Source: Macrostomum hystrix | Lineage: Eukaryota; Animalia; Platyhelminthes | DNA length: 64,000 bases | Direction: 5' to 3' | Assembly (NCBI GenBank): GCA_950097015.1 | Contig: CATNEN010000038.1 | Coordinates: 33,170,001-33,234,000 of the forward strand | In this document: one piece after another, positions 1 to 64,000 of the stretch | Position numbering within the stretch: the first letter of the stretch is position 1 | Layout: each line of letters starts with the position of its first letter | The notes under the pieces: generated by a model | What the model saw: the letters and a program-made list of their open reading frames with translations, nothing else | Told to the model about the DNA's origin: nothing | Database searches by the model: none | Position numbers and translations under genes: made by a program

Positions 1-3000
1 GTCTGGTGGCCATCCTTCTCGACAGTAGCGCATGACGGTGGAGATCACCGGGTCCCTCGATGATTCTTTGGCCACGGCTGAGGCGTCAGCCGGCTGGATT
101 TGCAAGCTTAGGACCTTGATCGCGCAGACCGTGTCAAAGTCGGCTGCGCTCTCCTCCCCGTCGAAATCTGGGTCGTCTCCCATTGGCAGGCGACTCAGGG
201 CATCCGCGTTTCCGTGACTCTTGGTCTGGCGGTACTCGACTTCGTAGGTGAAATTGTGGAGCAGGTTCGCCCAACGAGCCAGTCGGTTTGCTGCCATCAC
301 CGGTGTCTCCTTTTCGGGCCCAAATAGCGAAATCAACGGCTTATGGTCCGTGACCAGGATGAACTTGCGGTTGAACAAGTATTGGAAAAACTTCTTTAGG
401 CCGAAGATGATTGAAAGGGCTTCCTTCTGAATCTGAGGATAGCGGCGCTGAGCATCCGTCAGAGACTTTGAAGCGTTGGCGATCGGCCGCTCGCTACCAT
501 CTGGGTAGCGGTGGAACAGGACGGCGCCGATCCCGGCGTTGGATGCGTCGCAGGAGAGCCCGAGAGGGAGGTCGGCATTGTAGTGGACCAGCACGTTGTC
601 CGACGAGAGCTCCTCCTTGATCTGGTCGAAGGCCCGCTGCTCTGCGTCTTTCCAGGTCCACGGTGTGTCCCTCCTGGTGAGCCGGTACAGCGGCTCGGAG
701 ATCGTGGCCATGCTTGGCGGCAGAAACTTCGCGTAGAACTGGACCGAGCCGAGGAATGACCGGAGGCTGGACACGTCCTTTGGTGGAGGCATTTCGCGGA
801 CAGCGTCCACCTTGGTTCCCTTGGCGATGCCTTCTTTCGACAGGACATAGCCAAGGTACTCGATGCTGGGCATGGCGAATTTGCACTTCTCCCGTCGACA
901 GCGAAGTCCCTTGTCAGAAAGGCGTTGGAAAAGCCGGCGTAGGTTTGCGAGATGCTCATCAGCGGTCGCGCCGCCGACCAGGTAGTCGTCCAAGTAGAAA
1001 ACGACTCCGGGCAGATCACCGGCTACCATTTCCATGATGAACTGGAACTCACCCACTGCAGACTTCAGGCCGAAAGCGAGCCGCTTCTGAAGAAGCACAC
1101 CCCGGTGGGTGCTCAGTGCCAGGCGCCTCTGACTCATCGGTCCCAACTCGATCTGGTTGTAGGCGTCGGCCAGATCTACCTTTGAGAAGCAGTAGCTGCC
1201 TCCCAGCTTCTGTAGCAGTTCCTCTGGGAGGGGCAGCGGGTGACGGTTGTCTTCCAGCTGCGGGTTGATAGTGCACGAGTAGTCTCCGCAGACTCGCAGT
1301 TTCGGCTGCTCTGAGCCGGTCGAGGGCTTTCGCACGGGGACCACGGGCGTCCCGTAGTCATTGAAGTCAGTAGGCTCCCAGATGCCTCTCCTGATGCCCT
1401 CGTCGTAGGCGCGCTCGAGCTCCTCGCGGATGGCGAAGGGGACAGGCCTAGCCTTCCGGAACACCGGCTTTGCATCCGGGTTAAACTGCAACTCGAGCTT
1501 GAAGTCCTTGAGGCAACCCAGCTCGTCCTTCCACAGGTCCGGGAATTCGTCGCAAAGATTTCGGCAGGCCTTTTGAAGAGCCTCGTCCGGCGACAGGTGG
1601 TCAAACACTGCGTTGACTTCTTGAATGGCGCTGGCAGCGCCGAGCAGTTTGTCGACGGAGATTCCCAACAGCTTCGTGGCGGTCCGGCCGAGTAGATTCA
1701 AGCCGGGCACCTGTGTGACGATGTACTGGATGTCGTGCTCAGGAGCTGAGCCAGGCAATGTCGTTTTCCCGACGAAGGTACCTAGTACAGGTAAGTCGTG
1801 TCGGCTGGCGGACTCGTAGCGTGACATCGCTACTTCGAGCGGCGGCGTCCCCAGCTTCTTCCAGAATGACTCTGTTATGAAGTTGCCGTTTGTCGCAGTG
1901 TCGACCTCGATGGCGAGAGCCTTGCCTTGGATGTGGATCGACACTTCCAGCTTAGGCAGGTCGTCCTCGGTTTGGGCTACAGCACGTACAAGCACATGCT
2001 CCTCGACCTGTTTCACTGAATTCTTGAAGTTCGCCGCAGGGGCAGATCCTTTGGCGTTGGAACGGCAGACAGGTTCTAGGTGACCCACCTTTTTGCAGTG
2101 CCGGCAGGTCGCGTCTTTGAATCGGCAATCGTTTGCCCGATGGTTCTTCGCTCCGCAGCGGTAGCACGAACCAGACGCAGAGTCAGTAGTAGACCTGGAA
2201 GCAGTAGAATCTGTCGTAAATTTCGCCGAAGTGGCTCCGGGTCGCCGAACCTTCTGCTTAACCTTGTTAACGGGGCTGGATTTGTCGCCGTAAACCGTCG
2301 CCTTGGCGACTCGGGCGGCTTCCTCTGTCTCGATGGCGATCTCGACAGCCCGGGCGAACGTGAGCTCTTCCACCTTTAATTTGAACAAAGCTTTGAGTAC
2401 TGCTTCGTTCCTCACTGAGGAGATGAAACGCGTGCGCAGCGCCTCGTCCAGTGGATCTTTGATGGAAGAGAAATCGCAGGTGGTTGCATCCTGGCGGATT
2501 CTCGCAGCCAGTTCCTGGATCGTCTCACCCGGTTTCCGCCGCATGTCGCTCCAGAACCGGAAACGCTCCCGCACGATGAAGCGCTTGGTGTCATACTGTT
2601 CTTCCATGAACTTCTCAATCTCGTCCATAGTGAGCGTGTTGATCTCCTTCCGCGGCGTCTGCTGCGCTGCCAAGTTTGAGAGAAGCTTGTAGACAGACGG
2701 AGACTGGTTCGTCAGGAACACCTGAGCCTTCTTGTCGTCGGGTATGGAGTTCGCGCCCGTGAAGGTGCAGAATCTGGCCAAGTAGTCGGGCCAGAGCTCG
2801 GACGTGGCGTCGAATGGCGAGAAACTCGGAGTCGACGTCGTCACATGCGTCGGCAAAGCTGCAGCCTGGGACTGGTCCGCTGCAGGCTTTAGAGACCGAA
2901 TGAGGTCGAGCATCATCTGCCGGTCAGCGTTCCGCTGTTGGCGCTCTTCTTCCATCTGCTGCCGTAGGAGGCTGATTATATCCTCGTCTTGCATCGTTTC

Positions 3001-3006
3001 GGGCAT
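1..3006 (-). CDS. Ty3/Gypsy (Mag-like) gag-pol polyprotein, single ORF, runs off the left window edge
   Basis: Manual translation from ATG 3006 (MPETMQDEDII...) gives two CCHC knuckles (CYRCGAKNHRANDC, CRHCKKVGHLEPVC), protease EVDTAT (~1900) and RT FYLDDY (982-999), all in one frame down to position 1 (...MRYCREGWPPD). No stop-terminated ORF is listed in this frame. Confidence 0.92.
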   Translation of the reverse strand, partial: MPETMQDEDIISLLRQQMEEERQQRNADRQMMLDLIRSLKPAADQSQAAALPTHVTTSTPSFSPFDATSELWPDYLARFCTFTGANSIPDDKKAQVFLTNQSPSVYKLLSNLAAQQTPRKEINTLTMDEIEKFMEEQYDTKRFIVRERFRFWSDMRRKPGETIQELAARIRQDATTCDFSSIKDPLDEALRTRFISSVRNEAVLKALFKLKVEELTFARAVEIAIETEEAARVAKATVYGDKSSPVNKVKQKVRRPGATSAKFTTDSTASRSTTDSASGSCYRCGAKNHRANDCRFKDATCRHCKKVGHLEPVCRSNAKGSAPAANFKNSVKQVEEHVLVRAVAQTEDDLPKLEVSIHIQGKALAIEVDTATNGNFITESFWKKLGTPPLEVAMSRYESASRHDLPVLGTFVGKTTLPGSAPEHDIQYIVTQVPGLNLLGRTATKLLGISVDKLLGAASAIQEVNAVFDHLSPDEALQKACRNLCDEFPDLWKDELGCLKDFKLELQFNPDAKPVFRKARPVPFAIREELERAYDEGIRRGIWEPTDFNDYGTPVVPVRKPSTGSEQPKLRVCGDYSCTINPQLEDNRHPLPLPEELLQKLGGSYCFSKVDLADAYNQIELGPMSQRRLALSTHRGVLLQKRLAFGLKSAVGEFQFIMEMVAGDLPGVVFYLDDYLVGGATADEHLANLRRLFQRLSDKGLRCRREKCKFAMPSIEYLGYVLSKEGIAKGTKVDAVREMPPPKDVSSLRSFLGSVQFYAKFLPPSMATISEPLYRLTRRDTPWTWKDAEQRAFDQIKEELSSDNVLVHYNADLPLGLSCDASNAGIGAVLFHRYPDGSERPIANASKSLTDAQRRYPQIQKEALSIIFGLKKFFQYLFNRKFILVTDHKPLISLFGPEKETPVMAANRLARWANLLHNFTYEVEYRQTKSHGNADALSRLPMGDDPDFDGEESAADFDTVCAIKVLSLQIQPADASAVAKESSRDPVISTVMRYCREGWPPD

Positions 3007-3105
3007 GATTGTAGTAGCTTGATCCTTCGGTCAATAGTGACAGTCGTTGTAGATTAGACGTCCTCGAAGTTGATCAAGATCCTGCTTGCGACGCCAGAAA
3101 ATCCC

Positions 3106-3439
3106 TGTTGTATTCTTGAAGTAACGAATACAGAGATTCCAATTGTAGTGTTGGTAAATGTAAGTATAGCGCCGAAAGGAGCACTCGGCAGTCGACTGGA
3201 TAAGCGTATATTTGTAACAGCAGTATTATTAAATACTGGAAAGGTTTCTTGAGTGTGTGCACCGCGCGGGGGTTTCTATTTATAGCCTGGGGAGCGAGTG
3301 GGAGAACTTTCTAGAAAGTTCTCATAGATAGCCCGCGGGGGAGGCGCAGAGAAGATTCTGGAAACAACAGAGTGTTATAACAAGTGGTAGAAAGTTCTAG
3401 AAAACTATTTACGGAATTATCGTAACGAAACCCACAACA
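3106..3439 (-). repeat. 5' LTR of the left-edge Gypsy element
   Basis: TGTTG...CAACA termini, minus-strand TATAAATA near 3280, PBS-like TGGCGTCGCAAG at 3096-3085 upstream of the gag ATG. The partner LTR is outside the window. Confidence 0.75.
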
Positions 3440-4531
3440 AAAGCAACTTGTTTCTCTGTACAGAAAGAGTCATTTATTGTCAAGTATTGCGTCAATGTAT
3501 AAGGTAAAATTTTTTTAAATGTATTATGGCACGTCAATACAAAGCAGATTTTTTATAACTTTTAATGGACAATTCTTGTAAACTTTATAGCATAGTTGTA
3601 CAGTTTAGTGTCCTAAGCAGTAAAGCATAATAAATATATCTGGCTAAAAAAGTCAAGCTATTATAGTCCAAAATGCGCAACAAACGTGTCGAAGATTCTA
3701 TTTCATTCTACTTTTCATTTGCGCCCTCTGTTTTTAACCAATGTTTGTTCCTTATGTATCAGATGACTTTTTATGACCACAACGATGTCGTGTGCAGGCA
3801 GAAAAAGCGGTATGAATATTTCAAAAGGAAAAAATTGAAAATGAAAGCATGGTAGAGACCAACGGAATGATGATACTTCTGCTATTTGTAACGCAATAAT
3901 ATTACTTGTAAATTTTTCGCGTAAAAATAGTCTAAAACAAGCTACATTTTAACATACAGTTTTCTATACATTTATAAATAACACATAACAGACAGCGAAA
4001 TTATTTGTATAAAGAGAAAAACATAAAAAAATTAATGAAAAATATTGTTTATGAAAGATGCTAACCTTTAACCAATAACCATTAAGTATTTTGGGCACAA
4101 CTGAGTAAAGCACCTGCCATATCAATCTAAATTTAATGGCTATTAAAATATATTGTTTCTATAATTTATCATCTTTAATTTATTTAGTTATGTCGCTTTT
4201 AAATTAAAATATTTGTTTAAAAAATACAATTTACAGGAACTTAATGAGATTACGCATTTAATTTACAAAAAATTAACATTTAACGAGTAGATATATCAGG
4301 TCTCACTTTGTTCGACCTTTAGACTTGTAAACTTTTTGCGCATATGTATAAGCGATTCTATCAGTGGAAGAATTTTTGTGGTATTCTCTCATATCAACTA
4401 AATTTCTGTACTGAAAGAACTTGAAAATGATCGTTTTCACATTCTAGATTATATCAGCATGGTCTCCAATGTGTATGCAAAGAGAATAAAAAAAGCGTGA
4501 GCAATGGCAGCAGTACCTGGCAAGGTAAGCG

Positions 4532-7500
4532 ATGGACGATTCTGATGGCTTTGTGGCAAAAAGAGCGAAACAAAGCAAAAGAGCGTATGCTATAAGCAAA
4601 GCGTCTATCACACAAGACTGGAGAGACAGAGAAAGCCGGCTTCGTAGGCTGCGTCGAAAACGTCTGAGTGAGCAAACTAAATTTAGGACAGCAAAAAAAT
4701 CTGACTCTGGAGACCAGAGTGTGGAATCTCCAAGAAGAACTGCTGCCAGATTGCGCGAGCGGTCAAAGCTGGTTCGGAAAGTCGAGGCACTAGAAGACAA
4801 GATGCTGACAGTGACACGACAAAAGCTCCGATCAGACAAGCGCCGTAAGTCAGTCGAGAAAGCTGCACGTACTTTGTAGCGAAAACAAAAAACCAAATGA
4901 AGTGGGTGGGTGTTGCAAGCGCTGACCTGCACTCATGAGATTAGATTCCTTGGGCGGGCGACAGAGTCGACTTAATGACCGCTTAGCTACACGCGAGATT
5001 TCGCGGAAAGAGAGATGAGATGAAGGGAGGTTCAGCGGATGCAGGGAGTGGTCCTATCGGCCTCAGGCTGGCCAGTCCCACTCGTCCCATAGGCCACAGG
5101 CGTGACTGCCGTGCCTACCCCTAGCAATGCTCGAAACCGGCTAAAAGTCTAAGAAGAGGGTCGGACTGCCCGGAATCGGACAGGGCAGGGCTAACTAGTC
5201 TACTGCCGTCAGTAGCATGTAAGTAACTGACTCCTAACCTTGGTAGCGGCGGTCGAAACGGCCCAGGCTCTTGTCACAGACATGCGGAAAGGCTATTGGC
5301 AAAGCGGAAAACGATCTCAGGTAGCGCCACCACCCAATGCGCCTACGTTGCCACCGCAGACATTTGGGAACTTGGGTCCCCGGAGTACACAGCTCCTAGT
5401 TTATCACACAGATCTAGACAAGCCGAAAAATAGGGCATTCTGCAACTTCCGTTTTAGACTGGGGTGAGAGCCCCAGAATGGATCGAGATACGCCTCAAAA
5501 GGGGATTCCTGAATTCGCGCTACAGGGGTCTAGAAAGGTGGTACTAAGAACTCGAATGAAAATCCATAGCCGGAATCCTACTCATAAAACATCAGGCACA
5601 TTATTTACATTAGACTGCAACCTACACATTAAGTAACTAGCAAATCCGAATCTGTGTGAGATGAGGAAATCAGAGGCTGGAGAGATTAAGCAGAACACTG
5701 GCTGAGTGATTATGCAAGCGATGATTATTAGATCACACCCCTCGCTCCCATGGCCGCGGTTACGAGAGGTGGGGAATAGAAGGAGAATTCAATTGACAAA
5801 GGAGTTTGACGCGCACACTGGAATCCGCCAGTGAGTGAGGAAAGCCGGCCAAGGAATTCCCCGCCCCTAGGCAGCAATGCACACGCTACATTCCGCATTT
5901 TACTCGCAAATCCCTAGCTCCTTATTACTCTTATGCGCGCTTACAGTTGTCTTCCTGCCGCAGCCTTCGGCTCGGAATCACCAGAACCCGCCCCCTAGGC
6001 GATTAGCCACTCATGATCGAGGGCTGTCTAGCGATAAAATAAAGGTGAAAAAGAGACAGTAAAAGAATTAAGTTGGTTTTTAAAAGTAGCCCAATAAGTT
6101 AAGAGTGCTGAAGATTTAAAAGTTTATTAGGCTGAAGAATTTCCTAGCTCCCCTCCCACTAAGTGCCGCCTAACTAAAAGTAAATTGTCCCTTAGGATTA
6201 ACAATAACAAACCGCTGCGCGGATTACTTATCTGAATCTCGCTTGGCCGCGTGCTGCAGTCCCGTTGTTCTCGGGGAGAAGGGATGGGCAAAAACAGCAA
6301 GGCAGGGAAAGGAAACTTCTGCGAGTTGGCAGGGGCCAACACACTGGGAGCACAGTGGCTCAATTTAGAGCTCACCTAAAGAGGTGGCTTGCGCTCAGGG
6401 GAATGGAAACAGGCAATGGGCCTGTACTAGCTGCACGGAGCTCAAGGCTCAAGGGTCTAAGCCCTACGTGGGTCCGGAAAAGTGCTCTGGGTCCGGTGGG
6501 AGTCCGGCCCGGCAAAGAGATAGGTCCGGGAAAAGGAAAGGAAATGTTGTCCTAGGGGCAGCGCAGCGCGCTTTCTTAAATAGTCCTGCAGCACGCCAAC
6601 CCCGACATCCATCAAAATAACCCCCATTCGCGCCAGCCTGTCAACGGGGAATCGAAGCGGCGATGGCCGCCCCGATTACCCAATGAACCGACGGCGGGAA
6701 ACGACAGATGTTCTGCTCGAACAGCCGTCGGCAGTCGGCCAATGATTGTTACTCCGCCAGGACAATGGGAAGCGCAGGCGCCGACCTGCCTACAGTGACA
6801 TTTACATGTATCTAAAGGAGGGAGGTCATAAAGTCGAGCTGGGCTCGAATACTGTAAAGAAGTGGGGACATGAAGAATTAATGATCACTCATAATGCCCG
6901 AGTGATTCCCAATATCTGATCGCGGTTTGGAGGGGAATTATGACCTAAACTATTCATACAATAAAGCTGTGGCCGCGATCAGTCATTCCTACAGGGGTCT
7001 AGACAGATCCAGGGAGAGGGGATTCGACGGCTACTTAATTCACCGCCGCCCCAAACCCGGCCCTAAGATTAATGATCTTGTTTGCGGCCAGCTGCTATGT
7101 GGGTCGCAATTATTAGGTACTTAAAAATTTGAAAAATTATGCTGGCTCACATTCCCACTCGATTCCCGCAGCACACTCCACATCACAAATTATGGCGTTG
7201 AAGCATATCGTTCGAACTGTTGTCTTGGCTAAACGAAAGAATGTCGTACGCAAGCTTGTGAAGCAGGCATGCCGCACAGCAACTGATAGTTTGCGATTGA
7301 GAGTCATGCGGCTGTTAAAATATCGCTGGAGAGCGCTGCGGAACCCGGTGCTACCGCAAACCATTAGCGTAACACGGAAGGCTGTAGAGGAATTTTGCTG
7401 TCAAGATAGTCTCAAGAGCTACCGCCGGACGCAAGGAGACCTTGACGCGCAACAAAGAGCGTCGACAGAAGCGGTTTCTTCTATACCGCTCCCTTGAGAT

Positions 7501-7790
7501 ATTGCGCATTAGGTTCCTTGCAGAGAATCCTCTGTTAAAGGTCAGCCGCGCTTCCTTTTATCGTTTGAAACCTTGGCACATCGTCAAGCCAAGACTAACA
7601 GACCGAGAGCAGTGTCTACAGTGTGCAAATCTGGACCTGTTTATTAAAGGCATGTTTGCGGTGCGAGCCGTTAGTTCCACAGACAAACACGTGCTACTTC
7701 GCAGCATCATGTGCAGCGGAACTGAGCAGGATGTCTGCCTCCAGCGGCAGTGCGTCGCCTGTAAGCACAAAACACCTTTAAAAGTCATGA
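4532..7790 (+). pseudogene. Decayed DNA-transposon ORF (Sola-like N-terminal region), split by a ~2.3-kb non-coding insertion
   Basis: Basic fragments at 4532-4879 and 7192-7497, then RFLAENPLLKVSRASFYRLKPWHIVKP..DREQCL and later Cys clusters, which resemble transposase N-terminal regions. Frameshifted; family assignment uncertain. Confidence 0.4.
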
Positions 7791-8420
7791 TTAGCAAGCC
7801 GCTGGTGACGTTTCAGATGCACCTTTTCCAAACATCACTATTCGCGGACGACACAACCCTGATGGGGACGCGCAGTGAGCTGGAAGGACTCGAGATCACC
7901 AAGAAGTGCATGCTGGAGTTTGAAGAGAAGACCAACGACGCTAAACAAAAGACAATGATCCTTGGTACGGCTGAAGGAGGACACATCAGGATGTTAGGCA
8001 GCTGGATGGACCGTAAGACGGTCTTATTTTACCGCATCCAGAAAGCCACCAACAGTTGGATGCGAATCAGGAAGCGTTTCGTGAAATGCAAGCTGTCCAA
8101 AGCAACCCAAGCAAAAGTGGTTGAGGCGTTTATTGAGAGTACCCTGCTCTTTCACGCGAATACCCGTCCATTTCACGCATCGGAGATTAAAGCACTACAG
8201 AGATTACCGGACAGAATCTACCGCTACATCTGGAGTTAAAAAATGGAACCTCTCCGGGAAATTTTCGCCAAGAGGCCACCCTCAGAAATCACTTCAAAGC
8301 CTGCCTTGGAGAACGCGAAGAAGCGCCGGATGCTGTCACCTGTACCGGATGCAAAAAGATGATCAGTAAGACCAGCCTGGCGCGTCACAGACGGACCTGT
8401 AATCACCGGAACGCTATAGT
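7790..8420 (+). pseudogene. Non-LTR retrotransposon RT C-terminal fragment
   Basis: LFADD motif, then IRMLGSW and ESTLLF thumb-like motifs; out-of-frame terminal CTGCKKMISKTSLARHRRTC zinc finger near 8335-8400. Confidence 0.7.
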
Positions 8421-8599
8421 CCACATAGATCAAGTCAACGAACCTGGATTCGTCGAAAAAGCTAGGAAAACACACTAGGAAGACGAAGCAGTGTGTCTGA
8501 TGCGGCCGCGTGCTGTCGGCCACGAACATGGCTCGGCACATGAAGGTATGCAGTACGTGACTCCACCTCCCCGGACCTCATGCCTCACGGCGATAAAAA

Positions 8600-9545
8600 G
8601 GGCAGAAAAAGATGAAGGTGACGAATTTAGAGAAAAAATTAGAAGTCCACCATTTGACTTTGCTCGGGAGCTAGCCCTTTTTGTTTTAATGTTCCAGCTG
8701 TCACGCAATGCTGTTGAGTATTTGCTTCATTTGCTCCACAAAATTGGTGCGAATGAAGGTGCCTTCATTTTATTTACTTATGAAGGAAACATCTAGTAGT
8801 CTTTCTCCTTCATCCATGCTTAGCAGTGGCGGTACTGTTGTGTATCTTTATGTTTTAAAAAACTTGTCTTTTTGCTTTGAAAAGGCAGTTATTAATCTAG
8901 AATCGCTACGAAGAGAATCCAATTTTGCCGTTGTCAATGCATTTATAAACATCGATGGACTGCCGCTTTACAATAGTAGTGCTGCGTCCCTCTGGCCAAT
9001 TCTTATTCGTTTTGAGAACAGTGAGATTATCCTACCTGTCGCTTTATTCTATTGTTTTTCTAAGCCAAACGTTGATGAGCATCTGGCTCAGTTTGTGAAT
9101 GAGGTGGTTAAGCTTCTTCGCAATGAAGGCTTTGTTTTTAATGGCACGAATGTCAGACTTGGGCACTTGAAGTTCATTTGTGACGCCCCAGCTCGTGCCC
9201 TCGTGCAGTGCATCTCAGGCCACACTTCTGCAAATGGGTGTGGCTATTGCCAAGCTGTCGCGAAGAAAGAAAATGATCGCATGGTTTTTCCTACACATGC
9301 ATGCAAACCTAGAGAGGATAGTATGTATGCTGAAGGAAAAGAAAACAATCAAAATAGGTTATGTCCTATTTGTGAAGTTGCATCTCTTCGCACTGATTTT
9401 CCTGTGGATTTTCAACATTCTGTTTACTTAGGTGTATTTAGACGCTTGTGTAATTTTTATTTAAAGAAAGTGAAGTCGTTTCGTCCTCAGTGTCGAGTCT
9501 CTACTCCTGCCTTGACTGCGCTGTCAGACAGCATCAACGTCCGGA
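8600..9545 (+). pseudogene. CACTA/EnSpm-type transposase fragment
   Basis: NIDGLPLYNSS..LWPIL, ICDAPARA..GHTSANGCGYC, PVDFQHSVYLGV; frameshift near 8750-8790 and 3' truncation. Paralogous to 44391-45950. Confidence 0.75.
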
Positions 9546-10039
9546 AATTGAATGGAGTTAATGGAGATCTTCAGGAAGGAAAATCTGATTGGATGTACAT
9601 TAAGTGACAAAGCTGCAATTTTGTTTGCTGATGATTGGCTCATTTTTGTACATCTGATACATATGTACAATTGTACATATAGTGAAATGGGGGTCTTTAT
9701 TAGGACATGTCAGTATGATATAAGGAGAGCGGTAGAAAGCCTGATGATTTAATTAATATTCACATTCATCACAATAGAATTGATTTGTAATTATCCCAAT
9801 AACATTGTCGAATGTCATTGATAATGATATTATAATTTAATTAATTTAATTAATTAAAAGTAATTGATGCAAATAAAAATGTATAAAAGATGATTATTTT
9901 TTAAAGTAGTAGAACTAACTAGCGATAGCTTCTGCTATTTTTCATCATGAATAGCAGAATTTACTCCAGCAGAAGCTAATTTTAAAAGCCAAAAACTCCA
10001 GTGGAACAGAAATGAGTGAAGCTACCATTTTGACTAGTA

Positions 10040-11624
10040 TAGTATTTGTCATGCTATCTCAGCCTAGAGACATCCAAACTCAGCCAGCCCATCTCGACAG
10101 TGCGATTTTTTACGTAAGCCAGTCGACTTTTACCATAGACATGCTTCTTAAGGCCATGCTATCTCAGCCTGAGACATGCAATCTCAGCCACTTTTCAGAT
10201 GCTATGTCAAGCTGTCTGTGGCTTAGTCTGTGATCGAAGCAAATGAAACAGAATGAGAACAACAAGCGACGAAGACAGAAGACGACTGATTGCTGCGTGG
10301 ACGGAAGGTCAGGACCTACGTGTGGCCGCCAAAGTTCTTCGCATGAATATGAAGACAGCTCGGCATATCGTCAGGATTTATGAAGCAACGGACCGGGTGG
10401 ATGCCCTCCCGCGAGGGGGAAGAAAGATTGGCTCATGCAAGTTCGATGAGGAGATGCGCCAGGCGCTTATTGCTTTCGTGGATGCGAACCCCCTGGCGAC
10501 GCTGAAAGCATTGCGCACGAAGCTGAGTGCCCAGCTTCCCAACAAGCCGCCTGTCACCATCAAGACACTGGCCAGAGCCTTGGAAGGGGCTTTGTACACG
10601 TTCAAGATCGCTACCAAGAACACTGACATCCGACTGAGCGCAAACTCGCAGGGGGTGATCGAGAAGAGACGCGAGTACGCGCTGCTCATGACCGAACTGC
10701 AACAGGACACGGTGGTCGTCTACATCGACGAAACGGGTTACAACCTGTGGACTCGCAGATCGCAAGGGTGGTCACGACGGGGTCAGCCAGTGAGGCGCCG
10801 ATGCCCGACCCAGAGGGGTCCAAATCTCTCGATCTGCCTGGCCGTGTCTTCCGCTTTGGGGCTGGTGAAGAGCGAGTTTTTCAGGGGAGGCCAGACGAAG
10901 GAGAGATTTCAGCACTTCGTCAACGACCTTGTTGAACAAGTTGTCCCGCAGATCGGCAATGCCAGAGTCGTCATTGTCTGCGATGGCCCCACCTTTCACC
11001 GTGGTGTGGCAGTGCCGGAGCAGCATCGCCACCAGTTTGAGCTTCATCTGTTGCCCGCCTACTCACCTTTTCTAAACCCCTGCGAAATGGCCCACAGCGC
11101 AGTGAAGGCCTCGATCAAGCTGCAGCTAGCTGACCCTGCACTGGTGGAGGAGGAGGCTGGTGGCCGACCCGATGGGGTCACCTGCGAAGCTTGGCGCCTC
11201 ATTCTCTTGGAGCGAGTGGGCCGAGTCGCGCTAGATGCTGTGACGCCGCTAAAGGTGGCCAGATGGGAGATTCACTGCAATCGGAACTTCCCGCAGTGTA
11301 TCGCAGAGCAGCCTTTCAACTAGGCTGAGCACTGAGCGTCTTACTGACTTTGTCCGTTGTTGCGTACGCTTACTGACTTTTCTTGTTGCGTTCATTCATT
11401 GCTGTTTGTTGCCATTTCATGTCACGTTACAGAAATGATAGCATTGAGATCTGTTTGCAATTGAAATCTATATTGGCTGAGATTGCATGTCCCAGGCTGA
11501 GATAGCATGGCCTTAAGAAGCATGTCTATGGTAAAAGTCGACTAGCTCGAGCCAAAAAACGCATTGCGGAATGGGACTGGCTGCGTTTGGATGTCTCTAG
11601 GCTGAGATAGCATGACAAATACTA
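10040..11624 (+). mobile_element. IS630/Tc1/mariner DNA transposon, apparently complete
   Basis: ~150-bp TIRs (10040-10190 and 11474-11624), TA on both flanks, and an intact transposase in between. Confidence 0.9.
10253..11323 (+). CDS. IS630/Tc1-like DDE transposase (DD33E spacing), 356 aa
   Basis: N-terminal HTH-like region with PRGG linker; YIDETG, VCDGPTFH, LPAYSPFLNPCE. Confidence 0.9.
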   Translation: MRTTSDEDRRRLIAAWTEGQDLRVAAKVLRMNMKTARHIVRIYEATDRVDALPRGGRKIGSCKFDEEMRQALIAFVDANPLATLKALRTKLSAQLPNKPPVTIKTLARALEGALYTFKIATKNTDIRLSANSQGVIEKRREYALLMTELQQDTVVVYIDETGYNLWTRRSQGWSRRGQPVRRRCPTQRGPNLSICLAVSSALGLVKSEFFRGGQTKERFQHFVNDLVEQVVPQIGNARVVIVCDGPTFHRGVAVPEQHRHQFELHLLPAYSPFLNPCEMAHSAVKASIKLQLADPALVEEEAGGRPDGVTCEAWRLILLERVGRVALDAVTPLKVARWEIHCNRNFPQCIAEQPFN

Positions 11625-12075
11625 TAGTGCCCAGCACTGATTATCCCAATATATATATTTGGAATATATACCTACCAATTAGGTCAAGTGAATTATTATT
11701 TTTGAAGAATTTATTATACTTGTTATTTTGTGGGATAAAAGAGTAAGATGATTGTGTCACATTGTTAGAAAATTCACTTTAAATATTCTTGAAAAGTATT
11801 CAAATTATAGAAATGTAAACTTTATAAAATTATTATATTGCTTTATTTATATGTTGGCCTGAGTTGCCCAATTTTTTTTCTGTAGGACATATCAATAGAT
11901 GCCTAGTACTGGTATTTTATGATCATAGACTTTTTGTATGCACAGTTTAAGAGCTTACTTTAACTAACTGGCAGCCTACTTGGCATATGGCAAATATATA
12001 GTCAGCTGTTTACATTCCAGGTTAACTGATTGATTCCAACATCCATTTTGAATTGTCTCCCCATGGAAGCAGGAG

Positions 12076-12738
12076 GTGCAAATCAAGGCAGAGAAAGCTA
12101 CCCAGAACGCTGTCACTCGTGTTTTTGGGATTCAACCAACTGGGTGCCTGTTCCACCTATGCCAGTGCGTGCACAAAAGAATGATTAGTGCTGGGCTGAA
12201 AGGGCGCTACGACGAGCCTGGTGGCGAATTCGCGCTTGGGATTCGCTGCCTGCCTGCACTTGCTTTTGTGCCTCCAGATGATGTGCCTAATGCATTCGTA
12301 GCATTGACTACTTCAGCCGATTTTCCACCTGACGCATTGGTTGTTGCCGACTACTTTGAAGACACGTGGGTCGGTCGTCCTCGCGTCGGTGGAGAACGAC
12401 GACCGCCAAAGTTTTCTCTGCAATGCTGGAACGTGCGGCAGCGGACAATTGATGGGCGAATGAGAACGAACAACAGCGCGGAAGCCTGGCACCGCCGCTT
12501 TTCGGCCATCCTTGACTGCCATGGCCCAAATGTTTTTCGTCTCCGCAGGGAGATAAGAGCCGAGCAAATGGCACAGCAACAGAAGATCGGGCTGGCCATT
12601 GCTGGTGTGCGGCCGGAACGAAAGCGTAAGTACAAGGATCTGGATGCGCGGATTCAGACGGTTACAAATAGCTATGGTGACGTACAGTATCCGATCTGCA
12701 CCTACGTGCGTGGCATTGCTCATAACCTGAAGGTATGA
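12076..12738 (+). pseudogene. MULE/Mutator transposase C-terminal fragment
   Basis: GCLFHLCQ (CxxH), YFEDTW, RTNNSAEAWH; N-terminus absent. Confidence 0.8.
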
Positions 12739-12894
12739 GCTAACATTTCTGTTCGATGCCGAGAAAACATTTCTGTTCGCAATAATTCTTTTTTGGTGCT
12801 CTGCTGTTCTGTTATGACATGGTCGCTTTTCGACAAGTGTTTGCCAGAGACGAATGATGTTCATTATTGGAATTCTTTTACTCATACCGCCTGA

Positions 12895-13215
12895 AGATAA
12901 GTGTGTCCCCTTAAAGTGCCCAAGTGACCCACAACTGCGCCAAAATCCCAGATTGGCACACTTTAGTGTGCCAACAAATGCGCAGGGTACTTATTGGCAC
13001 ACTTGTGCATCCGTGTCACTGACTGGGTCATTGCGCAGTTGTTGGCACAGTTAGATGCCCATGTGCCACTGGAACAGTTGTGTCGCAGTTATGGCACACT
13101 TACGAACTGTGCCAACAAGTGTGTCATAAGTGCGCCAAATTCTGCCAAAAAGCCAGTTAGATGCCTATATGTGCCAGCGTGTTTAACTGTGCTACTGGCA
13201 CCGCACCATTGTGTC
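12895..13215. repeat. Degenerate GTGCC/GGCAC-rich subterminal-type repeat cluster
   Basis: Many short GTGCC(A)/TGGCAC units in both orientations. Confidence 0.45.
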
Positions 13216-13781
13216 GCATTTATTTTCTGGCAGGAAATTGGGTCATTCCTATATGTGAAATTAATGGAGTGTCATATTATTAACTTTTTTAGTACATTGT
13301 TTGATTTTAAATGAAAGCTTGCCAAAATAGCTACGCATCTCAGTCTAGTGTCATAACATGTGGTGCAATTTTGGAGGAAGAATATTTCAGGTCAATGTTC
13401 CATTCTGTCTGTATTAGTGTGTCAATTTTACAACTTATTACCACGTTTTATCACTTTTACCGCCGGTTTACCACTCTGCTTTGTGGGTCAGCGCTTGGAG
13501 CCTGTGATAGTCTGGGCATCAAGCCATTTTTCCTCTTCCACCCTGAAAGTTGCACACAGTAGCTAAGCATCCATAACGTTATTTATTTGACACTCTGGAA
13601 AACTGCCCTGGCGCTATTTCCAAGACCACTCCAAGGGCCCCCTGAGATAATGACATCCGCATCTCAACGAAACTCTTACTGCATTCCGCCCATTCCTCTA
13701 CTGGTTGCATCATACCGATATGAGTTTCTTACTCTGATAAAGTGATTCCAAATTTGGTCCGTAAAAACTAAAATTTCTGCC

Positions 13782-13915
13782 CAGGGGCGTAGGGAATTTT
13801 TTCATCAGACACTACCTAAAATGAATGTTATGAGAGAAATAGGGAAAAGCAAGTAGGAAAGAAAGAAAAAAAGCAGGACCGATACCACCAAAACAAAATC
13901 CTGGCTACGCGACTG
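13782..13915. mobile_element. 134-bp hAT-like MITE
   Basis: Ends CAGGGGCGTAG / CTACGCGACTG; 8-bp flanks TTTCTGCC / ATTCTGCC (7/8 match). Confidence 0.55.
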
Positions 13916-15008
13916 ATTCTGCCTAGTGAGTCTTCCTCCAAGATATTGATATTTTCATTTCACGAGTAAAACTTCCAATCAACTATGTACTGATGTACTG
14001 AGGTGCACTTTTGTGCCTATCATGATATGTACCCCTTTGTGCTTAATATGCAGTGTTTTGTACTTTGCCGCATTTGAGGAGTGTTTCTCTTCTTTCTTGC
14101 TTTTGTCACTTTTTACATGGTGTTTTAGGTGTTGTGAACAATTTGAACCCATTTTGCTCTTGTGCATTATTTTACGAAATTAGCTTTTTATTGTGTTCAA
14201 CATGTGCACCTTTAGCAAGACATGTACCTGCAGATTAGCCAGTAGCCTTACTTTTTAGGGAGTACGCTAAGAGGACTAAAATTAAGTATGTATTGTAAGT
14301 AAGTATTGTATATATTTTTGCAATGATATATACAAATTTGCAAATAAATACGAGCGTAAATAACGCCTATCAGGAAAAAATATGCAATTGAATTTATCAT
14401 ATCTGCAACTGAGTTCGGCAACCCGTAGCTTCGAGTAAATGATCGGCTCTTATTGGCGGGGGTCTTACGGACAGGTGCAGGATACTGTCCTGGTTTCGGT
14501 AAGGGCTGGGTGAGAGCGTAGCAGCAGTGACTGCCATGCCGATTAGAGTGTACACTCAAACCGATTGAGGCAAATGCGCTGGCTTGTAAGCCTGCTCCAC
14601 TGAGCTGTCAGCTCTATGGCAGAATGGGGCACTGCTGTTTACACGCGAAGAGAACTTTTAAAAGCCATTAAAGCGATTTTTCTTCAATATTTTCTTTTTT
14701 TCTGAAGAAGAAAATCGGAAAACTGCTGACATACACCAACCTTCAGTCAGTTTTTGCCAAATATCTCAATGGCCGAAGGGGCTGGAGACTTGGTCAGGAA
14801 AAATTGATCGGGATCATGCATGAGTGACGCTGAAATTATATAGATTCGTTGATATTCAGGGCGGCTAGTATACACTATACACACATGTGCGAGCGTACAT
14901 GCAAAATCTATAGATCTATACATGTACTTGTCCCCAGTCGAATGCAATTTTTCCACTGTCAATTGAAGTGGCAGTCAATAAATGTGCAGCCAAAAGTGTG
15001 GAATTGTC

Positions 15009-15151
15009 CGCAGTCAAATTGTGGCAGTCAAATGGCCGGCAGTCAAATTGTCCGCGGTCAAATGCTCGGCAGTCAAATTGTCCGCAGTCAAATGCTCCGC
15101 AGTCAAATGCTCCGCAGTCAAATGGTGGAAGTCAAATTGCAGCAGTCAAAT
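15009..15151. repeat. 15-bp minisatellite (GCAGTCAAATTGTCC-like)
   Basis: About 9 degenerate tandem units visible. Confidence 0.85.
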
Positions 15152-15496
15152 GTCGTAGTTCATTTTTCACCGTGTCCCTTTCCATACTGACCCCCCTCCA
15201 GTCTAGCATCTGCACCCACTTTGTTTTCTCTCTCTGCGCACGTTAATGTCTGTTAACCCCAATGTACACCCCCAGGGTTTTCATACACTGTTGTCTCTCC
15301 TCGCGGTCGGCCGCCCTTTCCCTCCTTGCATATCAAAAATATAATAAATGCCTGATGTTAAGAAAAGTGAAACAGCTAAGCTAAGTCGTAGACAGATTTA
15401 AACAATAACTCAACCTCTAGTACGTTTTTTCACTACTGAAATCGTCAAAATGGTTCCTGTAATTATTTACGCAGTAGGGAATATATAAAAAAATCA

Positions 15497-15685
15497 AAAC
15501 GAAGAGATTTAAATATTCGTCGCATCGTTGAATCGGCTATTATCCCTACTCGACAAACTGCCGGTTCTATCGGATATGATCTAGCAGCTGCAGAAAACGG
15601 TTATAAACCTGCGTTTGAGCGTGGTGTGATTCGAACGGTAATCTCTGTTCAACCGCCGGTTGGTACCTGTAGGCGGGTAAAGTGA
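15497..15685 (+). pseudogene. dUTPase N-terminal fragment
   Basis: LNIRRIVESAIIPTRQTAGSIGYDLAAAENGYKPAFERGVIRTVISVQPPVGTCRRVK*: motif I (GYDL) in typical context; stops just before motif II. Confidence 0.75.
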
Positions 15686-16569
15686 GTGGTTTTAACCGGT
15701 TTTAATGTTAAAGCAGTCCGCCTCGCTGTCTCGCTTTCTCATAACCCGTCACCTACTCACATCGCTCCTTGCGTGCTTTACGTGCTGAAAGTATGTGTAC
15801 TTTCACTATCACCCCAAACTTGTGGTGATGTGTGCCGACCACGTAGGTTTTATATGGCAGCATGGCTCTCCTTTTAGCGTGAGAGGGTGTCACTGCTGCT
15901 CGATTGTTAGTTTTAATAAAATGATTTAAATAATAAATCATTGCTCGAGGATTTCAAGGAGTATCTTAAAATTTACAAAAGAACAAAAAGCTTTTTCCAC
16001 AACTGCGCAGTTTAGCTGCTATTATGCGGCACATCGGGACGGACGACAGATTCGATGTTATAAAGGAATACTATCGCCGCGCTGTCTTATCTTTCTAACT
16101 GAGAAGAGCGATTCCTTCGCTGCCCCTTGTAAGCCTTATGTTAATGTGCTTGTTCGACTTGGCACTTGCCTACAATCCCGATTTGTAAGCTCATTGAACG
16201 TAGTGAAATGATTCCAGAGCTAGATTCGTTTGATGCGACTTGTCTGTACTACGGAATGTCTCGTTTACATGATGAAAAATGCGCCGAAACTTTGCGCAGA
16301 ATAAAACTGGACAAGTAGCTACTATCCGATAAAGAAATTTGTGTCAATCGTGATTACATGCAAGCACTTAAGTCTCGTTCTGAGGCCAATATTCAATCTG
16401 AATATTGAGGCAAATATAGCGTTTCAAACGCTCTAATGAAATAATTCACTAGTTGGATTCTAAGTTTTCTCTGCTTTGTTGTTCAGCGCTTAAAAATGTT
16501 TAAAATGTAAAAATGCTTAAATTTTTAAAAAATACATAGTACTACGAGAGTAGAGATAAATTTTAACAG

Positions 16570-17860
16570 CACTTGTCAACAACACGATGTGTAAAACACG
16601 ACAGTGCGGAGACATCAACCATATGATTTTCAGCCATAAAACCGGAGCTTCAGGCCAGATGTTTATCTGTGTGGGAGTAGTTAAGAATTTGTTTATTGCC
16701 TATGGTGTGCATCGACTTAAAACTGGCGCCAAACCTCCAATCATTTTTCTTTTCGTCACAAGAGACCATTCATTATTAAATGAATCTTCGACTCGACGAA
16801 GCGACCGAGCTAGCCAAAAACCGACTGGCCCTACATCAGCAGCTACGAGACGAGCACTACTCAAGCCTACCAGCAGCAAAGACGCTCAAGCCTGGCGATC
16901 TAGTTTTCATCAATAATCCGACGATACAACCAGACGAGGCGGCTAAATTTCACCGTCCTCGGAAAGCCCTTTATGAAGTCGTTGAGCAAAAGGGTGAGGT
17001 AGTTTCTACACCTGCTTCTAATCAAGCCGCCAAAGAAAACAGGCAGGCTGTTCACCTTCGCCAGCCTGTCGGCGTGCCCACTCGCCGTCTCACCAGCCAG
17101 CCGGTCGCAGCCACTTCTCAGCTTGCGGCAACAGTTGCAGTGGAGCGCGACCCCATCCTATGGGGAATTCGCCAGATTCGCGCAGCGCAAGAAGTGGCGC
17201 CAACGGAACCTGAGGCAGTTCGTCGGCCGCTATCGTCGCTCCATCAAATTAACTGGTCGCCTGCACGAGAGATGGCCGTGGAACCCAACCTAGCTCGTCT
17301 GATGATCAAAACCGAAGCGATAACACCACCACGGACGCCACCCTCGCCTGCGCCGGGCATGGTGCTGCCCACTGCACCGCCGAAGTATTGCGATGCGGGC
17401 ATTATGACGGAGCAGAGCCCGGCCACAATCGAATTGCGCGTTCACGGCTGCGCGAGAACTGGCAGCGCTGATCTCCGACACGGCTCGGTTTGACGTCACG
17501 ATGGACTTTCATAGTTGGCCCATGATTCGGATCCTGGCGCTGACCGTCGCTGATCACCAAGCCATCCTGGACGCCGCCTTGGCCCTGTCTAGTCCCGTTC
17601 TGCGGCCCGCTCGCCACCCGGTTGCTGCCTGGGCGGCCGCAGAAGCGTTTGCAAAGGCAGTCACACTAAGGGTAGGTCCATTACCCTTGGATAGGATAAT
17701 GGATAAGCCAATTGTGCCAATGGTTACATGTCCTGCACCAGGATCGGCGTGTTTTGTTACAGCCAAGGCCAAGGATTGTGTACGAAGTCTCTGTCCCTGC
17801 TTGAGAATGCTGCCGGATCGACAGGCAAAAGTATGGCGTACACGTCAGGGGACGCTGTAA
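16570..17860 (+). pseudogene. Decayed Gypsy integrase C-terminus and 3' region
   Basis: LKPGDLVFI...KFHRPRKALYEVVE resembles the GPY/F module that follows the integrase core. Confidence 0.5.
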
Positions 17861-17969
17861 GTCTGAAGTTGTAAACGGCTCCTTTGTCTGGCAAAGGCCA
17901 CTGCCGAGGTAACGGCGCTGGCAATTGGTGCAGCTGCTGCATCAGTTGACCTCGCGGAGGCCCCTCCTC

Positions 17970-18110
17970 ATCCCGCCAACGCCGATCCCGCCGACGCCGA
18001 TCCCGCCGACGCCGATCCCGCCGACGCCGATCCCGCCGACGCCGATCCCGCCGATCCCGCCGACGCCGATCCCGCCGATCCCGCCGACGCCGATCCGGTC
18101 GATCCCGCCG
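17970..18110. repeat. 15-bp GC-rich minisatellite (CCGACGCCGATCCCG)
   Basis: Tandem units directly visible. Confidence 0.9.
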
Positions 18111-18419
18111 TTCCCGCCGCCATACCACCGGACCAGTTTGGCGGGGCCGGTCCCGGCCCGTCGGCGGTAGCGGAGGACGAGGAGGAAGAAGAAGAAGAAG
18201 AGCAGCAGCCGAGGGCCAAGAGGCAATGTGTGAAAAAGGTGTGTTTTTAACACTTGTTTTGATATTTTATTAAGTGATTATCAGCTTTTAAATTTTGTTA
18301 AAGCTAATTATCCTTTTGTAGAACCTGTTCAAACTTGTATTAACAATAAAAAAAATTATTATGTTTCAATTGGAGAAAGCATTCAAGCAGCATTCCAGAA
18401 TCTTGACTTTTTTAATTTA

Positions 18420-19090
18420 GTTTTAGAAGGTTCTTTACAAGAAAAATCTCCATTTTTCACAAGCCCATACTTTCTAAATTATATTGCTCCACTTGTGGAT
18501 AGTCCACTTAAAAATGCTATATATATAGGCTTTATACTGATGAGTTTGAAGTTGCTAATCCAATTGGCAAAGCACGTTGTAAGCACAAAATGTATGCAAT
18601 TTACTTTAGAATTCTAAATGCACCATATGAGGTTGCATCACAAGACAAATGTTTTTTTTAGTTTGTTTGCTCAATTACAAGTCTACAAAGCAATGATCAC
18701 TTTCCTCCACTTACTTTAAATGAAGTCTATGAGCCAATTATAGTAGAAATAAATAATTTATATGACTTAGGTATTGATATCAATAAGTATGGCCAAAAAA
18801 TAAATGTCCCTATAATTGCTTGCTTTTGTACAGGTGATAATTTATCAATAAATAGCCTTCTTGGTCTTCAAACTAATTTTGCCTCAGGAAAGGTTTGTCG
18901 ATTTTGCACTGCCAAGGCAACTGATTGTGACTTTTGTCTCATTGAAAATAAACTATTCCAAAGAAGTTCTGATTGGGAAATAGATGAAACTACAGGTATT
19001 TTAAAGGAATGTCCATTTTTAAGCCTTGGATATGCAACCATACCCTACTTTTTTCCTCCAGACTTTTTTCACGACCTTTTAGAAGGAATT
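18420..19090 (+). pseudogene. CACTA/EnSpm-type transposase fragment (second family)
   Basis: Manual translation: LYTDEFEVANPIGKARCKHKMYAIYF, CTGDNLSINSLLG..CRFC, PPDFFHDLLEG; frameshifted. Confidence 0.75.
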
Positions 19091-19624
19091 TCCCACTTTT
19101 CCCACTTTCCCACTTTTTCGACAATGAACTTGACAAAGTGTCTCATCCTCCAATTGTGCTACTCAGAAATTTCCCAGCCACCCAAATCTCCCATGACCAG
19201 CCACCAAAGTCTCCCCTATACTCAGCCATGCACCCAAATCTGCCGAAACCAGCCACCCAAGTCTCCCCTACTCAGCCACCCAAACAGTTGCTCAGTTGCT
19301 CAAATTTGCTCAGTTGCTTACCATTGCTCACATTTGCTCACATTTATTCACAATTTCTCACAATTGCTCTATGTTCTGTTTTTTGTCTCTTTAATAAAAA
19401 AATACAATTTAAGTGCTGGATAACTGAGACAATTATTCCACTATTCAATCAACGAAATGAATTATGAAATATTTCTGGTCATATATAATATGCTTATATA
19501 CTGCTTAATTACTTCTTTAATCTATAAATGCAGTACGATAACTGCAATGATGGGTTTTATTTAAGGATTCCACGTTTACAGAGAGAAATTTATCGTAAAA
19601 GAGCCGAAAATAACACAAACACGA

Positions 19625-20138
19625 GAAATGTGGCCGAAAAAGTAGCCAAAAAGTGGCCAAACGCAAGTAGCCTAAAAGTGGCCAAGAGTGTCCCACGTTC
19701 GGCCACTTAAAAAGTGGCCGGAAATGTGGCCACTTAAAAAGTGGCCGGAAATGTGGCCGAACGTGGGACACTCTTGGCCACTTTTAGGCTACTTGCGTTT
19801 GGCCACTTTTCAGCTACTTTTTTACGGCCACATATTTTTTACAGTGTAATGTTGCCGAAAGTGTCCCGCGTAGGGCCACATAAAACGTTGCCGCCTCATG
19901 ACCATCATAATATGCAAAAATATGTGGCCGAAACGTGGCAAAAAAGTGGCCGAACGGGGGTAGACAAAAAGTGGCCGAACGTGTCCCACATAGGGCCACT
20001 ATAAAAGTAGCCGCCTGCACGGCCACTTAAAAAGTGGCCATCCTTATGTGGCCATACGCGGGATACTTTCGGCCACTTTTTGTCTACTTACGTTCGGCCA
20101 CTTTTTTGCCACGTTTTCGGCCACATATTTTTACAGTG
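19625..20138. mobile_element. Two CACTG-type right termini with palindromic GTGGCC subterminal repeats
   Basis: CGGCCACATATTTTT(T)ACAGTG ending at 19846 and 20138; long inverted repeat ~19645-19707 vs ~19754-19816. Confidence 0.65.
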
Positions 20139-20178
20139 TACGCTAAAATCCATCTGGTGGACAGTAAGAGGATAGTGA

Positions 20179-21150
20179 ATGCATGCTGGAAGGCGACTAG
20201 AAGGCGCTTGGTCGAATGATAGGTTTCGAAAAAGTAGGTTCGAACCACGTACGAAGAGACCGGAAGAACCCACACTGCCGAAAGGAGAAGTGAAGACGCA
20301 AAAGCTCACCGAAAATTTGGTGAATAGACTGGTTGAATTTGTCAGTGACTACCCTACCGCTACGCTGGAGCAGATGAGTTCGCACCTGCTTCAGGGCAAC
20401 GACGATGACTTAAACATCAGTCTCAGTGCCATTAGTCGTGCTCTGGATGACCATTTGATCACACTAAGGCTTCTGCGCCAGGTCCCTGTTGATTGGAACA
20501 CGCGTCACGAAAGAAAGTCGCAGAATGCACGTGCAGTGGCTTCTGGATGAAGGCATCTTCTGTTCATGGACGAGTTCGGTGTGAACATCTATCTGGACGG
20601 CCAGAACTCAGGGTCGAGCCCCCAGAGGAATACCAGCAGTGACGGTGGTGAATAGTCAGCGAGGCCAAAATCTTACAATCTGCCTTGTCATCTCGCAACA
20701 GCTGGGGCTCGTGCACTACACGCTGGTCGAAGGTGGATTCTGAAACGAGCATTTCGTGGATTTTGTCTTGGTCCACCAGCTGGTGGAAGGAAACTTCGTG
20801 CTTCTGTCTGATGGCGCCCGTGCTCATCTGAATGCACCAAGGATGAGCGATGGCCACAATCACAGATTCCTTCCACCTTACTCGCCCTTCCTGAACCCGG
20901 CCGAAAGAGCGGGCGCTGCCATCAAGGCTGACCTGAAGAGACGCCTGCACGTGGGTGGAATTCAGGTGGATGTCGCCAACAGGCAACAGGCTGCAGCGCA
21001 TGACCTCACGTTGCATCAGCACAGGATGCACATCCTGAAACGCGAGGTTGCGCTATCCATGAGCAGCATCACGGCACCAAAGGTTCTGCAGTGGGTGAAC
21101 CACTATTGTACTTCCAGCGTTGTCTGAATCTCGATGACGTTTACTTTTAG
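20179..21150 (+). pseudogene. Decayed IS630/Tc1-like transposase, related to 10253-11323
   Basis: PTATLEQM..ISRAL, FMDEFG, LSDGARAH..LPPYSPFLNPAE; several frameshifts and stops. Confidence 0.8.
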
Positions 21151-21374
21151 ATTTAACAATTATCATGATGATCAAAAACATGTCACATTACGGTTTTTGT
21201 GTTCCACGGTTAATTCGTTTAAAGTTTGATGTTACACCTAGTTTACCTTCTGTCATTTAAATGTTACTTTCTTATATTAATCTAAACTCCAGAGTTGAGA
21301 TATAATTTATTCCTTTGCAAGTAATTATAATTTCAAAAATAATTTAAAGCATGATTCTGCAGGATAACATATTC

Positions 21375-21620
21375 GACTTTTGTCCGTGCGGAACTTACCA
21401 AGCTAAAAACTGTATTGTAATGTGTGAACATAACAACGCGGTTTTCAATGCGGGAAATACCGCATTGAACTAACCAGATATTTCAATTCATTTATTATAT
21501 CACATGTCAAATATTCAATGCGGTATTTATGTACAACTTTCGTTGCGGTATTTATAATATGACTTTCGATGCGGTTTTTTGATGCAGTTTTCAATGCAGT
21601 ATTTATTTACGACTTTCGTT
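21375..21620 (+). repeat. Dispersed repeat, second copy at ~37958-38250
   Basis: Shared GACTTT.GTCCG.GCGGA...TGTGTGAACA.AACAA...TACCGCATTGAAC...TCAAATATT sequence. Confidence 0.7.
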
Positions 21621-22181
21621 GCCTGTTCCAAGTAGGTCTTGATTTCTTGCTTCAGTGCGAAGCACATTTAAAATATATATTTGCAGCTACATTTCCTGAT
21701 CCATTTTTCATATCATTTTCGACACCAGGTTCTAGCTTTCATGGTATTTTCTGACTGCCAACAAAAACATTTTTAAGTGGTAATACGTATATCCTTTTAT
21801 GCCAAGTCTTGGCACAACTAATGAGATTTTTATAGTCAGTTGGTATTTTGCCCATGCATTTTTATTTCCATTTGTTCTTGTTTTATGTGTTCCTAGTAAG
21901 TCTAGACTTTTTTGCTTCATTGCTAAATGCATTTAAAAATATATATTTGTACCTACAATTCCTACCTATATTTTCTATTTTCTAGGCCCACTTTTGATTT
22001 ACGAGTAATAGTGTTTCACGACAGCTGCGTAAAGACATTTGTAAATCAATTTTCAACATCAGAAACTAATCTTAATGTATATGAATACAACATTTAAACC
22101 TCAAAGATTGAATCAAAATTTCATCGATCAACGTTGTACATAAAATGGCATAAAAACACATTGAAAGTCATGTAAAATATA

Positions 22182-22263
22182 ACACATAGAGTTTAGGGAT
22201 GTATTTATTTAAACCCCGAAGGCCCGAGGGGTTCAAGAAAAATACAACCCTAAACTCTGTGTC
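22182..22263. repeat. ~80-bp imperfect palindrome
   Basis: ACACATAGAGTTTAGGGATGTATTT..AACCCC / GGGGTT..AAATACAACCCTAAACTCTGTGT. Confidence 0.75.
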
Positions 22264-22508
22264 ACCTCACTTAAATTCATGCGCTAAAAATACAACCCGC
22301 AAATTTATGTAACAGTCAGTAAGAAATCCCCGGGTTGTATTTAATTACAACCCGCAAATTGGCCATACACTTCGATACTGTATTGGGGGTGTGGGGGCGA
22401 AGCCTCCACATTCTATACCATAGACATATTTTCCTCGCTCGCACTCACTCTCTCTATTGAAATTGCAATTCAGCCCGGCTGTGTAGTCTATGGTTTTTTA
22501 TATAGCGA

Positions 22509-22850
22509 TTCTTATGCAGCAAAAGAGCCCGGCCGAGTCCTCTATGCTTTCTTATGCAGCAAAAGAGCCCGGCCGAGTCCCCTATGCTTTCTTATGCAGC
22601 AAAAGAGCCCGGCCGAGTCCCCTATGCTTTCTTATGCAGCAAAAGAGCCCGGCCGAGTCCCCTATGCTTTCTTATGCAGCAAAAGAGCCCGGCCGAGTCC
22701 CCTATGCTTTCTTATGCAGCAAAAGAGCCCGGCCGAGTCCCCTATGCTTTCTTATGCAGCAAAAGAGCCCGACTCAATCCTTAATGCTTTCTTATGCAGC
22801 AAAAGAGCCCGACTCAACCCTTAATGCTTTCTTATGCAGCAAAAGAGCCC
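22509..22850. repeat. 40-bp tandem repeat, ~8.5 copies
   Basis: Unit TTCTTATGCAGCAAAAGAGCCCGGCCGAGTCCCCTATGCT. Confidence 0.95.
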
Positions 22851-23227
22851 GCGACCCGCTTTGCTATAATTCTAAATTGATTACTACTGATAGCAATTGT
22901 TGCAGTGTTAGGTGCGAGATCAGTTGGCTGATTGAATACATATACCAGTCATGATAATTTTGTTTCAAATGGCGCAGTTGTGACAGCAGCGGAATGCAGT
23001 TCGAACATTCTATGAAATGAGTTTCATGCAGGGTATTATCTTACGTTAAATGATGACTGCAGCCCCATGCCACTGCCCGCACCTGAGTTAGGGACCCATT
23101 TCGCACTGTGATGATCGATCGAAATTTTTCCAATATACTGCGGGATATATAGTGACTATAGCGGTATTAGCTAGTGTTAGACGCGTTGCTGCTGCACTCA
23201 CGACATTGTTGGGTGCGTAGAACCACG

Positions 23228-23647
23228 ATGAATGCTCATCCTGTGGCGCTGTTCGGCTCGCCGGCCATCGTGGCACTCCTGGCCAGATGCGACATTGCCT
23301 GCCTGGCCCCGTTCCTGGCGCACCGAGGACGACTGGAGCAGCTGACCTGCCTGCAGCGCCACTGCCCGAATGCTGAGCTGAATGCCACCCAGCTACACAC
23401 CTTGCTGAAGAGCCTCCTGGACTGGCTGCTACAACACCAGACAGCTGCGGGCTACGAGACCATCCTGGAGGTGACCTGCCTAACAGAGAACGAGGCTTTC
23501 GACTTGGCCGAGCTGCTAGGCCTGCTGGAGGACACCTGTTCGGAGCTGCAGCACATTCTACACGGGCTGGACTACTGGCGCGGCGTGCAGCAAAGGGCAA
23601 GACTGCGAGAGTTGCTCCGGAGTCGCGAATATCGAATGGAGCAGTAG
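23228..23647 (+). CDS. Hypothetical 139-aa Leu-rich helical protein
   Basis: GC-rich intronless ORF, TATATA at ~23146, AATAAA at 23721. Confidence 0.6.
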   Translation: MNAHPVALFGSPAIVALLARCDIACLAPFLAHRGRLEQLTCLQRHCPNAELNATQLHTLLKSLLDWLLQHQTAAGYETILEVTCLTENEAFDLAELLGLLEDTCSELQHILHGLDYWRGVQQRARLRELLRSREYRMEQ

Positions 23648-23809
23648 CAGCAGCAAAAAGACTTAGCTAGACAGTTTAAATAACTTATCCCTGTTTGTGA
23701 ACCCAAACCAACTCTGCACCAATAAAAGAATGGTTTAGTATCAACTAAGTTGGCAGATCCAACTCGATACCGGTAAGTTTATTTTGGATAACCTAAAAAT
23801 AGACAGCAG

Positions 23810-23950
23810 AGTACAGTTCGTGGTGCGCGCACAATCCCTAAGAAATATATATACAAGACGATTCGATTAGAGCTGCTGCTTATCTACCTAAGAATAGCAG
23901 GCAAGTCCTTATATATTTTTAAGTAATGTGCGCGCACTATGAACTGTACT
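23810..23950. repeat. Imperfect hairpin site A (~41-bp arms)
   Basis: AGTACAGTTCGTGGTGCGCGCACAATCCCTAAGAAATATATA ... TATATATTTTTAAGTAATGTGCGCGCACTATGAACTGTACT. Confidence 0.9.
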
Positions 23951-24259
23951 TCTCGCTAAAAGTACACACTATCAACTTAACCGGGATCCGAATTAACCTA
24001 ATTAAGCACCTATTAATAGAATCTCAATCTATCAGTTTTTACTATAAGAAGTAGTAACAGTGGTACTATCTGCTGCTCATCCTAAATAGCCTGCTCCTTC
24101 TCCTTGGGATGTACTTGGGACTCTATTAATAGGGAATCCCACCATGTTGCACCCAGTTGAAGAAGTTGAGAACCTGGGACTGCGTTGGCTTTCTGCAGCC
24201 TGCTCATTTTCATACATCCAAATTTGAACGCGCCTATAATTAACCCGCGGAAGCACAGA

Positions 24260-25240
24260 ATGTCGTTCAATTTTTCTACCGGCTGCGACAGCGACGATGA
24301 ACGAATTGCGGCCGCGCTGGACGAGTTTGAGAGAGCTGCCCAAGATAGCAACTCCGCCGGGCCGGTAGCGTCATCAACTCACCAGCCACCATCACAGCGA
24401 AAAAGAAAGAGCGCTCCCTCTCAACGTCGCATTGTCAATGCAGCGGCAGCAGCAGCAGCTGCAGAATCTACGCCAGGCCCAAAGCGGTGCTGCCGTCCAG
24501 TGCAGACAGCAGCGGTGGCTAACATCAGCAGTGACGCCGACGACTTCAGCCTGCTGCCCCTGGCTTCTTGTTGGCCCACCAGCAGATGCGCGCCACGTTG
24601 CTGGGGGTCTTTAGAGATGTGCAGCGCCAGCGCCGGATTCGCAGGGAGCAGCTCGCCGGCTGTTCCGCATGCTCCACCGAGGCTGCCGACAACAGGAACC
24701 TGTGCCCGCTCCGAGAGGCCGTCTGCACAGCCCTTCGCCACCAGTCGGGCGTTGTCTATCTGTATGGGCCGTCGGGAGTCGGCAAGACCACCGCCGTCGA
24801 GCGCCACTTGGACCAGGAGCGCATTAAGCGCATTAAGCGCATTAAACGCATTCTGCCCGGTCATTAAGCGCTTCGGCGGTAATGACTTCATGTTCGACGG
24901 CCTGGACACCGCGCGCCACTCAGTCATCTTTCTGGACGAGGTGCGGCCGCACATGTTCGAGGGCGGCGACCTGGAGACCACGCTGTTGCGCCTGCTGAAC
25001 GGCAACAGCTTCCTGGTCAACGCTAAGCACCAGGCGCATGTCTACCTGGACTGGGGCCAACGGCTGGTAATCATGGCCGGCCACGCCTCACCTGACGATT
25101 TCCCGGCTGACGTGCAGCGGCGCCTGCGCAACGAGGGCAACACATGCGTCGAGGTCGACCACGACATCGAGGCCTGCCAGGGGGGGGTGCCGCCAGCAGC
25201 CGATGTTCGGAGCCGCCGCCGCCGCCAACGCCCAAGTTGA
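24260..25240 (+). pseudogene. SF3 helicase (CRESS Rep / parvovirus NS1-like ATPase) without HUH domain; two compensating frameshifts
   Basis: Walker A VYLYGPSGVGKTT (24766-24789, in the 24568-24867 frame); FDG, Walker B VIFLDE, B' LLRLLNG..VNAK and a motif-C-position VIMAGH in the 24185-25240 frame. Confidence 0.75.
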
Positions 25241-26437
25241 ATAATTGATGAGGCCGCCTAATGTCTGTCTGTCTATTGCAAAATTATTTCACCCCTGCAC
25301 CCGTATTTTGTCTCCACCACCATCTTAAAGCGGGTTAGCAGATGTGGGCATGCAGGCAGAAATAGCTAGACGGCCAAAATATTACATAACAAAATATTAC
25401 ATAGCACAAAATATTAGTCCTTATTGGGCTAAATAAGGAATGGCTTTTGAGTTCGGCTGTTTAACAGCACCATATATAATCTATACGTGGCACACTGTTG
25501 CAGAAAACGGGGTAGCAGAAATGTGCGCGGACTATAGCAATTTATAAAGCATTTGATGGGATTAGTTTAATTGAATAAAATAGCGCGCAGTGTTTTCCTT
25601 ATTCTAGTGTTTTTGTTGCTCGTCAGTCTAGATGTGCTAAGAGATGGAGATGGCATTTATTACTTGTTCTCAGGATCGCTTCTCGCTCTTATCTGATTGC
25701 TTTTATTTTGAGTTCTATTATTTCATAGTCAATATTTTCATTTAGCATATGTCGCAGGCTGTCGACAATTTCAATTGTCCCCATTTTATTCCCGTTCTAC
25801 TTTTTCTGTACCGGCTCCATTAAACTTTTTAATCCCTCACCGCCAACAAATAGTTGTTGTTGTTGCTGTTGCTGCTCTCCAACAAGTTAGATAGATGGGC
25901 AGCTAGAATAATTAACAATGATTGCCTACCTTGTGGAGCGCAGATAAAAATCACTTTAAATGCAGTCGTCGTCGTTGGGGTCGCAGCTGGAGCGGAGCAA
26001 TCGGAACAGTGTAGGGGGCAGTCGAAACGAAACAGTAGATCACGAAGGAGTTGATTTGGTTGATTAATAGAGTTGGGATTGAAAATCAAAGTGTAGCTTG
26101 GGAACGATCGAGTCTGTCTTAATCGATTGGCATAGAGAAATCAATCAGTGCGCGAGCTAGCTCTCTTTGACTTGTGTGCTCAAGATGAGCAATACAGTCC
26201 TTCCTGATAAAATTTAGTTTCTGTTGTGCAGTGTCAAAGCAGCCCGGCCCTAACGGCTTTCTCTCTTCTTCTTCTGTCTATGGTCCCGTTAAGCTAAGCT
26301 TCGCCTCAACTGTTGCACCCCTTTTACCCCCCCCCAAGCTAAACGTAAGAGTGACTACACGGCTTATTCGCACGCGCGGCTTTAACCCAAATACACTCGT
26401 TATATTCGCTATAAGAAGCTTCCTTTGAGTCTTGACA

Positions 26438-27150
26438 ATGGCGTCGCGGCTTGGCGACCTTTTTCTCGGCGATGCCGACCGTGCACTGATGTGGCTCAAG
26501 GCCTTCAATGCTCTGGCCCGCGCCAAGAAGTGGACCGACTCGACCGAATCCCGACAAGTCGCAGACAATTTTTTGGCATCCTGCGGACTGCCTGCTTTGG
26601 AGAAGCTGACTCATCTCGTCGCTCCGAAGGAGATCGACAAGCTGACCTTCCAAGAGATCGAGACAGCCCTGGTGTCCTACTTACAACCTCAGAAGCGCCT
26701 CATTGTCGCCGAAAGAACCGACTTTTTCTCAATTCGTCAGAAAGCTGCTGAGCCGATAGCAGACTATTTAGCTCGCCTGAGGAAAGCAGCAACGCACTGC
26801 GCCTTTGACTCTCTGAAGGACTGCGCCAGTCCCGCAGAGGAGCTGGTGCGGCTTACTCTCATTTCTGGACTGTACAACCCTGAGCATCAACGGCGCATTC
26901 TAGGTGCAATGCAAACCAAGGATCAGACAATCTCGGAGATTGTTGACCTCATTCGAAGTTGTGAACAGATCAACACGTTTGTTCAAACCTGTAACTCGGT
27001 GCCCCCGGTAGGCCCGGCTGGCCCATTGTCGCCGCCAGCCCAACATAATGCGGCCACTGACGAATCGGTGCACTACTCCAAAGGTGGACGGCCAACTTCC
27101 AATGGTCAGCGCATCGAGGGCTGCAAGTACTGTGGCGGATCCCATCACGC
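26438..27150 (+). CDS. Gypsy gag (frameshifted into pol inside the first zinc knuckle)
   Basis: MASRLGDLF..., ERTDFFSIRQKAAEPIADY, CKYCGGSH. Confidence 0.85.
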
Positions 27151-30100
27151 AAGGCAAGTGCCCGGCATATGGCAAGACCTGTTCCAAGTGCTCCAAGCGC
27201 AACCACTTTGCTGCCGTATGCCGCTCCGCTCTGACTAGCAAATCCGTACATCACGCGGATGTTCCATCCGATGCATCGATGACGCCCGAGCCCTCGAAGA
27301 TCCTGCATCTTATGGACGTTGATCTGGTCAACGCAATCGAAGTTGCATCTGAGACACTTCTTGTAGACGGCGCCAAGGTACCAATGCAAGTGGATACCGG
27401 TGCATCCGTCTCCGTGCTTTCTAGCACAATCTGGGAGTCTCTGGGCAGGCCCCCACTGCAAAAGAGTCACCGACGCCTCGAGGCCTACGACGGCCACACC
27501 CTAAAGACTCTCGGCAAGCTGTGCTCTACCGTCGAGATGCGGGGTAGGTTACACCCCGCCGAATTCGTCGTGGTTTCGTCTTTGAAGCCGTTCGGCCTCC
27601 TTGGCCGTGATCTTTTAGATTCCGACTCTCTCTTTCACACCAACTCTCAAGCTCCGAGCCCCACAGTTGCAGCTACAACGCTGCCCACCATCAAGGGCAT
27701 CAAGGCACAGATGGAGCTGGTTGAAGGCGCTCGATCCCAGTTCTGCCGTGCTCGTCCGGTTCCAATCGCACTAGAGAAGCAAGTCAACGCAGAGTTGGAC
27801 CGGCTGCAGCAGCTTGGCATCATCGAGCCTGTGGAGGGTCCTGTGAGCAACGCTTCTCCGGTCGTCTGGATCAAGAAGAAGGACGGGACTTTGCGCATGT
27901 GCGCCGATTACAAGGTCCATGTGAACGACAAAATAAAGCCAGAGTCATACCCTATTCCAAGCATCGAGCACCTCTTTGGCAAGTTAAAGAATGCCAAGAA
28001 GTTTGCCAAGATTGATCTGAGGTCGGCTTACTGGCAGATCGAGCTGGACGAATCCGCCCAAGGCATCTCTATCATCAATACCTCGCGAGGCCTATACCGC
28101 GTCAAACGCCTTCAGATGGGCATGAAAAACGCTTCATTCATTTTTCAACGCACAATGGAGAGCATCCTCTCCGACTTGAAGGGACTACTGATCTATCAAG
28201 ACGACATCATGGTCTATGCTGAGAACGTTGAAGCACTCCAGAAGCGTCTGAAAGCAGTCAAAACGCGCCTGGCCGAAAAAAAGGTAACGGTCAATGAAGA
28301 CAAATGTACAGGCATTTGCGATTCGATTTCATTCCTTGGATTCGAAATTTCTGCCGCTGGAATTCGGCCCGATGATAAGCTCGTGGACAAAGTTCGCCAC
28401 ATCTCGACACCGAAGACCAAGAAGGAGATCGAGCAATTTCTCGGTCTGGTGAATTTCTTCGGCCGCTTGATTCCTGACTATTCCGCCAAGGTCGCCCCAT
28501 TGAACGAACTGCGCAAGGCATCCACGCCGTTTGTCTGGTCTGAAGCATGTGCTCGCGCTTTCGAGAATCTCAAGAAGGAGATCTCATCACGACCAATAGT
28601 ACAACCGTACAGCCTGGAGAAGGAGGTGACCCTCACAACAGATGCCTCTAAAGGAGCGTTGGCAGGCGTTGTTACCCAGGAAGGACGCCCTGTAATCTTT
28701 ATCTCTAGGACACTGTCCAAGGCCGAGACTAACTATTCCAACATTGAACGGGAAGCACTCGCCATCTTCTGGGCCGTCTGTCGCCTGAAACACTACCTCC
28801 AAGGCCGACGATTTACGGTACAGACGGATCATCAGCCTCTTCTACGGCTTTTCGGTGGCAGCATACCAATGAGTTCATCGGCAAGAATCAGTCGCTGGGC
28901 CCTTTACCTGATGCAATTTGACTTTAGCGTGGTCTACGTTCCCGGATCGCGCATTCCGCATGCCGATGCGCTTTCTCGTCTGCCGTTTGATAATGACAGT
29001 CAAGACCCGGCCGATGCATTCGAGGCAATCAACTCAGTTGCCTTTGAATCCCCTACTATCAATCCTCGACGGATCGCTAGCGAACTTGATTCTGATCCAC
29101 TGCTACAGCGCATCATACGTCGCGTACGCAATGGCGACTGGCATAACTGCACACAAGCAGAGGCCGCTTTCAAGAGAAACGCAGCAGCTCTAACAATCGA
29201 GAACGGCCTCCTCTACATGCACCGGCGCGCATTCATACCTCCGCGTCTCCGGAAAGAGGCCTTCGATGCGATTCACGACACTCATAGCGGTACTTCTGCC
29301 AGCTACCACCTCCTGGAGCTGTCCTGCTGGTGGCCCGGCATGCAGCGCGACGTGGAACGATTCGTGCGGCAGTGTGCTGCATGCAGCAGCCTGCGGCCCC
29401 GACTGCAGAAGTCCCGAGATGCTTGGCCACCTGCTGATGCTCCATTTCAGCGCATCCACATGGACTGGGCCTTCGTGCCCGAGGTGGGCAACATTCTCAT
29501 TGTAGTGGATTCCTATTCCGGATGGATTGAAGCCTTTCCATCCCGCGACAGGACGGCAGACAGGGTTATTTGCTCGTTACGTACTGTATTCACGAGATTT
29601 GGAGTCCCAGAGGTGGTGGTCTCCGACAACGGACCGGAATTCACGTCTGATGCCCTGCTGTCCTGGCTGCATGCCAACGGCGCCCGAAAGATGGAAACCC
29701 CTCCCTACTCGCCACAATCTAATGGTGCGGCCGAGCGAGCAGTCCAAACTGTCAAGAGGGCCCTGCAGGCCTGGACACAGAGACTGACCCACTCTGACTT
29801 CATTGCGTTTTTGCAGAAGGTTCTGCTTCACCACCGCAACTCGTCAGGTGCAAGGTCAAAGACACCGGCTGAGCTCGTGTTCGGTCGACGACTTCGCGTA
29901 CCTGTTGTCTCGGCTTTCCAACAAGGTGACCAGGTCGTATACAAGGCCACCGACCACACCCCGTCCCGAGGCGCAGAGTTCCTCATGACCCAAGGGCGCA
30001 ACACATCCTGGTTGCTGACGGACGACAAACTGCGTCTGGCAAGCAACAATCAGATTGCCCCGATGCTTTCACGCACTTCTGAGGACGACGAGGACGAAAG

Positions 30101-30221
30101 TCTGGAGCCGCCGGCAGACATGCCTCCCAATGAAACCCCGACACCACCGGCTCCGGTAGCAGATCAAGTTCCGCGCAGGGGTGACCGAAATCGGCGACAG
30201 CCAGACCGATACACACCCTGA
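27151..30221 (+). CDS. Gypsy pol: protease, RT, RNase H, integrase
   Basis: VDTGAS, YQDD, TDASK..TDHQPL, H-H-C-C zinc motif, HMDW, SDNGPEF, SNGAAER. Confidence 0.95.
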
Positions 30222-30935
30222 CACTGTGACGGTTGATATGTTGCCCTCCCGATAAGACTAACATAGCCACAAAAAATAGCCACATGCGCTCGTTGTTTTG
30301 TTTCATTTGACTGGAGGGAGACATGTTGTGCAGTGTCAAAGCAGCCCGGCCCTAACGGCTTTCTCTCTTCTTCTTCTGTCTATGGTCCCGTTAAGCTAAG
30401 CTTTCTATGTGCCTAACCTTTGTCTATGTCTTGAGTTTATCGCATTCCTTTATTAATAGTAGTCTAAAAATAATTTTACACACAGGCAGTTGTTATTTGC
30501 TTATTTGGGCGCTAATTATGTTATTTAACTTATAATAATTGAGCTATAATAATTTGAGTAAGTATACTAGTATATGGTATGAAAAGCTGACTGCATGCAT
30601 TAATATGTGAATAAAGGACATAAATCAAGAAAAAGCATTCGATCAAGAACTACATGTAGTAGACGGTACGTATGCATATGAAAAATCGGCAATTAACTAA
30701 TTTAAGATGAAAATCAACAAGCGGCATCTGCAATAACAAGCAATTAAAATACATGTAGTAATGATGTGTGCATTAAAATACAATTTGGATAGACGCAAAA
30801 AGCTATACATATAATATAGTAGTACGATTTAATAACGGCAATTAACAGCTGCATATAGTGCTACTCAGTTATTTATAGATTTTATATAAGAAACTAAAAT
30901 TTCAAATTCGCGCTAAATTCTACGAAATTCAATGT

Positions 30936-31051
30936 GTACAGTCTGTAGTGCGCGCACATTCCCTAAAAATATATAAGGCATGTCTGCTCTAATTTTAGAA
31001 CGACGATCCTTATATATTTTTTTAGTATTGTGCGCGCACTATGAACTGTAC
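30936..31051. repeat. Imperfect hairpin site B
   Basis: GTACAGTCTGTAGTGCGCGCACATTCCCTAAAAATATATAAGG ... CCTTATATATTTTTTTAGTATTGTGCGCGCACTATGAACTGTAC; homologous to site A with a different loop. Confidence 0.9.
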
Positions 31052-31253
31052 CTAAATCTAAAATTAAATTGCTTACTTGACTACTATAAGTAGAGCAGTT
31101 AGCAGCATTTGTTTAATAATTGTCATATAAATCTATGGCTAATTAAATAATTCTATCAACAGAAACAATAAAGTATAATATTATCAACGGGAGTAATCAA
31201 TCAAATACAATCAATATTCTCAACTATAGCATATAATCAATTATAATAACATT

Positions 31254-31291
31254 AGCGTATAAAGCGCGCACATGTGCGCGCTTTATACGCT
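31254..31291. repeat. Perfect 38-bp palindrome
   Basis: AGCGTATAAAGCGCGCACA|TGTGCGCGCTTTATACGCT. Confidence 0.95.
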
Positions 31292-31540
31292 GCACAGTAA
31301 CACAGTCAAACGAATTCAATCAGCCCTCCCTCCAAGGCCTGTGCATGTTTTCTCTGCGTGTTTTCTCTCTGTCCCGGCCCCCTTTATCTGCCCCACGGTG
31401 TTTTTGACTCACTATTTAAATATTTAAATATATATATACAATATATATATATAAAAAATACTATATATATATTGTATATATAAAATCTTAGATAAAGCAG
31501 GCAGACAGACAGGCGGGCAGGCAGGGCGAATCATTCAAAT

Positions 31541-34373
31541 TTAATGTTCCGCCACTGAGTGCAGCCGCCGTCGCTTTCCGGCCACCGGTCTATCGTGCAG
31601 GACTGCGTCGGCTCGTTGGGTGCTCGCCGCCATCTCACCACTTCCACCAGCCAGGCTGCTGATGAGTCCCTGGGTCGGCGGCCTAACTATCGGTGGCATC
31701 TGCTCGACATCTGATGGCACCACAAATCGGCGGACAATGTCGCGGCTGCGAATCACCGCGCCCATCTCCGTGGCCATCTGCGCGTTGTGACCATAGTTGA
31801 ACCGGATGACAGCTGCAGATGTGCCGTGCGCTCTGGCGAAGACATCTAGCTGCTCCGGCTCCATCATGAGCACTACGGCACAGAGGGTGCGACGCCAGTG
31901 CGTGGCCACATAGTGCCGACCCAGTACTCGCTGCCCGCCTGCGCTGATCATGCGGCTCATTGCCGACTGGCTGTACACGCCGCCGAACACATCTATGAAG
32001 ACCGTCGGCGACTCCGGTTGCTCGATGCCGCGAGCAGCAAGCGACGGCACGATGTATTCGTCGTGCAGGCGCAGCAAGGCCTCACAGAATAGATCCGGCA
32101 GCACCATCCTGGCTGGGTCGCCGGAGTGTCTGACCTTGTGCGGCACTTCACGCAGCGGCAGGACGAGGTGTGAGTGCCCAGCCAGATCGGCAGCGGACGG
32201 CGCGCTCTCCCCATCTGCACTTTGCGTGTGTTGGCGGAACAGCTGTTTTTGGTCGGCCGACGCGTTCCGACGAACCGACCGATCAACCAAGTGTCGCCGG
32301 CGGATGTAGATCCAAGGCAGGAGTCGCAGGGGCTGCTCAATGCTGCAGAAAAACAGCATTTCCTGCACAATCCTCCGCAGACAAACCATCCGGCGACTGA
32401 AGGCACCATCATCTACCGCATCCTCCCTGATGGTGATGCTATCTGCAACGGCTGCCTGCATGCACCACTCGCCGTCTACGGGCAGCGAAGTCCAGCTGTG
32501 CCTTTGTAGCATGGCAAAAAAACGATCACGGCGGGCGAACACGGCATCGACCTCGTCCACGTTGACGTAGGTGTCCATGAAGGCCACCTGCCGCTCGTTG
32601 TGGCCAAGCTTGTAGACTGCCTGCATATAGTATAAATGTGGTTGCGTTTACTTATAGTAGATAGCAGCACGAAACCAAATAGAACTAACTGTCATTAATG
32701 CAGCTGCTGTGCAGCTAGCTCACCTGCTGGATGGCGCGGACGTTGCCGAACTCGCCGCGAGCCTGCTGCACCACGCTGCTAAGGCGGGCGATGAGAGCCT
32801 GCTCAGCCGCCAGCGGGTTGTTGGCCTTCTGCGCCAACTGCAGTCTCCAGCAGACGCCACTGCCGACAGAGTCGACGTCCTCAATCGCAGGGCGCTCGGT
32901 GTCAGGCGAGGGTGAGTCGATGCTGCAGAACAGCTCGGCTTCGCGCAAGCCAACGGCGGCCATGATGGCATTGGCGCCTCGCAGGCCCCTCACGCGCAGC
33001 CAGCCCTCCATGCAGCGGCAGATGCTGACAAGCTCCTGGCACTTGCGCGCAGCAGTCGACTGGGCCAGCTGCATGGCATCACTGACTGTTTCAGCGCTGA
33101 AGCAGTCCTGCACCCTGTCCGGCTGAAGCAGCAGGTCTGCAAGCGATATGCCCGCTCGCTGCCAGGTGCGTAGAAGCGTCGAGCTCACGGACCTGCTGAT
33201 GTCGCGCCAACGCTGCTGGTGGCACAAGTTGGCCGCAATCCTGGCCCGCGATGGGTCCCTCCACCATAGCTCCCGCAGGCGTTCCACCGTTGCGGAGATG
33301 CTGGGCCGGTCACCCAACGGCTGCAGCAGCTCTGGTGGCACGGGCTTCGCAGGTGGCGACGTGCGAAAGTGTCGACAGCGCGGACCGCGACGCTGTTGCT
33401 GCTGCTTCTGATCGGCTGTCGACGCTTCCTGCTGCAGTTCTGCTCCGAAGATGGACAATCGAAGCCGGTCGAATTCGGCATTAGCCAGCCTTCTCTTTGC
33501 AGCAGTCCACTTTGCTGCAGCTGCTCGACGCTGCCTCGGCGGGGTAGCTGCCAGCTTCACTAGCGGCCTCTGTGCAGCTGACAGCACAGCCGATGACGTG
33601 CTGGGACGACAAAGTGCTGCCTTGGTGGCCTGCACCGCCAACTGCAGACAGGCAGCCGAAGAGGAAGACTCTGCTGCCACCGTCTGGACCGTCGGCAGCG
33701 TCCGCATTCTGATGCTGGTTCCGGGCAGCAGCTCCTGCAAGCCGACATCGTCATCTCCATCATCGTCATCGTCAGCGACTACGGGGGCCTCCTGTGAGGA
33801 CATCAGCAGCAGCGGCGCAGTCGGGTCAAATAGGCGTCGCCGGACGGCTGGACGGCTGGCTGACGACAGCCGAGCACTGGCCGCTGACTGTCGACCGTCA
33901 ACGGATGGCGCGGCGATGCTGTAGAGCTCGGCCAACAGAGACCCAGCCTCGTATTCAGCTGGTTCTGCCTCTGAAGGCTGCTGCGGAGGCGGTGGTGGCA
34001 TCTGCTGCGGAGGCTGTGGCTGCTGGTGTTCCACAGCAACGGTAGCGACAATAGCTGGCACTGCTGGACACCTGTGCTGCCTTGCTGTCCTACGCAGCAC
34101 CTTGCCGCAGGCTGGGCACGCGTGTACATGCTCAGTGTTGGCTGAGCTGCGCGTGTGGGTGCTGCACGTCAGGCAGAGCCAGACCATCTGGGCACGCTGC
34201 TTGGCTGACGCCGCTGCCCAAGATGCCTCGGACGGCCGCACCTTGACTGGGGCATCCTCGAGTCGGAATTGGCGCACAGCCTCCTCCGCGTGCCTCCTCA
34301 GGAAGTGGCGTTTCGGGTGCGTCTGCGGTCTGCCGTCGCCACAGAAGATGCAACACGACTCGTTGTCTGTCAT
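31541..34373 (-). CDS. Two-exon zinc-finger tyrosine recombinase, ~909 aa (exons 34373-32724 and 32620-31541)
   Basis: Phase-0 GTGAG...ATGCAG intron 32723-32621 joins the two ORFs in frame (IQQ|AVYK). Exon 2 has QPLR, PHK, THWRR, AHGTS and FNY in R-K-HxxR-H-Y order. Exon 1 has CIFC..H..H, CLTC and CPAC..HRC clusters. Confidence 0.75.
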
Positions 34374-34456
34374 AGCTATTGTTATTACAAATTGATGCAG
34401 TGCCATATAGGTGTATGAACTGAATTCAGTATGCATGCTCAATCAACACATGCTAT

Positions 34457-34558
34457 GTACAGTCCGTTGTGCGTACATCTAAATAAATATATATATGCCC
34501 CTATATCCCATTGTGGAATACACTATTTTAAGTGTTGTGCGCGCACATTGTTCCGTAC
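34457..34558. repeat. Degenerate hairpin site C, upstream of the recombinase
   Basis: GTACAGTCCGTTGTGCGTACATCTAAATAAATATATAT ... TATTTTAAGTGTTGTGCGCGCACATTGTTCCGTAC. Confidence 0.7.
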
Positions 34559-35354
34559 TGTTGTCATCGCTGCTGCATTTATATTCGATTGAGTGCTGCG
34601 TTGAGCACAGAAATCACTTATTTTTATGTTGTCCCTAACAACAACAACAACAACAACATCCCGGCTGTAAAAATTATAAGCCTCTGAATCATTTATAAAT
34701 TTTAAAAACATAATTTTTCATTTGCAATGTAGTACAATCAGCTCAGACATTCGATTTTCCAGTGAACAGCACACCCACCCCCTCCAACTCGATCTTCCTC
34801 CCTCAAAAGCAGTGCCGAGCCAGCCAGCCAGACCTGTAGATGGAAAGAGAGACGACTTCGATCGTCTTCAGTCTATGGCCACAGGGGTGACATTATCGAT
34901 TGGTTAAAGCAGACACACTGCTTCTCTTTTTCAAGGCAGAGCAGTGGCCTTCCACACCCTTTTACCATAGACTATGAATTTAGAGACAGGGCCGTCCCCT
35001 TTCGCTTTCGAAGGTTTAAAGAAAGGGTGGCAAGCAAAGTAGCAGTCTTTTAGTTTTAGCCCGACCCAACTGCTCGATCGAACTGCAGCTTACAGTCAAA
35101 TATAATTCAGAGATCCATCCACAATTCGAATCAACAGTCAGCCTTCTATTTGCTTGGACAAAGTTAAAACTGGCTACAGATATTATACCGACAGAGAGCC
35201 ACAGGATCTATTATTATGTCAACAGCGAGCATTAGGATCTAATATATTTCTACGCAGCTCAGAACTGCATTACAATTACTGAGATTACTAATATATTATA
35301 ATTATAGAGAACTGCATGCGCTATTAACTATTATATTTACAGACCGATTGTTAT

Positions 35355-35513
35355 ATGTATACAAACACTAATTGCAGGGCCTATTATATATACAAATACT
35401 AATAGCAGGGCCTATTATATATACAAAGACTAATTAAAGGGCCTATTATATATACAAATACTAATTGCAGGGCCTATTATATATACAAAGACTAATTAAA
35501 GGGCCTATTATAT
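35355..35513. repeat. 31-33-bp tandem repeat, ~5 copies
   Basis: Unit TATATACAAATACTAATTGCAGGGCCTATTA. Confidence 0.9.
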
Positions 35514-36522
35514 TAACCCAGCTTGTAATTCATATTTATGAGCAGAGACTTACACGGCCTATTTTAAATACAGAGCCTTTTTCTTATTTGCAGCGCATCT
35601 TCACTCTCCAGCAGCAGCATAAGCAGCACCAGCAGTAGCGTCAGAAGCATCAGCAGAATCAGCAGAAGCAGCAGCCAGCAGCATCAGCAGCATCAGCAGA
35701 ATCTGCAGAAGCAGAAGCAGCAGCCAGCAGCATCAATAGCCGCAGCCAGCCCCGTCCGCCTGTGCCCACTTCGAGGTGAGATAAATATTCAATTGTACAG
35801 CTGGATAGCATTAGTTAGCCTCTGCGAAATATAATCGAGTAGACTTTAGCATAGAAATTATATTCGAATTGCCTTTCCATGTTTTTTGCTTGTCGTCGCT
35901 GCCGCCGCCAGTCAAAATTAAATCAAATTATTGAATGTCATAAGACATAGAGTCTGTGTCAATCAGTGTCAATCAGTCAGTCAATCGATCTCGAACGAAA
36001 CAATACATTCAGTATACTGTACACTGCTGCTGCTCTAATGCAATATCAATAACGAGAGAAAAAGAGTGCTTGCGAGCAAAGCCATAGAGGAAGCGTGGTC
36101 TTCCCAGTTCTAAAAATAGCTGCAGAGCTAGCGCGTGAATTTAAATACGCGTGAATTTAAATACACTGTTTACGTTGTTATAAACGAGAGAAGATGAAAG
36201 TGATTTTAGGAAGGCCTTTATGTTCATTTTTTGTCTTAATCTGACTTCCGAATAAATAAATCTAAATAGTAAGCTAAATGGAGCAGAACTGAACTGCTGC
36301 GCACTGAAATATAAGCGCTATACGAAAATTGCTATGTTTGCGTTTCAATGAGGCCCAAATGGCTCTCCGAAAAGACCGAATAATGAGTCGAAAAAAGCTG
36401 GGCAAAAATCTGAAAATTAGGAAAGTATAGGGACATATTTTATAAAGACAGACATAAGACAGATAAATAGCAGCAAGCCTAACTGAAACAAATTTAACAC
36501 TATAGTTTACATCCCTTAACTA

Positions 36523-37530
36523 ATGGCAGAACGAAGACTTATTTTAAACCTGTTGGTTGATTATTCTAAAAAATACGTTGGAGACTATGATCCAAATAAG
36601 CTTATGGTGGACGATTTAGACCTAGTGCTGGACGCTGGTGAAGATTTGCGAAACCCTTACACATTGCAAGAGGTGCGGTCATCGCGTGAAGAACCTGGTC
36701 CATCAATGCTGCCCAAGGACTTGACTCTCGATATGTTTTGATCAGTTAATGAGTCGACAAAGCCTGCCAATACCGCCAATCGGAACAAGTGGTCCGCTGG
36801 CGTCTTTGATTGGTGGCGCTCTGGCCGTTACAACGATTCTATTCGTGCTGTGCAAGAACTTAGTGATGAGCTAAACGAATTCCTTCCTGTTTTCATTCAT
36901 GAAGTGACCTGTGCCGATGGGACTCAATATCCGCCAAACACACTTGTGTCAATTGTTGCTGGTCTGCAACAAACTATCTGCAAGGTGAGTAAAGTTGATT
37001 TCTTTCGCAGTGAGTGATTCAGCATTGTGCGTGAAAGTCTGGACGCCCCATGAAGATTGGGATAAGAAATGGCTTAGGACTAGCCAGGAAATCTGCTGAA
37101 GTTGTTGGCTATGAAGATCGGGAGAAACTTTGGGAGAAAGTGTTGGGCGACAAAGATCTTACGAGTCTGATCAGAGCTTTGTTTTATCTCAACGGCTTGC
37201 ATTTTGCTCTACGTGGCGTTCAGGAACATAGTGCCCTGTGTATTTCGCAATTCAATGTGCAAGAGCAAGAGGGACAGAAATTTATTGTTTACATAAAGAT
37301 GACCACGAAGACGAATGCTGGTAGATTGCGCGACACTCGCTTCAAACGAAAGGAAGTTCTTCACTTCGCCAATACAGCCAATCCGGAACGTTGTCATGTT
37401 CGGCTTTTCAAGCTTTTTAAGAAATCCAGGCCTAGCCAGAGTAATAGATTTTACCTTCTGCCGCTGAAGCAACCATCAGAGAAGCAATGGTACTCGAATC
37501 GTCCAATTGGCGAAAACACCCTGACAAAAT
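36523..37530 (+). pseudogene. Crypton (DUF3504-type) tyrosine recombinase, N-terminal part
   Basis: PANT..NKWS, FIHEV..DGTQYPPNTL, FALRG, KTNAG, NPERCHV, WYSNRPIGENTL; contains stops and frameshifts. Confidence 0.85.
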
Positions 37531-38481
37531 TAAAGAGTACAATACTTTTTCTAAAAACTAAAATTGTCATTGTCATTTGTCAACATAGCTAACATCAGAA
37601 ATAACATTTTCATTTTCTATTCCTTTAAATTCTGAAAGACATTGACCTGTTTTGATCAATCCAGGCTTTCTCTGGATTGATCCTATATGCCATCTAACTT
37701 GAACTTACTAATGTCGCACGTGTTAGGTTTAATGTCGATTGGCCTTCACATTGGCCTTTAGTTTAACTCTTTTAAATATCAATGAAAGGAATTTGCTCTG
37801 AAATAAAATATATGTTTTCTTTAATTACAATGCAATATAACACAAATGTCATTTTTAGTGCGTTCTACTGATTGACTTTTGTTTCTTCGATTATACTTCC
37901 CTGAATATCGATCGATCGGAATATCTGTCGGCGAAAGTAAAAAAGGTGCATGTATGTGACTTTCGTCCGCGCGGATTCTATTGCGGTAAAAACCGCATTG
38001 TGATGTGTGAACACAACAATGGGGTTTTCAATGAGGTTTTTATGAGGGAATTACCGCATTGAACCAACTATATGTATTTTAATTCAGTTAATATATCACA
38101 TATCAAATATTAAATTCATTATTTATATACAACTTCTGATGCGGTATTTAAAATGTAAGACTTTTAATGCAGTTTTCGATGTGGTTTTCAATGCAGTATT
38201 TATGTACAACTTTTGATGCTTTTTTGGATGGGGTATTTATATATGACTTTATGCTCTATTTATATTTAAATCCCTGCGAAGGTCTTTTCCAGGATGTATT
38301 TTTACCTGATAAAACAAACACCGAACTAGAATTCGTATTTTTCGAGTTTTATATTTTATAGTTCATTCTGGATGTCAAAAAACGAGACTATGCATATAAC
38401 TAAAAAAGAAAATTTGCAGGTCTTTTTAGTGCGTAGATCAGTTTTTAGTTATTAACAGTTGGGTTCATAGCATGCATGTAA

Positions 38482-38795
38482 TCAATTTTTGATGATGAAT
38501 GAGCAGTTATTAAAACTGAAATTCAGCTGACGCTCACAGCAGACGCTAGCTACATCTGTCTCAGCCTTGCGTAGTATTCTAGTGTCCAATACAGCGCAGG
38601 AATTGGCGATTTGAATGTCGGACGTCCGCTTGTACGTGCGGACTCCAGCCAAACTTCGGTGACCTGTTCGTTCCATTATTTGCTGTTCTTCAACGCCAGC
38701 TTGGTAAAGACGTGTAGCACATGTAGCGCATAGACTATGATTAGTCTTGTGGCCAGAAATCTCGGCTTCAGTGCACATTTCATGCATAAACTTTG
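38482..38795 (-). pseudogene. Crypton tyrosine recombinase, C-terminal catalytic part (inverted)
   Basis: TNHSLCAT (HSLR with R>C), IMERTGHRS..VRTYKR. Confidence 0.85.
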
Positions 38796-39789
38796 TATAT
38801 ATACGAGTACAAAGATATGGCCCTTGCCTTATAACTTTTAAATATGGTTTGGCAATTGGCAGTGCTTATTGTCAGGGTACCATGCCAGTAACTTTGTTTA
38901 ATACACTCTAATCTTGTTTTAATTATTAGAGATTCAAAAAACAATGTTGTTGTAGGCCCCTTAGCCTAAAACATAATAGTTCCTAGTCCTAGGCCTAGTT
39001 CCTAGGACTACTTTTAAATTTATTATCTTCATCTTATTGTTCTATGGTCTAGTTGACTAATGCTAGGCCAATGCTAGACATATCTATAAATTAGCTAGAC
39101 AAGATAGGCTTAAGCTATTTTTATAATATGTTAGAGTAGCTAGCTATATATATTCTTTTATTTGATTTCTCTAAGTAGGGCCTAATGTAGACACAATATT
39201 ATTGAAAAGAAGAAAAAATTAAATTGCATATAGGTGTATTTCTTTTTCATTTGTTAAGTTGATAGCTAGCTATATAGTTAACCTCATAAATATAATGGGT
39301 TACAATTGCGTTTGTCATATACTCATTACTAGTTCAACATCAAAATTATTATTACCTAGCTATTGAGTATTGTATTAATTAGCTAGCATGTTCCAGTTCA
39401 GAGTTTTGCATATTATTAAAGGTTATTTATAGCTTTTAAAATAAAATTTCAAATTTGAAGCTATATATACAAACAGCTAGCCCTAAATAGAATGAATCTA
39501 TAATAAATAAAGCTTTTTACAAAAATAATTGTCTAATCCTTTTAGTTTTGTCATTTATAAAATTTGAGTTCTAAACAACCATTACTATCATTTACTATTT
39601 ACGTCGTACAATTATAGATTAAAGAACAATATTTATTGTTATAAATTTGCCGATTTAACAAATTGCTTCTATTGCATACATTTTATTACTTTTCTAAAAC
39701 AATTGTCTCTTACAATTTATAGTAATAAGACCAGTTGCAGTTGAAGTAGAAATATATGTTTATATATATCTTATATTTTTATTTTTTGT

Positions 39790-42700
39790 CTATAGATATA
39801 TCCACATAGAAATAAAGGGGAGAGTAAATTACTTGTACATTCATGTGATTCAGCTTGTTCTTGACTTCAAAAGTATTTCTCCAAGGAGACTGACCAACTT
39901 GACCGAAAATGGCTTCCTGATGTTGTCTTTCCTTTGCTACGAGATATCCATGAATATGGAATTTACTATGTTAACAAGGAAGTCATCCGGACTAACATTC
40001 GACGAAGAGGCAGCTTTGCATATTCATTACGACTCATCTGTGCAGAATCTGCAGAATGTAAAGCTGTTGCTATGCTATCCATGAATGAGTTGCCACTTGT
40101 CCAGACTGTTGATTTAACTTAGCGAAGACTAAACAAACATAGTGGCCACAGAGACATAACACAGATGACACAGAACACAGAATAACACAGAATCCTCGCC
40201 ATCAATGGCAGCGTGGATCAATGGAGTGCCGTAAGTTTATCAAAGAAAAGGCAATAAGTACGGATGGTGGACCAACTTAAATTTACGAGGAAGGTTTGAA
40301 ACAGTTTCACGTAGGAAATTGCTCATTGGCTGCTACACGCCAATCATGCAGTCGCATTCAGAATGCTCCTAGCAAAGCACCACCTAGTAAAGAACTACAT
40401 TGCAAAGATCTGGATGAGCAAGAGGTGCTACTAATGCAAATGAACGATTGGAAAGTCTCAATGCAGCCTAGTGAAGGTGTTCAAGGATTTATTCAGCGCA
40501 TTAGTATTACACCATTTGGCATTGTGATTTATTGTGCCAAACAGCAGCAGCTATTGCGCCAATTATTGAGAAATAATCCCGACACTCCCGTCCATATTGA
40601 CGCCACTGGTGGTCTCGTGTGCAAATCGGATGTTGTACCTGCGAGGGTTCTTCTTTGTAGCGTAGTTGTTGGTATCCGTACCTCATCCACTGTGAAATCA
40701 CTACCAGCGCCACAAACAGAGGCCGATTTATAGTCCACAAAGACTGAAGATATCACAGCCTGGTTAGACTCATTTCTGCTCAATTTTTCTCGCTTCGATG
40801 ACCGCGGTGGTTGGGAAATGAGACATGTTGGACCGCGCATCTACGTCACTGATTTCAGCTGGGTTTTTTGCACGGTATTCTTCGAGCTGCAGCAGAAGTG
40901 AATCTGGCTACCTATCTAAGGAAGCAGTATAAACGTTTAACTGCTTACGACATTAAGTCTCCATCGTACCCTATTGTATTTATTTGTAGTTCGCATCTGA
41001 TGCACCGCGTCGCTATTAAAAATAAGGAAAAGAAGACAACATTTTTACTTTTATTTGCTCAGCTTATCACCGCAGACAGCGTGAGTTTCGTGAATTCCCT
41101 CTGGAAGGCTATGCTACTCGTACGTGTGTTTTGCAGTCCCTATCTTACTTCTGATTGTCAGGCAGCTTACGATTTACTTTATCAGCACGCTTGTCGCTTA
41201 CCTAAAAGCTGCCACAAGGTTGTCGAGAATGTTATGAAAGCCGATTTGGAACCAGAACAAGAAAATGACTTGTAGGGTACAATAGGGTACGATGGAGACT
41301 TAAGTAGCATATGATCCTCTGTTTTGAAACGAAGAAGCGACTCTCCGATCAAATTCACCATTTGCTAGTATTTTCGACAAGCCAGAGCTTGATATATCTT
41401 TGGTTTGATGGTCTTCTGTATCTGTGGTTCGCTCTTTCGTTCTAATGTTCTGAGTTAAGTCAATAAGCGGTGAGTTTGACTCAATGTTTCCAGCGGTGTT
41501 AAACCTTCTCTAATGTGTTATATTTCTATCCTGATGTCTGATGTTATTTAAGCAATCACAATGATAGTAATCAATTGATATACTAAGTAAGAAGCAGTCA
41601 AGATCGAGATACTTATCGTATCCGTTCGATGGGTTGCGGTCCAAGGTCAAGGTCCAATATCTAGTAATCCAAACTATAGTCTGATCGGCTCTAGTGGAGT
41701 TCAAGGTTGAGAGTGGGGTGGTGCCGATGTTCCCGACTGCTTCGTACTTTCGTATGTTAAATAGGCAGTGTATGTTAGACTGTCATTGGTAGCCTGCGTT
41801 TAGCGAATTAGCGGATAGTAAGCGATAGTAAGCAATGCATTGGTTGGATTGCATTAGAACGCATATGGTAGAAGTGGCTACATCTCAATCTGATCAATCA
41901 ATTCACAGAACAAGGACATGAAGAGAATCCGCTTTTTTTGCCTGTCCCACTGGAAAGAATCTACAAACTTTATCTGCCACTTTTGCCACTTTAGAGTGTG
42001 TGTGTTTCACGGAACAACGATTACAAAGCATCTAACAAACAGTACAGTTGAAGCATGGTTTAGTTGGGTGAAAAATCGAGTACGCCGATAGAGTAGCTCA
42101 CGATTGAAAATTAGCAACATGTTACGTGACCATCTCGATTGTGTGCTGGACAGACTTCGTAGAGTAAAAAAGGAGCAACAACCAGTGCTGCCTCCACGAA
42201 AAGCAAGGCATCGAAGACGACAGCAGAATGAGGATGCGCCCCATTTTCCGAAGGGTGATCCTTGGGCTTCAAGACCGAAAGAATGCAAACCCTCTTACTT
42301 AAGTGGAACACTTGTACCGAAGTGGCCCTTAAAGCGCAGCGGAATCCGCGAATGTGTATCTCAGTCGGAAAGCGTTGCAAACGCAATGAAAGTGCATCTC
42401 GATCTATCCGTTAAGGAACCATTCGTCTGCGTCAAAACTGACAACTGCGGCGAAGAAATTAAACTAGTAAACGACAGTAAGAACCCAGCTATCAGAAGGA
42501 CACGTTTTGTAGTCGGCAATCTCAGCGATTCACCACAAAGGCTAATCGTCAGCAAAAGCATTTCCTGTATCGACGCAAGCGGTATCAAAGTCTGTGTTAC
42601 AACTGGTGCCAAAAGCCAAGTCAAATCGAGTGACACAAAGATTCCAGTCGAACCTAGTGGCGCCATGAGCCCCATTGAATCGAGTAGCTCCAAGAATGAA

Positions 42701-43000
42701 GTCAAATCGAGTGGCGCCAAGAATAAAGTCGCATCAAGTGGCGCCAAGAAGTGTTCTACTAACCATGAAAAGTTAGGAAGTAGTCGCGCAGCATGCGGGA
42801 ACTCTGTAGTGACGGCCACTTGTAGAAGTAAACAGACCAAAGAACCCGCTTTTACAAAAAAAGAGTTTGTGATTTGCTTCTCCACGGAAGAGAAGTTTGG
42901 CACATTTTGTATTAGACGATTCGACAGGGACTCACTTCTTAGCGAACGTTGCTGGATTAGTGTCACGGTAAATAACTTTTGGTTTCTCTTATATTTGTCA
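39790..43000 (+). pseudogene. Decayed MULE-NOF-like transposase
   Basis: VHIDATGGLV, YVTDFSW, FICSSHLM, LTNSTVEAWF across frameshifted fragments; an apparent insertion at ~41400-41810. Confidence 0.65.
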
Positions 43001-44390
43001 GCTGCACTTACAGTTGAAGCACTCCAATTACCAGCCAGCGAATTACCAGCCGTCAAATGCCAGCGGCACTTGATATTCAAATAACTTTATGTCGAAATAC
43101 GAGAATCAGAAAAATTTGGTTTCAATTGCTGCTCCTTTAAATAAAATATTGTTTTTTGTTGATCCGCACGAAAATTTAAACAGTACTTTGTGCAATTTTC
43201 TCCCGTTTTATTTTGTCTATTTTTCTAACGTACGAAGGTCTAATTTTGATTTTCCATGGCTTTTTATTGAAGTGCAAACCACCTTTGATAAACATATCTT
43301 AGCTCCTCATAGCCAATTGTCTGGGTTGCTGTGTTTTTCTAGCCAGCTTACAAAGTATAATAAATTAGCCCTACGTTAGTTGCCATTGTAGTAAATTAAG
43401 CTTTATAGGCCTAGCTTTCTTTAAAATACTTTTAAAAAGTATCCTAAGTTTAAATTTCAATTACTATTTTATTTTATTACTAAATTAAAAGTGTAAATTG
43501 AAATAATTATTTGAATTTAGCTAGCTACTGACAAAATAGAGACCTGTAGAGTGTAGGCCTATCTAGGCAATTATTTCCATCATTAAACTTGACTTTATTG
43601 TCAATTGTCATTATAGTTAGGCCTTTCTGTTATAGCTATCCAATTATTCTCCTATTAGGTATTGATCTCTTACTAGTGAAGTGAATAATAGATCTATCGA
43701 TGATTGATAATGTTACTTGGCCCAGTTAGGCCTATACAAGTTTTGTATTGTGTGTGACAACATTATAGATCATTGATCAAGTTTACTTAAGGAGAGCTAG
43801 GCCTAGACTATCATTTTAATTTTGCTGACTGCTATCTTTGTAACAGACTAGAGCCTAGGCTACCAAAGAAATAAATATCAATATTTATCTAGTAGTGACT
43901 ATTTAATAATTTGTTTTTATATTCAGTTTTTGTTATTAGTTATACCTAGAAGAACTGTCTAAACATACTTAGCATTAAAATCTATCTTGACCCATAGGCG
44001 TAGCCAAATATTTTTGGTGTAAAGATTGTACAAATAGAATAATAAATAGCTAGGCCCAGCTATCAATCTTAATGATTATTAATAGTATTTCAATATATGA
44101 TAAGAAACTATTGTCCTGGTTTATTATATTGTTGACCAGAAGTTAAATACTTAAATATCTACCATTAGGGTAGCCATGAACTGGTAAGAAAATTAATTCC
44201 TTTACTTACTTGCCTAGTTTATTAACTATAAAAATTTTGTATTTGGTAATTTATTTAAATAGAACAAATCATTAAACCATTTTTCTAATTCCATGTTTTA
44301 AATAATAACTCAATCAATGACATTCATATTTAAAATCTATAATTGTCTTATTTTCTTTTTAAGCTTATATGACTAAATGAACCAAAACTA

Positions 44391-46480
44391 ATGTCATCTC
44401 GACAATGTTATGAGAAACGTCATATAAAGAAATTTCTTCTTGACCAGGATGAAGATTCAATTCAAAGTATGTTATCTGATAATGAGGCTTCCAATAGTTC
44501 TTTACTACATATTCCAAGTACCACACTGCAATTAACTTCAGAATTGTTATTACAACCAAAACATGACCTCAATCCTAGTGAACATGAATTGGAATACAAA
44601 GAGGTAGGCAATAACAGTGACTGTTCTTTTGTATCAGATGCTAAAGAATCTACAGACTTTTCTGATGAAGAGTATGACATAGAAAGTGACCTAAAAGATT
44701 GGGCCTGTAAATTTAATATCAGTGGTAATGCTTTAAGTCATTTACTAAAGATTTTAAAGAAGCAAAATCCTGAATTACCTGCTGATGCTAGAACTTTGCT
44801 AGAAACAACCAGGAAAAGAAAAGAAATTAATGCCATTGTTGAAGTATTTCCTGGCAAATATTACCACTTTGGAGTTAAATCCGGTTTGCACTACATTTTG
44901 TCAACTGTTAAAGACAATTTTAACTTATATAACATGCAATCCTTGACTCTTTCATTGAATATTGATGGTGTTCCTCTTTTTAATAGTTTTGTAGCTGGAT
45001 TCTGGGTCATTTTAGGTGCAATAAATGAAATTGCAAATTCAGTTTTTGTTATTGGCATTTATCATGGCCAAAACAAGCCAGATTCAGCAAACATGTTTTT
45101 AAAAGAGGTTTGCAAAGAGCTTAGCATTATTTGCAATGAACCCTTTTGCTTTCAAAATCTTCAGCTATCATTTTCATTTGGATGGATTATTTGTGACCTT
45201 CCTGCAAAAAAATTAGTGAAGAATACTGTGGGAATCACTGGTTACAATTCATGTGACAGCTGTTTTACTCATGGTCAGCATTGTCATGAATCAAGAAGCA
45301 TAGTCTTTCCTGAGACAAATGCAGAAAGAAGAAGTAATGAAGCCTTTCGTGAACGATTACAAGTTGAGCATCACCATGGTCTATCAGAATTTGAGCTTTT
45401 GCCAGTTGACATGAATTATGCATTCACCATGGATTCTCTTCATATTCTATATAAAGGTGTTGCACTTAAAGTATTGTTGCTACTGTCAAGTAAAGGTCCA
45501 CTACAGTTCCAAATTGGTGAACCTGGTCAGATTGAGTTGAGTAAACTCCTTGATCAAATTGGAAATTTTGTACCATCTGATTTCCAACGGAGGCCAAGAG
45601 CCTTTAAGCATATCAGACTCTGGAAAGCAACAGAACTCCGCTTCTTTGTTATTTACCTTATACCACTTGTACTGCCTCGCTTTGTCAGAAACCAAAGGCT
45701 TATGGATTTGTTTCTATGCCTGCATTTGCTTGGTATACTTCTAAACACAGAAGATATCATTGATAATCAGCACCAGATTCTAGAAAGAATTCTTCAAGCT
45801 TTTTATTCTTGTGTAAATGATTTGCTTGGGCCCAGCTTCTTCAGTCCAGTTGTTCATGGACTTCAACATCTTGTAGAAGATTATAAGCTTCATGGGTGCA
45901 TAGAAAAGTTTTCTTCCTTCTCTTTTGAGAACTTTAATAGGTTATATTAAAAAAGCTGTCCATTCACCACATTTGCCTCTAGAGCAACTTGCCAACCGTG
46001 TCTCTGAAACAAACCCATGCCTCAAACGACTGACTATAGATAATGCTACATTTCCAATCATCAGCAGGCAGTACTTTTCCAGTTCATTTACGAGTTGTTG
46101 CCAGAGTTGCTTAGTCAATTTTTGATGTACAAGCAAGTGCAACTCAGCAAGGACTTGTTCCTCTCACTTAAGCAAAGAGATTCCTTTTTTGTATAAAAGA
46201 AAATGGTCAGTTTAAAGCATGCAAGCTGGTTAATATTATTCAAGACTCCATCGGATGTAAAACTTTACTGATGTATCATCAGTTTTCTGTCTGTCAAGGG
46301 TACTATCATCACCCACTGGATTCATCAAAGATTGTTTTCCCTATCTGGCTTGCAGAAACGCATTAAAGTTGTTGATGCAAATTCTGTGCACTCAAAGCTT
46401 TTTGTTGTGCCAAAAAACGGGACTTCATTCATGAGCAATTCGGAAATGTTTGGATGCATCATTCTTCATACTTTCTAGAA
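44391..46480 (+). pseudogene. CACTA/EnSpm-type transposase, 519-aa open part with frameshifted tail
   Basis: LPADARTLL, NIDGVPLF, ICDLPAK, DSLHILYKGV, WKATELR, SSFSFEN; continues in other frames after 45950. Confidence 0.85.
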
Positions 46481-46709
46481 TGGTAAGTGATTAAAAAGCT
46501 AGCCTAGAAAATGGTTAGAAAAAGTTGGGCCTTAAGATTTTTTTTCATTTTTAGATATGTTGCCTTATAGTCTCAATTACACTACCATCACACTAAGCAA
46601 GACATTGTACATTATCCTATAAAACTAATTTGATGGCAGCATTAAGAAGCTTTAAGAAGACTAAGGAAGTCATGTTTTAATTTTAAATCCATGTACCCCT
46701 TCTTTTCAG

Positions 46710-48837
46710 ATGTTTTTTCTTGTCGAGTTTTGCGACGAAGAAGATAGTCCTGTTGCAATTGCGCCCTCAACATGAGTCTCTGGCAATGAAGTTGCATTTC
46801 CACCTAGGCAACTTTACAAAAAATTAAATGAATTATGCCGTGACCAATCGGCGCCTTCCTCTCAATGGGAGCTGTTTAAGATAAACATACTTACCGAAGG
46901 CGGTAAGACAAATATTTTTTCTTTATTATTAGAAACTTGTGTTGTAATTTTATTGTCTCCCTCGCTTTTTCTGCATAACTTTAGATGACTTGGACAGAAT
47001 GCGAACGCTCGAGCGCAGGTTTTCGATAAAAGGCACTTTTAGCGAAAGTGAATCGGAGGGTCCCCGAAAACGGCTGGCTCCTGCTAGACTTCTAGAAGAG
47101 TACCAACCGGTTCAGAAAAGACCTTGTCGCGGCACAGTTTCACCCGATTCATTTTCATCTAGCTCGTCTGCAATGCAACTTGGTCATACGCTTGGATTTT
47201 CGTCCAATGATATTTGCAGTGATTCAGTAAATCATGCGACTGCCGCTGCAGCCTTCGCGTCACCGCAGCAGACCAGCGAGACCACACGTTCAAAAAATAC
47301 TGCTGCTAGCGCCGCTGCAGCCTTTGCGTCACCGCAGCAGACCAGCGAGACCACACGTTCAAAAAATACTGCTGCTAGCGCCGCTGCAGCCTTTGCGTCG
47401 CCGCAGCAATGTTCTGCCACATCACATAACGAGAACTTCGATCCGGCATTCCAGTTTCGCCACTCAGAGATGAATTCATGTCAGTGTGCCAGCATTCTGA
47501 GTAAGAAGAAATTTCTGTTGGCACTTTACTGTAACCGCATGCTTATGTGCCTTTTAAATTTTTATATAGCTATAGTATATTCTAAAATAGTAATTGCTAG
47601 GTATTTTAGAAATTTTCGCTCTCATATGTTCCGACATATTTGTATGTCCCAACTCCTTCCTATTGGAAATTAGATTAAATATATTTTCGTTAAACATGTG
47701 TAGGTGTAGATTATGTGCGGGATTCTAATTGCAGGGTATATAGTTTTGTTTTTATATACTCGTATCTAAGAGCTCTGTTTAAATAGAATCTATACACATT
47801 CATTTTTAACAGTATGCATGTTTTTTTCTTCCTTTTGCAGAGTGGTTTCAAAAGTTGCTTCTTCGCATAAACGAAATTGAGCGCAAACAGGGCGACATCG
47901 TAGCCCTTGTGTCACGGATAGCTGAGGCACTGCCGAATATAGATTTACGCACCGCTGGCAATGAGAACTCTTTAATATCGCGCCTGCCTTTAGCATCAGC
48001 AGATGCCATCGAAGATTTGGGTGAAGAGATTTCAACCAACGAAGCGTTGTTTGAAGAACTTGTATGTCCTTCATTCTCGCCATTTTTATGATAATAATAT
48101 GGGAACAGAAAGACAGAGTTTTCATTGTTATAGGTATAGATGTACTTTAGCCAGATAAGTTATCGTATTCAAATGTGACACAAAGAAAGCTAACAAATGC
48201 ATTTCTTTTTTCGTGTTAAAAGTTTTCGCAACTAATTCGCTGTACATATATTTACATCGCCCATATTTTGTGCATGATATTTAGACCAATATTTACCTTG
48301 TAGTTTCTGATAATTTTCTTAAGCCACTTGCGCTTCGAAATTAGCAAATCTTTTCTTTCTTATTGTTGCTAGATATAACTTTTTTAAACTCTTAATTTCA
48401 TTTCCATTTCCAGAAACGCATGGCCCGATTCGCGTGCAGCTCTGACTTACGAAAGTCGGTCCGCGACTACTTTCTGAAGCTGTCTGTACCTAATGTTTGG
48501 CGGGTGTTCAATATGCAGGGCCGATTTAACAAAAAAGCCATTCCTAAACTTATCATTGCTGCTCTAGAAGGTAAGTTGGATTTTCACTGACTGCTTTGTG
48601 CTTCTCAACATCATAAATAGCCTATTTAGTCTGTCATCTTCTGTTCCCAACTGCTATTTTATCGTCAAGCATTCTGAAGCGGCAAGTCCAAAATAAGAAA
48701 ATAGCATCAGTTATTGGCGACGTGTTCAAGCACATCGGCGAACCGGCGAGCACGCAGCATACAGAGCCTGGATCACTAGCAGATGTTATGCCTCTAGACG
48801 AGGGGGCGAATGAAGCTGATTATGAGAATTCAAATTG
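46710..48837 (+). pseudogene. Spliced accessory (TnpA/DUF4806-like) gene of the CACTA element
   Basis: Exon 46710-46902 FFLVEF..VAIAPST*V..AFPP with an in-frame stop; further AG/GT-bounded coding-like segments at ~46985-47500, 47842-48061 and 48414-48570. Confidence 0.55.
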
Positions 48838-48882
48838 ATTAATTACTTTTAACTGTTAAGTGCTCCGGTTTCTTCTTGCTCG

Positions 48883-49129
48883 CACCTGCTCAAAGCATGC
48901 CCTCTCTCAAATTTGCAGATGCAACCTGCTCAAAGCGTGCCCTCTCTCAAACTTGCAGATGCAACCTGCTCAAAGCGTGCCCTCTCTCAAACTTGCAGAT
49001 GCAACCTGCTCAAAGCGTGCCCTCTCTCAAACTTGCAGATGCAACCTGCTCAAAGCGTGCCCTTTCTCAAACTTGCAGATGCAACCTGCTCAAAGCGTGC
49101 CCTCTCTCAAACTTGCAGATGCAACCTGC
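48883..49129. repeat. 40-bp tandem repeat, ~6 copies
   Basis: Unit CCTGCTCAAAGCGTGCCCTCTCTCAAACTTGCAGATGCAA. Confidence 0.95.
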
Positions 49130-49810
49130 AAGCTTTCCTTTTGGTACTATTTTTCTGCGCTACAACTCTATAAATAAGTCAGCTTTAGTGTGCAACGAAT
49201 ATAAGACGCAAATTTTTATTTATTTATCCGAATTGACACATCTTTAGTAAAAATCTAATACCTAAATCTGTGTATGTTTCTGCCTATGTCTGTCTGTCTG
49301 TCTGTCTGTCTGTCCGTATGTTTCACGTTTTAAGCTGAATGCCTGGACCATTTTCAACCGGATTTGTTGAATTCGATTCGAAATTTTCAGCCGGTGGTGT
49401 GGCTTAAAATTGGTTGAATTCTGTTTATATTAAGACTGTTAAATTGACAGAAAACTGTATTTTTTGCAAAGTTCATATAAGTTCAAACATGCTCGGCTGC
49501 TCTGGCTTGCTAAAAGTGTTCATTTCATTAGATTGCATCAGCAGTGCCCAAGTTCAATTTACTCTCTTACCCTCTTTTCTGCATAGGCTAAAAAATCCAT
49601 GCGCATCAATGTGCGTGTGGACCTTTCCTGCCGGCCAAATGAATTGCCCAGTGCTAAATGTGCATATCGTGTGTATTTGTGGGTCCCGCTTACCCTGGCT
49701 GGCTGAATTATTCATTGCTAGCCTAGACGCACTAAAATGTACACTTCTTAGCTAGCTAGCAGTGAGAGATTCAAACATAAATATGCAGATTTTTGTGCCC
49801 TCACATCAAC

Positions 49811-49883
49811 GGTCGGATAGCCAGCTGGTAGGCACTTAGGCTAGGTTAGGCTAGGATTCCCCGGCTCGAGTCCCCAGTGCGGC
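49811..49883 (+). other. tRNA-derived SINE-like head
   Basis: A-box-like TAGCCAGCTGG and B-box-like GGCTCGAGTCC; no clean cloverleaf. Confidence 0.3.
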
Positions 49884-50261
49884 TGGCAAATTAATTGTCT
49901 TAATGGATGCCACCTGCTACTTTCAGTAACAGTCAGTGTGCTAAGTAACCTTTTTTTCTTTTGTATGTTTCACGTATGTTTCACGTTTTTAAGCTGAATG
50001 CTAAATGAGATTATCGCTTACATTTGCGATTGGCTGCTGCATTCAATACAGAAATTTCTGTATTGACAGGGTACAGTTTGTACAGGTACAAAGGCGAATG
50101 TACAAATCAGGAGTACATATGCAACAGATATTGATTTAAAGGTATGAGAGCTGCATGGTTTGTTTCTTCAAATTTATTCACCCATCGCTTTGTCTATAAA
50201 AAGCATTTCGTATATCTGAACACTTTTATCGGATTTTTGTCTTCATTGTCTAAGCAAAGTA

Positions 50262-53200
50262 ATGCCTAAGCGCAAGAGCTTTCTCCAAAAGAGCCGCCAA
50301 GCGAAGCAGCATCGCCGTGCTGAAACAGACGATGAAAGAGAAGAGCGTCTTCGGAAGAATCGTGAGTATGCACGTAGGCGTCGAGAGGAGGAAAATGAAT
50401 CGAGTCGAGTGGCTCGTCTTCATGATGACAGGCATCGCACTGCCGAGCGACGCGCTGCTGAATCGTCACCTGAAAGACTGTCTCGTCTTCATGATGACAG
50501 GCATCGCACTGCCGAGCGACGCGCTGCTGAATCGTCACCTGAAAGACTGTCTCGTCTTCATGATGACAGGCATCGCACTGCCGAGCGACGCGCTGCTGAA
50601 TCGTCACCTGAAAGACTGTCTCGTCTTCATGATGACAGGCATCGCACTGCCGAGCGACGCGCTGCTGAATCGTCACCTGAAAGACTGTCTCGTCTTCATG
50701 ATGACAGGCATCGCACTGCCGAGCGACGCGCTGCTGAATCGTCACCTGAAAGACTGTCTCGTCTTCATGATGACAGGCAGCGCACTGCCGAGCGACGCGC
50801 TGCTGAATCATCACCTGAAAGACTGTCTCGTCTTCATGATGACAGGCAGCGCACTGCCGAGCGACGCGCTGCTGAATCATCACCTGAAAGACTGTCTCGT
50901 CTTCATGATGACAGGCATCGCACTGCCGAGCGACGCGCTGCTGAATCGTCACCTGAAAGACTGTCTCGTCTTCATGATGACAGGCATCGCACTGCCGAGC
51001 GACGCGCTGCTGAATCGTCACCTGAAAGACTGTCTCGTCTTCATGATGACAGGCATCGCACTGCCGAGCGACGCGCTGCTGAATCGTCACCTGAAAGACA
51101 AAGCCGGTTGGCAGACCTTAGAACTCGAGATTCTAACAACCGAGCTAATGAGTCCCTTGCTGCAAGAGATAAGCGGTTAGAAAAGGCCAGAACACGGGAC
51201 GCTGAGCGACGACTAAACGAATCTTTAGGCGTCAGGGACAATCGGCTTAAAAATTCGAAAAGTCGAACCGCTGAACGAAGGGCATCTGAATCTGCATCAG
51301 AACGCCAATCTCGCTTGGATCGCATGCGGATTTCCAGTGTAACTCGGCGAACGCACGTAGATTCACCCAGCAGCTTGTGAGTAAAAAAGGCTATGAGAAA
51401 TAACAAACGCTGTTTAGATGGGGGCTTTTAATTAAAACTTTAGGTACATACTTGCTCCTGATATTCCTACTTACAGTAGTCACACAGGGGGTGTCGGTGT
51501 TGCGAATCTGTGAGGCTTTGAACTGCGAGCTGTGAACGGGAAACGCATTGAAGGCGGGACATGCACACGCAAATAAAGAATTAGTATAATGGATATCGAT
51601 CAACGAATATAATTTGTATTTGAATTTGGCAATAGGTATACTCTCCAACATCGATTCTCGCTTGCCTGATATCCACGCAATTCTATGTGTAATTATATAT
51701 TTTGTAATGCCTTCAAAATTATATCTTTTCCCATCCGATTGAAAGTGTAGTTAAATATCGATTGTATTAAAAAATCCTGCTTCTTTATATTCCCAACTAC
51801 AGGCCTCTCGTCACAAGCCACGCTTCACCAACGCGATCGTTGCTAAACTTTGCTGTGCATAATGTACCTGGTGACGGCGACTGCTTCTTTCACGCCGTCT
51901 GTGACCAACTTAAAAATACGGAGCTGAGCACAGATGCTTTCACCTTGCGACAGGAGCTCACTCGTCGCGCACAGCCTTATTTACTGAATTTAGAAGCAAG
52001 CGGATTTATTGTGCAAGGTTCAAGTGCTTCACTTTTGAGAGCTTCAGGCTCGCAAGGAGTTGCAGTCCCCGATGAAATAGTACCGCTTCTAAGTCAATGC
52101 TTCAATATAGACGTTACTATTTTTCAAATTGATGGACGCGTACTGCAGCATTTCACATCGCCAGTTCATCCGCCAGTCTCTGTTGTGCGGTTGCTGTTGC
52201 ACAATGAGCACTACCAGTCGCTGCGAAATTCCTTGCCAGATTCGCAAAGGTCTGCGCAGGACATCGGATCCGCTTCTGCAAGTGAGAGCTCCGTGATGAG
52301 TCCAGTCAAGAAGCGCCGGCTGCCTGCTGCTTTGCCTCCAACTTTGCCTCCAACTGCAGGACAGCATCGCGACAACACTGACGGGCCTACCTTGAGTTGC
52401 GAATCTTTTGTTGACATTGAGAAATCGAGAGCTGCTGATGAAACTTTGACTAGGGATTCAACTTGCACTGAACAATCTGTGTAAGTGTGCCGACTATTAT
52501 ATATGAATAACATTTACAACTGCAATGGTTATAATGCAGAAAAATCCATCAGCACAGAAACTTTTGATGCACATTCAATTCTTCCTTTGGTGATGCTGTG
52601 TGGATGGTTTATGGCTAAATCTACTACCTGTAGTACTTGATCGCAGCTTGAAAAAATTATCTTAATTCCATGAACGTCCGGTAACGGCGACTCAAAGATT
52701 AATGCTTATTCGATTGCAGATCAGCGGAGGCGGCAACGCATTCGGCTGGTCGGATGGAATACCCATGCACAATGTGCGGCGCTCTGCGTTGGAAGCTGGA
52801 GGTGGCCGGACTCTGCTGCACTGGTGGACAGGTGAAGCTGGAGCAGCGGCGCATACCAGAGGAGCTGCGACGGCTCTATCAGGGCCAGCATGAAAAAAGC
52901 CGGCTCTTTTTAAATAACATCCGGAGGTTCAATGCAGCACTACACATGACATCTTTTGGTGTTAACAAGCGTGATCTTCCTCTAGGCTCAATGAATTTGA
53001 TCATCAATGGACAAATCCATCACAAAATTGGCAGCCTTCTTCCTATTGAGGGCAGGACGGCACAATTTTGCCAGATTTTCTTCTGTGACTCTGAACTGGA
53101 TACACGAATGGCAATGGTGAACGGTTTAGATCGAAACATTCTAGAGCTGCTGCAGAACATGCTGCATCGGGAAAATTCGTATGTACGCAGCTTTAAAGCT

Positions 53201-56200
53201 GCCATCGAGCGAATCACAGAGAATCCCGATCTGCAGAGTGCATCTTTGGTTATCCGGGCAGATAGGAGACCCACTGGCGAGCATGTGAGGTAAGTTGGGT
53301 TTACTTTAAACTGATTTAAGCACTGAATGATGATATTTGAGCTTAGTTTTCTTTTTTAGAGAAATTTTCAGAAAGGGAGTTGTTCTTTTAATTAGGCTTA
53401 AAACTTTGTTATAGACGGCACATCGGCCAAACCACACTAGATTATTCTTTTTCGAAACACGGTAACTGGAATATGTTATGTACTATTTATAGTAATATAT
53501 GAGGAATCAATTAATAAGAGACAAGAAACATAACTGTCTGTGACAAAGACTTGTTGAAGACGGAAATCAAAATCACACATTGAGTTCTCAGTTAGTTGAA
53601 GAATAAATATGTCCTTTTTAAAACTGGTTGATTAGATTTTAATTAGACTGAATGAATGTCTACTTTATCAATTTCCTAGGCGATTCAACCTACCAAGTGT
53701 TAGTGAAGTCGCAGTGTTGTTTGACGCATTGGAGGACGATACCGAAGGTGCTGCAGGCAAGCGGGATGTCATTGTGCATCTGCGATCGGGCAGGATACAA
53801 CGCATTGACGAGACACACCGCTCCTACGACCCATTGGAGTATGTACTCTTTCACCCATGCGGAGAAGATGGCTGGCACATTGGTCTGACGATGGCTAACA
53901 ATCGCAAGCTGACACCCAGAGCAATGTACTCACATCAGCTCATGATTCGTCCCGGCGTCTTCAATGCCCTTCACTACGGCAAGCGGCTCTTCCAACAATA
54001 TATTGTCGATCAGGCAGCAAAGATAGAAGCTGAGCGACTAAATTATTTGAAGACGCACCAAAATGACCTCCGCTCTGAGACTTACAGCGGCCTGAAAGAT
54101 GCGCTGGTTGCCTCCGATGTTGACCCAGATTGGGCCAGCAAAGTCGGGAACCGTGTCATACTGACCTCCAGCTTTGTCGGCGGTCCGCGCTATCGGAGGG
54201 AGCGTCAACAGGACGCCATGGCATATGTGCAGCGCTTCGGAAGGCCGGATTTTTTCATAACAATGACTGCGAATCCTGCATGGGAAGAAATCACACAGGA
54301 GCTGCTGCCTGGACAAAGCCCGGTTGATAGACCAGACCTCACAATGCGCGTCTTTGACTTAAAGCGAAAGGCTCTGCTGGATTGCCTACGGACTGCTTTC
54401 GGCACTCCGGTCGCACATGTCTGCTCGCTTGAGTTTCAGAAACGAGGTGAGTTTATATTTAGTTTATGCAAGAACTACAAACACTATCGACCACCAGCGA
54501 AGTATTGTCAGCCTGTCTCTGTCAGCCTGTCTCTGTCAGCCTGTCTCTGTCAGCCTGTCTCTGTCAGCCTGCCTCTTTAGGCCCTTGATTCACTTTATTC
54601 TGACTACATTTCTTCTACTAGCTGAGCATGTTGTGTTGTGAGATGCGATTATTCAGATAAAGTAGGATTCGTTCAATTCGTAAATTTCAATTTATTTATT
54701 TTTACTACTCTCTGTGAGATTTTTTCAGTCGACTTATCAAGATTAAAATTCGCGACTTTCGCAACGATCTCTCTGCAGGTCTGCCACATGTTCATATACT
54801 TCTGTGGCTGGCACAGATGGATAAGATCACACCTGACCGCTACGATGATGTCGTGTGCGCGGAAATCCCGAGCGCTGTCGATGATCCGGAGCTGCACAAG
54901 CTGGTTGTTGATAACATGATGCATGGACCATGTGGTGAAATAAACCCGCGATGTGTTTGCATGATAAACGGAGCTTGCAGCAAAAAATTCCCAAAGGACT
55001 ACCAACTTGCGTCCGTTGTGAACGACTCGGGATTCCAATTTTATCGTCGGAGATCTGCAACAATGGGAGGTCACGTAGCCAAGAAGTATCTGCGAGGCAA
55101 GGAAGTGATCATGGACAACAGGTAAATACTCATTTTGGAATTATAGAAAAAGTTAGCAAAAATTGACATGTACAAATTAGACTTTCTTTAAAAATACATC
55201 ATCTGGGATTTAATATGCCTTGCACTGATTTAAAACTTCGGTTCGAGAGGCGTTTTAGAGGATTCATTTTAATGTAGCAGTAATGATGAAAATTTTCATG
55301 TACAACAAACTACTTTTTTTCTTTCCATCTATGCAGTTTAATTTGTGTGGTACAGGACTTCGATTTAAATTACCAGTATTAGATGTATCTAATCCTCATT
55401 TAGTAACAATGCTTTGCTTTATATTTATCGTTGAAGAGAAAGAGTAATTGTTGATTGAAGTGAAAATGTATCTGATATTCATAGTGATAATTACTAATAC
55501 TTACTTTACTTTTGCTCTTACTTTTTAGATTCGTTGTCCCCTACAATGCGCACCTGTTGCGCCTATTTCGGTGCCACTTAAACGTCGAGATTTGCGCGAC
55601 CGTAAGGGCAATTAAATATGTAGTTAAATATCTCCACAAGGGATCCGATATGGCAACTGTTGAGCTGACTACGGAGCAGCGTGAAGAAATAAAGTGGAAT
55701 GAAATCGCTGCTTACCTGTTAACTCGGTATCTGGGCCCACATGAAGGTGTTCAAATAATTCTCGGAATGAGCGTTCATAGCCGCTATCCGCCTGTTGTTC
55801 AGTTGTGCGTCCATCTCCCTGGTAAAAACCGAGTTATCTTTTCTGCGGCAACAGCTGAAATGCAAGCATCAAGACCACCTCGCAGCATGCTAACAGCGTT
55901 TTTTGAACTTTGTCGCAGAGATGATTTCGCCCGCACTCTGTTGTACACAGATGTTCCGCGATACTATATCTGGCAAGCTGACCGAAAGGAATGGCAGAGG
56001 ACCAAGATTGGAGCACCTGTGGATGGCTACGATGGCGTTCGTCAGCGAGATACCATTGGCCGCATGTACAATGTCAGCCCGAGAGCTCGAGATGAATTTT
56101 ATCTACGACTAGCCTTGCTACGTATTCGGGGACCGGTCAGCTATGAATCTCTGCGAACAGTAGACGGAATTCTGTACACTGATTTCTTTGAGGCTTGCAA

Positions 56201-58148
56201 GGCTCTTGGCATGCTGGAAGATGATAATCATTTCCGTCTCTGCATGGAAGAGGCTGAACAGACTCAGATGCCAGCTGCTCTTCGAAGTCTATTCTCGGTC
56301 ATTTTGATCCACGGCAATCCTACAGACGCGCAACATTTGTGGTCCCGCTTCCAGTTGTCAATGGGTGAGGATTTTGCCCATCGCGAGTCAGCTGATGAAG
56401 TTTGGATAGTGAACCGTGTTCTGCAAGATTTGACCGTGCGATTGAGCCTTATGGGCGGCAGTTTGTCTCAATTTGGTTTGCCAGAACCACTTCAAATTGC
56501 TGAGCAGGAAGCCGAGTTCGACGCGCAGGAGTTGAGCACGTTTGTTGAGCAGCGTGAGCACCAGCTGACAGACGAGCAGCAAAAAATCTACAAGGCAGTG
56601 CTGGACAGTTTGCAGAGTGGAGGAGGTCTGCACTTCATTGACTCGCCAGGAGGAACTGGAAAGAGTTTTCTACTGGAACTTCTGCTTGCTCACGTGCGAT
56701 CGCGTGGTGAACTTGCTTTGGCTGTTGCAACCACAGGAATTGCGGCAACTCTGCTCCCTGGCGGCCGGACTGCCCACTCGGCATTTAAAATTTCCCCTTC
56801 GGTTTTGAATGAAAGCTGCGGGCATTGCGACATAAAAAAGCAGAGTGCCCTAGCCGAAAATTTGCGAAACACCCGACTTGTTGTATGGGATGAAGCAGCA
56901 ATGGTGCATCGCAAGATTCTAGAAACAGTCGAACGCAGTTTGAGAGATATAATAGCTGACAAGCCTTTCGGTGGACTGACGTTTGTAATGGCTGGAGATT
57001 TTCGACAATTGCTGCCTGTTATAAAGGGCGGCACAGCTGCAAACGCAATTCAGGCGTGCATAAATAGGAGTCCACTTTGGAGCGGCTTTCTGCAGCATCG
57101 GCTAACCCGCAACATGCGACTTCAAGCAGACACCGATTCTGAAGCTTCGCACTACGCCGAGTTTCTGCTGCAGGTTAGTTTCTAATATTTAACTTGTATT
57201 TAGTGTTTCGATTAGATTAGGGTTTGAAATATGATAAAAGGTGCGCCTGTTGATAGTTGAGATTTTATTGGTTTTAAAAATATCGTAGTGTTTATCTTAG
57301 ATTAATAACTGATCTCGAAAAACTGGCAGCTAGCACTTCACATATTTTCCTCAATTCACATGCATTCATAGGTCGGTGAGGGACGACTAAAGCAGGACGA
57401 TCAAGGCTATGTGGAACTCCCATCGGAGATTTGCATGCCAATGGGATCTGACACGATGCAGCTGATTCGATATGTTTTTCCCAGCTTCAACAATGCTGAG
57501 ACGCGCGATCAACAGTTTGAATCCAGAGCAATTCTGGCACCGCACAATCGAACGGTGAACGAAATCAACGCTCAATGCCTGGTTATGTTTCCAGGAAAGG
57601 CTGTGGAATACCTTTCAATTGACAGCATCCCAGATGACGAAGAAGCGGCGATTCAATTTCCTGTTGAGGCACTGAACAGCTTAGAAGCACAGGCACTTCC
57701 GCCGCACCGACTGGAACTTAAAGTCGGAGTGCCTATCATGCTGCTGAGGAATTTAGATGCACCACGTCTCTGCAACGGAACCAGGCTAATCATCACGAAG
57801 CTAGAAAAGAATGTTTTGGTAGCTCGAATCGCTTCTGGAGCTTTCAAAGGCGCACCTGTTCTGCTACCAAGAATTCCATTGACGCCGAATGCTGAGGATT
57901 TGCCTGTAAAATTCCGCAGACTGCAGTTTCCTGTTCGACTTTGCTTTGCAATCACAATTCATAAGAGCCAAGGTCAGAGCCTGGATTCCTTTGGCGTTCA
58001 CTTGGGCCAGTCGTGTTTTCAACATGGCCAATTGTATGTTGCGCTGAGTCGAGCACGTGACCCAAGGCATGTGCGTGTCCTTCACGGCCAGCAGACGCAG
58101 AATATTGTCCTGCAACAAGTTTTTTCAACGGCCTGCGATTGTTCGTGA
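50262..58148 (+). CDS. Helitron RepHel, 1964 aa: STPR-like repeats, OTU protease, HUH Rep, PIF1 helicase
   Basis: Exons 50262-51376, 51803-52480, 52720-53289, 53680-54446, 54779-55121, 55529-57173, 57372-58148; all GT-AG with matching phases, total 5895 nt. Motifs PGDGDCFF/EHY, FFITMT, EFQKRGLPHVH, YVVKY, PGGTGKS, WDEA, HKSQGQS. Confidence 0.93.
50413..51100 (+). repeat. 69-bp coding tandem repeat x10 (23 aa)
   Basis: RLHDDRHRTAERRAAESSPERLS repeated. Confidence 0.95.
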
Positions 58149-59695
58149 TACTCACATTTTATGCCTGTAAAACAGTCTTTTGACAAACAGTTTAGATACA
58201 ATCTGCTTTACTCTATTATCAACAGGTCAATTTTGAAATTTAGCTAAATTCGAAGTTGAAATCCGCACATTACAATAGGCCAAACGTTGCAATAAACCCC
58301 ATGTTAAAATAAACTCCATGTTGCGATATCCGCAGGTTGCAATAATCCACAGCTTAAAATAATACAATGTGCAATGTTCACCCTCGAGGTTGAAGCAATA
58401 CTATAGTCCTTATATTTTAAAAATCCATAGCAATAATCCATGGTGCAATAATCCACCGTTTACAATAATCTCCACGATGCAATAATCCCAGGTTGTAATT
58501 CAGTCAGCCTGTTCTAAACGCTACGATTCGTCAAAAGAGATATTTATCTGATAATTGTGCTGTTTATTATTCATATTTCACATGCAAATTATTAGAAGTG
58601 ATTGAAGGTACATCATAATTCTCTTGTTCCAATTGTGAATCTAAAAGTGGAAAATTTGAAACACCTGTTCTATTCAACGTTCTCTTGCTGCGCTGTTGCA
58701 CTGCCGCAAGTGCAAGAATTTCCGCAACTCCTGTGTCTTTTGACCGTCAAAAGCGAAGATGCGTTGCTTTTTCTGCTGATTATTTTTTGCTTCCTAATTT
58801 ACTGTGAGCTTGTCGCCCAGTCGCTTTCTTTCAACTGCTGCAACATTTTGATGACAGCCACACAGTAACTAGAAAGTAGACTGTCGAATAAATTCCCAGG
58901 ATGTAATGCTGGTATCCAGGTTGCAATAATCCCTGGTTTCAGATTACTTTAACGGGCTTGGACAGAGTGGACAGGAAACTGGTCTGCAAACTGGTTTGCT
59001 AATTTGTCATTAGCGTGCAGTAAATGTCCATGAGCACGCTGTCAGTTGGTTTGTCAACGGGGCTGATAGTTTGTATTCAAACGGATTAATTGTTTGTCTT
59101 TCAACGGGATATGTTAATTGATTTATCAAAATGCTCTTAGTTGTTTAGCAAACATTAAATGGTCTGTGAAATGTGTGTTGGCTTATACCACAGAATATCA
59201 ATTGATATTCTGTGGCTTATACCTCAAATGGATTGTAAATTGGTCTGTTAATGCTAATAAATAAACTGTTGTTAATTAGCCGGTCTGTAATGGAGCTGTG
59301 ATTTAATGTCATCAAGAAGTAAATCAATCTGCCTACGGGCTGTGACAATTGTCTCAACGGGCTGTATATTAGTCTACAAAAATCCGCAGCTTGGAATCAG
59401 AAGGGTACATCATACACTATGTACATCTGCGTCACCTCAACGATCGTCTGCTATTGACTGCTGAGTAACTCACCTTTTAAGAAGCTATGACTTTAATGTC
59501 CACCTATACCACCGTCACAAAACAAATTCGCGTGGTCACACGATCACCACATCCCTTGTACATCGGTCGCGTGATTTGATGGCTCATTGGATGGCAGTTT
59601 GAAAAACTTTAAGAATCAATATATAATAGGTGGAAACCTCTTGACTTTACGATATTGAAATTCAGCTGACTGCATTTGTCATACACGTAGACAAA

Positions 59696-61501
59696 ATGAA
59701 GATTTTGGATATAAAATCCTGCGGAAGGCTGAGCATTCCAGTGCTGGGTAAGGTTTTCCTTCGGAATGAGGTGAGCTACGAGCTACATGTCTATATACTT
59801 AGATATATAGTCTCATAATTACGTCGACATCTTGCTGCTCATACTCGCATATGAACCTGCAGATATTACATATTCTCCACCTCGCTAAATCAATACTAGA
59901 ACAAATAACTTACTTGTAGTAGTGACTGAACTTATTCTTGAACAGATTCGAGATTACACAAGCCGACGAGGCAACGGATAGCTATTTAGCATTCTTCTGG
60001 CGGACGAATCGGCCGAAATCAAGGTCTGCTTCTTTGGCCGCGAGCTGGCCGAGCGCTGGAACTTGTGCGCCGTGGGCAGGGCGATACAGGTGTCAGGTGG
60101 AGAGGCAAAAGTAGCGGACACTCGCTTTAACGTAGCCAACAACATTTTTCGAAATAATATTGAATATTGACAACGGCGGCCTCGTTGAACGAGCTGATAA
60201 CATTATCTGCAGCCCTCAATTCAAGTTTCGGCTCATATCCGAGCTGCCGACCGTCGGGTCCAGCGGGTAAGATTCACGTTGTAACGACATTGTACTTTTC
60301 AACTGACTAAAGTATTAGAGCGATTTTTGGCAAGGAGCTCTTAAGTAGAAGGACGTTATATTCAAGCATGGGAAACTATTCAAATCCGATTTTTAGAAAG
60401 ATGCATATTGAATATTTATATATTTACACTTTCGAGGCTGATTTTCCTCGATTCGATTATGATCGACGTAAGGAAGCATTAAATATTCAAATATAGTGAA
60501 TTTTTCATGTACACATAAAATCGAAGTTCAATCTAGAAACGTTTCCAGACGCAAAAAGCATATTTCTCAAATTTACAGTTTCTTATCCTTAAGTTTGAAC
60601 TACACTACTAATAATAGCACAATAAGGGTTAAATAAAAAATGACGGAAATGCATAGCAAATACGGGGACACTGCAATGGGGGGTTCATTGGAAGTCAGAG
60701 TTTGAGGCAATGGCCTAATTGACACTCGCGGCTATTGCCTCAAACTCTGACTTCCTATGAGCATCATTGCTTAAAATTTCCATCAATTCTATGCAATGGC
60801 CGGCCATTGCCATTGCCATTGCCAAGAAGTGAAATTTTAGGCAATGTCTGTTTGACACAAGAAGAACTGGACCTGTATGTATTTACAAGATAAATATAGT
60901 ACTTTCTCAATTTCCTGCCAGAGCTATCGTCGACGTTCTTGGCGTCGTAATTTCAAAGGATGGTCCAACGGAAGTGCCAACAAGGAAGGGCCCTTGCGCA
61001 AAGAGCACAATTGTATTGGCAGATGCAACAAACACGGCTGTCACCTGCACGTTCTGGGGACAAAGCGCGGCCCAGGTAGCGTCATGGTCAGCGAATGACG
61101 TTTTAGCAATTAAAGGCGCGCGGACAAGCGATTATGGATCGATGTCCCTCAATTGCAGCTCCGCTCTGTGCATGATGGAGCCTGACATCCACCAGAATGT
61201 CGAAGTCGACCGTCTGCGGACCTGGATCACTCAGCGCGATGACAGACTCACGCCTGCTGCCATTGAATTTGTTGCTGCCGCTGCCATCCGCGAGAAAGCA
61301 GATGAAATTTTTTTAGAAATACCATCTGCGGTGAAGCGGGTGCGCATTCGCCGCGGAAGTTTGGAGGTAAGATAAATTTAAATGTCGATTTATCTGCGGG
61401 ACTGGATTTGTGCGACTGTTTTTCTTACTCGCTTATTATCCAAATTACAATTTCAGAAATCTGTGTCTTTCGAGGAGGCGGGTCTGAGCTCCTCCCAGTG
61501 A
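59696..61501 (+). pseudogene. RPA70-like ssDNA-binding protein (two OB folds), Helitron-borne
   Basis: Exons 59696-59770, 59946-60266, 60922-61366, 61457-61501; IRDYTSRRGNG*LFSILLADESAEIK and VDVLGVV..CTFWG..VLAIKGARTSDYG. TAG at 59979 and a 1-nt frameshift near 60148. Confidence 0.85.
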
Positions 61502-62141
61502 GTAATTTAAATTATGGCTTTGGCCAATCGGCTCATTAGTGGTTTGATTGATGAATCAATGCATATGGAAACTACAAATTGATAATCATATGATTGAAAT
61601 TTGCTCTTAAAAGTTTACATACTTATAGTTTTCTTAGGCATGTGCTGACCACTGATTTGATTGAGCTACATAAATATATATCTGAAATATAACTTCATGA
61701 ATATAATGAGTTATTTATAAAAAATATATAAGCAAACTGTGTAAATGGGTACTACAGGAAGTGAACACAGGTAGTCTTTGCAATCTTAAGCTCATGAAAA
61801 ACCGAAAACTTATCCTTGCAGGCAAAGCGAAGCATCATTTGCGTCGTCAGGCTACTAAGAGGAATTTTGAAAATTCCAAATGAGAAATGCAGCATCGCAG
61901 CAAAAGGAGAAATCGCATTAAGGCCCGATGAATGAAGCACAATGAAGAAAAATTGAAAATGGACTAGAATTCTTTTGTGCATTAACATTTAAAGCTTTTT
62001 TCTATGAAAAGAGAAGTTAAATTTTGTTCCACAAGCTAACATCTTAAAATATACCTTGCAGACTATAGAACAGATTTACAAAAAGTCTATTGGATGAAAG
62101 GCTGTTTGTGCTAGATTGTTTTTAATTATTTTAAAAGTAAC

Positions 62142-62415
62142 TATATTCTCAGCAACAGTCAAAAGTGACACCTCTAGCAAGAGAACACTTTTCTCTCTCC
62201 TCTCACTTGTCTGCAAGTGATGCAACTTGCACCATGGCATAAGCTAAGGTTGAAGGAAAATGGGTAAATTGCAAGCATTGGTGTGGAAATAAACATTTTT
62301 TAGAATTGAAATCCCCAATGCATGAAGTAAGTTATATCACTCTTGACTGAAGTGATATAGAGAAAATTTTTCTCCTTCATTAGATGTGTCACTTTTGACT
62401 GTTGCTAAGTATATA
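62142..62415. mobile_element. MITE, ~270 bp
   Basis: TIRs AGCAACAGTCAAAAGTGACAC / GTGTCACTTTTGACTGTTGCT, TATA-flanked. Confidence 0.75.
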
Positions 62416-63126
62416 CCTACACTTATTTAACAACTTAACACAGTAAACATACTTATTACTGTTTTCTTGCTAATAAGAAAAAACAGACATTAAAACTTGA
62501 AGACCGACATTGTTATACATTTTTTTAGTCCTGTACAAATCATGTACAAATGGGTATGAAAATATTACATTCAATATAGCAGAATAAAGCTTGGAAACTT
62601 GCCTTTTAAACATTGGGAAGTCTGGATTACTAGCTAAATAGACATAAAAAGAGTTAATCATCTATGACTCCAGCCATGTAGGAATATTATATCAATTTCA
62701 ATATAATACAATACCTATAATAAGCTATGTAACACTGTATGATAAAAATATGCAACACAATGCTTGGTTTATGAAATAATTTTCAGCTGGGCCTAATTCA
62801 TATTATATAAATGATCTAAACATGCTAGCTGATATAGGCTATAGATCTTATATAGTATTTTTAGCTTCTATATAATTATAATAAAGGGAAATAAACTTGA
62901 TATGTAAACAAGAACAGCATTTTTAATGCTAGCAATGCATATCAAGAATGAAATTAATAGGCCTACAAAGTACAAACTAGGATAAACTGATTCACATAAT
63001 AAAAAATATAGAAATCAACCCTAAAGTAAAAAAGCTTTATTTCACAAAAGTTCATTGAACTTTTCATAATCAAAATAATGCTTACAACAATACAACTAGA
63101 ACAAACAAAATTGCAACAAATTGGGT

Positions 63127-63498
63127 TAAACCAGAGTTTGAATCATGGCTAAACCAGAGTTTGAATCATGGCTAAACCAGAGTTTGAATCATGGCTAAAC
63201 CAGAGTTTGAATCATGGCTAAACCAGAGCTTGAATCATGGCTAAACAAGAGTTTGAATCATGACTAAACCAGAGTTTGAATCATGGCTAAACCAGAGTTT
63301 GAATCATGGCTAAACCAGAGTTTGAATCATGGCTAAACCAGAGTTTGAATCATGGCTAAACAAGAGTTTGAATCATGGCTAAACCAGAGTTTGAATCATG
63401 GCTAAACCAGAGTTTGAATCATGGCTAAACCAGAGTTTGAATCATGGCTAAACCAGAGTTTGAATCATGGCTAAACCAGAGTTTGAATCATGGCTAAC
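63127..63498. repeat. 23-bp tandem repeat, ~16 copies
   Basis: Unit TAAACCAGAGTTTGAATCATGGC. Confidence 0.95.
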
Positions 63499-64000
63499 CC
63501 AGCGTTTGTGTAACTTGTGTAATTCTGCTCCAATGGGGCTCTTGGTGTAGAGACACTTTCTTGGTGTCAGAAAGTATGCGAGCTCATTTTTTTCGAGATC
63601 GTTTTTGTTAACTTTAATGCGGGTTTTGTCTTTATGCATTACACAATATTTTTTGTCTGAACAGTAGTGCCCCCCAAGGGGGGGGGGGCTTAGCGTGCTA
63701 GTGTGTTCTATTTTTATCCACTTCAAATCAAATTTTCTCTATTTTTGGTTTCAAAGCAAATAATTTACTAATCAGTACTTACATTTTTTCATGCGCTTTT
63801 ATTTATGTAAGTTTGAGTGTGCTACTATACTAAAATAAAAAAATGTTAAAGAAAAGTAATGTTTTCAAATAATTTCGATTGCAAAAATTCAGCAACATGC
63901 GAAGAATTGTTGTCGAATTCCCAGGTAATCTATTTTCATATTTTTTGTTCGTTATACTTGAAAAACGATGAATGTTGTACGTGCGCTTCGCTAGTAGACT

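What the first reader, a model, noticed from the sequence alone, without database searches (positions are those of the whole stretch)
23140..34560. Candidate unclassified mobile element: zinc-finger tyrosine recombinase + nuclease-less SF3 helicase + small ORF, punctuated by shared hairpins
Seen: removing the Gypsy insertion (26222-30403) leaves ~7 kb with three GC-rich genes in AT-rich spacers that carry the same hairpin motif. Established: eukaryotic tyrosine-recombinase elements (DIRS, Crypton) do not encode SF3 helicases; CRESS/parvovirus helicases are fused to an HUH nuclease; a recombinase plus SF3 helicase pairing occurs in virophages and phage satellites. Inference: this is a capsid-less integrating replicon or satellite in which the recombinase does integration/excision and possibly strand opening, and the helicase drives replication.
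Basis: partly seen in the sequence, partly recalled or inferred. Interest (0 to 1): 0.9.

Follow-up and report, generated by a model that had tools for sequence, protein, structure and literature searches.

The report
Flatworm recombinase-plus-viral-helicase mobile element
A flatworm genome carries a roughly 7-kb stretch in which a gene folding like a DNA cut-and-rejoin enzyme (tyrosine recombinase) faces a virus-type DNA helicase gene, both bracketed by the same hairpin sequence, and it is likely a so far undescribed capsid-less element that would excise, copy and reinsert itself, although its ends and its movement are not shown.

Summary
The anatomy is real. The host is a Macrostomum-type flatworm. 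The minus-strand gene is a spliced, about 909-aa zinc-finger protein whose C-terminal domain folds as a tyrosine recombinase (AlphaFold pLDDT 76; XerH Z 11.4; R-K-R-Y kept) of a small family that Pfam misses. The plus-strand gene is an SF3-type helicase closest to CRESS-virus Rep helicases, 67% identical to a Macrostomum lignano protein. Two strong hairpins and one decayed one share arms found nowhere else in the window. The Gypsy is a later insertion (empty site in 2 of 4 runs). Differences between copies are mostly synonymous. Best reading (0.5): a low-copy, capsid-less integrating replicon. The recombinase-helicase-inverted-repeat module is known from polinton-like viruses, but there with D5 primase-helicases and capsids. 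Nine literature searches and the scan's earlier findings showed no match.

The parts
23228..23647 (+). Small ORF, 139 aa, predicted helical by eye, no family; probably shared with another, higher-depth repeat, so membership is doubtful
   Evidence: No Pfam or PDB match; one weak PHROG match E 0.0025; 22900-23474 at high depth in X1 and X4, and a different left flank at 23170 in X2; 2 of 4 listed differences synonymous
23810..23950 (.). Hairpin H1: about 42-nt imperfect inverted arms (GTAC end, GC-rich palindrome, AT tract) round a branched loop
   Evidence: z -7.2; arms 85-93% alike to those of H2
24260..25240 (+). SF3-type helicase gene, broken in this copy near 24560 and 24820-24860; Walker A at 24766, Walker B at 24923, motif C region at 25067; Cys/His cluster before the ATPase domain
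   Evidence: 67% to M. lignano BOX15_Mlig013629g1, E 1.7e-45; that protein's nearest Atlas clusters are CRESS/RNA_helicase type, 0.94-0.96; 14 of 16 changed codons synonymous against X2
26222..30401 (+). Gypsy LTR retrotransposon, later insertion, not part of the element
   Evidence: gag, protease, RT, RNase H, integrase; empty site in X1 and X2
30936..31051 (.). Hairpin H2, between the convergent gene ends
   Evidence: z -10.0; its right arm plus about 55 bp also occurs in another context in X5 and X6
31254..31291 (.). Perfect 38-bp palindrome sharing the GCGCGCACA motif of the hairpin arms; candidate recombinase core site
   Evidence: 100% complementary, z -6.1; an X2 contig joins 24038 to 31264
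31541..32620 (-). Recombinase gene exon 2: tyrosine-recombinase catalytic domain (R101, K164, R245/R246, Y278 in the 309-aa query that starts at 32626)
   Evidence: Atlas 0.97 to a cluster with Phage_integrase 17%; model pLDDT 76, pTM 0.74; XerH Z 11.4, rmsd 3.5, 188 aligned; residues kept in homologues
32621..32723 (-). Predicted GT-AG intron, 103 nt, phase 0
   Evidence: Sequence; one contig of X6 (RNA is a guess, depth 5) skips from 32617 to 32724, starting exactly at the GT
32724..34373 (-). Recombinase gene exon 1: N-terminal C2H2-like and Cys-rich fingers, low-complexity linker, helical region
   Evidence: Sequence; same order in M. lignano P0014, 1084 aa, finger region 29% over 93 aa, E 1e-4
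34457..34558 (.). Hairpin H3, decayed copy upstream of the recombinase gene
   Evidence: Arms match at 5-6 mismatches in 22; z -0.5

Best explanation
This is a tyrosine-recombinase gene and a CRESS-type SF3 helicase gene bracketed by shared hairpins in a flatworm chromosome, and it is likely a low-copy, capsid-less integrating replicon in which the recombinase would cut and rejoin at the shared inverted-repeat sites and the helicase would open those sites so that the DNA is copied. Shown: both folds or motif sets, the intron-type gene structure, the shared sites, adjacency of the two genes without the Gypsy in other individuals, and selection on both proteins. Inferred: (1) the zinc fingers and recombinase bind the GCGCGCACA-containing arms or the 38-bp palindrome and excise a circle; (2) the helicase loads at the GC-palindrome/AT-tract arms as an origin and host polymerases copy the circle, in the manner of polyomavirus T antigen or papillomavirus E1 (recalled analogy); (3) the recombinase resolves dimers and reinserts the circle. 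The recombinase is unlikely to be the priming nickase, since it blocks the 3' end. The window copy is probably dead: helicase broken, Gypsy in the spacer.
For: Recombinase fold: ranks 1-10 of the PDB Foldseek list are Xer/integrase chains (best E 6e-3); VIA Z 11.4 XerH, 11.1 and 10.7 other recombinases, unrelated rows at about 5 or less. R kept in 6 of 7 rows that cover it, K 6 of 6, RR 6 of 6, Y 6 of 6 (three of the rows are near-identical M. lignano copies). Helicase nearest to CRESS/RNA_helicase clusters; Pfam RNA_helicase E 0.006 over Walker A to B'. Shared arms only inside the unit, all six arm ends read GTAC. Spacer between the genes is contiguous without the Gypsy in X1 and X2. 14 of 16 changed helicase codons synonymous against about 0.27 expected (p 7e-6 tested against 0.32); 5 of 5 listed changes inside the recombinase domain (31727-32315) synonymous, 1 of 3 in the tail (only the best-supported differences are listed by the tool). 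A diverged family (25% identity) has 6 members in one 90% cluster plus one more in M. lignano, and X2 holds an internally deleted derivative (32239 to 32532, depth 100), both usual for mobile elements. An outdoor metagenome (X9) holds pieces of all three genes at about 89-95%.
Against: No ends, target duplication or empty site of the unit; no second locus where both genes are linked (no genome held; scans of viral and metagenome contigs empty). Depth over the genes is near that of the flank in X2 (about 490-1000 against 440-790; Gypsy 1320-1750), so no sign of a burst or of abundant free circles (the tool warns that depth is no copy number). The His of the usual R-H-R-H/W-Y set is not kept in homologues (D or T), and a Thr-Ser stands where His/Trp is usual. 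Helicase motif C lacks the usual Asn (recalled). The region upstream of the helicase domain could not be read in an unbroken copy. The M. lignano copies may partly be assembly or polyploid duplicates (recalled). The H2 arm occurs in another context, at higher depth in X5.
Confidence: 0.5

Rival explanations
1. Same unit, but the helicase is a full rolling-circle Rep: an HUH nuclease lies in the part that the window copy lacks, the hairpins are nicked origins, and the recombinase only integrates and excises.
For: The main X2 helicase contig has at least 315 letters unlike the window upstream of 24562, whose last 30 read like the N-terminal part of P0001, while X2 also covers 24277-24381. The helicase is CRESS-like. 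P0001 begins with a short hydrophobic stretch that could be a Rep motif I (UUTU, PMC6668415 passages).
Against: P0001 is annotated as 252 aa, has only about 90 residues before Walker A, no HxH and no YxxK there, and the window's 101-aa N-terminal piece has neither. No longer homologue among 291 candidates of 222-2000 aa (weak). No CRESS-type nonanucleotide loop seen by eye.
Confidence: 0.17
2. It is the left-over replication and integration module of a virophage, polinton-like or other DNA virus whose capsid genes were lost here or lie on other hairpin-flanked segments.
For: Best viral fold matches are a Tetraselmis virus 1 protein (E 7e-4) and a Qinghai Lake virophage protein (E 1.8e-3). Inverted repeat + helicase + tyrosine recombinase is described as an end module of polinton-like viruses (PMC11296320 passages); one virophage family favours circovirus Rep-like replicases (10.64898/2026.10.13.758929 passages). 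The H2 arm occurs beside other sequence in X5 and X6.
Against: No capsid, packaging ATPase, PolB, primase or D5 match in 28 window ORF scans; helicase is CRESS-like, not D5/TVpol; spliceosomal-type intron; both genes under purifying selection between copies; no relatives in IMG/VR by four protein scans (close relatives only). The fold E-values are near those of phage integrases (3.9e-3), so they do not single out virophages.
Confidence: 0.17
3. Chance neighbours in a transposon graveyard: a Crypton-like recombinase element, an endogenous Rep fragment and three insertions of a Tc1/mariner-type MITE.
For: The arms can be read as TA + CAGT..., like Tc1/mariner ends (recalled); the window is full of unrelated elements; the H2 arm occurs elsewhere; the small ORF is in another repeat.
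Against: Three copies within 6.6 kb and none in the other 53 kb; all six ends are GTAC, so the G and C are part of the motif and not random flank; hairpin bins show no raised depth in X1-X4; the palindrome and further 11-mers (intron and spacer) are shared too; both genes are rare and diverge in parallel.
Confidence: 0.09
4. A linear replicon with hairpin telomeres: the enzyme is a telomere resolvase acting on the 38-bp palindrome, and the chromosome holds an integrated replication intermediate.
For: Perfect palindrome; a protelomerase cluster appears at rank 30 of 30, score 0.92; an X2 contig ends a spacer-1 stretch in the palindrome.
Against: TelK Z 6.5 and TelA Z 5.0 and 4.9 against XerH 11.4; genes on the two sides of the palindrome are not mirror copies.
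Confidence: 0.07

Closest known systems
End module of polinton-like viruses and virophages (inverted repeat, helicase, tyrosine recombinase; PMC11296320, PMC4642659, passages read)
   Same: Tyrosine recombinase next to an SF3 helicase and inverted repeats proposed as both origin and recombination substrate; top two viral fold matches are from an algal giant virus and a virophage.
   Different: No capsid, penton or packaging ATPase; helicase CRESS-like and not a D5 or TVpol primase-helicase; about 7 kb against 14-40 kb; intron; three internal hairpins instead of terminal repeats; host is an animal.
Crypton DNA transposons (PMC3212892, passages read)
   Same: Eukaryotic DNA element with a tyrosine recombinase, no reverse transcriptase, ends hard to see, circular intermediate proposed.
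   Different: Cryptons encode the recombinase alone or with GCR1_C or a C48 peptidase, and have 4-6-bp direct repeats and no inverted repeats; this recombinase has no DUF3504 match and no similarity to the DUF3504 Crypton at 37035 (hhalign probability 0.2%).
Planarian virus-like elements PEVE and PIVE (PMC3198968 passages; original paper not held)
   Same: Flatworm host, SF3 helicase genes, inverted repeats; about 7.5 kb with two unique regions between inverted repeats (size and layout recalled).
   Different: Their helicases are Rep/NS1- and E1-like; no recombinase is mentioned in the passages read; sequences could not be compared here.
CRESS-DNA virus Rep and endogenous Rep elements (PMC6668415, PMC3198968, passages read)
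   Same: Helicase domain type and motif order; stem-loop DNA.
   Different: HUH motifs II and III not found in the readable parts; no capsid; recombinase partner not described in the passages read.
Xer/Cre/integron tyrosine recombinases
   Same: Catalytic fold (Z 9-11) and R-K-R-Y residues.
   Different: 8-14% identity; N-terminal zinc fingers; His positions replaced.

Membership tests
Tyrosine recombinase superfamily | Catalytic-domain fold | tested here: met
   pLDDT 76 model; XerH Z 11.4, rmsd 3.5, 188 aligned; Foldseek ranks 1-10 recombinases, none at E 0.001 or better
Tyrosine recombinase superfamily | R-K-H-R-H/W-Y catalytic residues | tested here: inconclusive
   R, K, R, Y kept across homologues; the two His positions are not; placement rests on alignment and recalled motif spacing, not on a structural overlay
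SF3 helicase | Walker A, Walker B, B' and C within about 110 residues | tested here: met
   GPSGVGKT, VIFLDE, VNAKHQ, VIMAGH in order in window and P0001; Atlas neighbours RNA_helicase/CRESS; motif C lacks the usual Asn (recalled); Pfam RNA_helicase below its cut-off
CRESS-DNA virus Rep | N-terminal HUH nuclease with motifs I-III | tested here: inconclusive
   No HxH or YxxK in P0001 residues 1-92 or the window's N-terminal piece, but at least 315 letters of another copy could not be read
CRESS-DNA virus / parvovirus | Capsid gene | tested here: not met
   No ORF left for one between the hairpins; small ORF has no family match. Other loci not testable
Polinton-like virus / virophage | Major and minor capsid protein and packaging ATPase | tested here: not met
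   None in the unit or among the window ORFs scanned against Pfam; Pfam would miss divergent capsids in the unassigned flanking ORFs
Polinton-like virus / virophage | pPolB or primase-helicase (TVpol, AEP-D5) replicase | tested here: not met
   Helicase is CRESS-like, 252 aa in M. lignano, no primase or D5 match
Crypton | Recombinase of a Crypton clade (DUF3504 or other) | tested here: inconclusive
   No DUF3504 hit and no likeness to the neighbouring Crypton; profiles of CryptonF, S, I and others were not available
Crypton | 4-6-bp terminal direct repeats, no inverted repeats, no helicase | tested here: not met
   Long inverted repeats and a helicase are present; no convincing terminal direct repeat
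DIRS/Ngaro retroelements | Reverse transcriptase and RNase H in the same element | tested here: not met
   The only RT is in the Gypsy, which is absent from other alleles
Telomere resolvase replicons | ResT/TelK-type enzyme and hairpin ends | tested here: inconclusive
   Lower fold scores (Z 6.5, 5.0) than Xer-type enzymes; hairpin ends not testable on contigs
Mobile element of any kind | Defined ends and an empty site | not testable with these tools
   No genome held; both read-laying runs used

The most novel reading that the evidence does not exclude
A new class of eukaryotic DNA transposon: a self-copying element that pairs a zinc-finger tyrosine recombinase with a nuclease-free CRESS-type helicase, built of gene cassettes each closed by the same hairpin site, so that the recombinase can excise, shuffle and reinsert single cassettes much as an integron does, present as several old families in flatworms and in unnamed environmental eukaryotes.
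Probability: 0.3. Interest if true: 0.9.

Novelty: new variant of a known kind. Interest (0 to 1): 0.7.

Why it matters
Eukaryotic DNA elements are sorted by their core enzymes (DDE, HUH, tyrosine recombinase alone, PolB plus integrase). A recombinase plus CRESS-type helicase element in an animal would add a combination that my searches did not find, link small single-stranded DNA viruses to integrating elements, and give a free-standing example of the mobile 'end module' proposed for polinton-like viruses. The recombinase family escapes Pfam, so it is invisible to repeat annotation; M. lignano is a tractable laboratory animal in which ends, circles and target sites can be tested, and a new eukaryotic site-specific recombinase may be of use as a tool.

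Tried and rejected
No whole genome was held. Pfam, PHROGs and PDB sequence searches did not name the recombinase. Word-based homologue searches gave 0 hits for exon 2 among 7,999 candidates and only P0010 for the alignment. The top hit of the representatives search, P0002 (7,287-aa nematode repeat protein), is a repeat artefact with no tblastn match to the window and was dropped, leaving 8 of 9. A single-sequence fold failed (pLDDT 31); the second job went to the recombinase alignment, so helicase and small ORF were not folded. Scans of viral contigs and metagenome contigs gave no related locus; the arm pattern gave 2 viral matches, both inside coding sequence without a partner arm and with no related protein at E under 0.04, taken as chance. 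No plasmid or phage match for the helicase. No Rfam match. No RNA holder is on record. Holes in X1 and X3 at 34675-35145 prove nothing about the right end. Short direct repeats at trial ends were no better than chance. The PEVE paper is not held. Look-ups of earlier findings by sequence and place were empty. Rejected: recombinase as priming nickase (blocked 3' end); domestication as host genes (broken window copy, deleted derivative, several copies of a sister family; not excluded).


Full report
Setting. The window is eukaryotic and repeat-rich: Gypsy, Tc1-type, Helitron and Crypton pieces lie around the finding. The closest named relatives of both enzyme genes are from the flatworm Macrostomum lignano, so the host is a Macrostomum-type flatworm. 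No whole genome was held, so copy number, ends and linkage elsewhere could be approached only through contigs of public runs.

The Gypsy. 26222-30401 encodes gag, protease, RT, RNase H and integrase between identical short LTRs, with TTTC on both sides. Contigs of 2 of 4 runs (X1, X2) join 26217 to 30402 with 255 or more letters on each side. It is a late insertion, and the helicase side and recombinase side are adjacent in other individuals. What remains is 6,566 bp from first to last hairpin, 7,148 bp with the small ORF.

The recombinase. Two minus-strand ORFs are separated by a 103-nt GT-AG intron in phase 0, giving about 909 aa. One contig of run X6 (RNA is the tool's guess, depth 5) skips exactly from the GT donor to within a few letters of the predicted acceptor, a joint not listed for the deep DNA run X2: partial support. 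Pfam, PHROGs and PDB sequence searches see nothing. The Atlas places exon 2 at 0.97 with a cluster carrying Phage_integrase in 17% of members. HMMER over 1.84 billion representatives gave 9 hits; 1 is a repeat artefact, 8 are real at 30-36% local identity, from M. lignano and from unnamed metagenome records. P0014 (1084 aa) has the same order, fingers first and recombinase last. With these 10 rows the model reached pLDDT 76. It matches XerH (Z 11.4, rmsd 3.5, 188 aligned), a staphylococcal integrase (11.1), XerA (10.7), type IB topoisomerases (9.9-9.5), Cre (9.8) and, lower, TelK (6.5); Foldseek agrees without reaching E 0.001 in PDB and ranks a Tetraselmis virus 1 protein and a Qinghai Lake virophage protein first among viral models, closely followed by phage integrases. 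R, K, R and Y are kept (6 of 7, 6 of 6, 6 of 6, 6 of 6 covering rows; three rows near-identical), the two His positions are not. It is unrelated in profile to the DUF3504 Crypton next door.

The helicase. Walker A (24766), Walker B (24923), B' and a motif-C strand (25067) follow in SF3 order, split over two frames in this copy. The M. lignano protein P0001 (252 aa) is 67% identical over both pieces; its Atlas neighbours are CRESS-virus and RNA_helicase clusters at 0.94-0.96. Against X2, 14 of 16 changed codons are synonymous where about 0.27 is expected, so sister copies are selected as protein; contigs of X2, X3 and X4 differ in length from the window at the second break. At the first break the main X2 contig continues for at least 315 letters unlike the window, and the 30 letters shown read like the start of P0001. 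The window copy therefore lacks part of the upstream region, and 'nuclease-less' cannot be settled from it. P0001 has no HxH or YxxK before Walker A, which favours a short helicase if its annotated start is right.

The hairpins. H1 and H2 fold far better than shuffles (z -7.2, -10.0), H3 has decayed (z -0.5), and a perfect 38-bp palindrome (z -6.1) shares their GCGCGCACA core. The arm occurs only inside the unit. Bins holding the hairpins show no raised depth in X1-X4, which speaks against a many-copy MITE, with the caution that contig depth is no copy number. Against a closed three-hairpin unit: the H2 right arm plus about 55 bp lies in another context in X5 and X6, at higher depth in X5, and an X2 contig joins 24038 to the palindrome. 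The sites are thus used in more than one arrangement.

The small ORF. No family. Its first half lies on a contig at depth 137 in X1 and 41 in X4, against about 2-17 over the enzyme genes, and X2 shows another left flank at 23170. It may belong to a neighbouring repeat or to a non-autonomous relative.

How it most likely works. Shown: enzyme types, gene structure, shared sites, adjacency, selection. Inferred: the recombinase excises a circle at the shared sites; the helicase opens the GC-palindrome/AT-tract arms and host polymerases copy the circle (analogy to T antigen and E1, recalled); the recombinase resolves and reinserts it. I give this 0.5. A full HUH Rep version (0.17), a virus remnant (0.17), chance neighbours (0.09) and a hairpin-telomere replicon (0.07) are the rivals.

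Comparison with what is known. Polinton-like viruses carry a recombinase with an SF3 helicase (PMC4642659, passages), and an inverted repeat-helicase-recombinase end module that may be mobile has been proposed (PMC11296320, passages); all are defined by capsid genes and use primase-helicases or PolB (also 10.64898/2026.06.19.733378, passages). Cryptons have the recombinase without helicase or inverted repeats (PMC3212892, passages). Planarian PEVE/PIVE have SF3 helicases and inverted repeats, with no recombinase in the passages seen (PMC3198968; PMC6186406; the original paper was not held and its layout is recalled). PMC11071296 (passages) has a recombinase only with a primase-SF2 helicase in a capsid-bearing virus. 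PMC6668415 (passages) gave the Rep motifs. Nine full-text searches (listings only, apart from the papers named) showed no element with this pair in an animal; Repbase, subscription journals and supplements were not seen and may hold one. Earlier scan notes: none on this DNA or look-alikes; one warns that a missing capsid on a cut contig proves nothing, which applies less here because both flanks are host repeats; several concern a different recombinase-RecQ fusion in fungi.

Verdict. A real, selected, apparently undescribed pairing in an animal genome; it works like the integration-replication module of polinton-like viruses but fails membership of that group, of Cryptons and of DIRS. Mobility as a unit and the lack of a nuclease are not shown. 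Novelty: new variant of a known kind, with a 0.3 chance of being a new transposon class. Interest 0.7.

Noticed in passing
window 37035-37592 (+) and 38482-38865 (-): A DUF3504 Crypton piece (E 2e-25) and a Phage_integrase C-terminal piece (E 5e-9) on opposite strands, 2.5 kb from H3: a rearranged or double Crypton, unrelated in sequence to the recombinase studied.
   Followed up: partly
window 50220-61375: Helitron (Helitron_like_N, PIF1) with a long 22-aa repeat ORF and a nearby RPA OB-fold gene.
   Followed up: no
window 22470-22870 and 35350-35510: Tandem arrays of 40 bp and 31 bp on either side of the unit; they could be subterminal arrays of a larger element, and 22900-23474 is at high depth in two runs.
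   Followed up: partly
window 26222-26299 and 30324-30401: The Gypsy has very short (about 78-80 bp) identical LTRs that begin TG but do not end CA; depth about 2.5 times the flank in X2.
   Followed up: no
window 32239-32532: A 292-base deletion derivative of the recombinase gene is present in DNA run X2 and in the X6 contig that also lacks the intron.
   Followed up: partly
P0001 Atlas neighbours: A 174-member cluster of 237-aa proteins, mostly eukaryotic, commonest Rotifera, scores 0.95: short SF3 helicases may be common in bdelloid genomes and are worth checking for a linked recombinase.
   Followed up: no
P0006, P0008, P0011-P0015: M. lignano recombinase homologues are labelled 'Ras-GEF domain-containing' or 'C2H2-type' in UniRef; the Ras-GEF label looks wrong.
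   Followed up: partly
window 10247-11323 and 20179-21127: Two IS630/Tc1-type DDE_3 transposase genes, the first with an open 358-aa frame.
   Followed up: no

What the first reader, a model, noticed from the sequence alone, without database searches (positions are those of the whole stretch)
23810..34558. Three homologous imperfect hairpins with conserved arms and variable loops, placed between the genes
Seen: sites A (23810-23950), B (30936-31051) and C (34457-34558) share arms GTACAGT-N5-(G/T)GCGCGCAC-N~13-TATATA but have unrelated loops. A and B bracket the helicase; B and C bracket the recombinase. Inference, three options: (i) recombination sites defining excisable gene cassettes, by analogy to integron attC; (ii) common stem-loop origins as in multipartite ssDNA viruses; (iii) inward-facing promoter pairs (GCGCGC box + TATA), since A and C lie upstream of genes.
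Basis: partly seen in the sequence, partly recalled or inferred. Interest (0 to 1): 0.8.

Follow-up and report, generated by a model that had tools for sequence, protein, structure and literature searches.

The report
Flatworm recombinase element with repeated hairpins
In what is likely a Macrostomum flatworm genome, three related DNA hairpins separate the genes of a small cluster that encodes a predicted DNA recombinase and a virus-like helicase; they are likely the recombinase's cut-and-join sites, which would let each gene loop out as its own circle, as gene cassettes do in bacterial integrons.

Summary
The three sites are real. A (23810-23950), B (30935-31052) and C (34456-34559) share six arms GTACRG-N6-GTGCGYRCAY. 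A and B fold far better than shuffles; C does not. No further copy lies in the 64 kb. The order is small ORF, A, SF3 helicase, B, tyrosine recombinase, C; a polymorphic Ty3/gypsy sits between A and B. The recombinase is a likely intron-split C2H2/tyrosine-recombinase with no Pfam match; a 1084-aa Macrostomum lignano homologue joins both halves. New here: a perfect 38-bp palindrome with the same GCGCGCAC box follows B, and public contigs show a sister palindrome after A. Each arm has box, mismatched 6-nt spacer, box, like folded integron attC sites, but the attC core, promoterless cassettes and uniform gene direction are absent. Best reading (0.5): the element's own directly oriented recombination sites, which would excise one-gene circles. 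No rearranged product was seen; promoter modules, old TA-flanked MITEs and replication origins remain rivals. The window's helicase is broken. Ten literature searches found no such element; Repbase could not be searched.

The parts
23231..23647 (+). Small leucine-rich ORF (138 aa), unknown function; likely first gene of the array; AATAAA at 23721, 89 nt before site A
   Evidence: ORF and poly(A) signal; GC3 0.76, like the helicase and recombinase; no homologue
23810..23950 (.). Site A: imperfect inverted repeat, arms GTACAG-N6-GTGCGCGCAC-N13-TATATA
24038..24040 (.). Place where contigs of runs X1 and X2 carry a roughly 36-bp palindrome whose 18-bp core equals that of palindrome D; absent in the window's copy
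   Evidence: table 5c (joints 24038>31264 in X1 and X2, 31281>24040 in X1); core starts about 109 nt after site A
24260..25240 (+). SF3-type helicase gene (Walker A GPSGVGKT, Walker B, motif C), CRESS-Rep-like; broken in this copy near 24560 (a stretch seen in another copy is absent) and near 24820-24870 (frameshift in a short tandem duplication)
26222..30403 (+). Ty3/gypsy LTR retrotransposon, a later passenger; empty site exists
   Evidence: Pfam gag, protease, RT, RNase H, integrase; identical 80-nt direct repeats; joint 26217>30402 with 5 shared letters in X1 and X2
30935..31052 (.). Site B: best-folding hairpin, between the converging 3' ends of helicase and recombinase genes
31254..31291 (.). 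Palindrome D: perfect 38-bp palindrome, two GCGCGCAC boxes head to head, core 213 nt after site B
31541..32620 (-). Predicted exon 2 of the tyrosine recombinase: catalytic domain with candidate R, K, HxxR, H and Y residues
32621..32723 (-). Predicted 103-nt intron (CAG|GTGAGC ... TATGCAG|), phase 0 on both sides, GC 0.40 against 0.61-0.64 in the exons
   Evidence: a 2-base difference shared by all four runs falls inside it; not confirmed by RNA
32724..34436 (-). Predicted exon 1 of the recombinase: Cys/His zinc-finger-like start, low-complexity linker, helical domain
   Evidence: M. lignano P0013 holds both parts in one protein
34456..34559 (.). Site C: most diverged copy, weak hairpin, directly upstream of the recombinase gene

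Best explanation
The three hairpins punctuate a gene array (small ORF, SF3 helicase, predicted tyrosine recombinase) and are likely the recombination sites of a compound mobile DNA element of Macrostomum-type flatworms, acted on by its own recombinase. Shown: the sites share two conserved boxes around a variable 6-nt spacer, are confined to this array, and two of them are followed by the same perfect-palindrome module. Inferred: the sites stand in direct orientation; the zinc-finger recombinase binds the GCGCGCAC box, in duplex or as an extruded hairpin; site-by-site recombination would release circles that each carry one gene and one full hairpin (about 2.9 kb for the helicase without the gypsy, about 3.5 kb for the recombinase), or a two-gene circle by A x C; the helicase would replicate such circles or supply the single strands, with palindrome D as a candidate origin or binding site. 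Overlap of A and C with the gene starts would add autoregulation. This copy is a decaying one.
For: Arms: mean pairwise identity 0.94 in box 1, 0.49 in the 6-nt spacer, 0.90 in box 2; within each hairpin the spacer pairs 4/6, 3/6, 2/6 while the boxes pair 16/16, 16/16, 12/16. This parallels the R box, 5-6 nt unpaired spacer, L box, variable end of attC, 57-141 bp long (PMC5027507, passages); sites here are 139, 116 and 102 bp. All 12 strand-hits of GCGCGCAC in the window (5 arms and D) lie in the array, none in the rest, against about 2 expected. The right arms of A and B are identical over the first 22 nt; one spacer column is G in all left arms and A in all right arms. Hairpin-then-palindrome order recurs at A (in X1, X2 contigs) and B. 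Recombinase: Atlas top hit Phage_integrase cluster 0.96; model pLDDT 57.8 from 8 sequences; top Foldseek hits XerA (E 0.02), integrases, XerH, Cre, phage integrases and Vlf-1. 11 of the 14 listed between-copy differences that fall in the three ORFs are synonymous (14 of the 40 rows shown, 344 rows not shown). B sits between converging 3' ends, where a promoter has no gene to serve.
Against: No recombination, circle or gene-order change has been observed; the mechanism rests on one copy and three sites. All fold hits are weak (none at E <= 0.001) and Pfam, PHROGs and PDB sequence searches give no recombinase family. Site C does not fold better than shuffles. Orientation rests on one diagnostic column and small identity differences; the inner parts of A and B align about as well inverted (score 32) as direct (28). 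A conserved-variable-conserved pattern also fits two transcription-factor boxes. All six ends read G-TA...TA-C, which fits TA or GTAC target duplications of a MITE. The recombinase gene itself lies between two sites and the genes face opposite ways, unlike integrons. The element's outer ends were not found.
Confidence: 0.5

Rival explanations
1. The sites are duplicated promoter or regulatory modules (GCGCGCAC box plus TATA) of the element's genes, possibly bound by its zinc-finger protein, with no recombination.
For: TATATA at 34488 lies 52-115 nt before candidate recombinase ATGs; TATATA at 23910 lies 232-350 nt before candidate helicase ATGs. Box-spacer-box conservation fits protein-binding sites. 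C, the site nearest a gene start, barely folds.
Against: B, the best hairpin, lies between two 3' ends, with no ORF over 103 aa in 25240-26220. Base pairing of 40-55 bp in A and B is more than a promoter needs.
Confidence: 0.15
2. The sites are three old copies of a non-autonomous TIR transposon (CAG...CTG ends with TA duplication, Tc1/mariner-like, or a GTAC duplication) that landed in the AT-rich spacers of a recombinase-helicase element.
For: All six ends fit TA|CAG...CTG|TA (one CCG); sizes 102-139 bp; the window is full of other small inverted-repeat elements; three random insertions would fall this close with p 0.03 only, which is not negligible.
Against: No copy elsewhere in 64 kb. Boxes are conserved while spacers and loops diverge, unlike neutral decay. 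The bases outside TA are G and C at all three sites. Palindrome D has the same box in another geometry.
Confidence: 0.15
3. The sites are stem-loop replication origins (common region) of a multipartite Rep-driven ssDNA element whose one-gene circles integrated in tandem; the recombinase is only the integrase.
For: Helicase features nearest to CRESS-virus and RNA_helicase (SF3) clusters, 0.94-0.96. One gene, one hairpin and one palindrome per unit. Another copy holds at least 315 further bases in the N-terminal half of the helicase gene (record 7), room for a nicking domain.
Against: No TAGTATTAC or TAATATTAC (motifs recalled) in any site; two AAATATTAC at 25377 and 25392 lie outside them. No HUH domain in the window's copy or in P0001; no capsid gene found.
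Confidence: 0.12
4. The enzyme is a telomere-resolvase-like protein; D and its sister palindrome are its targets, giving linear hairpin-ended units, and A-C are hairpin-end relics or accessory sites.
For: Atlas lists a ResT/TelK cluster at 0.92 (rank 19, 119 of 256 features shared). D is a perfect 38-bp palindrome without loop. Inner parts of B align slightly better inverted to A, as flip/flop ends would.
Against: No protelomerase among the 50 ranks of PDB fold hits shown; the inversion signal is not significant.
Confidence: 0.05
5. The hairpins act as RNA (pre-miRNA-like or terminator structures).
For: Conserved part is 22 nt; weak Rfam match to a miRNA precursor model at A and B (35 and 32 bits).
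Against: Scores are half the gathering threshold of 70; the conserved 22-mer is at the stem base; C does not fold.
Confidence: 0.03

Closest known systems
Integron attC sites and cassette arrays (PMC5027507, passages)
   Same: Imperfect hairpins of 102-139 bp between single genes; two paired boxes split by a mismatched 6-nt spacer; variable inner part; a tyrosine recombinase beside them.
   Different: No RYYYAAC/GTTRRRY core, no extrahelical base inside the second box, no attI/Pc seen; genes have TATA-like and poly(A) signals, an intron and opposite directions; the recombinase gene is itself bracketed; eukaryotic host; an SF3 helicase.
Crypton DNA transposons (PMC3212892, passages)
   Same: Eukaryotic DNA element with a tyrosine recombinase; circular intermediate proposed.
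   Different: Cryptons have no TIRs, only 4-6 bp direct repeats, and animal ones match DUF3504; this enzyme does not, and the element adds a helicase and long hairpin sites.
CRESS-DNA viruses and pCRESS plasmids; Replitrons (PMC10288648, passages)
   Same: SF3 helicase of the CRESS type; hairpins as candidate origins; integrated state.
   Different: HUH domain not shown, no nonanucleotide, no capsid; Replitrons lack both helicase and recombinase.
Planarian virus-like elements PEVE and PIVE (PMC3198968, section 8; the PEVE paper itself was not held)
   Same: Flatworm, segmented or repetitive elements with SF3-type (NS1/E1-like) ORFs and terminal inverted repeats.
   Different: No tyrosine recombinase mentioned for them in what I read; sequence relation not tested.
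Nimavirus telomere-associated recombinases (PMC10871703, section 10) and bracovirus segment circularisation (search listing; details recalled)
   Same: C2H2 plus helical plus recombinase architecture in an invertebrate; tandem segments released as circles at repeated junctions.
   Different: Those belong to large dsDNA viruses; bracovirus junctions are direct repeats without this hairpin anatomy (recalled); no sequence link shown (Vlf-1 only a weak fold hit, E 0.26).

Membership tests
Integron / attC | Imperfect hairpin with two paired boxes separated by a 5-6 nt unpaired spacer; 57-141 bp | tested here: met
   (clear in A and B, weak in C); definition
Integron / attC | Conserved RYYYAAC / GTTRRRY core | tested here: not met
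   outer box is GTACRG / CYGTAC
Integron / attC | Two or three extrahelical bases at the L box | tested here: inconclusive
   box 2 pairs without a bulge in A and B; bulges lie further inward
Integron / attC | Promoterless cassettes in one direction behind attI and Pc; integrase outside the array | tested here: not met
   helicase on +, recombinase on -, recombinase between B and C
Integron / attC | IntI-family integrase | tested here: not met
   no family hit; integron integrase 2a3v only rank 12, E 0.45
Integron / attC | Site-by-site excision of cassettes | not testable with these tools
   contigs drop rare forms
Tyrosine recombinase superfamily | Catalytic R-K-HxxR-H/W-Y and integrase fold | tested here: met
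   motifs at residues 105-113, 161-167, 242-248, 266-279 of exon 2, R, K, second R and Y kept in the homologue fragments that cover them; Atlas 0.96; weak but consistent fold hits
Crypton | Recombinase of the DUF3504 type (animal CryptonA) | tested here: not met
   no DUF3504 hit, while an unrelated ORF at 37050 scores 2e-25
Crypton | No TIRs; 4-6 bp terminal direct repeats; recombinase as only recognisable gene | tested here: not met
   helicase and long inverted repeats present; element ends not found
CRESS-DNA virus / pCRESS | SF3 helicase domain | tested here: met
   PF00910 E 0.006 on P0001, below cut-off; Atlas CRESS clusters 0.94-0.95 with about 200 shared features
CRESS-DNA virus / pCRESS | HUH endonuclease domain | tested here: inconclusive
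   absent from the window's copy and P0001; a stretch of at least 315 bases in another copy could not be read
CRESS-DNA virus / pCRESS | Nonanucleotide in a stem-loop; capsid gene | tested here: not met
   no capsid hit
MITE (Tc1/mariner-like) | TIRs with target-site duplication | tested here: inconclusive
   ends fit TA or GTAC duplication; no empty site of A, B or C seen
MITE (Tc1/mariner-like) | Many dispersed copies | not testable with these tools
   no genome; none elsewhere in the window; depth not raised in X2, weak
Telomere resolvase systems | ResT/TelK-type enzyme and a perfect palindromic target | tested here: inconclusive
   Atlas 0.92 at rank 19; palindrome D; no fold support

The most novel reading that the evidence does not exclude
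An animal counterpart of the integron: a self-shuffling mobile element whose genes are one-gene cassettes between attC-like hairpins, recombined as folded single strands by a new zinc-finger tyrosine-recombinase family, with a CRESS-type helicase or Rep supplying the single strands and replicating the excised circles.
Probability: 0.2. Interest if true: 0.9.

Novelty: new variant of a known kind. Interest (0 to 1): 0.62.

Why it matters
Tyrosine recombinases are rare in animals, and their target sites are mostly unknown. Here a family without any Pfam match sits next to repeated, structured candidate sites, so the substrate can be tested directly. If the sites recombine as hairpins, structure-specific recombination would extend to animals, and the element would link integrative DNA transposons with multipartite ssDNA replicons. 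A compact recombinase-site pair from a model flatworm genus could also be a genome-engineering tool. If the sites are only promoters or MITEs, an undescribed recombinase-helicase element remains.

Tried and rejected
No genome is held, so no genome-wide scan. No RNA holder listed, so the intron and TSSs are untested. One search listed 13 joints; none joins A to B, B to C or A to C; contigs drop rare forms, so this shows nothing about excision. A closer look at site B in the reads was not obtained, which leaves open whether other sites with other flanks exist. Depth in X1, X3 and X4 is too uneven for copy numbers. Arm or hairpin patterns: 0 hits in viral contigs and metagenome contigs. Related loci: none for the helicase or recombinase, so no second locus could be compared. 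Word-index search with exon 2: 0 of 7745 candidates. Single-sequence fold of exon 2 was useless (pLDDT 31). VIA fold searches did not complete. The small ORF looked by eye like a death-fold (CARD) domain; no search supported it. Flanks of the sites share nothing beyond short low-complexity matches. A flip of B's inner part relative to A is not significant. None of 7 window proteins is in the protein collection as such. Earlier findings: nothing in 4 look-ups. Literature searches listed no paper on such an element; most hits were seen as listings only, no supplements were read, and Repbase is not searchable here.
Full report
Observation. The three sites are in the sequence as described. Aligned from the outside inwards, the six arms read GTACRG, six variable bases, GTGCGYRCAY, then an AT-rich stretch that ends in TATATA in five of six arms. 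The pattern has 6 matches in the window and none in 300 block shuffles (derived from these sites). A weight-matrix scan found no further arm. A and B fold as single-stranded DNA with z -7.1 and -10.2 on the top strand and -6.6 and -10.9 on the bottom; C does not beat its shuffles (z -0.7, -0.5). From GTAC to GTAC the sites are 139, 116 and 102 bp.

Setting. The window is transposon-rich eukaryotic DNA; no whole genome is held. The only homologue of the helicase's C-terminal part, 1 of 28 candidates, is a Macrostomum lignano protein at 69% identity, and named homologues of the recombinase are also from M. lignano. The host is therefore likely a Macrostomum species (inference).

Gene order. A 138-aa ORF (23231-23647, +) with a poly(A) signal precedes A. 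The helicase gene follows (24260-25240, +), then about 1.5 kb without a long ORF, split by a Ty3/gypsy element whose empty site is seen in contigs of X1 and X2. Then come B, the recombinase on the minus strand, and C. Without the gypsy, 2.8 kb lie between A and B and 3.4 kb between B and C. The three genes share high GC3 (0.71-0.87), above the six other ORFs measured (0.27-0.67).

Recombinase. ORF 31541-32626 has no Pfam or PHROG family. The Atlas places it nearest a Phage_integrase cluster (0.96; 17% of members carry the family), with a telomere-resolvase cluster at 0.92. phmmer over 1.84 billion representatives gave 8 hits, fragments from M. lignano and unnamed assemblies at 30-36% identity. 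They keep the candidate catalytic residues where they overlap. A model from 8 sequences (pLDDT 57.8) has XerA as top PDB hit (E 0.02), followed by other integrases, XerH and Cre, and phage integrases and Vlf-1 among viral models; none reaches E 0.001. The upstream ORF (32715-34442) ends at a consensus splice donor, and a 103-nt AT-richer stretch ends in an in-phase acceptor. M. lignano P0013 (1084 aa) matches both the zinc-finger start (E 1e-4) and exon 2 (E 2e-25), which supports one spliced protein of about 910-930 aa. No RNA confirms it.

Helicase. Walker A, Walker B and motif C of SF3 type are spread over two frames. P0001 scores weakly on PF00910, and its Atlas neighbours include CRESS-virus and rotifer clusters at 0.94-0.96. 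The window's copy is broken near 24560 and near 24820-24870; contigs of X2 carry at least 315 further bases at the first place, which could hold a nicking domain, but this could not be read. Of the 40 difference rows shown (344 not shown), 14 fall in the three ORFs and 11 are synonymous, so the family has been under coding constraint.

A second cis element. GCGCGCAC has 12 strand-hits in the window, all in five arms and in a perfect 38-bp palindrome D (31254-31291); about 2 are expected by chance and none lies outside the array. Contigs of X1 and X2 show a sister palindrome with the same 18-bp core at 24038-24040, about 109 nt after A, where the window has none (table 5c; depth 347 of about 495 in X2). 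So hairpin-then-palindrome recurs in the same direction at A and B, whatever the direction of the next gene. No such palindrome follows C.

Anatomy of the sites. Across arms the boxes are conserved (0.94, 0.90) and the spacer is not (0.49); within each hairpin the mismatches fall in the spacer. Folded attC sites have an R box, an unconserved 5-6 base unpaired spacer, an L box and a variable end, 57-141 bp in all (PMC5027507, passages). Typical duplex sites of tyrosine recombinases have two inverted 11-13 bp repeats around 6-8 bp (PMC3212892, passages). Direct orientation of A, B and C is suggested by identical right arms of A and B over 22 nt and by one column that separates left from right arms. 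The inner parts are ambiguous (direct 28, inverted 32).

Mechanism. Shown: conserved, confined, structured sites beside a recombinase-fold protein and an SF3 helicase. Inferred: the recombinase acts on these sites; recombination between direct copies would give circles with one gene and one whole hairpin, or a two-gene circle; the helicase would replicate them or make the single strands. Nothing here shows such products: none of the 13 joints links two sites, and contigs cannot show absence. I give this 0.5, promoter modules 0.15, old MITEs 0.15, replication origins alone 0.12, hairpin-telomere resolution 0.05, RNA hairpins 0.03.

Comparison. It would work like an integron array or like tandem proviral segments, but it is not an integron (no attC core, no IntI, mixed gene directions), not a CryptonA (no DUF3504), and not shown to be a CRESS virus (no HUH seen, no nonanucleotide, no capsid). 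Flatworm elements with SF3-type ORFs and inverted repeats are known (PEVE, PIVE; PMC3198968, section 8), and C2H2-bearing recombinases occur in nimaviruses (PMC10871703, section 10). Passages of PMC10288648 and PMC6431247 describe no element with this pairing. Ten searches listed none; most hits were seen as listings only, supplements were not read, and Repbase may hold an entry.

Verdict. The element is an undescribed recombinase-helicase combination; the role of the hairpins is a strong, testable hypothesis built on one decaying copy. Interest 0.62; new variant of a known kind, with about one chance in five of an integron-like system in an animal.

Noticed in passing
window 22900-23474: In runs X1 and X4 one 717-nt contig over the 5' part of the small ORF and its upstream DNA has depth 137 and 41, against about 4 and 2 nearby, and stops matching at 23474; X2 shows no such excess there. 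Unexplained (expression, amplification bias or another repeat).
   Followed up: no
window 26222-30403: Ty3/gypsy with near-complete gag-pol; a one-base difference at 27151 in all four runs suggests a window error or a private mutation; only 80 nt of the two LTRs match, so the 3' LTR may be short.
   Followed up: partly
window 36500-37592: Decayed CryptonA-like (DUF3504, E 2e-25) recombinase gene, unrelated to the recombinase of the finding.
   Followed up: partly
window 51840-58148: Helitron with OTU, Helitron_like_N and PIF1 domains in broken ORFs; STPR-repeat ORF at 50262-51380.
   Followed up: partly
window 19628-20126: Two nested, related inverted-repeat units rich in TGGCCA boxes; probably a foldback or MITE family.
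   Followed up: no
window 10253-11323: Intact-looking Tc1/IS630-like DDE transposase (DDE_3, E 1.5e-21); a decayed similar ORF near 20180-21130 (read by eye).
   Followed up: partly
window 22184-22262, 12953-13139, 59188-59215, 60680-60765: Other hairpins and palindromes that do not share the GCGCGCAC box.
   Followed up: no
window 22429-22908, 35323-35544, 15002-15169, 17955-18122: Tandem arrays of 40, 31, 15 and 15/9 nt; the first two lie just outside the gene array on either side.
   Followed up: no
window 35594-35776: Q/S/A-rich stretch between a plausible splice acceptor and donor on +, 1 kb right of site C; could be an exon of a further gene served by C.
   Followed up: no
window 25377-25400: Two tandem AAAATATTAC repeats after the helicase stop, similar to the geminivirus nonanucleotide (recalled) but not in a stem-loop.
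   Followed up: partly
window 40953-41303: Perfect 26-nt inverted repeats 299 nt apart.
   Followed up: no

Follow-up and report, generated by a model that had tools for sequence, protein, structure and literature searches.

A gene on the reverse strand at positions 31541–34373 of the window (the whole 64-kb stretch of DNA analyzed here) raises the question of whether it encodes a tyrosine recombinase (YR) and, if so, to which kind of genetic element such an enzyme would belong. Transposons crowd the window, which is eukaryotic: Pfam identifies Tc1, Gypsy, and Helitron elements as well as pieces of a Crypton.

The two-exon YR gene is real. Exon 1 (aa 1–550; 32724–34373, minus strand), open from its ATG and with a GC3 of 0.71, and exon 2 (aa 551–909; 31541–32620, minus strand), which carries the catalytic domain and a basic, putatively NLS-like tail, flank a 103-bp GT-AG intron of phase 0 (32621–32723, minus strand). 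As the sequence-only reading had claimed for the underlying ORFs of 575 and 361 aa, the exons join in frame, giving an open 909-aa frame with 0 internal stops. The junction letters are CAG/GTGAGC ... ATATGCAG/G, and the intron, at 40% GC, is poorer in these bases than its two 103-base flanks (70% and 59%). A related protein, P0003, is colinear with the window protein over residues 389–680, spanning the exon junction (pairwise E 6e-29), and the alignments of relatives P0004 and P0008 likewise cross it. The donor is compatible with four in-frame acceptors, the first of which is favored because P0003, P0008, and P0012 retain the Tyr of the motif AVYKL shortly after it; the three later acceptors would drop this residue. 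RNA across 32724/32620 had been proposed as a check of the splice, and one of the six records aligned on the gene from X1 (a run taken as RNA by guess only, and uninformative for gene parts that it does not cover) approximately bridges the intron. This 266-nt contig joins position 32617 to 32724, with two letters where the predicted product has three, i.e., 1 nt off, and it carries another skip, 292 nt long, that is unexplained and lacks canonical ends. It therefore supports the removal of the intron and not the exact acceptor.

The C-terminal half of the protein is predicted to have a YR fold of the lambda-integrase type. Searched against the ESM Atlas, exon 2 scored 0.96 and 0.95 to two Phage_integrase clusters, in which the family is assigned to 17% and 79% of the members, respectively, and 0.96 to an unnamed eukaryotic cluster; the 10 best family-bearing matches all share the Phage_integrase family or clan. 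A structural model was predicted with AlphaFold2 from an alignment (A2; 8 rows, partial) that comprises exon 2, six of the eight phmmer matches described below, and P0012 in place of two near-duplicates; it reached a pLDDT of 74 and a pTM of 0.73, while a single-sequence fold gave a pLDDT of 31. All of the 10 best Foldseek matches of this model in the PDB are YRs (best E 4.7e-3, none reaching E 0.001), and its best match in BFVD is an integrase (E 9e-4). VIA-align ranks 1–28 are all YR, topoisomerase IB, protelomerase, or Ndc10 folds, headed by XerH with a Z-score of 11.0 and an rmsd of 3.6 over 190 residues of the predicted model. Finally, HHalign of A2 against nine phage integrases gave a score of 31.5 (E 8e-4), while column shuffles scored 9–14 in 15 out of 15 trials. 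Since these three independent fold tests (the Atlas, the searches with the predicted model, and HHalign) agree, they support the claim of a divergent tyrosine recombinase made from the sequence; the YR fold, the absence of which had been named as the result that would speak against it, was predicted, and the model lies closest to XerH. The best structural matches, XerH, XerA, and phage integrases (PDB 5jjv, 5hxy, 3nkh; Z 10.4–11.0), have their Arg, Lys, Arg, and Tyr in register with the window YR, from which they differ by an identity of only 9–13%, by the replacement of both His by Thr, and by the eukaryotic gene with zinc fingers in which the domain is found here.

The active site departs from what had been read from the sequence. 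HHalign aligns THWRRT with HDLRHT and HGTS...NYG with LGHS...RYA of the nine phage integrases, a register that makes R793 the Arg-II residue and Y826 the nucleophile, and places Thr at both the His-II (T790) and the His/Trp-III (T817) positions. Box II, T790-H791-W792-R793 (31892–31903, minus strand), is aligned to H-D-L-R of the phage integrases; R793 is kept in all five relatives, none of which has a His at 790 or 791. T817 (31820–31822, minus strand), aligned to the histidine of the GH pair, is Thr in 5/5 relatives, and Y826 (31793–31795, minus strand), the predicted nucleophile aligned to the integrase Tyr, is Tyr in 5/5. The register of Arg-I and Lys is looser than that of Arg-II and Tyr. 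R649 (32324–32326, minus strand), the Arg-I residue, is Arg in three of the four relatives covering it and a stop codon in an 88%-identical X1 contig, and K712 (32135–32137, minus strand), the likely catalytic Lys, is Lys in 3/3 relatives and lies near the Lys region of integrases, with the exact register being loose. The neighboring R794 is also kept in 5/5 relatives, at the usual distance from Tyr, so that a register one residue later is conceivable; it would restore no conserved His. The proposed R-K-HxxR-H-Y signature therefore stands for Arg, Lys, Arg, and Tyr, which the relatives keep, and fails for the two histidines: the residues taken for HxxR (HWRR) and for His-III (AHG), H791 and H815, are His in none of the five covering relatives. 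Both registers were rejected, as the relatives and HHalign put T790 and T817 at the His positions.

The Glu/Asp-I position, three residues after Arg-I, is Pro in the family, which brings the deviations to three among the seven usual active-site positions (Pro at Glu/Asp-I and Thr at both His-II and His/Trp-III). In Cre, Tyr and Lys alone are indispensable, a single substitution is tolerated at each Arg, and at His-II all but five are; Thr is not among the substitutions named as active at Trp-III in the available text. The equivalents of R649, K712, R793, and Y826 are the least replaceable positions of Cre (PMC2943603). With Arg, Lys, Arg, and Tyr kept and this tolerance in Cre, recombinase activity is plausible from sequence; the suggestion that the enzyme is possibly active is retained on these four residues, with both catalytic His originally assigned being wrong. 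The same three deviating positions would also be expected of a domesticated DNA-binding protein with a YR fold and weak or dead catalysis, comparable to phage MrpR/YopR or to the DUF3504 genes that descend from Cryptons (ZMYM, QRICH1). Zinc fingers joined to a YR fold are the plan of ZMYM/WOC (PMC3212892), the fold matches include MrpR (Z 8.2) and Ndc10 (Z 5.4), and for aa 330–550 a QRICH1-family cluster gives a weak lead (0.81). However, DUF3504 genes have lost Tyr and Arg-II (PMC3212892), while both residues are kept here in 5/5 relatives at about 30% identity; moreover, no DUF3504 match was obtained and decayed copies of the gene exist, all of which leave domestication decidedly improbable.

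Upstream of the catalytic domain, the protein comprises three further regions. The N-terminal zinc-finger-like region (aa 8–102; 34068–34352, minus strand) is common to P0012 and contains one C2H2-like and one C2HC-like motif, C8-x2-C-x11-H-x4-H and C86-x2-C-x10-H-x-C, which match P0012 (pairwise E 1e-4) and no zinc-finger family of Pfam. The N-terminal zinc fingers recognized from the sequence are thus borne out as two zinc-finger-like motifs that presumably bind zinc. They are followed by a low-complexity linker (about aa 103–349; 33327–34067, minus strand), to which a similarly long unalignable stretch corresponds in P0012, and by a conserved stretch (about aa 350–550; 32724–33326, minus strand), a putative core-binding (SAM-like) domain that aligns to P0003 and P0004 and has Atlas matches of only 0.81–0.85, i.e., a lead. 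Basic clusters behind the catalytic domain, found in the window protein, P0001, P0002, P0005, and P0012, may act as nuclear signals.

A phmmer search of 1.84 billion protein representatives returned eight matches at E 0.001 or better, which are 30–37% identical and include four from JGI/IMG, one from Logan, one ENA fragment, and two Macrostomum lignano clusters; no named viral YR was among the matches. The only named relatives are those of the flatworm M. lignano (23–31% identity), whose two clusters hold seven near-identical gene models labeled "Ras-GEF" or "C2H2-type" that could reflect assembly redundancy. One of these models, P0012 (1084 aa), shares the plan of the window protein: a zinc-finger-like N-terminus, a long linker, the conserved middle stretch, and the catalytic domain. 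These relatives had been missed in the sequence-only reading, as had the neighboring genes and repeats possibly of the same element. The YR exons gave no match of note in Pfam, PHROGs, NCBIfam, PDB sequences, or a phage tblastn search. Word-indexed protein searches with exon 2 at near or longer lengths gave no match, and with the family profile only two M. lignano proteins; searches of viral and metagenome contigs with exon 2, P0001, P0012, and a piece of the NTPase gene described below detected no locus related to them. The family profile also gave no match in three phage records, an uninformative control. No description of this YR family was found in the literature searched, outside of which lie subscription journals and Repbase, and the available parts of PMC4157794 and PMC6681497 hold nothing specific to it.

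Among known eukaryotic systems, Cryptons (CryptonF, S, A, and I) resemble the window gene in having a eukaryotic YR gene with an intron and no reverse transcriptase (RT), in being multi-copy, and in their inferred excision as circles (PMC3212892). Cryptons also have terminal direct repeats of 4–6 bp and no TIRs; such repeats were not located around the window gene. The window YR differs from them in its active site (R-K-T-R-T-Y versus R-H-R-Y), in its N-terminal zinc fingers, long linker, and possible NTPase partner, and in giving no DUF3504 or Phage_integrase match in Pfam, which the local Crypton pieces do give. Kinship with this neighboring Crypton, 2–4 kb away, was rejected on the basis of HHalign (probability of 0.5% and 0.1% for the pieces at 37035–37592 and 38482–38865, respectively), in agreement with the lack of likeness noted at first sight. 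The accompanying statement that no RT is linked to the gene needs qualification: there is an RT at a distance of 2–4 kb, as part of a separate Gypsy LTR retrotransposon (26222–30403, plus strand) with gag, protease, RT, RNase H, and rve, the last being its own DDE integrase. A link to DIRS, Ngaro, or VIPER was rejected on the same ground, and the claim that the gene is not DIRS-like is upheld by the rve integrase, the identical 80-bp terminal repeats, and the TTTC-like target duplication of the adjoining gag-pol element, which is a recent, separate insertion.

The Gypsy element separates the YR gene from two candidate members of the same element. A 139-aa ORF (ORF139; 23228–23647, plus strand), for which Pfam and NCBIfam gave no match of note and which belongs to no family, has a 96%-identical X1 contig. 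A P-loop NTPase gene (24260–25240, plus strand), identified by Pfam and ORF reading, is frame-broken, its Walker A and Walker B motifs lying in different frames. From its motif pattern by eye, we take the NTPase to resemble SF3 helicases; against a six-sequence D5/P4 SF3 profile, HHalign gave E 0.07 over 37 columns and hmmsearch was not significant, and searches of its pieces in PDB, phage, and plasmid sequences returned only generic P-loop or chance matches. With the Gypsy element removed, the end of the NTPase gene lies about 2.1 kb from the YR stop, with ORF139 further left. GC3 is 0.76 in ORF139, 0.79–0.83 in the NTPase core, and 0.71 in both YR exons, compared with 0.26–0.67 in ten other ORFs of the window's transposons. 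This codon style is weak evidence of linkage because the N-terminal part of the NTPase has a GC3 of only 0.53 and a Tc1 ORF reaches 0.67. The X1 run has diverged contigs of all three genes, and, for ORF139 and the NTPase gene, four of five and four of six of the listed differences (of 8 and 11) are synonymous.

The combination of a YR, an NTPase, and palindromes could alternatively be the remnant of an endogenous DNA virus, i.e., the end module of a Polinton-like virus (PLV), made up of a YR, a helicase, and inverted repeats, or an integrase locus of nimavirus type. PLV end modules cluster a YR with a primase-helicase and inverted repeats (PMC11296320), and the locus likewise shows a YR adjoining a P-loop NTPase gene and inverted repeats (PMC11296320, PMC4642659); the window YR is, however, three times longer than most PLV YRs and split by an intron. 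As for nimaviruses (majanivirus and whispovirus) and decapod YR-like proteins, PMC10871703 describes a C2H2 zinc domain followed by SAM-like and YR domains, with two whispoviral YRs being multi-exon. This is the closest domain plan, compared by description only, and kinship could lower the novelty of the present family. The nimaviral YRs, including the majaniviral ones, keep five of the seven key residues (PMC10871703), compared with four of seven in the window YR, in which the SAM-like domain that they possess is only putative. Virophage and giant-virus YRs also appear among the BFVD matches at weak E-values; the absence of nimaviral YRs from the BFVD fold matches shown is compatible with kinship. 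On the other hand, no capsid, packaging ATPase, polymerase, primase, or nimaviral gene was detected in the 33 ORFs scanned, nor were such genes among the flanking ORFs of at least 45 aa read by eye, and the region at 21.7–36.6 kb holds no further candidate ORF besides those described here, with the caveat that divergent capsids can escape Pfam. Nor was there a sign of the telomere or 28S insertion site of nimaviruses: in place of telomere-repeat arrays there are only scattered single telomere-like words, and an Rfam scan of 21–40 kb found no family. The failure of the NTPase to score against the D5/P4-type SF3 profile, the lack of any relative in viral contigs, and the lack of a named viral YR in the phmmer search likewise argue against a viral origin, which we consider unlikely. 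The verdict on the 909-aa protein is that of a new family-level variant of eukaryotic YR elements, with nimaviral YRs compared by description only.

Three palindromic units accompany these genes. Unit A (140 bp; 23811–23950) lies between ORF139 and the NTPase gene, unit B (116 bp; 30936–31051), a MITE or a recombination site, lies 3' of the YR gene, and the decayed unit C (103 bp; 34457–34559) lies 84 bp 5' of the YR start. Units A and B fold as long hairpins (z of −7 and of −9 to −11, respectively), while unit C folds no better than shuffles. Within the 64-kb window, the units occur only at 23.8–34.6 kb, a clustering with a post hoc p of about 0.03. They end in TA-CAGT...ACTG-TA with arms of about 40 bp, and their three copies in 64 kb form one cluster. 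Such ends are the usual signature of Tc1/mariner MITEs. The terminal repeats of the Tc1 element at 10038–11626 do not match the units, and the window holds other short foldback repeats. Given the MITE-like ends and these other foldbacks, units A–C may be unrelated insertions, and their interpretation as MITEs is slightly ahead of that as element-specific sites. The palindrome pattern had no exact match in viral and metagenome contigs.

In addition, a perfect 38-bp palindrome (31254–31291), the longest of the window, lies 250 bp from the YR stop and has the GCGCGCACA core found in units A–C. Its position recalls phage N15, in which 165 bp separate the telN gene from an inverted repeat of 56 bp, and a hairpin-telomere resolvase of protelomerase type, or a topoisomerase-IB-like nicking enzyme, might act on it. 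A ResT/TelK cluster scores 0.92 in the Atlas (rank 25), topoisomerase IB folds reach Z-scores of 8.3–9.4, and topoisomerase IB is without His-II. However, the profile did not match the single TelN sequence (probability 0.13%), TelK (Z 6.1) and TelA (Z 5.1) fall below XerH (11.0), the spacing of 24 from Arg-II to His-III is integrase-like, and eight shorter perfect palindromes (16–28 bp) occur elsewhere in the window, which makes an enzyme of this kind very unlikely.

The similar codon style, together with the bracketing by palindromic units, suggests that ORF139, the NTPase gene, and the YR gene may form one element interrupted by the Gypsy insertion; the odds that the element includes ORF139 and the NTPase gene in addition to the YR gene are about even. 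It is rather doubtful that the three genes constitute a capsid-less, self-mobilizing eukaryotic element of roughly 7 kb and of a new class, with its genes bracketed by 103–140-bp hairpin sites on which its own YR would act, much as integron integrases act on attC, through an R-K-T-R-T-Y active site without either His.

Signs of mobility come from the copies of the gene. Exon 2 is matched by X1 contigs of 100%, about 98%, and 88% identity, of which the 88% one carries the stop at R649. The exon 2 contigs show 28 differences, and 10 of the 17 that were listed and classed are synonymous, compared with an expected 25–30% (p 0.003–0.013). These differences fit a coding family with decayed copies, and such diverged and decayed copies point to a mobile element. 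The abundance of transposons in the window points the same way, as do the seven near-identical M. lignano gene models if they are not assembly redundancy. Against this, neither element ends nor a target duplication or an empty site came to light, and searches with relatives returned no genomic context. On balance, we read the 909-aa protein as the likely recombinase of multi-copy eukaryotic DNA elements that make up an undescribed family, with a probability of roughly 0.62.

How such an element would move can be outlined by analogy with Cryptons and phage integrases, on which the whole of the following mechanism is modeled. For Cryptons, PMC3212892 proposes mobilization by end-site binding, strand exchange, excision as a circle, and reinsertion. 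In the same manner, the spliced protein would enter the nucleus, where its core-binding and catalytic domains would bind short inverted sites at the element ends and its zinc fingers may add the recognition of arm sites or target sites. Tyr826 would form the 3'-phosphotyrosine link, and two rounds of strand exchange would excise the element as a circle and insert it elsewhere without an RNA step. The NTPase gene and ORF139, if they are in the element, would supply a replication or strand-handling step, and the recent Gypsy insertion would have split the element.

The tyrosine-recombinase elements known from eukaryotes, animals included, are of few kinds. Since Pfam, PHROGs, and NCBIfam all miss the present family and its flatworm members carry wrong labels, repeat libraries probably lack it. 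Which residues the chemistry needs could be tested directly on a natural YR that has Arg-Lys-Arg-Tyr and Thr at both His positions. Should the NTPase gene and the hairpin units belong to the element, the locus would represent a new mobile-element architecture, and a nuclear, zinc-finger-guided recombinase of eukaryotic origin, if that is what the protein proves to be, may be a possible tool for genome engineering.

The mobile elements in the window include a Helitron (50220-61375), which encodes an OTU-like protease, a Rep/PIF1 helicase and an RPA OB domain together with an STPR repeat array of 10 copies of a 69-bp unit that are 99% identical, and a Tc1-type element (10038-11626) with an open DDE transposase of 358 aa and terminal inverted repeats of 154 bp. 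A Gypsy element (26222-30403) lies between the frame-broken P-loop NTPase gene and the two-exon tyrosine recombinase (YR) gene. Both of its genes are open, gag over 269 aa and pol over 1069 aa, and their frames overlap. Its terminal repeats are identical and only 80 bp long, the 3' copy lacking CA at its end.

Within the NTPase gene, a tandem repeat (24818-24852; 9-bp unit, 3.9 copies) located between Walker A and Walker B is near a frame break. On the 3' side of this gene, positions 25490-25600 gave a weak fourth match to the core of palindromic units A-C, which may be MITEs or recombination sites (nhmmer E 1.6), and no stable hairpin was found in this look-alike. MITE-like short foldback repeats unrelated to these units were also observed at 19628-20135, 22184-22262, 59188-59215 and 60685-60760.

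The Crypton-like gene (36520-38865) is fragmented across both strands, with a DUF3504 part (37035-37592, +) and a Phage_integrase part (38482-38865, -) separated by a repeat (37958-38219) that is 77% similar to 21375-21622. This arrangement suggests an inversion or two copies. At a low-complexity CAG-rich stretch (35590-35780), the contig depth of X1, a sequencing run presumed by guess to be RNA, was very high, probably reflecting cross-mapping.

In the X1 contig without the YR intron, a further 292 nt are missing from exon 2 (32240-32531), Arg-I included, and this skip has non-canonical ends; the same stretch is present in other contigs. The Macrostomum lignano gene models related to the YR protein (P0004 and P0009-P0013) differ from one another by a block of 10 residues exactly at the position of the window's intron, a hint at the protein level that the M. 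lignano genes may be spliced at the corresponding position.
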